Source of the DNA: Eledone cirrhosa
Taxonomy: Eukaryota
DNA: 64,000 nt
NCBI GenBank assembly: GCA_964016885.1
Contig: OZ024741.1
Coordinates: forward strand, 14,446,001-14,510,000
Reading direction: 5' to 3'
Shown: positions 1 to 64,000 of the stretch, piece by piece
Numbering within the stretch: position 1 is the stretch's first letter
Layout: each line of letters opens with the position of its first letter
Notes under the pieces: generated by a model
The model's input: only the letters and a program-made list of their open reading frames with translations
The model's database searches: none
What the model was told of the DNA's origin: nothing
Translations under genes and position numbers: made by a program

Positions 1-200
1 AATCATGGTATGAGTAAGTTATGCCTAGAAGGAAAGTTAGCCGGAAAAGAGAAGCAGAGGTCGGGAGCCAAAATGCTGACTTGCTAATGTCAACTTATGG
101 ACTGAATTTGACCTTTGCTCTATAAACTCTGCAGATAGTGATCGAACTTTGTGGAGATGAATATCTCATGTTGATGCAGTGTCTGCAAGATGTGGAGTGA
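1..200 (+). mobile_element. Degenerate 3' fragment of an RTE-like LINE
   Basis: Conceptual translation LCLEGKLAGK-RSRGR...DRTLWR resembles the LEGKxxGKRxRGRP...DRxxWR C-terminus of RTE ORFs. Frameshifts and stops are present. Confidence 0.45.
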
Positions 201-481
201 GCGTCTAGGAAGAATATACCTGGGTGACAGGATATATGAGATTTGCGTTTTAAGAAATTAATGGTTTGCATAAAAGAAACCCTATAGCTTTTGTTGATCA
301 TTGACATGTAGAAGTTGTAAAAAATAAAAATGATATTTTTAATAATTTATATCCGAGATATTAATTACGCAAATGTCCAGTCTATATCTAAGTACAGATG
401 TAGGATTGAATAGTTGGGAAACTTTGGAGAGATTATGTCTAAGTATAAATATATACTGACGGAATTACTGATGGAATTAAT

Positions 482-622
<141 letters not shown>

Positions 623-624
623 AG

Positions 625-1545
625 TTAAATAAGATAAAAGGACGATTGGTTACTCCTTCATTACGTTTATTGGTTGGTTACGTTTATTGGTTTCGCCACT
701 GATCAGCTCAAGGTTCGTTCTGTATCGATCTGACCTGACTCTGTAATCCGCGGCTCGTCAGACCCCGTGTAATGTTAATGGAAGAATGAATACATGTATG
801 CTTAAGTCAGAAGTTACAATGGTGGTCAGTAAAGTTTATTTTGATTGGTGGATGAGTTCATAGGGATGTTTTTGCCCGTAGTGTATGTGGGGGTGGGGGT
901 GGGGGTGATGGTTGCGACATAATATTTGCAGGGTAAATTTTACGGTGGATTAAGATTAAAAAGTGGCATAGGGAATATGGGGTACTGGACTGAGGGGTGG
1001 TGGACGTATGGTGATGTGTTTGGTGGTGGTGGTGGTGGGGATGATTTGTTCGACATCATAGTTACAGGGTCGGATTTTAGCATGGGTTTACAAGTTAAAA
1101 CCTGACAGAGAAGACACATAGAACACAATAGTATTGAGAGGAGGGATGTATAGCGAAGTGTTTGTTGGTGGGGGTGAATGGTGCAACATGATATTTACAA
1201 GATATGATCTTACCATGGGTTACATGTGATAGAAGACAAATGTATTGAGATGAAGGACCGTGTGGAAAAGCAAAGTTGGTTATCCCTATGTTGGGTCAGG
1301 GTTAGTGTTTGGCCCTCGGCCGAATGTTTGTGCAGAGAGGGTGGTCATTCTGGTGTGTCTGCAGTTTACATTAACATCCGATCTTGAGTTTATGGCCGAT
1401 TTCAATTTAATGATCTCAGCCGCTTCGGCCAGGCATAATCTACAGTGGGTTTTGTCGTTGGGGAGATGTGCCACACGTCTTTTCATCTGGAATCCCAAGT
1501 TCTTGTCTTTGAGGTTCTATAAACCGGTAATAGACAATTATTAAA
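625..1545 (-). mobile_element. 5'-truncated Penelope-like element: C-terminal end of GIY-YIG endonuclease plus 3' pseudo-LTR
   Basis: ORF 1286..1498 contains CRLCLAEAAEII...INSRSDVNVNCRH, parallel to CDLCITEAYYI...INDRTEVTISCQH of the PLE at 57.6-57.7 kb. A CTGACGA...GAAAC motif lies on the minus strand at about 690-771. Confidence 0.65.
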
Positions 1546-1725
1546 TATATAAATAAATAAATAAATGCCATTGTTAATTAATAAATAAATCAACTAATAC
1601 TTTAACACTTCACACAAAGTAAAATATTTCGTTTTAATCATTTTCTAACACAGAAAAAAGAGAGAGAAAATAAAAAAGGAAAAAAAATATATTTTTCTTC
1701 CTAATAATCGTCTTTTTCTCCCTGT

Positions 1726-1764
<39 letters not shown>

Positions 1765-1777
1765 TCGACATTCGCTA

Positions 1778-1830
1778 TGCTCCGATGATTCCAGACTTCC
1801 CTCTGGAAGAAGCAATTGTCAGCAAATAAA
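1778..1830 (+). ncRNA. Decayed minimal type-I hammerhead-like motif followed by AATAAA (PLE pseudo-LTR relic)
   Basis: tgct-CCGATGA-ttccaga(cttccc)tctggaa-GAAGC-aatt-GTC-agca-AATAAA. Stems are intact; there are two core substitutions. Confidence 0.55.
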
Positions 1831-1993
1831 TGTTCTAAACTAAAATTTGATCGTTTTAACACTTTGTATCTCGGCTCTGTAAAACACGAGAATTGGCATT
1901 GAGCTTTTTGTCATACCGGTAACCGGCTAGGACTTAGTACTACCCTACATATTTATAGTTATATCAAGCATATATAAATATAAATATCCTTAT

Positions 1994-2029
<36 letters not shown>

Positions 2030-2260
2030 AGGAGGTTATAGTTCACTTGAAGCATTGTGTAATGAGGTATAAACGTTTGAATATGTGTAATAAAGCCAAA
2101 ACAATGCAGATATGGACATAGAAAACAGAATGCAATTGTAAAAGATGTTGTTGATAATTCGTCCTTTACCTTGAATTTATTAATTTATATATATATATAT
2201 GTATAATTATTAATTTATATATATATATGTGTGTGTGTGTGTGTACATACACACACACAT

Positions 2261-2323
<63 letters not shown>

Positions 2324-2422
2324 AAAATGGAATGGGAACAAAACAGAGAGGCAGTACGAACAAAGGTTTATTAGTTTCACGCTCTTGAGAGTGGAGGGGG
2401 GACGACATATATATATATATAT

Positions 2423-3037
2423 ATATATGTGAAAAACAAGGGGAGAAGAATACTGCATGGTTGCACATGGATTACATATTATAAAATTAGTCCCTCATCA
2501 GTGATTTGCCAACCATCATTGGTATTTCATCGCATTAAAAATCATATACCTCAGGTTGGTGCGAGCAATAACTAAAATAAGCTATTGGGACAAGTGAAAC
2601 GCGTAAAGCGAGTGAGACAAGTAAACAACAGAAGGAAAAGCAAACCGAAGGTTGGGAAAACAGCAAGCAACATGATAGTTATCCGATCAGCATAAACTGG
2701 GTGAATTTCATGACCGGTCAGAGAAGCAGACCGTACGCCGTGAATGCGGTGTGAGAAAGAAGGAACCCCACTACTAGCGAACGGGAGGAAGTGAGAAGGG
2801 GAGAAACAGAGAGTGAGTGAGTGAAAGTACGAGGAAGAGGTCAGTCGAGAGAAAGTGTTAACTGACAGAGGGGACGAAAGAAGGTAAGAGAAACAGAGAG
2901 AACGGGGGAGCAGTAAGAGAGAAAGAGAGAAACAGATAATCGCAGTTTAGGTAAATATATGTGAAAAACAAGGGGAAAAGAATACTGCATGGTTGCACAT
3001 GGATTACATATTATAAAATTAGTCCCTCATCAGTGAT
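2423..3037. repeat. Pair of ~83-bp direct repeats (2423-2505, 2955-3037) flanking a purine-rich interior; probable non-autonomous PLE-related element
   Basis: atatatgtgaaaaacaagggg...gtccctcatcagtgat occurs twice with one mismatch, bounded by (TA)n. The minus strand carries CTGATGA. Confidence 0.7.
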
Positions 3038-3063
3038 ATATATATATAGAGAGAGAGAGAGGG

Positions 3064-3129
<66 letters not shown>

Positions 3130-3132
<3 letters not shown>

Positions 3133-3228
3133 GAATTAGCTGTTGAAACGCCAAGAGCTCAGCTGTCGAACCCCGATTCTTTCTAATATAGTCATACGCT
3201 ACTATTCCAAGTATTGAGTACTCTGTTG
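3130..3228 (+). mobile_element. Degenerate half copy of the fold-back element family found at 28.4 kb and 39.7-40.4 kb
   Basis: gaattagctgttgaaacgccaagagctcagctgtcg...aagtattgagtactctg matches gaattagccgtcgaaacggcttgagctcagccgtcg...aagtattgagtactttg. Confidence 0.6.
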
Positions 3229-3253
3229 AATAATTGTCTAACCAGTTTAAAGC

Positions 3254-3254
<1 letters not shown>

Positions 3255-3306
<52 letters not shown>

Positions 3307-3328
3307 ATGGTGTTGGTGTTGGTGGTAC

Positions 3329-3417
<89 letters not shown>

Positions 3418-3419
3418 GC

Positions 3420-3473
<54 letters not shown>

Positions 3474-3477
3474 GGTG

Positions 3478-3526
<49 letters not shown>

Positions 3527-3583
3527 CAGTAGTAGTAGTAGTAGTAGTAGCAGCAGTAGTAGTAGTAGTAGTAGTAGTAGTAG
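3255..3583. repeat. (GTA)n/(GTG)n trinucleotide microsatellite
   Basis: Visible directly; explains the poly-Val and poly-Ser ORFs. Confidence 0.95.
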
Positions 3584-3864
3584 TTTTTCCTGTTTAGTGA
3601 AGACAGAAATATCTGCCTCCGGCAGTTCTTTCCGTTCTCCGAGATTTGCAGTAATAACGAAAGAATTTACGCTGAAAGCAGTGGAGCCGACTATATTTAA
3701 CTACAGACCCCGGGGGGTGATGTGGTGGGGTTAAACTGGGTGACACCACCCAAGTAGAAGACACAGCAATTTGAACTCACATCACTAAGAACCGGAATAA
3801 GTACCACAAGGTATTTTGTTATTGCGATGGTCGTAATGGTAGTAGACATTACTAGTAGTAGTAA

Positions 3865-3971
3865 TAATTGTTTCTACATTTGGCACAAGGCCAGCAATTA
3901 CCCAGTACATTACTGGTACTTTATTTTATCGACCCCATAAGGAGGAAAGGCAAAGTTAACCTCGGCGGAAT
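3865..3971 (-). mobile_element. SINE 3' fragment (tRNA-derived family, here called SINE-A)
   Basis: ttgtttctacatttggcacaaggccagcaatta...aggcaaagttaacctcggcggaat is the reverse complement of the SINE-A 3' half. Confidence 0.8.
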
Positions 3972-3989
3972 GGTTGATACACAGGGTCA

Positions 3990-4970
3990 GGGTGGTGGTG
4001 GTGGTGGTTGTATTGGTGGTAGTGGTAAAGGTAGTGGTGATGGTGGAGTTGGTGATGTTGGTAGTAGTGGTGGTGGTGGTTATGTTGGTGGTGTTAGTAG
4101 TGGTAGTGCTGGTTGAAGTTGGTAGTAGTAGTGGTCCTATTAGTGGTGGTAGTAGTGGTGGTGGTTGTAGTGGTAGTAGTGGTGCTAGTAGTGGTTGTGG
4201 TTGTAGTGGTAGTAGTGGTGCTAGTAGTAGTGGTTGTGGTTGTAGTGGTAGTAGTGGTGCTAGTAGTAGTGGTTGTGGTTGTAGTGGTAGTAGTGGTGCT
4301 AGTAGTAATGGTTGTTGTTGTAGTGGTAGGGTGCAAGTAGTAATGGTTGTGGTTGTAGTGGTAGTAGTGGTGGTGGTTGTTGTTGTAGTGGTAGTAGTGG
4401 TGCTAGTAGTAATGGTTGTTGTTGTAGTGGTAGTAGTGGTGCTAGTAGTAGTGGTTGTGGTTGTAGTGGTAGTAGTGGTGCTAGTAGTAATGGTTGTTGT
4501 TGTAGTGGTAGTAGTGGTGGTGGTTGTTGTTGTAGTGGTAGTAGTGGTGGTGGTTGTTGTTGTAGTGGTAGTAGTGGTGGTGGTTGTTGTTGTAGTGGTA
4601 GTAGTGGTGCTAGTAGTAATGGTTGTTGTTGTAGTGGTAGTAGTGGTGGTGGTTGTTGTTGTAGTGGTAGTAGTGGTGGTGGTTGTTGTTGTAGTGGTAG
4701 TAGTGGTGGTGGTTGTTGTTGTAGTGGTAGTAGTGGTGCTAGTAGTAATGGTTGTTGTTGTAGTGGTAGTAGTGGTGCTAGTAGTAGTGGTTGTGGTATT
4801 AGTGGTGCTAGTAGTAATGGTTGTTGTTGTAGTGGTAGTAGTGGTGGTGGTTGTGGTTGTTGTTGTAGTGGTAGTAGTGGTGCTAGTAGTGGTTGTTGTT
4901 GTAGTGGTAGTAGTGGTGCTAGTAGTAATGGTTGTGGTAGTAGTGGTGCTAGTAGTAATGGTTGTTGTAA
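3990..4970. repeat. Complex GTA/GTG/GTT low-complexity array with ~30-39-bp higher-order units
   Basis: Recurrent gtagtggtagtagtggtgctagtagtaatggttgttgtt-type units. Confidence 0.9.
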
Positions 4971-5222
4971 TCTATGATCGCTCATAAAAAACATTTTCTT
5001 AACCTGCTAAAAGTTGTCAGTCAAATGTACATCTCACTTTTCACACGCACACCCACAGACACACACACAAACATACACACATACACATACACACACACAT
5101 ACACACACACATACACACACACAAACATACACACATAGACCCAAAGACCCAGAGATACTGACACACACACGCGCATTAAACACACATCCACGCACACATA
5201 TTCATACAAGGAATTCTTCCTC

Positions 5223-5262
<40 letters not shown>

Positions 5263-5374
5263 TTGTATATAAACACTCTTGTTCACATACATACACCTTC
5301 ATACAAGCACGCCAGTGAGGAACAAACAACACATGCTAATATACACGACCACAGGCCAGTATGTGTGTGTGTTA

Positions 5375-5451
<77 letters not shown>

Positions 5452-5778
5452 CATGTTACTAAGTGTTGGGTGCAATTCAAGTATACACATGCGATGTCGC
5501 CTTGTTTACGTTTCTGTGTGTAACAAGAGCAAAGAGGTGCTGGCCAACGAAGCGTGGCTTTTATTGGTTCCTTGGGAAATGATGTCACGCGTCAAGTTCT
5601 CCTATTGCGTCTAGACTGGATAAACGGAGCACGTGGCTACTCCTGTGTCGTCACATGACTGTATCATGCTAGCTTCCATAATAAGGTAATTGTCGAAGCT
5701 GTTAACAGTTTAGACGCAGTGGGAACACACTTGCCCTTTTAATTTGTTTCGAATAAGAAAAAATAATTTAAACAATAA

Positions 5779-6035
5779 TAATTGTTTCTACTTTTGGCAC
5801 AAGGCCAGCAATTTAAAGAGAAGGGGAAAGTAGATTAAATCGAACCCAGTGCATTACTAGTACTTTTTTTTTATCAACCATGCAAGGATGAAAGGCAAAG
5901 CTAACCTTGGCCGAATTTGAACTCAGAACGTACAAAGTTGTAATAAAATACTTGTTTCTACTTTAGGCACAAGGCCAGCAATTACCCAGTGCATTACAAA
6001 ATACTGCAAAGCTTTCTGTCCGAAGTTTTTCCGAT
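5779..6035 (-). mobile_element. Two nested or adjacent SINE-A-related fragments
   Basis: The ttgtttctact..ggcacaaggccagcaatt tail occurs twice (about 5782 and 5952); B-box complement gaatttgaactc at about 5913. Confidence 0.75.
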
Positions 6036-6063
6036 ACTATTACTACTACTACTACTACTACTT

Positions 6064-6114
<51 letters not shown>

Positions 6115-6399
6115 TACTACTACTACTACTACAGATGTAAACGGAGAATAAATCTGTTCATTTAGGCCAAAAATTCTCAAACATTTTGGGCCACTGCCAC
6201 CTCACGGCCACGTAGTACACTCAGCACCCCACCCCACCCCCATTTCCAGAGAGACCTACCTACACGCAAATTGTAAATAATATATAATAAATAAAATCGT
6301 TAATTTATATATAATAAATAATATAATATATATTATATATAAATAAATATTATATATTTTATATTTTACTATATTTATATATATAATATGTATTATTTG

Positions 6400-6562
6400 A
6401 GGGCGGTGGATTGGCGGTTTCGGTAGAGGGTCGGACGTCATGCTTTGCAGCATAGAGTTAAAGCCGAAATCAACTTTGCCTTCTATCCTTACGAGGTCGA
6501 TAAAATAAAGTACCAGTAATGTACTGGTTAATTTGCTGGCATTGTGCCAAATGTAGAAAGAA
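6400..6562 (+). mobile_element. SINE-A copy with internal deletion
   Basis: gggcggtggattggc...gagggtcggacg...ctttgccttctatccttacgaggtcgataaaataaagtacc...gtagaaag. Confidence 0.8.
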
Positions 6563-7119
6563 TTCTTTGATATTTAATATACTATTATATCATCTTTACC
6601 AACCCGAACCACCTCCTTAGGCCCTAGCTCCCCCTTGGACTTTCTCAACATCCCCCTGGTGGGGGAGGGGGCGTCCTCTTTCAGAACTTCTGATTTAGAC
6701 TATGTATGTCACTCTCACTTACTTTACAATATAGTCACTAGAGGGCAGCACTTCAACCTGTTTTCTCTTCAAGAGGTACTTGAAAAAGTCGGTGAGTGTT
6801 TGACTGATTCCTAAAGTCTCTGTCCCTAGAGCTTTACATCTTGTCCAGCACACTTCCTCTTTCACCATAACTTCAAGACTGGGGAAAACAGCCTACCCTG
6901 CCAGGTAGGTCAACGGAAGGATCCTGAGGATAGTGTAACTCAGATCTCTCCTAAAATCTGTTCGACATAACTCCATGAGTTATCGCTGGTGGAACATTGA
7001 ATGAAATATTTGTAGAACTGGAAGTTATGCTTATGAAAGTGGCCACACTGTGTGATATGTCAATAGACAAAGGCAGGCCGATCAAAGCCAACCGACTGGA
7101 TATTATATATTATAGTCGA

Positions 7120-7291
7120 TGAATAGGCAGTATCGGTAGAGGGTCGGACACCATGCTTTGACGCCTTTGTTATTCTGAGTTCAAATCCCGCCGAGGTAAC
7201 TTTGCCTTTCATCCTTACACGGTCGATAAAATAAAGTACCAGTAATACACTGGTATAATTGCTGGCCTTGTGCCAAAAGAAGAAACAATTA
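7120..7291 (+). mobile_element. SINE-A copy
   Basis: A-box-like ggcagtatcgg, B-box gagttcaaatcc, core gcctttcatcctta..ggtcgataaaataaagtacc, tail ggccttgtgccaaaagaagaaacaatt. Confidence 0.85.
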
Positions 7292-7304
7292 TATATCAAT
7301 ATAT

Positions 7305-7620
7305 ATTATAGTCAAAGTCCACAAATAAAAATGTTTTCTAATTGACATATCAATCCCCACAGACGACAATATATCTATCAAAGAAATTGAGAAATTATCC
7401 AAATCTAAAGATCTGGAGTTAGAAATAACCCGAACGTGGATGATGAAGACAGAAACAGTCTCTATAATAATAGGTCCTCTGGGAATGATAAAAGAACACA
7501 CAGTTAGCGTGACATAACCGAGACCCCAGGATTTACAACTATACAGAACAGAGAACACTATTAGACGGTGTGTATTAGTAAGAGTATTATCAATACAAGA
7601 CAATATAACAACTAAAGCCA
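7305..7620 (+). mobile_element. Old R4/Dong-type fragment (restriction-like endonuclease C-terminus)
   Basis: Translation CFLIDISIPTDDNISIKEIEKLSKSKDLELEITRTWMMKTETVSIIIGPLGMI aligns with CLLIDMSVPIDKNVSIKTFEKLSKYKDLEIEIGKMWKFRTKTIPVVVGALGMI at 24.4-24.6 kb. Confidence 0.8.
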
Positions 7621-7763
7621 CACTATACGTACCAAACACACACGGCCGGATTTACACTCAGAACGTAAAGGGATGTAACTTTATGACGAAAAGCATTTTG
7701 TCTGACGCTCTACCGATACTACCAAGTGTTACGTATAGGAACTCCATCGTTGTTTCCCATAGG

Positions 7764-7907
7764 CGATGATGATAGTGATAATGATGGTGATGATGATGAT
7801 GATGATGATGATGATGGTGATGATGGTGAGGAAGATGATGATGATGATGATGATTGTGATGATGATGATGGTGATGATGGTGACAGTGAGGAAGATGATG
7901 ATGATGG

Positions 7908-7939
<32 letters not shown>

Positions 7940-8202
7940 GTGAGGAAGATGATGATGATGGCGATGATGATGATGAGAAAGATGGTGATGATGATGATGA
8001 TGATGATGATGGTAATGATGATGATGGTGATGATGGTGACAGTGAGGAAGATGATGATGATGGTGATGATGATGATGATGGTGAGGAAGATGGTGATGAT
8101 GAGGAAGATGGTGATGATGATGATGGTAATGATGATGATGATGATGATGATGGCGATGGTGAGGAAGATGTTGACGATAATGATGATGATGATGATGATG
8201 AT
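7764..8202. repeat. (GAT)n-based microsatellite with higher-order variants
   Basis: Visible directly. Confidence 0.95.
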
Positions 8203-8484
8203 ATACATATGTTACTATACCCTATCTGAGTGACACCACCATCACCATACCCCCCACCGCCACCACCACCACCAAGACGCCACTCACCAGCTACCATCTA
8301 GTTACCATTGACAACGTTGAAGGTTTACCCCAATCACACCCAGCTGGTAGCCCACCCTTTAACCTGACCACCTTAACGGTTACCATGACACCTGGCATCA
8401 TTTATTAAATATTGCCTACAGACGCCATCTTTGATTTACAGTTGCTATGGTTTCACCATCTACTGGATTTGGATCTTGACTTTT

Positions 8485-8630
8485 GTTATTGTTGTTGTGA
8501 TTGTTGTTGTATTTATTATAACTATTGTTGTTGTTGTTGTATTTATTATAACTATTGTTGTTGTTGTTGTATTTATTATAACTATTGTTGTTGTTGTTGT
8601 ATTTATTATAACTATTGTTGTTATTGTTAT
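8485..8630. repeat. 30-bp tandem repeat (gtatttattataactattgttgttgttgtt) x~4
   Basis: Visible directly. Confidence 0.9.
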
Positions 8631-8633
8631 CCG

Positions 8634-8691
<58 letters not shown>

Positions 8692-8953
8692 TTTCTTTAT
8701 TAACCACAAGGGTTTACATAAAGTAGACATTAAGGACAGTGCAGGACAATGCAGGACGGTACAAATGGGCATTTCTGCGTGTAAAAAAAAACAAAAACAG
8801 AGGATGTAACAAAAATAACAATGAAAATAACAATGAAAAATTCCCCAATAGGGGGGAGACTTCGGAGGGACATTTGTGGAGAAAGCCCAGTAAAAAGCCA
8901 CAATGACCCTGACCACCAAGGCAAGTGCCCTCTCCCAGTTTTCCACCTTTAGT

Positions 8954-11900
8954 TTACAGATATATACTCAGAGTCGGCCCATTCACTCGGGCCATTCTTG
9001 CTTCTCTCACCCATCTTTCAACAAAATGCTGGGAAGAGAGCACTTCCTTCTCTACTCTGATTTTCCTTTTCAAATGAAATTTGAAAAAGTCAATCAGAGC
9101 ATCACCGAAGAGGTAAGTGCTCGTCTTCAGCCCTTTCAAACGTGTCCACCATACTATCTCTTTCGCCATGGCCACCAGACAGATAAAAACTGCCTGCCCT
9201 TCCCGGCTAAAGGAGGAGGGCGGGGCAATCCTCACGATAGACTCAGATGATAGCTGGATCCGTCCTAAACGCGACAGCAGGTGTTCGACATAAACCCACA
9301 AGTCAGCAATTTTCGGACACTGGACGAGTGCGTGCAGGACGGTTTCGTCGCCCTGCGCGCATCTCGGACATGCCCGGCTGACGGCACCTCCATGCCTGTA
9401 GAGTTTATCCCGAACTGGCAAGGCTCCTCGGTAGCACTGCCAGGCCAGAGATTTCTGGAAGTTGTCCATAGGCCCTGGCCCGAAAGTTCTTCCGAAGAGA
9501 TTGGCTAGTTGATTTTCGTCGACGCCTAGAGTTTCCCCAAGTACGTCGTCGCTCTTCCCCTCCACTAATCCTCTATAGAACGCCGAGGTGGAGTTTCCAC
9601 CGATCACATTGCCCGATTGGTCGAGGGCTGTGAGCGCCTGAAGACATTCCAGTCTCCAGGCGCTCCCTCTCGGTCTTCGCTTGACCCAGGACTGCAGCTC
9701 CGTCAAGGAAACGAGCTGGGGAAAAACGCGTCTAGCAAACGGCGACCACACCTGATCACCGTCGAGGAAGAGGTGGAGATGTCGTAGCCTGAGCGCGTGC
9801 CTGCGCATCATCAGCCACGGCATGCCCAGCCCTCCACGTAGCGGGTGTTGACAACAGATGGACCGCCTGACCATCGGAGCACGTCCCTTCCACAAAAAGC
9901 GAAAGAGCAAACGCTCCAGCGCAGTCAGGCGAGGCTTAGGACAAGGTACGACGGTTAGGCGGTAGCAGATGACAGACGCGATGTACGCGTTAGCCACCTC
10001 CGCTCGACCTTTCAGGGATAGCTTCCTCTCCGCCCATTTCTGGGTGAGAGAAGCCACCCTGCTCGTCACCTCGTCCCAGTTTTTGTCCGTCTGGAGGTCC
10101 GGACCGAACCAGACCCCTAGCAATTTAACCGGTCCGTCCGTCCAGCGCCCGACGACGCTGTTGGACGGCATGGACCTGCCTCTCCAGGTGCCGAGCTGCA
10201 GGCCCACTGACTTTTCCTGGTTGATCATTGCTCCTGTCACCGCTTCGTATTCTCTTAGTGTAGTGCCGATCGCCTCGATGTGTTTGGCGTTCGACACCAC
10301 TACGGTGACATCGTCCGCATATGCTGACACGGATCTTCCGCATCCTAGTTCGCGCGGGACTCCCCTCAACGTCTCCAGTTTGTGCAGTAATGGCTCGAGA
10401 GTCAATACGTACAAGAGGGACGAGAGGGGACATCCTTGGCGGACCGAGCGCATGATGTTGAACGGTTCCGACAGGTGACCGTTCACTCTCACCACAGAGC
10501 AGATGTCGCTGTGCATGGCAGCGATCCAGCCTCTGAAGACGGGCCCAAAGCCAGCCGCCCTCAGGACTGCCGCTAGGTAACGATGGTCGACCCTATCGAA
10601 AGCTTTCGACTGATCTAAATTGATCAAGGACCCACCCGTGCCAGGTTCCCTAGCTACCCTCTCTACGATGTATCGCATGAGGTGGAGGTTGTCGTGGATG
10701 GATCTGTCGGGAATGGCGCATGTCTGCGCCTCTCCCACCAGACCACCAACGACAAGCGCCAACCTCTTTGCTAGCACCTTGGCCAAAATCTTAAACTCTG
10801 TGTTTAGCAGAGTTATGGGCCGGAAATTGTCTATGTTATCCCCCTTGTTCGGATCCTTTCTCAGCAGTGCCACCGCTCCTCGGCTCACAGAACTGGGAAT
10901 TCTCCCGTTCTGTTGCCAGTTGCAGTAGACGTCCGCCAAGAGGCCTCCGAACAAGTCTGGCATCTGTACGTAAAGTTCATAGGGCAGACCATCCAAACCA
11001 GGCGATTTACCCCTTGTGCAGCCAGTCATTGCCTCCCGTACTTCAGCGGCTGTTATCGGCTTTTCGCAACACTTCGCCTCAGTGGCCGAGAGCCGCGGCA
11101 GTCCGTCGAGGTAGACACTAAAGTCCATCCCTCTACCCGGCCCCCCGCTGCCCCCGAACAGCTGAGCGAAGTGTCGCTGAAAAGCTTCACACATTTGCCC
11201 GGGATCGAGTAGCATGCGCCCGTCGTGGTCCACCAAAGACCGGATCGTGGCTTTGTTGCCACGACGCGCCTCCGCCACTCGGGCCCATTGAACGGCTTTC
11301 GTCCCCTCGTGTCTGAGAGCACGCACCCTAGCTCTGACAACGCAGCCTTCGTGCTTTGCATTGAAGAATTGGTCAAGGGCCAATTTCGCCGCAAGCACGT
11401 CGGTCGCAATGCCTTTGCTAAGCGCCTCGTCTAATTTTCTAACTAGTTCTCCCTCTGCTCTATTTTTCTCTATTGCTAAAGCCTTACTAAACCTAATCGA
11501 TTCTATTCTAATCGCTCTTTTCAGAGCAAACCACCACTTGTTGTTGACGATGGCCCCCGTCAACGCCCGCTTAACTAGTTCGCTAATCCGGTCTCTGTAG
11601 GCCTTGCGCGCTGGTAAGGACGCGTTTAGCTTCCAGTAGCCGGGTCCTCGTCTATGAAGCCTATCTAAGTCAAGCACACAGATCACGAATTTGTGGTCCG
11701 TGTAGCTGACTATCTTGAATTGTGGACAGCCTATGCTAGACCTATCTATTTCCCTACAAAATACTCTATCTAGATATGATCTGGATGACCCTATGCGGTT
11801 TGTCCAAGTCCACATTGGCACATTCGGGAAATCCAATCGGTACCTGTCAGACAGTTCAAAACGCCTGAGCAGGTTGGTGAGGCTCTTGCACCCTCCACCC

Positions 11901-12373
11901 CTATCCGCTAATCCCACACAGTCCCAGCGTGCATCTAAGATCCCGTTCCAGTCGCCCACTAACACTAAAGAGCGGGACGTTCCAAGAAAGGTCTCCAGAC
12001 GCCGGAAGAAATCAGGCCGCCCTGCTCCTGTCGGGGCATAGACGGCCACTAGCCTGAAAGCTTGCCCGTCTCCGCTGGTCACGTCCAGCACCACCAGCTT
12101 ACCCTCTGGGTCCAGGAAGATGGCCCGTATGGCGAGATCCAAACCTCTCCGAAAAAGCACAGCAACTCCTCCACCGGATCCAGGACGGCTGGGAGATGCG
12201 TACACATCGAAGCCGCCGAAGATCGGTGCGAAGGCCCGTGCTTCGGAGATTCTGGTCTCGCTGATGGCCACTACATCTATGTTTAGTGACCTGAGGTCGT
12301 TGAGCAGGTGACCCTGCTTCCATGACGACCCCAAGCCACGCGCATTTATGCTGCCTATTCTGAGTGAGGTCAT
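8954..12373 (-). CDS. Tx1 ORF2: APE endonuclease, reverse transcriptase, C-terminal zinc finger (1139 aa, intact)
   Basis: EN motifs SINARGL, ISETR, GDWN, YLDRVF, TDH. RT motifs KSPGLDG, RPITLLN, LDQSKAFDRV, QGCPLS, YADD. C-terminal CPRC..ETVLHALVQC. Confidence 0.97.
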   Translation of the reverse strand: MTSLRIGSINARGLGSSWKQGHLLNDLRSLNIDVVAISETRISEARAFAPIFGGFDVYASPSRPGSGGGVAVLFRRGLDLAIRAIFLDPEGKLVVLDVTSGDGQAFRLVAVYAPTGAGRPDFFRRLETFLGTSRSLVLVGDWNGILDARWDCVGLADRGGGCKSLTNLLRRFELSDRYRLDFPNVPMWTWTNRIGSSRSYLDRVFCREIDRSSIGCPQFKIVSYTDHKFVICVLDLDRLHRRGPGYWKLNASLPARKAYRDRISELVKRALTGAIVNNKWWFALKRAIRIESIRFSKALAIEKNRAEGELVRKLDEALSKGIATDVLAAKLALDQFFNAKHEGCVVRARVRALRHEGTKAVQWARVAEARRGNKATIRSLVDHDGRMLLDPGQMCEAFQRHFAQLFGGSGGPGRGMDFSVYLDGLPRLSATEAKCCEKPITAAEVREAMTGCTRGKSPGLDGLPYELYVQMPDLFGGLLADVYCNWQQNGRIPSSVSRGAVALLRKDPNKGDNIDNFRPITLLNTEFKILAKVLAKRLALVVGGLVGEAQTCAIPDRSIHDNLHLMRYIVERVAREPGTGGSLINLDQSKAFDRVDHRYLAAVLRAAGFGPVFRGWIAAMHSDICSVVRVNGHLSEPFNIMRSVRQGCPLSSLLYVLTLEPLLHKLETLRGVPRELGCGRSVSAYADDVTVVVSNAKHIEAIGTTLREYEAVTGAMINQEKSVGLQLGTWRGRSMPSNSVVGRWTDGPVKLLGVWFGPDLQTDKNWDEVTSRVASLTQKWAERKLSLKGRAEVANAYIASVICYRLTVVPCPKPRLTALERLLFRFLWKGRAPMVRRSICCQHPLRGGLGMPWLMMRRHALRLRHLHLFLDGDQVWSPFARRVFPQLVSLTELQSWVKRRPRGSAWRLECLQALTALDQSGNVIGGNSTSAFYRGLVEGKSDDVLGETLGVDENQLANLFGRTFGPGPMDNFQKSLAWQCYRGALPVRDKLYRHGGAVSRACPRCAQGDETVLHALVQCPKIADLWVYVEHLLSRLGRIQLSSESIVRIAPPSSFSREGQAVFICLVAMAKEIVWWTRLKGLKTSTYLFGDALIDFFKFHLKRKIRVEKEVLSSQHFVERWVREARMARVNGPTLSIYL

Positions 12374-12408
12374 GTTTAAAATAGAGTGGAAAAGATGGGA
12401 AAGACCAC

Positions 12409-14505
12409 TTACCGTACTTTTGGTAGAGGAGGGATGGTTTTTACATCCCTTTTCACTTGATCGTCTGGTGAAGGGACCGTTGAATCGTCCCTTCGGCTGG
12501 TCGTCGGCTCTTCTAAGAGAATGTCTGAGTATACTCTTCGATTGATGGTTCCTCCTAGGTCCCTGAAATCACCAACTGCGTTGGGGAATTTCGTTTTAAT
12601 ATTTGTGTATTGTTTCTGTGCTATTTTTAGCAGTCTTATGTTAGTTGGCGTTTTGATTGGTGCTGGTATTATGTAGTCCTGTTGTGAAATGTCTGTGTGT
12701 TCAATTATGTAAGTCATTAGTTTCTTGTTGTGTGTATTTATTGCCGTGCATTTGTTTTTCTGGGGGTGGGGTGTGGTTCTGCTATTTTCTTGTCGTTGTT
12801 GCTGGGTGTGTGTGTTTTGTTGTTGTGTTTGCGATGTTGGTGCTTGTGGTGGTGGTGTTGAAGGTGTTGTTGGCGGTGGGGTTGTCGCCGGTGGTGATGG
12901 TGGCGCTAGTGTGGGTGGTGATGGTGTTGGTGTTGTTGCTGCTGTGGGTCTCTTTGCAGTAGACTTTACCCTTTTCTCATTTCTTTCCTCACTTTTCAAA
13001 GGCGACGATGCGCTGCTTCTGCGTTTGTGCCTTCTTACGACCTTTTGCCATCTCTCTCCCACCTCACACTCCATGTCTGATTCTGTGAGGTCGGGGAGGG
13101 GTACCAACTCCACTCTTTCACTTGTTGTTGTTGGTGATGTTTGCACTGGAGTCTCTGTTGCAGCTGCATTTGGTATTGCTGTTGTTGTTGTTAGTATTTC
13201 CACTGCTGCTGCTGTTTTTGATTTCCGTGGAGTGGGTATGGGTGCCACGGGCCTATCGTTCCTGGTTGCCGCTTGTCCTGTTGCTGGTAGCCGTGGAGCC
13301 GGATTCGGAAGGAGGGGGGTTTTCTCCTTTCTCAGGGTCTTCTCGTTGCAGAAGGCCCTGAGGTGAGTCTTCGATCCACAGCGAAAGCATTTCGGGCGTT
13401 TGCCCTCAACACTTATGGGCAGTTGAGTGCCGTTATCGAAGTCTATCACATCCGGGATAGCTTCGATGCACTCCTGGTTGGTTTGGATTAGCATCTCAAT
13501 GGAGGAGCCGACCCAATCTTCTCTTACTTTTTTCTGTACTTGCAGTACAGTTGTTTTGTCCTCGATTCCGACGAGGACAGACGCGGCCAGCCAAGAAGGG
13601 GTCATTCCGGGGGGGACGTGGGTCAGTTTGACCCTCACAATTTTTTGCCCACAGTAGGAGGGCACCAACACCATTTCCTCGCTCCTTAGGGTCACTACTG
13701 ATTGGGCCTTTGCCTCCTGGGGTGTGGCAAAAAGTACGTCTACGGTGGCATATTTTTTGCCTCGGGTGATGTGCGTTTTCCGCTGCCACACAGACCCCAA
13801 GGCTTTTTGTATTTGGGCCTCTGTGGCTCTTTCCACCCTACGGGATTTTGTACTTACTGTACGGTACGTGACCGTACAGTGCTCTTGGGTTTCGAAAAAA
13901 TTTTTCGCTGCCTTGCAGATTGCTCGGTGTCGGTTCTTTGTCACCATCTTCTTCGCTTCCTCTAATTCCTCATTTGTTATGAGGATTGTTTCCAAATTTT
14001 TCGCAATACCTGCAAATGAGATTGGTTTTTCTCTGCTGTTGTTGTTGTCGTCAGAGCTGCTGGTACTTTTGTTGTTGCTGCAGGTACTACGACTACTGCC
14101 TCCGCCGCTGTTGCTGTGGTTGTTGTTGGTGTTGCTGCTGCTAATGCTGTTGTTGTTTATGCTACTGGTGATGCTGTTGCGGCTGCTACTGTTGTTTTCA
14201 TTGTCACTGTTGCTGTTGTTATTACGGCTGCTACTGCTATTATTCCTGACGTCAGACGAATGAACTGGGTTTTCGTATTTCCCGCACACCTGTTTCGTCG
14301 CTGTCGTCGTCGTCGTGGAGAAACCTTGCACGCTTTGCACGAGACTTTTCTTTTCTTTCGTCACTTGCGAAAGAGAAGGGAGGGAGAGAGACACATTTAA
14401 AGAAGGGAGGGAGAGAGACAATCTTCTCTCTGCTGTAGTGATGATTGAGGAAGAAGAAGACGGAATGAGTGGGAGTGACGTATGAAATTTCTTTTTGGTA
14501 GCCAT
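12409..14505 (-). CDS. Tx1 ORF1 type A (gag-like nucleic-acid-binding protein with zinc knuckle), ~698 aa from the first ATG
   Basis: Open frame with CX2CX4HX4C (CFRCGSKTHLRAFC) and low-complexity S/N and P/T tracts. It ends 35 nt before the ORF2 ATG. Confidence 0.9.
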   Translation of the reverse strand: MATKKKFHTSLPLIPSSSSSIITTAERRLSLSLPSLNVSLSLPSLSQVTKEKKSLVQSVQGFSTTTTTATKQVCGKYENPVHSSDVRNNSSSSRNNNSNSDNENNSSSRNSITSSINNNSISSSNTNNNHSNSGGGSSRSTCSNNKSTSSSDDNNNSREKPISFAGIAKNLETILITNEELEEAKKMVTKNRHRAICKAAKNFFETQEHCTVTYRTVSTKSRRVERATEAQIQKALGSVWQRKTHITRGKKYATVDVLFATPQEAKAQSVVTLRSEEMVLVPSYCGQKIVRVKLTHVPPGMTPSWLAASVLVGIEDKTTVLQVQKKVREDWVGSSIEMLIQTNQECIEAIPDVIDFDNGTQLPISVEGKRPKCFRCGSKTHLRAFCNEKTLRKEKTPLLPNPAPRLPATGQAATRNDRPVAPIPTPRKSKTAAAVEILTTTTAIPNAAATETPVQTSPTTTSERVELVPLPDLTESDMECEVGERWQKVVRRHKRRSSASSPLKSEERNEKRVKSTAKRPTAATTPTPSPPTLAPPSPPATTPPPTTPSTPPPQAPTSQTQQQNTHTQQQRQENSRTTPHPQKNKCTAINTHNKKLMTYIIEHTDISQQDYIIPAPIKTPTNIRLLKIAQKQYTNIKTKFPNAVGDFRDLGGTINRRVYSDILLEEPTTSRRDDSTVPSPDDQVKRDVKTIPPLPKVR

Positions 14506-14718
14506 GTTTTTTTTTTTAAAATGAAATTTTGGGTACAAAACCCCAATAACTGGTTATTTAACCCCGAAGGGCCAAATAACGGACAGAAAGACCCCTCTCA
14601 CGAGGAGGAGGGTGTCTTTATCAACAATTTGGTTCAAGTTTTAAACAATTTACAATTGTTTTAACGGTTAAAAATTACTATACCTTACAGAGCCGAGCCT
14701 CCGTCAACCATGGCATTC

Positions 14719-14760
<42 letters not shown>

Positions 14761-14762
<2 letters not shown>

Positions 14763-17700
14763 TTTCTTTATTAACCACAAGGGTTTACATAAAGTAGACA
14801 TTAAGGACAGTGCAGGACGGTACAAATGGGCATTTCTGCGTGTAAAAAACAAAAACAGAGGATGTAACAAAAAAATAACAATGAAAAATTCCCCAATAGG
14901 GGGGAGACTTCGGAGGGACATTTGTGGAGAAAGCCCAGTAAAAAGCCACAATGACCCTGACCACCAAGGCAAGTGCCCTCTCCCAGTTTTCCACCTTTAA
15001 TTTACAGATATATGCTCAGAGTAGGCCCATTCACTCGGTCCATTCTTGCTTCTCACACCCATCTTTCAACAAAATGCTGGGAAGAGAGCACTTCCCTCTC
15101 TACTCTGATTTTCCTTTTCAAATGAAATTTGAAAAAGTCAATCAGAGCATCACCGAAGAGGTAAGTGCTCGTCTTCAGCCCTTTCAAACGTGTCCACCAT
15201 ACTATCTCTTTCGCCATGGCCACCAGACAGATAAAAACTGCCTGCCCTTCCCGGCTAAAGGAGGAGGGCGGGGAAATCCTCACGATGGACTCAGATGATA
15301 GCCGGATCCGTCCTAAACGCGACAGCAGGTGTTCGACATAAACCCACAAGTCAGCAATTTTCGGACACTGGACGAGTGCGTGCAGGACGGTTTCGTCGCC
15401 CTGTGCGCATCTCGGACATGCCCGGCTGACGGCACCTCCATGCCTGTAGGGTTTATCCCGAACTGGCAAGGCTCCTCGGTAGCACTGCCAGGCCAGAGAT
15501 TTCTGGAAGTTGTCCATAGGCCCTGGCCCGAAAGTTCTTCCGAAGAGATTGGCTAGTTGATTTTCGTCGACGCCTAGAGTTTCCCCAAGTAGGTCGTCGC
15601 TCTTCCCCTTCACTAATCCTCTATAGAACGCCGAGGTGGAGTTTCCACCGATCACATTGCCCGATTGGTCGAGGGCTGTGAGCGTCTGAAGACATTCCAG
15701 TCTCCAGCCGCTCCCTCTCGGTCTTCGCTTGACCCAGGACTGCAGCTCCGTCAAAGAAACGAGCTGGGGAAATACGTGTCTAGCAAACGGCGACCACACC
15801 TGATCACCGTCGAGGAAGAGGTGGAGATATCGTAGCCTGAGCGCGTGCCTGCGCATCATCAGCCACGGCATGCCCAGCCCTCCACGTAGCGGGTGTTGAC
15901 AACAGATGGACCGCCTGACCATCGGAGCACGTCCCTTCCACAAAAAGCGAAAGAGCAAACGCTCCAGCGCAGTCAGGCGAGGCTTAAGACAAGGTACGAC
16001 GGTCAGGCGGTAGCAGATGACAGACGCGATCTACGCGTTAGCCACCTCCGCTCGATCTTTCAGGGATAGCTTCCTCTCCGCCTATTTCTGGGTGAGAGAA
16101 GCCACCCTGCTCGTCACCTCGTCCCAGTTTTTGTCCGTCTGGAGGTCCGGACCGAACCAGACCCCTAGCAATTTAACCGGTCCGTCCGTCCAGCGTCCGA
16201 CGACGCTGTTGGACGGCATGGACCTGCCTCTCCAGGTGCCGAGCTGCAGGCCCACTGACTTTTCCTGGTTGATCATTGCTCCTGTCACCGCTTCGTATTC
16301 TCTTAGTGTAGTGCCGATCGCCTCGATGTGTTTGGCGTTCGACACCACTACGGTGACATCGTCCGCATATGCTGACACGGATCTTCCGCATCCTAGTTCG
16401 CGCGGGACTCCCCTCAACGTCTCCAGTTTGTGCAGTAATGGCTCGAGAGTCAATACGTACAAGAGGGACGAGAGGGGACATCCTTGGCGGACCGAACGCA
16501 TGATGTTGAACGGTTCCGACAGGTGACCGTTCACTCTCACCACAGAGCAGATGTCGCTGTGCATGGCAGCGATCCAGCCTCTGAAGACGGGCCCAAAGCC
16601 AGCCGCCCTCAGGACTGCCGCTAGGTAACGATGGTCGACCCTATCGAAAGCTTTCGACTGATCTAAATTGATCAAGGACCCACCCGTGCCAGGTTCCTTA
16701 GCTACCCTCTCTATGATGTATCGCATGAGGTGGAGGTTGTCGTGGATGGATCTGTCGGTAATGGCGCATGTCTGCGCCTCTCCCACCAGACCACCAACGA
16801 CAAGCGCCAACCTCTTTGCTAGCACCTTGGCCAAAATCTTGAACTCTGTGTTTAGCAGAGTTATGGGCCTAAAATTATCTATGTTATCCGCCTTGTTCGG
16901 ATCCTTTCTCAGCAGCGCCACCGCTCCTCGGCTCACAGAGCTGGGAATTCTCCCGTTCTGTTGCCAGTTGCAGTAGACGTCCGCCAAGAGGCCTCCGAAC
17001 AAGTTTGGCCTTTGTACGTAAAGTTCATAGGGCAGACCATCCAAACCAGGCGATTTACCCCTTGTACATCTAGTCATTGCATCCCGTACTTCAGCGGTTG
17101 TTATTAGCTTTTCGCAACACTCCGCCTCAGTGGGCGAAAGCCGCGGCAGTCCGTCGAGGTAGACACTAAAGTCCATCCCTCGATCCGGCCCGCCAATGCC
17201 CCCGAACAGTTGAGCGAAGTGTCACTGAAAAGCTTCACACATTTGCCCGGGATCGAGTAGCATGCGCCCGTCGTGGTCCACCAAAGACCGGATCGTGGCT
17301 TTGTTGCCACGACGCGCCTCCGCCACTTCGGCCCATTGAATGGCTTTCGTCCCCTCGTGTCTGAGAGCACGCACCCTAGCTCTGACAACGCAGCCTTCGT
17401 GCTTTGCATTGAAGAATTGGTCAAGGGCCAATTTCGCCGCAAGCACGTCGGTCGCGATGCCTTTGCTAAGCGCCTCATCTAATTTTCTAACTAATTCTCC
17501 CTCTGCTCTATTTTTCTCTATTGCTAAAGTCTTACTAAACCTAATGGACTCTATTCTAATTGCTCTTTTCAGAGCAAACCACCACTTGTTGTTGACGATG
17601 GCCCCCGTCAACGCCCGCTTAACTAGTTCGCTAATCCGGTCTCTGTAGGCCTTACGCGCTGGTAAGGACTCGTTTAGCTTCCAGTAACCGGGTCCTCGTC

Positions 17701-20700
17701 TATGAAGCCTATCTAAGTCAAGCACACAGATCACGAATTTGTGGTCCGTGTAGCTGACTATCTTGAATTGTGGACAGCCTATGCTAGACCTATCTATTTC
17801 CCTACAAAATACTCTATCTAGATATGATCTGGATGACCCTATGCGATTTGTCCAAGTCCACATTGGTACATTCGGGAAATCCATTCGGTACTTGTCAGAC
17901 AGTTCAAAACGTCTGAGCAGGTTGGTGAGACTCTTGCACCCTCCTTCCCTATCCACTAATCCCACACAATCCCAGCGTGCATCTAAGATCCTGTTCCAGT
18001 CGCCCACTAACACTAAAGAGCGGGACGTTCCAAGAAAGGTCTCCAGACGCCGGAAGAAATCAGGCCGCCCTGCTCCTGTCGGGGCATAGACGGCCACTAA
18101 CCTGAAAGCTTGGCCGTCTCCGCTGGTCACGTCCAACACCACCAACTTACCTTCTGGGTCCAGGAAGATGGCCCGTATGGCAAGATCCAAACCTCTCCGA
18201 AAAAGCACAGCAACTCCACCCCCCCCGATCCCGGACGGCTGGGAGATGCGTACACATCGTAGCCGCCGAAGATCGGTGAGAAAACCTGTGCTTCGGAGAT
18301 TCTGGTCTCGCTGATGGCCACTACATCTATGTTTAGTGACCTGAGGTCGTTGAGCAGGTGGCCCTGCTTCCATGACGACCCCAAGCCACGCGCATTTATG
18401 CTGCCTATTCTGAGTGAGGTCATGTTGAAAAGGAGTGGAAAAGATGGGAAAGACCACTTACCTTACTTCTCGTAGGGGAAGGACGGTTTTTCCATCCTTT
18501 TCACTGCTTGTGGCCTCCTCAGGAAGGATGTCCTTATAAATCCTCCTGGAGAGTGCTTGTCGGAAGTCTCCGATGTCTTTGGGGATTTTTGTTTTAGTGT
18601 CATGTACGTTTTCTGTGTGATGCGAGTGATTTGTATGTGTGGAGGTGGTGTGAATTTTGGGGTTGTTGTGTAGTCTTTTTCTGTGATGCTGGTGTTGTGT
18701 TGCATGTAGTGCAATAATTGCTTGTTGTTCAAATTTAATTGTTTCTACTTTAGGCACAAGGCCAGCAATAACCCAGTGCATTACTGGTACTTTATTTTAT
18801 CGACCCCGTAAGGATGAAAGGCAAAGTCAACCTCGGCGGGATTTGAACTCAGATCGTAAAGGGACGTAACTATGCTGGAAAGCATGGCGTCCGACCTTCT
18901 ACCGATACTGCCAATCCACTGCCAATCCACCTGCCAATCCACCGCTTGTTGTTCAAATTTAATGCTGTGTAGTGTGTATCGTTTTGGTTGTTTTGTTTTG
19001 TTTGCGTTTGTTGTGAGTTTGTTTCTGTTTCGCATTTTGGTGACTTTTGTGGTGTAGATGATGGTGGTGCTGGGGTTAATGATGGTGATGGTGTTGGTGT
19101 TTGGGTTGATGGGGTTGGTGATGCTGGTGTGGATGGTGGCATATCTGTCCTAACTTTTTTGTTTCTTAATTTATTTGTTTCCCTCTGTATTTTGTTTTTG
19201 GAGGGGGAAGGAAGAGAATTTTTTCTTTTTTGGTTTCTTTTTTTTTTCCTGATACCGTTTCCCACTCCTCGTCGTCACAATCTGTCTCCAGTTGTGATAG
19301 GCCGGGGAGTGGAAAATCCTCCACAGCCGTTAGTTTTGGTTGTGGCGTGGTGGATGGTGTAGGCGCTGGTGCTAGTTCTGAAGCGTTGGGTGGTGGTGGT
19401 GTTGGTTTTGCTGGTGGTGGTGGTGGCGTTGGTTTTGCTACTGTTGCTGGGGTTGTTGCTGTTATAGCTGCTTCTGTTGTTGCTGCTACAGTTTTGGCTG
19501 CCATCTCTGCTACTGGTGGTGTTGATGGTTGTGTCACTGGGGTGGGTATGAGAGGTGGCCTCAACCTTTTAGCCTGAGGGCAGAAAGCCCTTAGGTGGGT
19601 TCCTTCACCACAAACGACACACCTAGGTCTTCTGCCCTCGACAATTACCGTGAGGTGGCTGCCGTCAGTGAGATCTATTACCTCTGGGATCTCCTCAATG
19701 CTTTTTTGGTCCGCTTGGATCAGGAGCTCCATCCCAGATCCGGACCAGTTTTCCTGCTTTTCTTTTGCTACTGCTATTATTTTCGTGTTGGCTTCGATGC
19801 CGGCGAGGACGGCCGCTATTAGCCAGGGAATTTCGATGGCCGGTGGAACGTGGGTCACCCTGATCTTTACGAGTCTCTGGCCACAATAGCTTGGGACGAG
19901 TGTGAAGTCGTCACTTTTTAATGGGGCCATGGAGTGTTCTCTAGCCTCCTCTGGTGTTTCAAAGAACACGTCCACGGTTCCATACTTTTGCCCACGTCTG
20001 ATGTGGGTTTTTCTTGCCCACACATGTCCCAAAGCTTTTTGGATTTGGGACTCGGATGCCCGTTCCACTCGGCGCGATTTTACATTTATTGTTCTATACG
20101 ACACGGTGCATAGGCGCCGATGCTCCATTTTATTAGGTGGGGGGGGGGTGAGGCTGACCCTGTACCCATCTTTCTTTACCATTTGTTTGGCATTTGCTAA
20201 ATCCTCCTGAGTTACCGTACAAGCTTCGAATTGTTTTGCTACTCTGGCGAAACTGAGGGTCGGTTTTATAATGTCATTGTTGTTGTTGTTGCTATCGTTA
20301 ATATTAATTTTAGTTTCAGTTGTGGTGGTGGTGACGTCAGTCGTCTTTGGTGGGGAAGAGTCCATTTTGCTTGATTTCATTTCGACATCACGAGTTAATT
20401 TATTTTTTTCTTCTTTTGTTTCTGTTGTCGCGGTGGTGGTGGTGGTGGAGGCTTTAACACCTGCAGTCATTGGTAATGGCGGGAAATGAATGTCTGCCTG
20501 AGACAAATTTAAAATATTGCTACTGCTTATATTTTTTTTGTGTTGGCAAACGCAGTAACATTTACAATGGTGGTGTCGGTGTGAGGTGTTAATTTGTGAG
20601 GAAGGCTTTCAGCTGCTTGTTGCAGAGGTGAATTAGCCATTATTTTCAAAGAAATTTTTTGATAATAATAAAAGTTTAAATTTTGGGCACAAGGCCCCAA

Positions 20701-20847
20701 TCTTTTTGGGTGTCCTTTTCGGAAAACAATGTATGTGCGCTTATAAACAGTTAACAATAAAATTTTCCATAAATGACAATTTTTAACAAACGGAAATAAC
20801 AAACCTTTGCGGAGCTCACGATGATACGATTTACTACGTAGGTCGCC
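14761..20847 (-). mobile_element. Full-length Tx1 copy 2 (5' module type B), inactivated; SINE inserted in ORF1
   Basis: ORF2 (~15002-18423) has stops at 15053, 16082 and 17222 plus a G-run frameshift at ~18220. ORF1 (18458-20640) is interrupted by a SINE and A-run frameshifts. Flanked by (AAT)n. Confidence 0.95.
18740..18943 (-). mobile_element. SINE-A inserted in Tx1 ORF1 with a 20-bp target-site duplication
   Basis: TSD gcttgttgttcaaatttaat at 18720-18739 and 18944-18963. A single empty site is present in copy 4 at 46117-46136. Confidence 0.95.
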
Positions 20848-24967
<4,120 letters not shown>

Positions 24968-24992
24968 TATAATAATAATAATAATAATAATA

Positions 24993-25080
24993 ATTGTTTC
25001 TACTTTAGGCACAACGCCAGCAATTACCCAGTGTATTACTGGTACTTTATTTTATCGACCCCGTTAGGATGAAAGGCAAA
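24993..25080 (-). mobile_element. 5'-truncated SINE-A fragment within (AAT)n
   Basis: attgtttctactttaggcacaacgccagcaatta...ggatgaaaggcaaa. Confidence 0.85.
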
Positions 25081-25094
25081 ATAATAATAATAAT

Positions 25095-26435
25095 GCTTTC
25101 TTTATTAACCACATAAGTTTACATAAAGTAGACATTAAGGACAATACAGGACGGTATAAATGGGCATTTCTGCGTGTAAAAAACAAAAACAGAGGGTGTA
25201 ACAAAAAAATTACAATGAAAAACTCCCCAATACGGGGGAGACTTCCGAGGGACATTCGTGGACAAAGCCCATTAAGAAGCCACAGTGACCCTGACCACCA
25301 GGTCAAGTGCCCTCTACCAGTTTTCCACCTTTAATTTACAAACACATACTCAGAGTAGGCCCATTCACTTGGGCCATTCTTGCCTCTCTCACCCATCTTT
25401 CAACAAAATGCTGGGAAGAGAGCACTTCCCTCTCTACCCTGATTTTCCTTTTCAAATGAAATTTGAAAAAGTTAATCAGGGCATCACCGAAGAGGTAAGT
25501 GCTCGTCTTCAGCCCTTTCAAACGTGTCCACCATACTATCTCTTTCGCCATGACCACCAGACAGATAAAAACTGCCTACCCTTCCCGGCTAAAGGAAGAG
25601 GGCGGAGCAATCCTCACGATGGACTCAGCTGATAGCTGGATCCGTCCTACACACGACAGCAGGTGTTCGACATAAACCCACAAGTCAGCAACGCTCGGAC
25701 ACTGGACGAGTGCGTGCAGGACGGTTTCGTCGCCCTGCGCGCATCTCGGACATGCCCGGCTGACGGCACCTCCATACCTGTAGAGTTTATCCCGAACTGG
25801 CAAAGCTCCTCTGTAGCACTGCCAGGCCAGGGATTTCTGGAAGTTGTCCATAGGCCACGGCCCGAAAGTCCTTCCGAAGAGATTCGCTAGTTCATTTTCG
25901 TCGAAGCCTAGAGGTTCCCCAAGTACGTCGCCGCTCTTCCCCTCCACTAATCCTCTATAGAACGCCAAGGTGGAGTTTTCACCGATCACATTGCCCGATT
26001 GGTCGAGGGCTGTGAGCGCCTGAAGACATTCCAGTCTCCAAGCGCCCCCTCTCGGTCTTCGCTTGACCCAGGACTGCAGCTCCGTCAAGGAGACGAACTG
26101 GGGAAAGACGCGTCTAGCAAACGGCGACCACACCTGATCACCGTTGAGGAAGAGGTGGAGATGTCGTAGCCTGAGCGCGTGTCTGCGCATCGTCAGCCAC
26201 GGCATGCCCAGCGCTCCACGTAGCGGGTGTTGACAGCAGATGGACCGCCTGACCATCGGAGCGCGTCCCTTTAAAAAAAAACGAAAGAGCAAACGCTCCA
26301 GCGCAGTCAGGCGGGGCTTAGGACAAGGTACGACGGTCAGGCGGTAGTAGGTGACGAACGCGATGTACGCGTTACCCACCTCCGCTCGACCTTTCAGGGA
26401 TAGCTTCCTCTCCGCCCATCTCTGGGTGAGAGAAG
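25095..26435 (-). mobile_element. 5'-truncated Tx1 copy 3 (3' ~1.3 kb)
   Basis: Homologous to the ORF2 C-terminus and 3' UTR of copy 1; internal stop at 25576. Confidence 0.93.
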
Positions 26436-26459
26436 GAGAAGGAGTATGTAGATAGAAGA

Positions 26460-27590
26460 AATGTGAAGTAGAAGTGTGAGGTAGAAGTGTGAGGTAGAAG
26501 TGTGAGGTAGAAGTATGAGGTAGATGTATGAGGTAGAAGTGTGAGGTAGAAGTGTGAGGTAGAAGTATGAGGTAGAAGTATGGGGTAGAAGTGTGAGGTA
26601 GAAGTATGAGGTAGAAGTGTGAGGTAGAAGTATGAGGTAGAAGTGTGAGGTAGAAGTGTGAGGTAGAAGTATGAGGTAGATGTATGAGGTAGAAGTGTGA
26701 GGTAGAAGTGTGAGGTAGAAGTGTGAGGTAGAAGTATGAGGTAGAAGTGTGAGGTAGAAGTATGAGGTAGAAGTATGGGTTAGAAGTGTGAGGTAGAAGT
26801 ATGAGGTAGAAGTGTGAGGTAGAAGTATGAGGTAGAAGTGTGAGGTAGAAGTATGAGGTAGAGTGTGAGGTAGAAGTATGAGGTAGAAGTGTGAGGTAGA
26901 AGTGTGAGGTAGAAGTATGAGGTAGAAGTATGAGGTAGAAGTGTGAGGTAGAAGTATGAGGTAGAAGTATGGGGTAGAAGTATGAGGTAGAAGTGTGAGG
27001 TAGAAGTATGAGGTAGAAGTATGAGGTAGAATGTGAGGTAGAAGTATGAGGTAGAAGTGTGAGGTAGAAGTTTGAGGTAGAAGTGTGAGGTAGAAGTATG
27101 AGGTAGAAGTGTGAGGTAGAAGTATGAGATAGAAGTTTGAGGTAGAAGTATGAGGTAGAAGTGTGAGGTAGAAGTATGGGGTAGAAGTGTGAGGTAGAAG
27201 TATGAGGTAGAAGTATGAGGTAGAAGTGTGAGGTAGAAGTATGAGGTAGAAGTATGGGGTAGAAGTGTGAGGTAGAAGTATGAGGTAGAAGTATGAGGTA
27301 GAAGTGTGAGGTAGAAGTATGAGGTAGAAGTGTGAGGTAGAAGTATGAGGTAGAAGTGTGAGGTAGAAGTATGAGGTAGAAGTTTGAGGTAGAAGTATGA
27401 GGTAGAAATGTGAGGTAGAAGTATGAGGTAGAAGTGTGAGGTAGAAGTATGAGGTAGAAGTTTGAGGTAGAAGTATGAGGTAGAAATGTGAGGTAGAAGT
27501 ATGAGGTAGAAGTATGGGGTAGAAGTGTGAGGTAGAAGTATGAGGTAGAAGTATGAGGTAGAAGTGTGAGGTAGAAGTGTGAGGTAGAAG
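26460..27590. repeat. 13-bp minisatellite (GAGGTAGAAGTRT)n, ~85 units
   Basis: Visible directly; the 343-aa ORF over it is an artefact. Confidence 0.95.
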
Positions 27591-28032
27591 AGGAGGAGGA
27601 GGGTTAATAAGGTTTTAACTCCATCTAATACTTTACAGATCACACACATCGCCATTGTCAAGTTCCGCTCCAGATGTGTCTCTCTAATCTCTATATATGT
27701 ATACATTATATATACTATATATACTATATATACAGTATATACACTACTATACATTAGCAGACTGGCTCTAAAAGCAGTGGTTGCTATGACGAGACAAAGG
27801 AGCCCACCCACAAATACAATACTATCATTTAATGTTTTTATCGAATAAATAAAATTCTAAAATCCTCTCTATTTCTATGTATGTAATTGACCGTAAAATT
27901 GTAAAGTAAAAATACGGATTTTAGAGTATTTTAAACATTTTTTACTTTCTCCAATAAAAAAAGATGTGAAATAAACACATCCCAAAATAGCAGTAAAGAG
28001 CTTCGGTCTCTCTCTGTCTCTCTCTCTCTCTC

Positions 28033-28136
<104 letters not shown>

Positions 28137-28166
28137 TAAATGCGTGAAATCCTTGGTACAGTTAGG

Positions 28167-28342
28167 TATATTTGAAAAAAAAGGAAAAGAATGACTTCAC
28201 TTGTAGTTCTAAACAATTTGATGTAATTTTAAAATACTATGAGTTGGTAGATCTAACAACTCATAATATTATAATATTATAAAATGAAATAAGATTGTTT
28301 AGAACTACAAGTGAAGTCATTCTTTTCCTTTTTTCAAATATA
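28167..28342. repeat. ~50-bp inverted repeat (28167-28217 / 28296-28342) with ~80-bp spacer
   Basis: tttgaaaaaaaaggaaaagaatgacttcacttgtagttctaaacaat ... attgtttagaactacaagtgaagtcattcttttccttttttcaaa. Confidence 0.85.
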
Positions 28343-28349
28343 TATATAT

Positions 28350-28576
28350 AACGAAGGAGTTGTGGTAAGGAACCATATGGACCATAACGCACTAGAGTAC
28401 TCAATACTTAGGGTAGTAGAGTAGGTAAAAGGAAAATGTTTAACCCCGACGGCAGAGCTCAAGCCGTTTCGACGGCTATTTCTGGACTAAAATACAGTGG
28501 ACTATTATTCTGGACTATTTTAGTCCAGAAATAGCCGTCGAAACAGCTTGCGCTCTGCCGTCGGGGTCAAACATTT
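28350..28576 (-). mobile_element. Fold-back (palindrome plus ~80-bp tail) element, probable mini-PLE
   Basis: Arms aatgtttaaccccgacggcagagctcaagccgtttcgacggctatttctggactaaaata / tattttagtccagaaatagccgtcgaaacagcttgcgctctgccgtcggggtcaaacatt. The tail is the reverse complement of that in the 39.7-40.4 kb copies. Confidence 0.8.
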
Positions 28577-28619
28577 ATATATGTGTGTGTGTGTGTGTGT
28601 GTGTGAGGGTGTGTGTGTG

Positions 28620-28865
28620 TAGGTGAAATTGGAAATAGAACGGAAAATATATTTTAGGGTCTGTTTTTCTCTGATTCGTCAAAGTGACATTATTGAAAAT
28701 ATGAGAGGGACAATTCTTTATATAAAGTATATAAAGTTTTACCGGTTTCGATGTATTATTAAAATTCATCTTATCAAATGTCTTACAATTAAAAAGAATT
28801 AATAAGAATTAAAAACTAAAAATTAAGGATTTCAAATTAAAAGCTAAGTTTTTTTTCATCTTCAT
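28620..28865. repeat. Unclassified AT-rich dispersed repeat; inverted homolog at 53820-54095
   Basis: aaatatattttagggtctg...gagagggacaattcttt...accggttt matches the reverse complement of 53820-54095. Confidence 0.75.
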
Positions 28866-28897
28866 CAAGATATATATATATATATCCATATATATCC

Positions 28898-29011
<114 letters not shown>

Positions 29012-29509
29012 GATGATGATGAAGGCTACAACTCGATTTCGAGTAATGCCATCGCTTGATACTTCAGCATGAGCATCACAGATGTGGTTTTTTAGTCCTG
29101 CTAAGAACTTGCCTGTGGCCAGCAATACCATACATCACAAAATATAGCATTTTTAAGTGAAGAAAGGCTTTGTGCGGGGCCAATCCCGATCTCTGAACAT
29201 CAAAACACACTCACACACATATACACACACATATATATATGTGTGTGTATATGTGTGTGTGGGGTGGGGGTGGGGGGTGGGGGGTTGTTTATGGAAGAAA
29301 TAAACAGAAATAACAAAGCATATGACAGTACAATGATGAAATATATAAGTTTATGGCTTGGAAATAGCAGGATGTGAGTATTTACGTTTCGGACACTAGT
29401 CCTTCATTAGAAGATATAAGACATAAAGGACGAAATCGAAAGATAAAAAGTAAGGAGAGGATGGAACATAAAAGATGAGAAAAAACCACACGTGTGTGGT
29501 ACTCAGTCC

Positions 29510-29802
29510 CACATGTGTGTGTATGTGTGTGTGAGTGTGTATGTGTGTGTATGTGTGTGTGCATGTGTGTGTATGTGTGTGTATATGTGCGTGTGTGTGT
29601 GTGTATGTGTGAGTGTGTTTATGTGTGTGTATGTGTGTGTATGTGTGTGTATGTGTGTGTGCATGAGTGTGTATGTGTGTATGTGTGTGTATGTGTGTGT
29701 ATGTGTGCGTATGTGTGTGTATGTGTGTGTATGTGTGTGTGTATGTGTATGTATGTGTGTGTGTATGTGTGTGTTTATGCGTCTATGTGTGTGTATGTGT
29801 GT
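29510..29802. repeat. (TG)n/(TATGTGTG)n microsatellite
   Basis: Visible directly. Confidence 0.95.
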
Positions 29803-29841
29803 TATATTGTTGTTGTTATTGCCATTGTTTATATTATTATT

Positions 29842-30030
29842 GGTGGATTGGCAGTATCAGTAGAGGGTCGGACGCCATGCTTTGCAGCAAGGAGTTACGG
29901 CCCTTTATGGTCTGAGTTCAAATCCCGCCGAGGTTAGCTTTGCCTTTCATCCTTACGAGGTCGATAAAATAAAGTACCAGTAATACACTGGAATAATTGC
30001 TGGCCTTGTGCCAAAAGTAGAAACAATTAT
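29842..30030 (+). mobile_element. SINE-A copy in an (ATT)n context
   Basis: Head, core and tail are all present; flanked by attattatt. Confidence 0.88.
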
Positions 30031-30474
30031 TATTATTGTTGTTTTTGTTATTAATGTTGTTGTGTTGTTAGTCAACTCCCCCACCCTCACCCAACCAAAC
30101 CTCCTACATCACCTTTACGCATGCGCCACATTTCTTTCGTTCTCTGGCCCTTTTTTCTTTCATTTCCATATGAATTTCTCTCTCTCTCTTTAACTCTCTT
30201 ATCTTCTTTGTCACTATCATTTCCCCCTCTCTCTTCCTCCCTCTCTTCCTCTCTCTCTATTCCCCTCTCTCTCTCTCTTTCTCTCTATCTCCCTTCCACC
30301 CACTCACCTTGTTTCACTCACTTTCTCTAATTTTCCTTCACTTTCCCTGTTTCTCTTTCTTGCCCTCTATCCCTCTTTCTATCACACCACCTTTCTCTCT
30401 CCTTCTTTTACTCACTCTTTCTCTCACTCACTCGTTCTCTCTTTTAATCTCTATTACTCCCTCTTTCTCCCTCA

Positions 30475-30581
<107 letters not shown>

Positions 30582-30931
30582 GTGTCTTTGTCTTAATCAA
30601 TGAAACAGTGCCATTTAATTTCACTTCCTGCTTTACAACCATCACCCATGTTTGGAAGCGGAAGGTCAGAGCAGGTCAAAGGTAAAAGGTCAGAGATATT
30701 ATGTTATGTCATTGGCTGTTGTGGTTTTTTTTTCCTCTGACCAATTGTTAATTGGTTAACTAATTAATTTTCAATTCTTGCCTATCTCCCACAGACGTTA
30801 ATGTCTGCCGTGTCGGCATGAAGGGAGGAGGCTGGTGGTGGAGGTGGTGGTGGTAGTGGTGGTGGTGGTTGTGCCGTGTTGCTGCTTTATAACAGACTCG
30901 GTGTTCTGTGCGAGATAAGATAAACAAAAGC

Positions 30932-31088
30932 AGAAGAAGAAGAAGAAGAAGGAGAAGAAGAAGAAGAAGAAGAAGAAGAAGAAGAAGAAGAAGAAGAAGA
31001 AGAAGAAGAAGAAGAAGAAGAAGATGATGATTCAGCAACAACACCAATAATAATAATAATAAATGATGATGATGATGATGTTGATGAC

Positions 31089-31118
<30 letters not shown>
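30932..31118. repeat. (GAA)n, (AAT)n and (GAT)n microsatellites
   Basis: Visible directly. Confidence 0.95.
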
Positions 31119-31119
<1 letters not shown>

Positions 31120-31619
31120 GACACGAGGCTAAAATTTTGTAGTGGACAAGTAAATTCAATTGAATTATTGTCCTTATTAATGGACTTTATTATTACGATC
31201 ATCTTCATCTTCAACCTCCTCATCATTTCTGAAGCGTGAGTCATGGTTGTTTTATCGATTCGCTGGTTGTTATCATTTTTTGTTATGTTGTTGGAGCCAT
31301 TTATTCGATATGTTCATTTTCTCTGAAATACATTGCTGGTTGTTTTATTGTCCGTCTCTATTGCGAAAACCTTTTCAGCTCTGTCATACACTATCGTTTT
31401 TTTTCCGTGTCACTCCATATTGGTGCCATACTTTCTGCTATCATACACGTCAGGTGGTTTCACAACTGGAGGTAGTCTTGTATTTTGTGATCTTAGAAAT
31501 TACAGAAAAAGGCATGGTGTCGCTTGGTTATACGAAGTGAAGGGGGGAGCAAACAGTAAGAAATAGGTGGAGATCCAATGTAAATATCCAAACCTTCAAT
31601 AAAATTGGAAACGAGAAAA

Positions 31620-31990
31620 ACATCATCTTTTCTCGCTCACTTATTCCTGTATGGATAGTGGGGGAAAAACCCTCAAAATCTCCTCCCTGTCGCAACCATC
31701 TCCAGCTGATCCAGCTAGATCCCCAAGCGAGACCAGCCAAGAACCTGGATGTTATCCAACCATCTTGTTCGGTGTCTACCACTGGGTCTCCTGCCGGTTG
31801 GTTTGAGACATTCTAACCACATCTCTATAGTATTAGAGCTGTTATCTCCCAATTTGGAGTGAATTTCTCATCTCAGATCTACGCACTCTATAGGGTAACA
31901 TTACTCCAAAGACCCTTCGGAGAAACCCCATTTCGACCGCCAGTTGTATTTGCGTTCGTATTCTTTCGGTTATTACCCAAGATTCATGAT
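31620..31990 (-). mobile_element. Degenerate 3' end of an RTE-clade (Rex3/Expander-like) LINE
   Basis: Translations HESWVITERIRTQIQLAVEMGFLRRVFG...RVRRSEMR and PTGRRPSGRHRTRWLDNIQVLGWSRLGI resemble the Rex3/RTE C-terminus; ends in a short gatgatg tail. Confidence 0.75.
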
Positions 31991-33159
31991 TGTTATTTCG
32001 CCCATTTGTTTAGCTCCTCATTCCCAGATCTATTATCACCAGCAAGTTGTGTGACAAGAGGTGTTCACATTGATTCCTCTGGGGTATTGTAGACATATCT
32101 GGGGATCTGATATAGAGATATATTGACCATGTGGCAGTGGGTGTTTCCCGGTCTGTAAGGGAATCTCAACATGGTGGGTCGACCTGCTAAAGTTAGCAGC
32201 TCTCTAAGCACGCTCCAACAACGTCCTACCGTATTAAACATACATATTACTGATTGAATAATGAAGTCTGTGGGTAAACTAGAGGTGAAAGACACGGAGG
32301 TCACCACTAGAATCCCTTTGATCTTGGCTTTGTTTAATCAGGGCTGACTTAGGGGGTCTAAAAACAACAACAGCTGTGTCTCTTAGGTCCACCTGGACTT
32401 TCTGATACAGTGGTTGATGTGGATCTTTTTGGTGGTGTTGATGGTGTTGGTGGTGGTGGTGGTGTGGTGATGTTGATGGTGGTGGTGGTGTTGATGGTGG
32501 TGGTGGTGGTGGTGTTGATGGTGGTGGGGCAGTAGCGGTGGTGGTGGTAGTGGTGGTGTTGATGGTGGTTGTGGTGTTGATGGTGGTTGTGGTGTTGATG
32601 GTGGTGGTGTTGATGGTGGTGGTGGTGGTCGTCGTGGCAGTGGTGGTGGTAGTGGTGATGTCCATGATTTATGAGCTGCTTAACAAAAGCAACAACGTTC
32701 AGAGGGGGGTGCTCATAAAGATATCACGGACACAAAGGAAGTTCAAACAACAACAACAACGATAAGAACAGCAACGACGGCAGCAACAACAACAACAGCA
32801 ACTGTTAGTGAATGCGGACGTCGAAAATTATAATGAAAATAACAATAATAACAACAATATCAACAAGATTATAAAAAGAAGATTAACAACAACAACAAAC
32901 ATGAGCCAATAAGACTGTATGAAGTTGCTTGACTGATTAACTAGAAACAGCAGTCAAATCTCAACTGAAATCACACCATATCATATCTTAATTATAGGAA
33001 GTAGGCATTAGATAAAGTAGTTATAGATACACTAGAGTAAAATAGCGTGAGATAGTGAAGGCTAGTGTACATGCAGGGTCCCGTAACTTCTGGGGAAGTC
33101 GTTGGGTGCCGTGTCAACATTACGGTGTTTCGAGGGTTGGCGGGATTTGAACTACGTTC

Positions 33160-33495
33160 ATTTATGTTCTGAGTTCAAATGCCGCCAAGGTTAACTTTGC
33201 CTTTCATCCTTACGGGGTCGATAAAATAAAGTACCAGTAATGCACTGGATAATTGCTGGCCTTGTGCCTAAAGTAGAAACAATTATTAAGACGTATATCC
33301 CTGTATCAGTAGGGCGTCGGACAACATGATTTATGGCATAGAGTTACGGGCCTTTAACTTTAAATCCCAACGAGGTTAGCTTTGCTTTTCATCCTTACGA
33401 TAAAATAAAGTATCAGTAATGCACTGAGGTAAATTTAATCGACTTTCGCCTCCTCCAAATATTGTTGGCCTTGTACCTAAATCAGAAACAATTAT
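33160..33495 (+). mobile_element. Two tandem SINE-A-type copies (~33160-33288, ~33300-33495)
   Basis: The core and the ggccttgt.cctaaa..agaaacaat tail each occur twice. Confidence 0.8.
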
Positions 33496-33859
33496 TTATA
33501 TTAAAACCTGATGAAGCCCATCTCATCTCCTCGTCTCAATACAGCATATTTTTTCCAGAGAAGAAGAGAAGGATAGAAAGTGAGAGAATGGGAGTGAAAC
33601 AAAGACACAGAGAAAGAATCGACCCCAGTGTTTGACTGGTACTTTATTTCTCGACCTTGAATGTATGAAAGGCAAGAATGTATGAAAGGCAAGGATTTGA
33701 AATCAAGAGCAGAGAGCGAAGTTGAGTACTGCAAACGATTCTAGCTGATGTTCTATCGCACGGCTAGTCTACCTTTGACTATATATCTGTCCATTCAGGG
33801 CCAGATCAGAGCTGACATGGGGCTAAACAACAAACAGAATGACCAAAAAGAACAACAAT

Positions 33860-34044
33860 AATTGTTTCTACTTTAGGCACAAGGCCAGCAATTACCCAGT
33901 GCATTACTGGTACTTTATTTTATCGACCCCGTAAGGATGAAAGGCAAAGTCAACCTCGGCGGGATTTGAACTCAGATCGTAAAGGGACGTAACTATGCTG
34001 GAAAGCATGGCGTCCGACCCTCTACCGATACTGCCAATCCACCA
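33860..34044 (-). mobile_element. SINE-A copy, nearly identical to the 18740-18943 copy
   Basis: Shares the subfamily segment gatcgtaaagggacgtaactatgctggaaagc. Confidence 0.9.
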
Positions 34045-34164
34045 CATAATAAAAGAAGGACAGGAGCCGAGCGTCAAACCTGACCGAGGAAACAATGGTT
34101 CCATTTGTCTTTTCTTGTTGATACAATCTACCACTCCTAACGCCTTCTACCTGGCTTAAAACGA

Positions 34165-34595
34165 AAAAAGAAAAAAACCTAAGGGATACAATAAAATAGC
34201 TCCCATGACTTTCAGAAACATTTTCTTCACACTCAGAGTTGCTGAAACATGGAACAAACTACCTGCACCATTCGTTAGCTGACACTACACCTGATATTGC
34301 CTCTCCACACGCATGTGTGTGTGTGTGCGTCTGAGTATATATCATGGCTCGTACACTGTCCAGTTTCCTAATTTTGTACATTATTCAAGGGCGGTGGATT
34401 AGCAGTATCGGTAGAGGGTCGGACGCCATGCTTTGCAGCATAGAGTTACGGCCCTTTATGGGCTGAATTCAAATCCCGCCGAGGTTAACTTTACCTTTCC
34501 TCCTTAAGGGGTCGTCAAAATAAAGTACCAGTAATACACTGGGCTAATTATTCTATATTCACCGTTGATGAGTTGTAGTGCACCTCAGCAATAAT
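34165..34595 (+). mobile_element. CR1-like LINE 3' fragment interrupted by a SINE-A (34389-34545)
   Basis: HFxFTLRVAETWNKLP-like translation at ~34200-34270 resembles the CR1 C-terminal FFxxRVxxxWNxLP motif. Confidence 0.6.
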
Positions 34596-34666
34596 TTTTA
34601 AATGCTTCTGCAATATTTCTTTTACATGGGGGCTGTACCCCTTGCCATAAACCCCACCCTAAGCTA

Positions 34667-34830
34667 TCAACTAATACCGTTGATGTCTTGCTTAAACTGT
34701 TGTAAGTGATCTCCTACTGGAATTACTGGAACTGAGTGGGAGTTCCAGAGGGTTGAAGTTCTGGGGCGGAAGGACTTGTAGTAGTGGTTAATGTAATGGA
34801 CTGGGTGGGGCGAGGGGTTGGAGACTACAG
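34667..34830 (-). mobile_element. CR1/L2-group LINE extreme 3' coding fragment
   Basis: HYYKSFRPRTSTLWNSH...LQQFKQDIN resembles the SFFPRTxxLWNSLP...LxxFK C-terminal motif. Confidence 0.6.
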
Positions 34831-35439
34831 GGTTGATGATAGTTGGGGGAGACGTGTAGGTCGGGTGGGAGTTCCAGGGGGTAAAGTTGATGTTTGTGGT
34901 GGTGGTGGTATTTAGTTCTTCCATCGATCCACTATCACTACACCCTACCATCACCCCACACCAGCACCTCCATCTTGAAGTCAATATCTCCACTCCCACC
35001 ACCATACCATCTATACCCCCACCACCATACCATCTATACCCCCACCACCACCACCACCACCATGACAACCACCACCACCACTACGACCACACCACCACCA
35101 CCACCACTAAGACCACACCATAACCACCACACTCACCCCTCCCACCACCACCACCACCACTCTAATACCAGAAGGTAAGCCAGAAATATATATAAAAGGT
35201 GAGCGTGAATTGAGGCGAAGGTAAAAAGGTTTTTATGACCCTCACTTCATTGATCGCAGGTGCTCCGTATGTGAGTGTTGTTAGCGGTGGGGGTTTGGCG
35301 GGGTTGTGTGTATGTTGGTGGCGGTGGGCTTGTGTGTGTATGTTGGTGGGGGCTTGGGTGTGTGTATGTGTGTTGATGTGCATGTGCGTATATACATGTT
35401 TGTATATGTGCATCTGTATACATACACATACTTATATAC

Positions 35440-35476
<37 letters not shown>

Positions 35477-35501
35477 TGTATGTGTGTGTGTGTGTGTGTG
35501 T

Positions 35502-35542
<41 letters not shown>

Positions 35543-36007
35543 TATGTAGGAACAGTAACCAGGTATTTATCAAGTCTTTAATTCGCTATCTTCACATTTT
35601 ATTGTACTTTCTGTCATATTTTTCTCACGGTGTCTTTGTAAATGTTTATATATCTCTGGTTGTACGTCTGTGTATATATGGCCGTATGTGTATATATACG
35701 ACCGTATGTGTATATATATGGCCGTATGTGTATATATGGCCGTATGTCTGTATACGGCCGTATGTGTGTATACGGGTGCATGTGTATGACTATGCGCGTG
35801 TGTATATGCGTGTGCGTGTATGCATGTGTGTGAGTGTGCTCTCTCAGTTTTATCCTTTTCTTTCGTTATATGTATGTATATGCATATATATATATATATG
35901 TATATGTGCGCGTGTGTATGTATATATATGGATGTCTCTCTCAATCTCTCTCTCTCTTTCTCACTCTCTCTCTCTCTGTATATATATACATATATATATA
36001 TACATAT

Positions 36008-36102
<95 letters not shown>

Positions 36103-36353
36103 TGTTTTACCACTTATATATATATATATATGTATAAAACTTTGATAATTTTGCTAGTGTACGTCAATTATTGGTTGAGGCTCTGACAAAATTAATAGCG
36201 GCCACCTGGCGAAGTCTTTTAAGTCATATTTCATATTGAAGTCATTCTTTGGATACCATGGCCCACTCAAGTAGCAGTTGTTCTGCTGGCCGAAACATAT
36301 CTGAGTGTGGGTGGCTCTTCTTAAAGCATTTAGTCCATATATGTGCGTATATA

Positions 36354-36443
<90 letters not shown>

Positions 36444-36852
36444 TGTAATAAACAACATAAGATAATTATTTCATTTACCAGTGGTTTCTTGAAAGCAAAT
36501 GAAATTTGCTTTCATTCATTAGAATGAAAAAATCCTGGTGTATTTATTGACCGGATTTTAAAAACAAAAATATAATCTATATGAAAGTGAGGCTGGAAAA
36601 GGAAGAAGGAGGGGAAAAGAAGAGAGAAAAAAAAGAAGAGGAAAAGATATAAAAGTAGATAAACAGTCATGCACACACACACACACACTACACACACACA
36701 CACATATACATACATATAAACACATACATATACACATACACACATATATATATATATATATAAATATATATATACATATATACATATATACATATATACA
36801 CATACAGACACATATATATGTATATAGACACATATATATGTATATATATATA

Positions 36853-36895
<43 letters not shown>

Positions 36896-36897
<2 letters not shown>

Positions 36898-39623
36898 TCT
36901 GCAAAATCCTACTTGAGTGCCTCAAAAGTGGCGCACGGGTGACCCTGGCTGTCTGATAGCTATGGTAGCGGGACTCAATGTCCGGGCAGGTTTTATCATG
37001 TTACACAGGTATCAGACTATTGGTCCTAGAGATGATCATCATCTTCTAGAGTTCAAAAGCTAGCTAAACTGAAGAGGTACCGACCTGCCCACCCAGCCAG
37101 TGGGATTGCGTCACGGATTTGTGTACTGAACGTGAACCTCTCAGGGAAATCCACCCTCAAGATCGTCCCGACCTACGCTCCCACAAGTGCCTGCGACGAC
37201 GATAAGGTGGAAGAATTCTATCGCCAGCTAGACAAAGTGCTAGCTGTGACGTCCACTTACACCGCAAAGGTTGGACAGGGACGGCAAGGGGAAGAGTATG
37301 TTGGAAGATTTGGCCTAGGAGAACGAAATGAGAGAGGAGAGCGTCTGGTCACCATGATGGAGGCGAGATGGCTCTACGTCGGAAACAGCCTATTCGAGAA
37401 GAAGAAGGAGAAGAGATGGACCTGGGTATCGCCAAATTCTGAGCACCGAAACGAGATTGACTACATCTTGGTCGACAAGCGACGCATACTGCAGGACGTC
37501 TCCGTCATAACGCCATTCAACACTGGCAGTGATCATCGTCTGGTGAGGGTGAGGATCGTCATCGACCGGACGATGGAGAAGAAGGCGCTGCATTTGGCGT
37601 CGAAGGGAGAAGGCGTCCGGGTCTTCAACGAGGCGCAGCTGCAGGAAGCCATTATGCAGGAAAAGTGGCGTCAAGGAGACGGCATAGACGCTGACTACGA
37701 CTCACTGATAAGGAAACTGAAGGAGTGCTTAAGGAAGGCTAAGGGTGTGTACCCGATGGAGCGGAAGGGAAGAGTCTCGGAGGAAACTATGAAGTTGCTT
37801 GAGAAGAGGAAGAATATGAAGAGGACACCTGAAGATCACCTCGAATATTCCCTTCTCAGCAGAGTGATGCGTCAACAACTGAAGAGAGACTTCGAGGCAT
37901 ACCGGATGGAGAAGCTCCTGAAGGCCGCGAAGGAAAAGAAGAGCCTCAAGAAATGCGAGAGGGACATGACAATGTACAGATCGGAGGTGACGACCCTGAA
38001 AAACACAGCTGGAGTATCGGTCAGCGACAAGAGTGAGGTGGAAAAGGTTTGCGAAGACTTCTACACCAAGCTCTTCAAGTCTGCCGGGAATGTGCAGCCG
38101 TTGCCGTCACTCCAACAGGAAGAATATGTGCCACCCATCCTTGTCGGTGAGGTCGAAAGGGCCGTCGGCTTGATGGAAAGCGGAAAGGCGCCAGAAAAAG
38201 TCGGCATAACATCGGAGGTGTTGAAGTCAGGCGGACAGCAGCTCTGGAAAATCCTCGCCGAGCGATTCACACACTATCTGGACGAGGGAAGAATACCCTC
38301 GCAGTGGAAAGAGTCGAATACCATCCTGCTATACAAGAAGGGCGATAGAGAAGATCTGAAGAACTACCGACCCATATGCCTGCTGTCTCACGTGTACAAG
38401 CTGTTCACGAAAATAAACCTGAACAGGTTATCACGTCATCTGGACGAACAGCAACCGAAAGAGCAAGCCGGCTTCCGAATAAACTACAGCACGATGGACC
38501 ACATATTTACTCACAACTGCTTGAGCGAGCGAAAGAGTGCAAGATGCCTCTTTGCATCGCGTTCGTAGACTACGAGAAGGCCTTCGACAGCGTCGAAATA
38601 AACGCAGTGCTGAACTCGCTGCAGAGGCAAGGAGTCGAGGCGCAATACGTCCAACTGCTCAGGGAGGCAGGTTCCGGGTGCACCACCGACATAGCTCTGC
38701 TGTCATCACCCGTACGAGTGCCGGTCGAGAAGGGAGTGAAACAAGGAGTTACGATCTCTCCAAAACTTTTCACCACGTGTCTCGAGCAGATCATCAGAAG
38801 CATTGACTGGCAAGGCGATGTTAACATCAACGGCGAGATACTTACCCACCTCCGTTTCGCTGATGACATCGTACTCATCGCTGAAACCACGGATCAGCTT
38901 CAGACCATGCTGACGGAGCTCGACATCAAAAGCTCTGCTGTAGGCTTCAAGATGAACTGCATGAAAACGAAGTTCATGCGGTCCGACAACGTGCCAACAG
39001 GTCGAATGGTGGTTGGCGGTTATGAAATAGAGGAGGTGGAGGAATACGTCTACCTGGGACAAGAAGTGAACATGCGCCGAGACATTGAGAGGGAGATCTC
39101 GCGGAGATTAAGGGCCGGATGGAAGGCGTTCAACGGCATAAGGGATGTGCTCAAGAGGAGGTTGGGCAAGACCACCCGCGCCAACCTCTTCAATAGCACA
39201 GTTTTACCTGCAATGTTATATGGCAGTGAAACTTGGGCTACAACGAAGAGAGAAGAGCAGAGGCTGGTAACGGCTCAAAGAGGCAAGGAGAGATCAATGC
39301 TAGGAATCTCGTTGAGAGAGCACATCAGGAGCGAAGTCATCAGACAGAAGTCCAGCGTGAGGGACGTCATCACAGAATATATGCGCAGCAAGTTCAGATG
39401 GGCTGGACATGTCGCCCGGTTCACTGATAATCGGTGGACCCGCGCATTTGCCGAGTGGCACCCGCGCGAGCGGAAACGACCACTCGTAAGGCCTCCACGA
39501 GGGTGGAGTTACGATTGGGACTACATGGATGAGGAAAGCACGATCCAGGGAGGAATGGACGGCGTGCTGTGACCAGCGACGCCGAATGGACGCCCGACGG
39601 ACTGGTCGGTCAAGGTGATCAAG

Positions 39624-39627
<4 letters not shown>
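36896..39627 (+). mobile_element. RTE-clade LINE (APE endonuclease + RT), internally deleted and frameshifted, inserted in (TA)n
   Basis: YAPTS, NEIDYILV, SDHRLV, YRPICLLS, EQAGFR, FVDYEKAFDS, LRFADD, YVYLGQ, WAGHVAR. Frameshift at ~38510; tandem tail caaggtgat x2; (TA)n on both sides. Confidence 0.92.
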
Positions 39628-39712
<85 letters not shown>

Positions 39713-39715
<3 letters not shown>

Positions 39716-40136
39716 AAAAGAGTCAGGACCCCAACGGCAGAGCTCAAGCCATTTTGACGTCTATTTCAAACCAGAAATAGCCGTCGAAATGGCTTGAGCT
39801 CTGCCGTTGTGGTCCTGATTCTTTTCCTACTACCCGCTCTACTACCCAAAGTATCGAGTACTCTGGTGCGTTATGGTCCACCTGGTTTCTTACCACACTT
39901 CCTTCGTTATATATATATATATATATATATATATAGGAACGAGTAGGACCCCGACGGCTGAGCTCAAGCCGTTTCGACGGTTAATTCTGGACTAAATTTA
40001 GTCCAGAATTAGCCGTCGAAACGGCTTGAGCTCAGCCGTCGGGGTCCTACTCGTTCCTATTGCCTACTCTACTACCCTAAGTATTGAGTACTTTGGTGCG
40101 TTATGGTCCACCTGGTTTCTTACCACACTTCCTTCG

Positions 40137-40169
<33 letters not shown>

Positions 40170-40371
40170 AACGAGTAGGACCCCGACGGCTGAGCTCAAG
40201 CCGTTTCGACGGTTAATTCTGGACTAAATTTAGTCCAGAATTAGCCGTCGAAACGGCTTGAGCTCAGCCGTCGGGGTCCTACTCGTTCCTATTGCCTACT
40301 CTACTACCCTAAGTATTGAGTACTTTGGTGCGTTATGGTCCACCTGGTTCCTTACCACATTTCCTTCGTTA
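39713..40371 (+). mobile_element. Three tandem fold-back elements (39713-39909, 39935-40139, 40167-40371) separated by (TA)n
   Basis: Each has a ~115-125-bp palindrome plus a ~80-bp tail ending cttccttcgtt. The last two copies are almost identical. Confidence 0.88.
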
Positions 40372-40741
40372 TATATATATATATATATAAAGAGAGAGAG
40401 ATGGAGGAAATTAACAAAGAGATGACAACGAACGAAAAATAATCTTTTGAAGGGGAAACCATAAAAAATGTTTTAGCAAATAAAAATGATAACCAAAGAG
40501 GTCTTCAGTCGTCGAGATTCATCTCTGGCCGTTTCGACCCCTACCAAGGGTGCTGCCAGTTCACTCGGGGTCACAACGTCTGACACAAGCCAAATAGCTG
40601 TTCTCTCTGTATATGAAATGTTACTCGTTAAGAGTGTCTATATTATTACAGAGAACCTTACCCGACAGTTCTGCTGATACCAGTATAGAAGCGGTATAAT
40701 CTTAACCGTAGTGCAAAGAATAACTATGATAATAATAATAA

Positions 40742-40893
40742 TGATTTCTACTATAGGCACAAGGCCAGCCATTACCTCAGTGCATTACTGGTACTTTATT
40801 TTATCGACCCCGTAAGGATGAAAGGCAAAGTTAACCTCGGCGGGATTTGAACTCAGACCATAATGGGCTGTAACTCTTTGCTGCCAATCCACC
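40742..40893 (-). mobile_element. SINE-A copy in (AAT)n whose tail ends AGAAATC(ATT)n
   Basis: atgatttctactataggcacaaggccagc...ctgccaatccaccg. Confidence 0.88.
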
Positions 40894-40957
<64 letters not shown>

Positions 40958-40960
40958 GTA

Positions 40961-41195
40961 CCAAAGTGATCCCGATTGTCATAGGCGCACTGGGGACTAT
41001 CTCCAAAAGTTTCCAGGGATGGTTAAAGAAAATCGGCCCCTTCACGCTTTTTGGAACGCTTCAAAAGGCATGCTTGCTGCGAACAGCAAGAACCCTCGGA
41101 TACGTCCTGAATATCTGAGGCTGCAGGTAGTGGCTTGATATTCATTCCAACGGACTTTCCAGTTAACCAACATCAATGACTGAGATTCAAGGAAT
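40961..41195 (+). mobile_element. Short 3' fragment of R4/Dong family b
   Basis: Near-identical to 41888-42120; flanked by (AAT)n. Confidence 0.88.
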
Positions 41196-41223
41196 AACAA
41201 CAATAATAATAATAATAATAATA

Positions 41224-42120
41224 GGGGACAGTAGGCCAGGGGATGTCCAAGGAGGAAATAACATCAAGGAGGAAGAGCAGCCTTAAGGGAAAATCCCTTC
41301 ATAGTACCTTCTTTGAGAAAACTGAATTTAGAGATCCACAGACATGGAACTGGTTGAGAAGAGGAGACCTCAAAAAGGCTACAGAAGGAATGCTAATGGC
41401 TGCGCAGGAGCAGGCCCTCAAAACGAAGTGGTTGAAGCACCATATTTACAAGGAGGAGGCTAACCCACTGTGCAGGATCTGTGGAGAGAGAGAGGAGACT
41501 GTGGCTCACATTGTGTCCGAGTGTAAACACCTAGCCCAGACCCACTGTAAGGGCTGGAGACACGATGTGATGGGCAGGGTGATCCACTGGCACCTGTGCA
41601 AAGTAAACAATTTACCACATTCTGAGAAATGGTATGAGCATAGGCCAGAGGCGGTGATGGAGAACAATCAGGTGAAGGTGCTGTGGGATTTTAGGATACA
41701 GACGGACAAAAAACTAGAACACAATAGACCTGACCCGGTGGTTGTGGACAAAGAAAAAAGATCGTGTCTGATTGTAGATGTGGCCTGCCCTTTCGACACG
41801 AGAGTGCAAGAGAAGGAGAGGGAGAAAATTAACCGATACCAGGACCTAAAGTGGGAGGTGAAAAGGATTTGGAACTGCCATGAAGTCAAAGTGATCCCGA
41901 TTGTCATAGGCGCACTGGGGACTATCTCCAAAAGTTTCCAGGGATGGTTAAAGAAAATCGGCCCCTTCACGCTTTTTGGAACGCTTCAAAAGGCATGCTT
42001 GCTTGGAACAGCAAGAACCCTCGGATACGTCCTGAATATCTGAGGCTGCAGATAGTGGCTTGATATTCATTCCAACGGACTTTCCAGTTAACCAACATCA
42101 ATGACTGAGATTCAAGGAAT
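41224..42120 (+). mobile_element. 5'-truncated R4/Dong family b element (CCHC + restriction-like endonuclease)
   Basis: ORF 41243-42043: TEGMLMAAQEQ, CRIC..ETVAHIVSEC..RHD, LWDF, RPD..IVDVACP..KINRYQDL. Ends in an (AAT)n tail. Confidence 0.92.
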
Positions 42121-42123
42121 AAC

Positions 42124-42156
<33 letters not shown>

Positions 42157-42157
<1 letters not shown>

Positions 42158-45100
42158 TTTTCTTTATTAACCACAAGGGTTCACATAAAGTAGACATTAA
42201 GGACAGTACAGGACAATACAGGACGGTACAAATGGGCATTTCTGCGTGTATAAAATCAGAGGTTGAAATAAAATAACAAAGAAAAATTCCCCAATAGGGG
42301 GGAGACTTCCAAGGGACATTTGTGGAGAAAGCCCATTAAAAGACCACAGTGGCCCTGACCACCAGCGCAAGTGCCCTCTCCCAGTTTTCCACCTTTAATT
42401 TACAGACACATACTCAGAGAAGGCCCATTCATTCGGGCCATACTTGCTTCTCTCACCCATCTTTCAACAAAATGCTGGGAAGAGAGCACTTCCCTCTCTA
42501 CCCTGATTTTCCTTTTCAAATGAAATTTGAAAAAGTTAATCAGGGCATCACGGAAGAGGTAAGTGCTCGTCTTCAGCCCTTTCAAACGTGTCCACCATAC
42601 TATCTCTTTCGCCATGGCCACCAGACAGATAAAAACTGCCTGCCCTTCCAGGCTAAAGGAAGGGGGCGGGGCAATCCTCACGATGGACTCAGCTGATAGC
42701 TGGATCCGTCCTACACGTGACAGCAGGTGTTCGACATAAACCCACAAGTCAGCAATGCTCGGACACTGGACGAGTGCGTGCAGGACGGTTTCGTCGCCCT
42801 GCGCGCATCTCGGACATGCCCGGCTGACGGCACCTCCATGCCTGTAGAGTTTATCCCGAACTGGCAAAGCTCCTCGGTAGCACTGCCAGGCCAGGGATTT
42901 CTGGAAGTTGTCCATAGGCCCCGGCCCGAAAGTCCTTCCGAAGAGATTGGCTAGTTGATTTTCGTCGACGCCAAGAGTTTCTCCAAGTACGTCGTCGCTC
43001 TTCCCCTCCACTAATCCCCTATAGAACGCCAAGGTGGAGTTTCCACCGATCACATTGCCCGATTGGTCGAGGGCTGTGAGCGCCTGAAGACATTCCAGTC
43101 TCCAAGCGCTCCCTCTCGGTCTTCGCTTGACCCAGGACTGCAGCTCCGTCAAGGAGACGAGCTGGGGAAAAACGTGTCTTGCAAACGGCGACCACACCTG
43201 ATCACCGTCGAGGAAGAGGTGGAGATGTCGTAGCCTGAGCGCGTGTCTGCGCATCATCAGCCACGGCATGCCCAGCCCTCCACGTAGCGGGTGTTGACAG
43301 CAGATGGACCGCCTGACCATCGGAGCGCGTCCCTTCCACAAGAAGCGAAAGAGCAAACGCTCCAGCGCAGTCAGGCGGGCCTTAGTACAAGGTACGACGG
43401 TCAGGCGGTAGTAGATGACGGATGCGATGTACGCATTCGCCACCTCCGCTCGACCTTTCAGGGATAGCTTCCTCTCGGCCCATTTCTGGGTGAGAGAAGC
43501 CACCCTGCTCGTCACCTCGTCCCAGTTTTTGTCCGTCTGGAGGTCTGGACCGAACCAGACCCCTAGCAATTTAACCGGTCCGTCCGTCCAGCGCCCGACG
43601 ACGCTGTTGGACGGCATCGACCTGCCTCTCCAGGTGCCGAGCTGCAGGCCCACTGACTTTTCCTGGTTGATCATTGCTCCTGTCTCCGCTTCGTATTCTC
43701 TTAGTGTAGTGCCGATCGCCTCGATGTGTTTGGCGTTCGACACCACTACGGTGACATCGTCGGCATATGCTGACACGGATCTTCCGCATCCTAGTTCGCG
43801 CGGGACTCCCCTCAACGTCTACAGTTTGTGCAGTAATGGCTCGAGAGTCAATACGTACAATAGGGACGAGAGGGGACATCCTTGGCGGACCGAGCGCATG
43901 ATGTTGAACGGTTCCGAAAGGTGACCGTTCACTCTCACTACAGAGCAGATGTCGCTGTGCATGGGAGCGATCCAGCCTCTGAAGACGGGCCCAAAGCCAG
44001 CCGCCCTCAGGACTGCCGCTAGGTAACGATGGTCGACCCTATCGAAGGCTTTCGACTGATCTAAATTGATCAAAGACCCACCCGTGCCAGGTTCGCTAGC
44101 TACCCTCTCTACGATGTATCGCATGAGGTGGAGGTTGTCGTGGATGGATCTGTCGGGAATGGCGCATGTCTGTGCCTCTCCCACCAGACCACCAACGACA
44201 AGCGCCAACCTCTTTGCTAGCACCTTGGCCAAAATCTTGAACTCTGTGTTTAGCAGAGTTATGGGCCTAAAATTATCTATGTTATCCCCCTTGTTCGGAT
44301 CCTTTCTCAGCAGCGCCACCGCTCCTCGGCTCACAGAGCTGGGAATTCTCCCGTTCTGTTGCCAGTTGCAGTAGACGTCCGCCAAGAGGCCTCCGAACAA
44401 GTTTGGCATTTGTACGTAAAGTTCATAGGGCAGACCATCCAAACCAGGCGATTTACCCCTTGTGCAACTAGTCATTGCATCCCGTACTTCAGCGGTCGTT
44501 ATCAGCTTTTCGCAACACTCCGCCTCAGTGGCCGAAAGCCGCGGCAGTCCGTCGAGGTAGACACTAAAGTCCATCCCTCGATCCGGCCCGCCACTGCCCC
44601 CGAACAGTTGAGCGAAGTGTCGCTGAAAAGCTTCACACATTTGCCCGGGATCGAGTAGCATGCGCCCGTCGTGGTCCACCAAAGACCGGATCGTGGCTTT
44701 GTTGCCACGACGCGCCTCCGCCACTCGGGCCCATTGAACGGCTTTCGTCCCCTCGTGTCTGAGAGCACGCACCCTAGCTCTGACAACGCAGCCTTCGTGC
44801 TTTGCATTGAAGAATTGGTCAAGGGCCAATTTCGCCGCAAGTACGTCGGTTGCGATGCCTTTGCTAAGCGCCTCATCTAATTTTCTAACTAATTCTCCCT
44901 CTGCTCTATTTTTCTCTATTGCTAAAGTCTTACTAAACCTAATGGACTCTATTCTAATTGCTCTTTTCAGAGCAAACCACCACTTGTTGTTGACGATGGC
45001 CCCCGTCAACGCCCGCTTAACTAGTTCGCTAATCCGGTCTCTGTAGGCCTTGCGCGCTGGTAAGGACTCGTTTAGCTTCCAGTAGCCGGGTCCTCGTCTA

Positions 45101-48040
45101 TGAAGCCTATCTAAGTCAAGCACACAGATCACGAATTTGTGGTCTGTGTAGCTGACTATCTTGAATTGTGGACAGCCTATGCTAGACCTATCTCTTTCCC
45201 TACAAAATACTCTATCTAGATATGATCTGGATGACCCTATGCGATTTGTCCAAGTCCACATTGGTACATTCGGGAAATCCATTCGGTACCTGTCAGACAG
45301 TTCAAAACGTCTGAGCAGGTTGGTGAGACTCTTGCACCCTCCTTCCCTATCCACTAATCCCACACAATCCCAGCGTGAATCTAAGATCCCGTTCCAGTCG
45401 CCCACTAACACTAAAGAGCGGGACGTTCCAAGAAAGGTCTCCAGACGCCGGAAGAAATCAGGCCGCCCTGCTCCTGTCGGGGCATAGACGGCCACTAACC
45501 TGAAAGCTTGGCCGTCTCCGCTGGTCACGTCCAACACCACCAACTTACCTTCTGGGTCCAGGAAGATGGCCCGTATGGCAAGATCCAAACCTCTCCGAAA
45601 AAGCACAGCAACTCCACCCCCCGATCCCGGACGGCTGGGAGATGCGTACACATCGTAGCCGCCGAAGATCGGTGCGAAAACCTGCGCTTCGGAGATTCTG
45701 GTCTCGCTGATGGCCACTACATCTATGTTTAGTGACCTGAGGTCGTTGAGCAGGTGGCCCTGCTTCCATGACGACCCCAAGCCACGCGCATTTATGCTGC
45801 CTATTCTGAGTGAGGTCATGTTGAAAAGGAGTGGAAAAGATGGGAAAGACCACTTACCTTACTTCTCGTAGGGGAAGGACGGTTTTTCCATCCTTTTCAC
45901 TGCTTGTGGCCTCCTCAGGAAGGATGTCCTTATAAATCCTCCTGGAGAGTGCTTGTCGGAAGTCTCGGATGTCTTTGTTGAATTTTTGTTTTAGTGTCAT
46001 GTACGTTTTCTGTGTGATGCGAGTGATCTGTATGTGTGGAGGTGGTGTGAATTTTGGGGTTGTTGTGTAGTCTTTTCCTGTGATGCTGGTGTTGTGTTGG
46101 ATGTAGTGTAATAATTGCTTGTTGTTCAAATTTAATGCTGTGTAGTGTGTATCGTTTTGGTTGTTTTGTTTTGTTTGCGTTTGTTGTGGGTTTGTTTCTG
46201 TTTCGCATTTTGGTGACTTTTGTGGTGTAGGTGATGGTGGTGCTGGGGTTAATGATGGTGATGGTGTTGGTGTTTGGGTTGATGGGGTTGGTGATGCTGG
46301 TGTGGATGGTGGCATATCTGTCCTAACTTTTTTGTTTCTTAATTTATTTGTTTCCCTCTGTATTTTGTTTTTGGAGGGGGAAGGAAGAGAATTTTTTCTT
46401 TTTTGGTTTCTTTTTTTTTTCCGGATATCGTTTCCCACTCCTCGTCGTCACAATCTGTCTCCAGTTGTGATAGGCCGGGGAGTGGAAAATCCTCCTCAGC
46501 CGTTAGTTTTCGTTGTGGCGTGGTGGATGGTGTAGGCGCTGGTGCTAGTTCTGAAGCGTTGGGTGGTGGTGGTGTTGGTTTTGCTGGTGGTGGTGGTGGC
46601 TTTGGTTTTGCTACTGTTGCTGGGGTTGTTGCTGTTATAGTTGCTTCTGTTGTTGCTGCTACAGTTTTTGCTGCCATCTCTGCTACTGGTGGTGTTGATG
46701 GTTGTGTCACTGGGGTGGGTAGGAGAGGTGGCCTCAACCTTTTAGCCTGAGGGCAGAAAGCCCTTAGGTGGGTTCCTTCACCACAAACGACACACCTAGG
46801 TCTTCTGCCCTCGACAATTACCGTGAGGTGGCTGCCGTCAGTGAGATCTATTACCTCAGGGATCTCCTCAATGCTTTTTTGGTCCGCTTGGATCAGGAGC
46901 TCCATCCCAGATCCGGACCAGTTTTCCTGCTTTTCTTTTGCTACTGCTATTATTTTCGTGTTGGCTTCGATGCCGGCGGGGACGGCCGCTATTAGCCAGG
47001 GAATTTCGATGGCCGGTGGAACGTGGGTCACCCTGATCTTTACGAGTCTCTGGCCACAATAGCTTGGGACGAGTGTGAAGTCGTCACTTTTTAATGGGGC
47101 CATGGAGTGTTCTCTAGCCTCCTTTGGTGTTTCAAAGAACACGTCCACGGTTCCATACTTTTGCCCACGTCTGATGTGGGTTTTTCTTGCCCACACATGT
47201 CCCAAAGCTTTTTGGATTTGGGACTCGGATGCCCGTTCCACTCGGCGCGATTTTACATTTATTGTTCTATACGACACGGTGCATAGGCGCCGATGCTCCA
47301 TTTTATTAGGTGGGGGGGGGGGGTGAGGCTGACCCTGTACCCATCTTTCTTTACCATTTGTTTGGCATTTGCTAAATCCTCCTGAGTTACCGTACAAGCT
47401 TCGAATTGTTTTGCTACTCTGGCGAAACTGAGGGTCGGTTTTATAATGTCATTGTTGTTGTTGTTGCTATCGTTAATATTAATTTTAGTTTCAGTTGTGG
47501 TGGTGGTGACGTCAGTCGTCTTTGGTGGGGAAGAGTCCATTTTGCTTGATTTCATTTCGACATCACGAGTTAATTTATTTTTTTCTTCTTTTGTTTCTGT
47601 TGTCGCGGTGGTGGTGGTGGTGGTGGTTGTCGCCCTGGTGGTGGTGGAGGCTTTAACACCTGCAGTCATTGGTAATGGCGGGAAATGAATGTCTGCCTGA
47701 GACAAATTTAAAATATTGCTACTGCTTATATTTTTTTTTGTGTTGGCAAACGTAGTAACATTTACAATGGTGGTGTCGGTGTGAGGTGTTAATTTGTGAG
47801 GAAGGCTTTCAGCTGCTTGTTGCAGAGGTGAATTAGCCATTTTTTTCAAAGAAATTTTTTGATAATAATAAAAGTTTAAATTTTGGGCCCCAATCTTTTT
47901 GGGTGTCCTTTTCGGAAAACAATGTATGTGCTCTTATAAACAGTTAACAATAAAATTTTCCATAAATGACAATTTTTAACAAACGGAAATAACAAACCTT
48001 TGCGGAGCTCACGATGATACGATTTACTACGTAGGTCGCC
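42157..48040 (-). mobile_element. Full-length Tx1 copy 4 (5' module type B)
   Basis: ORF2 42400-45819 has a single internal TAG at 43819. ORF1 45854-47840 has two homopolymer frameshifts (~46415, ~47315). Flanked by (AAT)n. Confidence 0.95.
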
Positions 48041-48099
<59 letters not shown>

Positions 48100-48515
48100 C
48101 AAGAAACTGGAACACAATAGACCTGACCTGGTGGTTTTGGACAAAGAAAAAGATCGTGCCTGATTGTGGATGTGGCCTGCCCATTCGACACGAGAGTGCA
48201 AGAGAAGGAGAGGGAGAAAATTAACCGATACCAGGACTTAAAGTGGGAGGTAAAAAGAATTTGGAACTGCCATGAATCCAAAGTGATCCCGATTGTCATA
48301 GGCGCACTAGGGACTATCTCAAAAAGTTTCCAGGGATGGTGAAAGAAAATTGGCCCCTTCACGCTTTTTGGAACGCTTCAAAAGGCATGCTTGCTGGGAA
48401 CAGCAAGAACCCTCCGATACGTCCTGAATATCTGAGGCTGCAGGTAGTGGCTTGATATTCATCTCAACAAACTTTCCAGTTAACTAACATCAATGACTGA
48501 GACTCAAAGAGTAAT
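48100..48515 (+). mobile_element. 3' fragment of R4/Dong family b
   Basis: Homologous to 41710-42120; flanked by (AAT)n. Confidence 0.9.
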
Positions 48516-48536
48516 AACAATGATAATAATAATAAT

Positions 48537-48575
<39 letters not shown>

Positions 48576-48577
<2 letters not shown>

Positions 48578-49409
48578 TTTCTTTATTAACCACAAGGGTT
48601 TACATAAAGTAGACATTAAGGACAGTGCAGGACAATACAGGACGGTACAAATGGGCATTTCTGCGTGTAAAAAAAAACAAAAAAAACAGAGGGTGTAACA
48701 AAAAATTAACAATGAAAAATTCCCCAATAGGGGGGAGACTTCGGAGGGACATTTGTGGAGAAAGCCCAGTAAAAAGCCACAATGACCCTGACCACCAAGG
48801 CAAGTGCCCTCTCCCAGTTTTCCACCTTTAATTTACAGATATATACTCAGAGTAGGCCCATTTACTCGGGCCATTCTTGCTTCTCTCACCCATCTTTCAA
48901 CAAAATGCTGGGAAGAGAGCACTTCCCTCTCTACTCTGATTTTCCTTTTCAAATGAAATTTGAAAAAGTCAATCAGAGCATCACCGAAGAAGTAAGTGCT
49001 CGTCTTCAGCCCTTTCAAACGTGTCCACCATACTATCTCTTTCGCCATGGCCACCAGACAGATAAAAACTGCCTGCCCTTCCCGGCTAAAGGAGGAGGGC
49101 AGGGCAATCCTCACGATGGACTCAGGTGATAGCCGGATCCGTCCTAAACGCGACAGCAGGTGTTCGACATAAACCCACAAGTCAGCAATTTTCGGACACT
49201 GGACGAGTGCGTGCAGGACGGTTTCGTCGCCCTGTGCGCATCTCGGACATGGCCGGCTGACGGCACCTCCATGCCTGTAGAGTTTATCCCGAACTGGCAA
49301 GGCTCCTCGGTAGCACTACCAGGCCAGAGATTTCTGGAAGTTGTCCATAGGCCCTGGTCCGAAAGTTCTTCCGAAGAGATTGGCTAGTTGATTTTCGTCG
49401 ACGCCTAGA
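48576..49409 (-). mobile_element. 5'-truncated Tx1 copy 5
   Basis: ORF2 C-terminus plus 3' UTR; the truncated 5' end joins directly to (AAT)n. Confidence 0.93.
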
Positions 49410-49430
49410 TAATAATAATAATAATAATAA

Positions 49431-49535
49431 TATGTATGTTCTTTCTTGAACATGGCGGACCTTGTTGTCTCTTGAGGTCACTGGTTGTGACTTGGTGATA
49501 ACTCGTATGAACATAAAGCAAGATAAATGCAACTG
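49431..49535 (+). mobile_element. 3'-UTR-only copy of R4/Dong family a
   Basis: Matches 24759-24857 and lies between (AAT)n tracts. Confidence 0.9.
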
Positions 49536-49557
49536 TAATAATAATAATAATAATAAT

Positions 49558-49936
49558 AGTCATTTCATTTACTAGCCACCAGGGCCGACATGTAGGGGAC
49601 AATACAAAGACAGGGACAGTGGGGATTTACAATAAGGTCGAGTAAAAGTGCACAATGGCAAGACTAATTTAACAATGAAAATATAAAAATAACTCCACAA
49701 GTCAGTAATGCACGGACATTGGACAAGTGCGTGCAGAACGGTTTCGTCGTTCTGTGCGCATCTTGGGCAGATCCGTCTGACAGCACTTCCGTGCCTGTAA
49801 AGTTTATCCCGAACCGGCAGTGCCCCCCGGTAGCACTGCCAAGCGAGGGATTTCTGGAAATTGTCCATCGTCCCCGGCTCAAAAGTCCTCCGGTACAGAC
49901 TGGTCAGTTCGACTTCGTCGAGGTCCAAAGCTTCTC
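49558..49936 (-). mobile_element. Fragment of a second, divergent Tx1 family (internally deleted)
   Basis: MDNFQKSLAWQCYRGALPVRDKLYRHG..CPRC..ETVLHALVQC joined to a different 3' end, cggccctggtggctagtaaatgaaatgact(ATT)n. Confidence 0.85.
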
Positions 49937-50579
49937 AATAGTATATACATATATATATATATATATAAATATATGTGTGTGTGTGTGTGTGTGTGTGTAT
50001 GTACGTATATGTGTGTGCGCATGTGTATATACATGTATGTACACATGCATGTGTGTATATTTACGTGTGAGTGTGTGTGTAAGTGTGTGAGGGTAAGAGC
50101 TTGTTAGGGAGCATGCATCTCTATGTTGAAGATCATAAAAAAAACTGACCGTGGATTATACTATAGAGAAGACTATAAATGGTAATATAAAGGTATTTTT
50201 ATGACCAGTGTACCCCAGCTCCCTCCTTCTATCTCTCTACTTCACACACACATCCCAGCGGCCCCATCTATCTCTCTAGCTTAGACACACACACCCTCCT
50301 ATCTCTCTACCTCAGATCAGGGCATCCTTATAGTGACCCGTGTATAGACCTTACACTAGATAACATCTGTGTCTCACACACAATAGTTGATCATAAAGGT
50401 CGCTAAACACAGATCTTCGTTCACAACACATCTTCACCTGATTATTGAGAATAGCATAACTTAAGGTTGTCGGTGTAGTAGCAGTTGATGTTGTTGTTGT
50501 TGTTGCGATGCAAGTAGTAATAGTCGTCATTTTGTGCATAGATACATACGTACATACATACGTACATACATATTTATGC

Positions 50580-50630
<51 letters not shown>

Positions 50631-50642
50631 TATATATATATA

Positions 50643-50698
<56 letters not shown>

Positions 50699-50700
<2 letters not shown>

Positions 50701-50730
50701 TAGCCGAATTACCCACGCCTTGCTGCGTTT
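50699..50730 (-). mobile_element. Possible Helitron 3' terminus (short GC hairpin + CTAGT) abutting (TA)n
   Basis: The minus strand reads cgcagcaaggcgtgggtaattcggCTAGT|atatat. The 5' end was not identified. Confidence 0.35.
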
Positions 50731-51179
50731 CACACATTTTTTGTAAGAAAATGATGATTGATTTTAAATCAGGGATATAATTTATGGAGAAAAACTCTGC
50801 ATTTCAATATTACTCAATGTAAAATGTAATGCATGAAAAATGTTTGTAATATATCAAATCAAAATTACATTATTAAATCTTATTCTTATTTTGTTTCTTG
50901 TAAATAATTTTTTTCAAAATATCAATTCAAAACTTTTGTGAATAGGCATCATATCTTGTCATTTACCTATGGTTTAAATTTCATATAAATCGAAGGGGTT
51001 TGTGCCCGCGGCGGGAACTCTTTGATTAAAATGAAATATACTTATCCAAGTACCCTGGGCAATGTACTTTCAGAATATATATGGTTATTGGGGGGGGGGG
51101 GGCTATCTCTAAAACGATAGTAGGAGTTCGTGAACAAACAAACAAAAAAAGACAGGAATACAACTTTATATATATAGAT

Positions 51180-51266
<87 letters not shown>

Positions 51267-51268
51267 TA

Positions 51269-51307
<39 letters not shown>

Positions 51308-51390
51308 GTGTGTGTGTATACTTTTTATTAAGGCTATATTGTGAATTCTTGTCTGCTGACCCTGTCATAAACAGGCGAAACTCTAGAGTA

Positions 51391-52262
51391 ACAAGACATA
51401 ATGGTATACCCCTGCGTAATTAACAAACAATCAATTAACCATTGATAGTCAAGAACATGTACTCAGGGATATCCCACGCACGGATACTTTACACACATAC
51501 AGCAGGATAAATAATACAGGTGACCTTGTGGGCGCGATATCCATTATGCGTATGTAGCCATCTGCATAGCTCCAGGCACATTTGGTCTTGTTTAAAAGTT
51601 CAGAGTTCACGAATCAACTGGGATTCACTATCATCTGCGTGGACTCTCTGGGAAATGTACCTGTGGATCAAATAGCTAGTGGTTGCTGGGTGTGGTCCGT
51701 TCGATCTTTTAGTTTCGGGGATTGCACGCTGCCGGTCTCGATGCATAGGATGTATTGGTTTACATGCTATATTGGTAAAAAAACCAGTGTGGATTTGACT
51801 GGGGTGGTATACTACGAACTCCAAGCACACACGCGACTGGTCAAATGCGAAGGGCTGTCACCTCTTTGTTTGTTGTAGGGGTCGGTTCCAGCTTAGATGT
51901 TGGTCGTGTTATCCATATTGCGTCAGCCATGCACATCCAAGACAGGTCTGTATATATTTGCAGGTATGGTCCGGCGTCTACGCTATCCAAAGGGTCTCTC
52001 TTGTGTTATTTTCAAGTTCGTTTGTCATCTCCCGGTTAAGACTATCCGGATATCCCTGACTACATGTTCTTGACTATCAATGGTTAATTGATTGTTTGTT
52101 AATTACGCAGGGGTATACCATTATGTCTTTGTTAATCATATATGATGCTGTATGGGTGTAAAGTATCCGAGAGCGGGATATCCCTGAGCTAATTTTGCTT
52201 AACTGTTAATTGTTTATTGATTTTTTGTTAATTAGGCAGGAATATATTATTATGTCTTTGTT
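51391..52262. mobile_element. Inverted-repeat-bounded non-autonomous element (MITE-like), right end tandemly duplicated
   Basis: 51391-51474 is the reverse complement of 52048-52133; 51391-51505 also matches a more diverged 52145-52262. Confidence 0.65.
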
Positions 52263-53359
52263 AATCCTGTATCAATAATTTTATAGTAATTTTTTTAATC
52301 CTGTGTCAATAGTTTTATGATAATTTTGTAATAATTTTATAATAATTTTATAATAATTTTGTGATAATTTTATAATAATTTTTTGATAGTACATTATTAG
52401 CTTACTGAAGCTACCTTATACCTTCTTAAAAATACATTTTATAATTATTGTTTTTTAAAAATACATTTTATAATTACTGTCTTTTTGCTTATGTATTTTC
52501 TCATAATTTTCTTTAATCTTGCCCAACTTGATAAGCTCTTTGAATTGCTCCCTAATTAAATTACTTAAATTACTTAAATTATTTTATCTATTATAACTAA
52601 GTTGTATCTGTTGAACCAGCCCTTTGAAAATTTCTCGGATATCCCAAATACCGTAATTTTTAACTTTTAATTTATAATTTTCCCCAATTCGTTTATACAT
52701 ATCCTTAAAGGCTCTCTAAAATGTTTATTCTTCGAAGGGTCTCTCGGAGGAGGTTCCTATTAAAAATATTAAAGGGGCCTTTTCTGAGGGGTTTATTGAA
52801 GGCTTTTTGAATTAACCTTTAATTGATTAGTTTCTTTCAACTTAGCAGGGATTATCAAAATTCGTAAATTTTCTGAAATTTTTTAACGAGATCTCTGGGG
52901 AAGAAAGTTTTTTTCTTTCGAAAGAAATGTTTTTCTCTCGAGGGAACTTCTTGGGAAACTTTATAGTTTTTAGGGAAACTTTATATCTTTATTTTTTTAT
53001 TTTATTAGTCTCTTAATCTCTTCTAGTTTGTTAAATTTATTGGGGCTTGTAAGCTTTATGCACTTATTGAGGGATTTTTTAGGGTGCTTCTACGAGATCC
53101 CAAGTCTTTTACTTTTAATACGTAAATTATAAATTATCAAATGTTTAACCTTCAATCCCTGACTCTCAGGACATTTTCAAATTCTCTTAACTCCCTATAA
53201 CCCATCCCTTTTACAATTCCGACAACTAATATAAAAGAGCCCCCTTAGAATATAGACCCCAAATATACAAGCGGAGCTGCTGATGTATACCACAATTTCA
53301 AACTGCTAGTCTTAAGTGATACGTTGATGTAAATCATGAACTTACAATCACATGTTATA

Positions 53360-53411
53360 TGCCTTGAAAAGTCCCACCATATGGTCGGACGAAACGGCTG
53401 TCGGCAATAAA
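53360..53411 (+). ncRNA. Minimal type-I hammerhead ribozyme candidate with U3-A8 core variant, followed by AATAAA
   Basis: tgcc-TTGAAAA-gtcc(caccatatggtc)ggac-GAAAC-ggct-GTC-ggca/AATAAA. Confidence 0.65.
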
Positions 53412-53559
53412 CTTGTTATAATGTCATAATAGTTCCTTTGTTCTTTTTCATTAATATTTCTGCTCTGCTTACACGCATAGAGCTTAACTAGCTACCGTCA
53501 AATATTTGGTAGGTTAGACGTGATCATCGCGATTCACATACGACCTACCATACATCTTG

Positions 53560-53670
<111 letters not shown>

Positions 53671-54465
53671 CATTAGCAGCACAATTGAGATGCACAGACA
53701 TATTTACAGAATATTTCGTTTCTTCCTAAAAACATATTCACTGCTTCTGTTACTTTGTGACTACACCTCTCTCTAGATATATACACAATATTTCATTCTC
53801 CAGTCTCCTTCTCAACAAGGAAGATGAAAAAAAACTTACCTCTTTAAACCTTTAATTTTGAGTTATTAATTCTTATTAATTCTCTTTAATTGTAATACTC
53901 AAGATTTGATGAATTTTACTAATACATCCAAACCGGTAATACTTTATATACTTTATATACATTATAAAACTCTTTTTTTAAAAGAATTGTCCCTCTCATT
54001 TCTTGAAAGATGTCATTTTGACGAATCAAAGAAAGCGAAAAAAACAAAAACAGACCCTAGAATATATTTTCCGTGCTATTTCCAATCTCAGCCTTTCATC
54101 ATTAATTATATTGACTAGCAGAAAAACCAGACTTCGGATAGATATGATACATCAAATAAAATCGTAATTGACAATATAGAATAGATAGAAATTGAACGAA
54201 GACTGCGTTACACTGTCTTATGTAATCAGTAACGTAATCTATGATACATTAAAAAAGACGATATTATATATAAACTGCATTAGGAGAAAATTAGTGACGG
54301 AAATATATGAATGTTTATTTAAGCGATCACTAACCGGAAGTGTTGACATTTGAAAATTTTAAAGAAGTGAATCTTTAAAAAACAAAATTATTTTTATTTA
54401 ATCAAGAATAACGAAATTGAGTAGATAAATTATGTAATATTCATTCATTATTTATTCAAAGTAAT

Positions 54466-54656
54466 GGCGGTGGATTGGCAGTATCAGTAGAGAGTCGGAC
54501 GCCAAGCTTTGACGCATAGAGTTACGGCCCTTGCCATTCTGAGTTCAAATCCCGCCGAGGTTGACTTTGCCTTTCATCCTTACGGGGTCGATAAAATAAA
54601 GTACCAGTAATGCACTGGGTAATTGCTGGCCTTGTGCCAAAAGTAGAAACAATAAC
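54466..54656 (+). mobile_element. Full-length SINE-A with 14-bp TSD
   Basis: TSD ttattcaaagtaat at 54452-54465 and 54657-54670; A-box, B-box, core and tail are present. Confidence 0.93.
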
Positions 54657-54820
54657 TTATTCAAAGTAATCCAACTTATTTTACAAACGGGATAAAAAAA
54701 TATATTCTGGACGCAGTCCCGCACTCCTTACATTATTATAGTTTAGATAATGCCACATAGTCATTCTTTACAACACCCACCCGCCCTGCACACACACATA
54801 AATATACACATGCACACACA

Positions 54821-56464
54821 CATCATCATCATTATCATCATCATCGTTTAACGTCCATCTTCCACGCTTGCATGGGTTTGGACGGGAGTTTTCCCACTTG
54901 AGGCAAGGTTGGTTGTCTTGCTCGTATAGGACTGTCTGGCGGATTTTCTACAGCTGGATGCCCTTCCTAACACCAATCACGTTTACAGTGTGGACTGGGA
55001 GGTTTTTACCGGCTACATCCCACTACATCTTTTATGCACCCATACTTTGCATTTGGGACATAAAATGGAGTTTCTGCCTCTCCTTTCCTACACACCGAGC
55101 ATGGCCATTTCCCAGATGGGACCAGTGCCCTATTTTCCTTCCTACAAACTAGAACTTTAGTCTTAGACAGGTTAATTTTAAGGCCTTTTGATTCTAGGCC
55201 ATGCTTCCATGTTTGGAATTTCTTCTCTAGTTCAGTCATTGATTCAGCTATGAGCGTTAGATCATCTGCGTATAGAAGTTCCCATGGGCAGCCGGTCTTG
55301 AACTCCTCTGTTATAGACTGAAGGGCAATAATAAATAGTAGGGGGCTAAGGACGGAGCCCTGATGAACACCAACTTTTACGCTAAACTCTTCACTATATT
55401 CGTTGTTAATTCTAACCTTGCTGACTGTTTCTTTATACATGGCTTGTATAGCTCTCACAAGCCATTCATCAACACCTAGTTTTCTGAGGGCCCACCAGAT
55501 AATCGAGCGGTGTACTCTGTCAAAGGCTTTCTCCAAGTCAACAAAAGCTAAGTATAGGGGTTTACTTTTAGCTAGGTACTTCTCCTGTAGTTGTCGTACA
55601 ATGAAAATAGCGTCTGTTGTACTTTTACCTGACACAAACCCGAACTGCATTTCGTCTAGATCAATTTGCTCTCCGATTAGTTGCACTATTTCTTTTTCTA
55701 TGACCTTCCTGACCTGGTCAATTAATTTAATTCCTCTATAGTTTCCCCCTATCTAGGGCATCTCCTTTACCCTTGTAGCAGTTAATGATGATGCTGCTGC
55801 GCCAGTCCTTCGGAACGACCCCATTCTGTATGACTTGGTTTACTATCCGGGTGACCATAGTGTGTCCCCCCGTTCCAGATGCTTTCAGCATTTCAGCAAC
55901 TATTTCCGAAGGCCCAGCCGCCTTGCCCGTCTTCATGTCTTTGATCGCCTTACTTATTATACTACCTTCAACTTGCACTGCTGGTCCCTCTATTGGATCG
56001 ATGTGGGGGAGACTGTCTTTTTCCCAATTATTCTCCTCATTTAGTAGCCTTTCGTAGTGACACTTCCAAGCTACCTTCTTATCAGCGTCAGTGATAGCAA
56101 GTACACCATCATCATTAAGGACACACTTCTCCCCGATAATTTCACGGTTTTCCATGACACATTGCCTAGCAATCCTGAACACCTCACGTTTTTGGTCCTC
56201 GCGTTGTAGAACATGCATGAACTTTCTTTCCTCTGCTTCCCTTCTTGTGAAGTACACTTGACTTCTAGCTTCCCTCCAGGCCACGTGATAGTCTTCTCTA
56301 CTTCCCCCATCCCGTCATGCTTTCCAAGCCTGCTTTTTGGCCTTGATTGACCCCTCCACCTTACTGTTCCCCCACCAAGTTACTCTCCTCCTGCCTATAC
56401 GTCTGCTCCAGCCACAGGTTTCATCTGTCGACTTCAGCAGGTTAGCTTTCAGGAATTCCCACTG
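54821..56464 (-). mobile_element. 5'-truncated, internally deleted RTE-group (RTEX-like) LINE with PHD-like finger and (GAT)n tail
   Basis: MQFGF..STTDAIF, FVDLEKAFDRV, GVHQGSVLSP, LLYADDL, then CSVC..CPKC.VWVHKRC (one frameshift), joined to a 3' UTR ending acgttaaacgatgatgatg. Confidence 0.88.
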
Positions 56465-56959
56465 TATATATATATATATTCATTAGTTAAGCAAAACAAG
56501 ACCACAAATTTCACAAGGAAGACATTATTAAAAGATTGTCAACATATTTTAGTTTGATGTAAGGAATGTAGAGAATAATAATAATAATAATAATAATAAT
56601 ATTAATAATAATAATAATGTCCGTTTACAATTGTTTCGCTACTCCATATAATATTTCTGGATCAGATGACTATATATCATAATTGATCTGGTTCAGTTGA
56701 AAATAATTAACATATTTAAAATAACACAGCAATTCACCATAATAAACTTAACACTAGAACTAGAAATACCTTAGCATATAGCCAGATTCGCCGGAATTTT
56801 AGAAGTAACAGCACCTATACAGGGAACATTAATGGTGGCAGCGGCCTGCTCCCCAGTCCAAGTAGCAAACTAAAAATCAACCCTAGAATAGGAATGAGAA
56901 ATGGGATGACAAATAACAAATCCCCAGGTAATAATAACCCTAGGAAGGCCCCTACCAAC

Positions 56960-57782
56960 TCCACTAGAACCCCTAGAAGGAATAGACCTAGAAATATCAC
57001 CTGGCGTAACCCCCCATTCTCATATAATCTAGCCACTAATATCCCCAAACGCTTCTTCTCTATCCTATCTAACCCCCCCCCCCAACCATAGATATTACAA
57101 ACTCTTTAATAAAAATAACATTAAAATCTCATTCTCCACAACACCTAACCTAGCTAGCCACATCGCATTCAGTAACCATCATAAACTAAGACAGTATAAC
57201 TCCCACACCGCGATACCACCACCCCTATCAAATACACCACGCCACTACACCAATAATTGCTCTAGTAGCACGCCTCCCCCATCTAATTCTTCTAGCACTG
57301 ACCTACCCATTAGGTTAAACTACCCTACTCTCACTAACCGCAGGAGCAACTGCAACTGCCGTTACCCTAATGCATGCCCATTAAATGGACACTGCCTGAC
57401 ACCCAACATAGTCTATAGGTGCACAGTTAAAACTGCTTCGAATACCAGCTCTTATATCGGGTCTACCTCTAACCCTTTTAAGGTACGCTATAACGCGCAC
57501 TCTTTTTCCTTCCGAGACCCTAGCAACAGATGTTCGACATCGCTAGCTAGGCTCATTAAAAACCTTAAATTAAACAACGTTCAACACTCACTAAAATGGG
57601 ATATCGTGGCTAGGGCCCAACCGTTCAATGGACGAAGAAAATCTTGTGATCTCTGTATTACAGAAGCATATTACATAACTCTATCACGACCTCTACCGAT
57701 TAACGATAGAACGGAGGTAACTATTAGCTGTCAACATTGAAGGGCTAATTCCTTCGCCAATAGAATATTTGACCCAACTTAG
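56960..57782 (+). pseudogene. PLE ORF C-terminus: thumb/linker + GIY-YIG endonuclease (frameshift ~57080, TGA at 57738)
   Basis: RNITWRNPPFS..TNI / HRYYKLFNKNNIKISFS / CNCRYPNACPLNGHCL..NIVY / YIGST..FKVRYNAH / LKWDIV / CDLCITE. Mostly missing from the ORF track because it lacks a start codon. Confidence 0.85.
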
Positions 57783-58163
57783 TCATCTAGCCCCATTTTT
57801 ACTTGTAGCTAATAAGTTAAATTGCTATGAACAACTTGGATAATGATAAGTTACCTCCCCTACATTGTCTCTCAATTAAAAAATTTAAAAATTAGCACTT
57901 AACTATAAATACCCACAACTTCTAATCTCTCGAGGAGTTACTTCCCCTGAAACCACCCTCTAATTAGTAAGGTAAATATGTCCTTTGGCAGCCATCTTGT
58001 TACCGATAGGCAGATCTCACACAATGCAGCCTCGACAGATGAATACGGCTTGATTATGGCTGACAACTGATCCAACCAAGACACCATAGTAAAAAAACCA
58101 ATATATGGAACATTATATTATGTAACATTCTTTCAATATTTTAATTTATATTCCTTTGAAGTT

Positions 58164-58284
58164 CTGATGAGCCGCTCTGTCTTTTAAATATGTTAATTAT
58201 TTTCAACTGAACCAGATCAATTATGATATATAGTCATCTGATCCAGAAATATCATATGGAGTAGCGAAACAATTGTAAATGGAC
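58164..58284 (+). ncRNA. Hammerhead-like motif with long stem-II insertion in the PLE pseudo-LTR
   Basis: CTGATGA-gccgctc ... gagtagc-GAAAC-aatt-GTA; stem I is weak. Confidence 0.45.
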
Positions 58285-58312
58285 ATTATTATTATTAATA
58301 TTATTATTAATA

Positions 58313-58498
58313 AGGGCGGTGAATTGGCAGTATCGGTAGAGGGTTGGACGCCATGCTTTCTAGCATAGTTACGTCCATTTACAGTCTGAGTTCAAATCCC
58401 GCCGAGGTTAACTTTGCCTTTCATCCTTACGGGGTCGATGAAATAAAGTACCAGTAATGTACTGGGTAATTGCTGTCCTTGTGCCTAAAGTAGAAACA
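58313..58498 (+). mobile_element. Full-length SINE-A inserted in the (ATT)n tract of the PLE pseudo-LTR
   Basis: attattattaata is duplicated at 58300-58312 and 58499-58511; the SINE is absent from the inverted pLTR copy at 56.6 kb. Confidence 0.92.
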
Positions 58499-58792
58499 AT
58501 TATTATTAATATTATTATTATTATTATTATTCTCTACATTCCTTACATCAAACTAAAATATGTTGACAATCTTTTAATAATGTCTTCCTTGTGAAATTTG
58601 TGGTCTTGTTTTGCTTAACTAATGAATATTTCCAGCTCTGCGCACCTAACTTCTGCATGAACCCAGCCACCTAGCTGCTTTCTACTGCATATTGCACATT
58701 GAGCACATGCCTTTACGCTTTGGCTTCTAACTAATTCACCAATCTCTCCTCTCCTATCTCCATCTCTCTCTTTAAGATTGGTTACTCTTGAA

Positions 58793-58896
<104 letters not shown>

Positions 58897-58960
58897 ATAT
58901 ATTTATATATATATATAGTATAGTTAGTACGGTGAAATACTGGTGCACACACACACACGC

Positions 58961-58999
<39 letters not shown>

Positions 59000-59063
59000 A
59001 ATAACTATAGAGAGAGAACTATATAAATACATATATATACATACGTACATACATACATACATA

Positions 59064-59146
<83 letters not shown>

Positions 59147-59334
59147 AAACACACACACACACACTACACACACACATACACATATATTTATATATATATA
59201 CACATACATTTGTAAATCTCTATGAACAGGTGACTTCTTATTCACATCTCTATATTGTAAATCTACAGAGATGTATCAGGCGTTGCTAGATAATATAAGT
59301 GGCAATATATTTCGACATCTATTTTATTCTGAAA

Positions 59335-59982
59335 TCACAAACACACACACACACACCCGGACACAGACAAACACACACACACCAACACACATAAATACAC
59401 ACAAACGCACACCAACGCAGACAAACACACACCAACACACAAAAACAAACACACACCAATAAACACACATAAACACACACAAAAACACACAAACAGACAA
59501 AAACAAACACACATAACCACACACAAACACACACAAACACACAAACAAACACACATAAACACACACAAACACACACAAACAAACACACATAAACACCCAC
59601 AAATACACACAAACACACAAAAACACACACAAACAAACATACATAAACACACACAAACACACACAAACACACACAAATAAAAACATACATAAACACACAC
59701 AAACACACACAAACACACACAAACACAGACAAACACACACAAACAAACACACATAAACACGCAAACACACAAACAAACACACATAAAGACACACAAACAC
59801 ACAAACAAACACACATAAACACACACACACACAAACACACACAAACACACACAAACAAACACACATAAACACACATAAACACACACAAACACACACACAA
59901 ACAAAAACACAAACACACACACACACACACAAAAACAAACACACATAAACACATATAAACACACACAAACACACACAAACAC

Positions 59983-60017
<35 letters not shown>

Positions 60018-60600
60018 CAAACAAACACACATAAACACACACAAACACACACACAAACACTCAAACAAACATAAACACACACAAACACACATAAACACAC
60101 ACAAACACACACACAAACACACATAAACACACACAATCACACACAGACACAGACAAACATACACCAACATTCACAAGCACTCGCAAATACATACAAGTAC
60201 ATACACATGCATGCAAACACTCAAACACACACAGACAGAAACACTCAGAAATATATACAAATATATACATACACACACACTCACGAATATATACAAATAT
60301 ACACACACACTCACAAATATATACAATACACACTCACAAATATACAAATATACACACACATTGAGAAATATATAGAAATATACACACACACACTCACAAA
60401 TATATACAAATATACACACACACTCACGAATATATACAAATATACACATACACTCACAAATATATACAAATATACACACACACTCACAAATATATACAAA
60501 TATACACAGAGATTCCGAAATATATAGAAATATACACTCACAAATATATACAAATATACACACACACTCACAAATATATACAAATATACAACAGTTGGAC
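59335..60600. repeat. Degenerate (CA)-rich array grading into ~26-bp units (acacacactcacaaatatatacaaat)
   Basis: Visible directly. Confidence 0.9.
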
Positions 60601-60682
60601 AAATATATATATTGTAAAAGACAATAAATAGTTTAATACATTCCTATGTTTTATAGCTGAAGGCAACCTTTACATATCTACT

Positions 60683-60780
<98 letters not shown>

Positions 60781-60984
60781 CATACATACATACATACATA
60801 CATACATACATACATACACACATAGATACATGTATAGATACATGTATAGATACATATATATATATATATATACATATACATACATGCATACATACAAATA
60901 CATACATACATGTATACATACTTACATACATAAACATATACACATATATAAACACCATATAATTTTCACTTTATCTTTATAAAC

Positions 60985-61245
60985 ATGGCTGTGTAGTTAA
61001 GGAGTCTATTTTCTAAGCAAGTTGTTCCGTGTTCGAGCCCACAACTTCGTACTATTGTGTATTAACATAATGTCGAGTTGAAGAATGTCTTGTGAGTAAA
61101 ACTTGTTAGAATCGTGCCTCAGTGTATTTACATATATACACCGCTTTAAAACTGGTGCTGTTGGATTGTCACGTAATGTGTGATTTACAGGCGAAAGGTA
61201 AATAAAAATATGAATCAGACTTTAAAATATATATTGTGGTCGGCA
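60985..61245 (+). mobile_element. Old tRNA-derived SINE (second family) leading into the 52-bp array
   Basis: A-box-like tggctgtgtagttaa and B-box-like gtgttcgagccc; highly degenerate. Confidence 0.45.
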
Positions 61246-62625
61246 TGATGGAGTGATCCCTTACAGGTACTGCCTCAGCAGAGGACTGGGCTCAGCATGA
61301 TGGACTAAACCCTTACAGATACTGCCCCAGCAGAGTACTGGGCTCAGCATGATGGAGTGACTCCTCAGAGGTACTGTCCCAGCAGAGTACTGGGCTCAGC
61401 ATGATGGAGTGACCCCTTACAGGTACTGCCTCAACTGAGTACTGGGCTCAGCATGATGGAGTGACTCCTTACAGGTACTGCCCCAGCAGAGTACTGGGCT
61501 CAGCATGATGGAGTGACCCCTTACAGGTACTGCCCCAGCAGAGTACTAGGCTCAGCATGATGGAGTGACTCCTTACAGGTACTGCCTCAGCTGAGTACTA
61601 GGCTCAGCATAATGGAATGACCCCTTACAGGTACTGCCTCAGCTGAGTACTGGGATCAGCATAATGGAATGACCCCTTACAGGTACTGCCTCAGCTGAGT
61701 ACTGGGATCAGCATAATGGAATGACCCCTTACAGGTACTGCCTCAGCTGAGTACTGGGCTCAGCATGATGGACTAAACCCTTACAGATACTGCCTCAGCT
61801 GAGTACTAGGCTCAGCATGATGGAGTGACCCCTTACAGGTACTGCCTCAGCAGAGGACTGGGCTCAGCATGATGGACTAAACCCTTACAGATACTTCCCC
61901 AGCAGAGTACTGGGCTCATCATGATGGACTAAACCCTTACAGATACTTCCCCAGCAGATTACTGGGCTCAGCATGATGGAGTGACCCCTTACAGATACTG
62001 CCCCAGCAGAGTACTGGGCTCAGCATGATGGAGTGACCCCTTACAGGTACTGCCCCAGCAGAGTACTGGGCTCAGCATGATGGAGTGACCCCTTACAGGT
62101 ACTGCCTCAGCAGAGGACTGGGCTCAGCATGATGGACTAAACCCTTACAGATACTTCCCCAGCAGAGTACTGGGCTCATCATGATGGACTAAACCCTTAC
62201 AGATACTTCCCCAGCAGATTACTGGGCTCAGCATGATGGAGTGACCCCTTACAGATACTGCCCCAGCAGAGTACTGGGCTCAGCATGATGGAGTGACTCC
62301 TTACAGGTACTGCCCCAGCAGAGTACTGGGCTCAGCATGATGGAGTGACCCCTTACAGGTACTGCCCCAGCAGAGTACTGGGCTCAGCATGAGGGAGTGA
62401 CCCCTTACAGGTACTGCCCCAGCAGAGTACTGGGCTCAGCATGATGGAGTGACCCCTTACAGGTACTGCCCCAGCAGAGTACTGGGCTCAGCATTATGGA
62501 GTGACCCCTTACAGGTACTGCCTCAGCAGAGGACTGGGCTCAGCATGATGGAGTGACCCCTTACAGGTACTGCCCCAGCAGAGTACTGGGCTCAGCATTA
62601 TGGAGTGACCCCTTACAGGTACTAC
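61243..62625. repeat. 52-bp tandem array (~26 units) with 260-bp higher-order duplication
   Basis: Unit ggctcagcatgatggagtgaccccttacaggtactgccccagcagagtactg; an identical variant block starts at 61861 and 62121. Confidence 0.95.
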
Positions 62626-62979
62626 ACCAGAGGAGTAATCCCGTTAACTACTCCAAAGTTCGGTGTGATGGACTAAACCATTATAGTTATTACCCAGTAA
62701 ACCAGTTAAGGAACTCTAAATTATCTGAAACATATTACTGTCAGCAGTTGGTTAGATCTGTATGTATTACAATGTTCTGTTCCAGAAAATAACTGAAGAA
62801 AAGAAAGATATTCAACCTGGATATGGCGCTAGTCTGTTTAACATTTATAGATATCAGTCCCACGGTATAGTTGTATCAACTGAAACAATAGGAAATAAAG
62901 TGTTTTGCTCCTAAACAAGAAATGCCTGCAGTAGATTATAACTTGAAGTCCACAAGCTGATAGTATTGTGGTATAATCT

Positions 62980-63572
62980 CTTTACTTCCCTTTTCCCTGG
63001 ATCTTCCAGTGTTGTGGGGCTGCTGTAGTGTGGAGCAGTAGACCACTTTTATCTTCGTTTTGAACCAAGACTTGAGGTTAGTTTCGAAGTCTTTACCAGT
63101 CCATTCCGTGATGTTATCCACTCGTTTTCTTTTCTTTCGATGTCCTTGTCGTCACTTCCCTGTTCCTTGGAGGATGGACTTTGTCAAACCATCAGATCTT
63201 GTCACATGACTGACTGTACTAGGAGGTTGAGATGGTTAGCTACTTTAACTGGCCAGGGTCACAGCAGGGAATTCTCTAAACATCTTTTCTAGTATCAACA
63301 ACAGAATAAGACCAATATGATGTAACATGAAGATCAGTCTCACAGCTAAACTGAATCTCATGTAGGAGCTTCCTCTGCCATATGGAGACACCCACAGTGG
63401 AATTACTGAGGGAAGAGCTGACATTCAAAATGATTGCTACAGAAAAATCACGGACATCACGTACAGGGAACACAAAAAGCAGGAAATCATTCGCAGTGCA
63501 GTTAGGCAAGATAAGGGCAGCTACCAAGCCCTGTTAGTCTCTGTGAAGAAAAGATAGTCTAATACTCTTGGG
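62980..63572. mobile_element. Old RTE (BovB-like) 3' region with internal inversion
   Basis: Plus strand 63300-63572: RIRPI*..ISLTAKLNLM..CYRKITDITYREH..LLVSVKKR. Minus strand 63210-62980: HVTRSDGLTKSILQGT..DNITEWTG. Confidence 0.65.
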
Positions 63573-63777
63573 TCTCAAACAACGGAGACAACATAGAAAA
63601 ATTACTGATTTTCCTCCGACCTGGCTTATTCCAACTCACCCAGTTATTCCACCCACCCTTATTTGGGACCTGAAAGTAATTTGTGTAAAAAGTAATTTTT
63701 ATTTAATTAATCATGGTGTGTATATTAAGAATAAGCAGCGGACAATTTGAAAACGTTCTCTGCAACGAACGATCTTT

Positions 63778-64000
63778 GTCACCTTTGATAGAAGTACCAG
63801 AGGAATAGGTAACTAATCATCTGATGTCACCTTTGATAGAAGTACCAGAGGAATAGGTAACTAATCATCTGATGTCACCTTTGATAGAAGTACCAGAGGA
63901 ATAGGTAACTAACCATCTGATGTCACCTTTGATAGAAGTACCAGAGGAATAGGTAACTAATCATCTGATGTCACCTTTGATAGAAGTACCAGAGGAATAG
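63778..64000. repeat. 48-bp tandem repeat (gtcacctttgatagaagtaccagaggaataggtaactaatcatctgat), runs off the window
   Basis: Units start at 63778, 63826, 63874, 63922 and 63970. Confidence 0.95.

Follow-up and report, generated by a model that had tools for sequence, protein, structure and literature searches.

Mammalian L1 retrotransposons read poly(A) tails. Two kinds of system close to the one described here are already known, namely SINEs moved by Tx1 elements, as described for SINEU, and stringent plant L1/SINE pairs. Mobilization of the crocodilian SINEU by Tx1 was inferred from their common target, for which the SINE has a weaker preference than the LINE (Kojima, 2015; PMC4494074). According to the accessible text of two surveys, only three L1-tailed SINEs are on record, in maize and Chlamydomonas, and the pairs are ZmSINE2/3 of maize and sorghum with LINE1-1_ZM and SINEX-3_CR of Chlamydomonas with L1-1_CR (Ohshima, 2012, PMC3472496; Ohshima, 2013, PMC3747384); no Tx1 pair is among the 58 pairs in Table 1 of PMC3747384. 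In UnaL2/UnaSINE1 and ZfL2-1/ZfL2-2, which belong to another clade, a 3′ stem-loop stands just before a short tandem repeat and has the role that we propose here. There, assays demonstrated the need for the stem-loop and its binding by the region between endonuclease and reverse transcriptase (RT) (Hayashi, 2014; PMC4176376).

The pair analysed here, from the octopod Eledone cirrhosa, resembles SINEU and Tx1-Mar in that a SINE appears to be moved by Tx1 and is laxer in its target preference than the LINE. As far as the published description goes, SINEU combines U1/U2 heads with poly(A) tails, and for the 3′ half of SINEU-1 no matching LINE was found (PMC4494074), whereas our SINE has a tRNA-like head, no poly(A) and a 3′ end homologous to that of Tx1. 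Like ZmSINE2/3–LINE1-1_ZM and SINEX-3_CR–L1-1_CR, it combines an L1-superfamily LINE and a SINE with a common 3′ end, and the monocot pair also has, in its published outline, a hairpin with a variable stem and a conserved loop and 3′ flank. The plant and algal pairs are described as involving plant L1 lineages and ~50–80 nt of common sequence; here, in contrast, the LINE belongs to an animal Tx1 lineage with microsatellite targets, and ~30 nt with a 3-bp stem are common. Microsatellite-specific Tx1 families include Kibi in (TC)n, Koshi in (TTC)n and crocodilian families in (TTCC)n or (TTTC)n (PMC4494074). The families studied here likewise have two ORFs, an APE-RT architecture and strand-specific microsatellite insertion, as far as those families are described, and differ from Kibi and Koshi in targeting (ATT)n (A, B and C) and (ATCT)n (D and E). 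For Kibi, Koshi and the crocodilian families, we found neither a SINE partner nor a 3′ hairpin in the accessible description in PMC4494074, and our literature search, outside which lay Repbase, subscription papers, figures and supplements, found no prior Tx1/SINE pair with a common 3′ hairpin.

Ohshima and Okada reportedly described the tRNA-derived octopus SINEs OK, OR1 and OR2 in 1994. These and the MetaSINEs (PMC4824008) are described as having, like our SINE, a tRNA-like head followed by a conserved centre. In the consulted parts of PMC4824008, PMC4758252, PMC11481361, PMC5786205, PMC3531059, PMC8967140 and PMC13282606, no octopus SINE is assigned a Tx1 partner.

Tx1 elements and SINE copies of the window

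The window, by which we mean the whole stretch of 64,000 nucleotides under analysis, corresponds to C2:14,446,001–14,510,000 in a 3.0-Gb assembly, and its features are collected in Table 1. Among named sequences, one from Argonauta is closest to its large ORF (73%). Copies 1 and 2 of the Tx1 element referred to as Tx1-A are arranged head to tail, and in copy 1 the open frame of ORF2 extends over 8954–12568, with its first Met at 12373. Pfam domains of Tx1-A ORF2 are Exo_endo_phos, RVT_1 and zf-RVT; the protein matches an alligator "transposon TX1 uncharacterized 149 kDa protein" at 41%, and its best solved structure is human L1 ORF2p. In a FastTree analysis of RT sequences that contained one named Tx1 and no vertebrate L1, Tx1-A and the alligator TX1 protein formed one clade (support 97), apart from the CR1, RTE and Dong elements of the same genome as Tx1-A. 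A Pfam search of ORF1 gave no match; the protein contains CX2CX4HX4C, a putative zinc knuckle. The last 214 amino acids of Tx1-A are identical in at least 150 genome copies, many with full-length open frames, and family A is therefore very young and intact. Two different 5′ UTR/ORF1 fronts stand on a nearly identical ORF2 in Tx1-A (14718 versus 20847 and 48040, minus strand), with the switch near position 2260 of copy 1. A third front, of B type, is also found behind Tx1-A copies in arrays (sampled loci L043, L142 and L151).

Further Tx1 families, at 60–80% protein identity, were found in 40 evenly spaced 10-kb stretches (400 kb) and 20 chosen stretches. The 3′ hairpins are AACC-CTTGT-GGTT in family A, AGCC-CTTGT-GGCY in C and GGCC-CTKGT-GGCY in B, all three ending in (ATT)n, and YGCC-YTRGT-GGCA in D and YGCC-CYTGT-GGCT in E, both ending in (ATCT)n; AAUAAA follows the hairpin in every family. 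Pairwise identity is 82–95% among sampled C copies and 83–89% among B copies. Families D and E form one clade (support 100); in the RT tree, B is their sister (99) and A is sister to C (94), so that ATT is likely the older target. The (ATCT)n-targeting sister clade is young, makes 15–19-bp duplications and bears the same 3′ hairpin (L077, L080, L082, L086, L096 and L074).

The SINE, of ~185 bp, consists of a tRNA-like head, a central part and a Tx1-like tail. A 20-nt string from its tail has 177,604 exact matches in the genome, corresponding to at least that many copies, and the SINE covers 9,140 of 400,000 sampled bases, or ~2% of the genome. We assign GTTCAAATCC as its putative B box and TGGCAGTATCGG as A-box-like, and its centre may resemble the 66-bp Meta domain. 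ARAGORN and Rfam found no tRNA or other match in the SINE. Its size, copy number, boxes and duplications indicate that it is probably tRNA-derived, and it would then be transcribed by RNA polymerase III. Searching by the body alone found 119 copies, 110 with the tail and nine without; 85 of the tailed copies are of a short form, with a median of 95% to the query body, and 25 of an older, long form with ~30 additional bases ahead of the hairpin. Young SINEs are present, since eight full-length copies out of 50 match a neighbour at ≥98%.

Table 1. Positions of Tx1, SINE and neighbouring elements in the window.
Feature	Position	Strand	Details
Tract behind Tx1-A copy 1	8636..8689	-	(ATT)18, target/tail tract
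Tx1-A copy 1	8690..14718	-	Full-length, type-1 5′ UTR, (ATT)n on either side
Copy 1 terminus	8690..8701	-	AATAAA + GAAATC; poly(A) absent after it
Copy 1 3′ hairpin	8702..8714	-	AACC-CTTGT-GGTT
Copy 1 ORF2	8954..12373	-	APE endonuclease, reverse transcriptase, zf-RVT
Copy 1 ORF1	12409..14505	-	CX2CX4HX4C knuckle (presumed)
Tx1 5′ UTR hairpins	20685..20697, 14530..14545	-	Also at sampled loci L106, L107 and L081
Tx1-A copy 2	14761..20847	-	Type-2 5′ UTR and ORF1, SINE-interrupted
SINE in Tx1-A copy 2	18739..18919	-	Full-length, same orientation as copy 2
Copy 2 second hairpin	20685..20697	-	In 5′ UTR, GGGC-CTTGT-GCCC
R4/Dong-like LINE	21066..24860	+	(AAT)n tail = ATT target on opposite strand; context, not partner
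SINE	24994..25080	-	5′-truncated, directly behind (ATT)5 tail of truncated Tx1-A
Tx1-A	25095..26435	-	5′-truncated, decayed hairpin AACT-TATGT-GGTT
SINE	29841..30026	+	Full-length, in ATT tract, hairpin TGGC-CTTGT-GCCA
SINE, reference	33862..34044	-	Full-length short form, B box GTTCAAATCC (presumed), central domain, Tx1-like tail
Reference SINE hairpin	33875..33887		TGGC-CTTGT-GCCT
SINE	40743..40890	-	End AGAAATC(ATT)4, (ATT)20 before it
Second R4/Dong-like family	41225..42117	+	3′ part; Tx1-A copy 3 antiparallel in its tail; context
Tx1-A copy 3	42157..48040	-	Type-2 5′ UTR, hairpin loop deleted
Tx1-A	48576..49409	-	5′-truncated
Tx1 family B fragment	49558..49934	-	Hairpin GGCC-CTGGT-GGCT, spacer +1 base
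SINE	58318..58499	+	Full-length, in ATT tract

The common tail and the insertion footprint

The original prediction had read a Tx1 end as AACC-CTTGT-GGTT-AATAA-AGAAATC-(ATT)n, a SINE end as TGGC-CTTGT-GCC(A/T)-AAAGT-AGAAACA, a SINE at 40742 as ending in AGAAATC(ATT)n and a divergent Tx1 at 49558 as having GGCC-CTGGT-GGCT. All four are as written: the Tx1 end is found on the minus strand at 8714–8690, followed by (ATT)18, and the 40742 copy closes with (ATT)4. The polarity of the SINEs at 24993, 40742, 29842 and 58313 does follow that of Tx1, as it had stated, and the SINE, ranked there as the most abundant of the window, is its commonest dispersed short repeat, with 19 matches. The supposedly identical CCTTGTG-N8-AGAAA spacing holds between the SINE and Tx1-A, but the spacer is 1–2 nt longer in family D and in family B, the 49558 copy among the latter.

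Across the genome, CCTTGTG-N8-AGAAA-NN-(ATT)4 has 30,320 matches and the reversed pattern none; by eye, 66 of 100 listed matches are SINE-type, 27 Tx1-A-type and seven of other Tx1 types. When the last 30 nt of four SINE copies were compared with six Tx1 families, z was 3.0–6.0 against shuffles (p ≤ 0.006), so that the SINE end is alike to all six Tx1 families tested and to none of seven CR1, Dong or RTE ends (z ≤ 1.9 over the same length). Over 50 nt, one copy of the long SINE reached z 3.2 with a Dong end and z 2.2 with an RTE end, which did not recur over 30 nt and which we take as noise among 104 comparisons. Tx1-A gives the weakest match to the SINE tail (16–18 of 30 positions, versus 19–20 of 30 for C and E2). 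In 1.13 Mb, 135 of 140 SINE-type tails have a SINE body upstream, and the other five belong to truncated or deleted SINEs.

A search for a LINE that matches the SINE tail over a greater length, which had been proposed along with the original prediction, found none in the ~1.1 Mb screened or by genome-wide pattern searches. Genome-wide, the SINE-type stem with AATAAA gave one match to a strict pattern and 15 to a loose one, none of them a LINE; 13 of the 15 loose matches are SINE copies and two are unrelated DNA. No Tx1 3′ end with a SINE-type stem was thus found by these patterns, which demanded AATAAA and would let a rare partner lacking it escape.

Sixteen of 50 full-length SINE copies have a non-simple target site duplication of 13–22 bp (median 17), and 15 of these 16 duplications start with ATTAT, as against 0.3% in shuffled flanks; of the remaining full-length copies, 11 lie in pure ATT repeats and 23 lack a duplication. 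For Tx1-A, 211 ends have a short ATT junction, and we considered 40 of them, the ATTAT start being set by the search; 16 of the 40 have duplications of at least 8 bp, 13 of them 11–20 bp long. All 31 of the Tx1-A 5′ ends listed are preceded by (ATT)n. SINE heads follow (ATT)4 in 2,508 cases (overlaps counted), (AAT)4 in 29 and (ATCT)3 in five, while tracts of ATCT are no rarer than tracts of ATT (26 versus 19 in 400 kb); with five heads only after (ATCT)3, we rejected the ATCT-targeting Tx1 families as current movers of the SINE. The SINE target is laxer than that of Tx1-A, given 2,508 (ATT)4-preceded heads among at least 177,604 copies: the SINE sits mostly at bare ATTAT and Tx1-A in long tracts. 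Poly(A) follows none of 98 Tx1 ends and none of 136 SINE ends.

Among 24 loci of a CR1 family that also ends in (ATT)n, 15 have no duplication at the 5′ junction, one has a 6-bp match and eight are tandem 3′ UTR units, and the CR1 copies lack ATT-rich 5′ flanks. In a scan blind to family over the evenly spaced 400 kb, six of seven duplications starting with ATTAT flank an insert that ends in the hairpin. Elsewhere, the same scan gave 14 rows, of which three duplicates were merged and one was judged by eye, and ten of 11 distinct ATTAT duplications flank a hairpin-bearing insert.

Insertions of Tx1-A just 26–28 bp long, made up of hairpin and terminus alone, occur at sampled loci L136, L160 and L166, with a 20-bp duplication at L160. 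The CR1 family often has tandem repeats of its last ~112 bp between short ATT/GTT runs (L167–L190), which suggests template slippage at the 3′ end.

The predicted 3′ hairpin and its counterpart in the Tx1 5′ UTR

We compared 19 natural ends spanning the families (13 Tx1 and six SINE). The three inner pairs are intact in all 19: 2-12 occurs as G-C or A-U, 3-11 as C-G in Tx1 but as G-C in the SINE, and 4-10 is invariant. The outer pair has four types and is unpaired in seven of the 19 ends, and among SINE copies T.T takes its place in 29 of the 85 short and in 22 of the 25 long ones; since it is so often broken, we count the conserved stem as 3 bp. Covariation scored 0.46, above all 500 shuffles (0.16) and all six slid registers (≤0.14), although the shuffle ignores kinship, and RNAalifold predicted the same three pairs. 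The independent changes number about four, one at 2-12, one at 3-11, where the SINE differs from all Tx1, and about two at the outer pair. The original prediction of a conserved loop on a compensatory stem gains some support among the Tx1 families and from the single SINE/Tx1 swap at 3-11, but the loop varies across Tx1 (CTTGT, CTGGT, CTAGT, CCTGT and TTGGT), the outermost pair is often broken, the events are few, with none inside the SINE, and predicted pairing in the SINE is weak.

Within the SINE, 100 listed variants included no compensated one and no subfamily with the Tx1-type C-G pair. SINE subfamilies vary in the spacer and the outer pair, with no common variant in the inner stem, loop or AGAAA. 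A pair-breaking variant at position 3 has 759 matches versus 177,604 (0.4% of SINE copies), which is about what mutation after insertion would give. In predicted folds, the hairpin is the best structure in five of five Tx1 ends, with pairing of 0.4–0.9. The core of the SINE RNA has predicted pairing of 0.03–0.47, apart from a value of 0.65 that the long form reached only in the shortest context; forcing the hairpin costs 1.5–2.2 kcal/mol above the best fold, and other stems compete, among them CCAGUAAU/AUUGCUGG.

A SINE-type hairpin also occurs in a Tx1 5′ UTR, which is new here. The type-2 5′ UTR of Tx1-A has GGGC-CTTGT-GCCC ~55 nt ahead of the ORF1 start, followed by AAAATTTAAAC, with SINE-like AAAC, and a short ATT run. 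Its 11-nt core is that of the SINE hairpin, and it matches the SINE tail at z 5.0–5.2, as well as any 3′ end does, which clouds the origin of the SINE tail. Of 11 complete type-2 copies listed, four have the loop CTTGA and one has the loop deleted. The type-1 5′ UTR has GGGT-TTTGT-RCCC, and in families B and C the hairpin at this place is G/C-rich and has the loop TTTT or TTTAC; the 5′ UTR hairpin is thus general, and a loop identical to that of the 3′ end was seen in family A only. This twin may derive from capture of a SINE end, may serve as a second site for binding or may have arisen by chance. A G/C-rich hairpin with a U-rich loop ~30–60 nt before ORF1 was seen in five of five Tx1 5′ UTR types examined.

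Probable mobilization of the SINE by Tx1, and neighbouring repeats

The homologous tails, the length of the duplications, ATTAT as target, the strand of insertion and the lack of poly(A) make it very probable that the SINE is mobilized by the Tx1 clade: the tail matches, the footprint is the same, and the CR1 family with an (ATT)n end makes no duplications. The original prediction held that this Tx1 lineage recognizes a 3′ hairpin and drives the SINE. Mobilization by the clade is well supported and hairpin recognition plausible, and "this lineage" fits the ATT-targeting Tx1 group better than family A of the window, the active candidate, which has the weakest tail match. Today's mover is likely family A, and hairpin-dependent (stringent) recognition by it is plausible enough for us to lean towards it.

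The ORF2 protein of an ATT-targeting Tx1, likely family A today, would then copy the SINE in trans. In place of poly(A), it would recognize the predicted 3-bp hairpin with its CUUGU loop and the AGAAA behind it. An older Tx1 whose stem was NGCC-CUUGU-GGCN may have been the source of the SINE tail, in which one C-G pair was then exchanged for G-C and AAUAAA disappeared. ORF2p would bind the hairpin and nick the strand opposite ATTAT, reverse transcription would be primed on AUUAU just behind AGAAA-NN, and a second nick ~17 bp away would produce the duplication. The commoner short SINE arose from the long one by an internal deletion of ~30 bp, after which no more than the last ~33 nt of the tail remained, and these ~33 nt set the bounds of the cis element.

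Tx1 might also move the SINE by way of the linear CCUUGUG ... AGAAA and pairing of the AUUAU end of the RNA with the nicked target, the hairpin being an inherited relic in the SINE that functions in Tx1 RNA, for example in 3′ processing beside AAUAAA. The low predicted pairing in SINE RNA with its competing stem CCAGUAAU/AUUGCUGG, the absence of covariation within the SINE and the AAUAAA behind the hairpin of every Tx1 family all suit a linear signal. Such a signal leaves unaccounted for that the SINE stem departs from that of families D/E only by a double transversion, which affects two positions that pair with each other, and that the inner stem is unbroken in every SINE subfamily although spacer variants are common; we regard it as possible, but distinctly less likely than hairpin recognition. 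The closer likeness of the SINE tail to C and E2 than to A, together with a laxer target than that of A, could instead point to an older C-, B- or E-like Tx1 as source of the tail and real partner, with the young SINEs made by a less abundant ATT-targeting Tx1 other than A. Copies of C (82–95%) and B (83–89%) look older than the youngest SINEs, however; D and E are young but target ATCT, which the SINE shuns, and the genome-wide patterns including AATAAA found no Tx1 family with the SINE stem, so we hold this to be unlikely.

A LINE of another clade, whether CR1 with (ATT)n, Dong-R4, RTE or an unseen family, is a very unlikely mover, with the likeness to Tx1 then being old or coincidental. One CR1 family does have a 3′ hairpin and a terminal (ATT)n of the same strand, the usual SINE partners in molluscs are CR1, L2 and Nimb as far as the consulted accounts go (PMC4824008, PMC11481361), and our partner screen covered ~1.1 Mb plus pattern searches. 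The three named candidates were nonetheless rejected: CR1 lacks both the duplications and ATT-rich 5′ flanks, Dong-R4 ends in (AAT)n, the wrong repeat strand, RTE elements end in (GAT)n or (AT)n, and none of the seven CR1, Dong and RTE ends compared fits the tail; the SINE-type tails in 1.13 Mb follow a SINE body or belong to truncated or deleted SINEs. A more far-reaching version of hairpin recognition seems rather unlikely to us. In it, the signal, a YYNGU loop on a stem of 3 bp common to all octopod Tx1 families, would be the smallest of its kind known and would be read by an animal L1-superfamily enzyme of the stringent type irrespective of the DNA target. It would be read twice on Tx1-A RNA, at the 3′ end, to start reverse transcription, and at the 5′ UTR twin before ORF1, which would have the loop CUUGU or UUUGU closed by C-G, U-A or U.G and would be mimicked by the SINE stem.

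Mobilization by Tx1 names a likely carrier for a SINE that fills ~2% of the genome. If the hairpin is needed, Tx1 would represent a stringent L1-superfamily element in animals and would speak for the view of Ohshima that the L1 clade started out with strict recognition of 3′ ends and that the reading of poly(A) in mammals is a later development. The question lends itself to direct testing, as Tx1-A is intact and very young and the candidate signal has 13 nt, and sister families with the same hairpin and ATT or ATCT targets offer a natural separation of RNA choice from DNA choice.

Several other arrangements were observed around these elements. Two R4/Dong-like families with (AAT)n ends are present (plus strand of the window, Table 1, and sampled loci L103 and L113), and Tx1 and SINE copies enter their tails antiparallel, giving mixed head-to-tail stacks. 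A 13-bp tandem array of 87 copies at 26464–27590 abuts the 5′ break of the truncated Tx1-A at 25095..26435. An inverted repeat pair, at 56545–56721 (minus) and 58182–58560 (plus), ends in (ATT)n and has a motif, TGATGAG...CGAAAC, that we presume to be reminiscent of a hammerhead ribozyme; the plus copy has a SINE within its ATT tract. Runs of four to seven near-identical full-length Tx1-A copies, at C1:441,098,534–441,135,798 and C2:188,055,473–188,080,453, have a spacing of ~6.05 kb and the same short junction, and could reflect tandem insertion, amplification or assembly.
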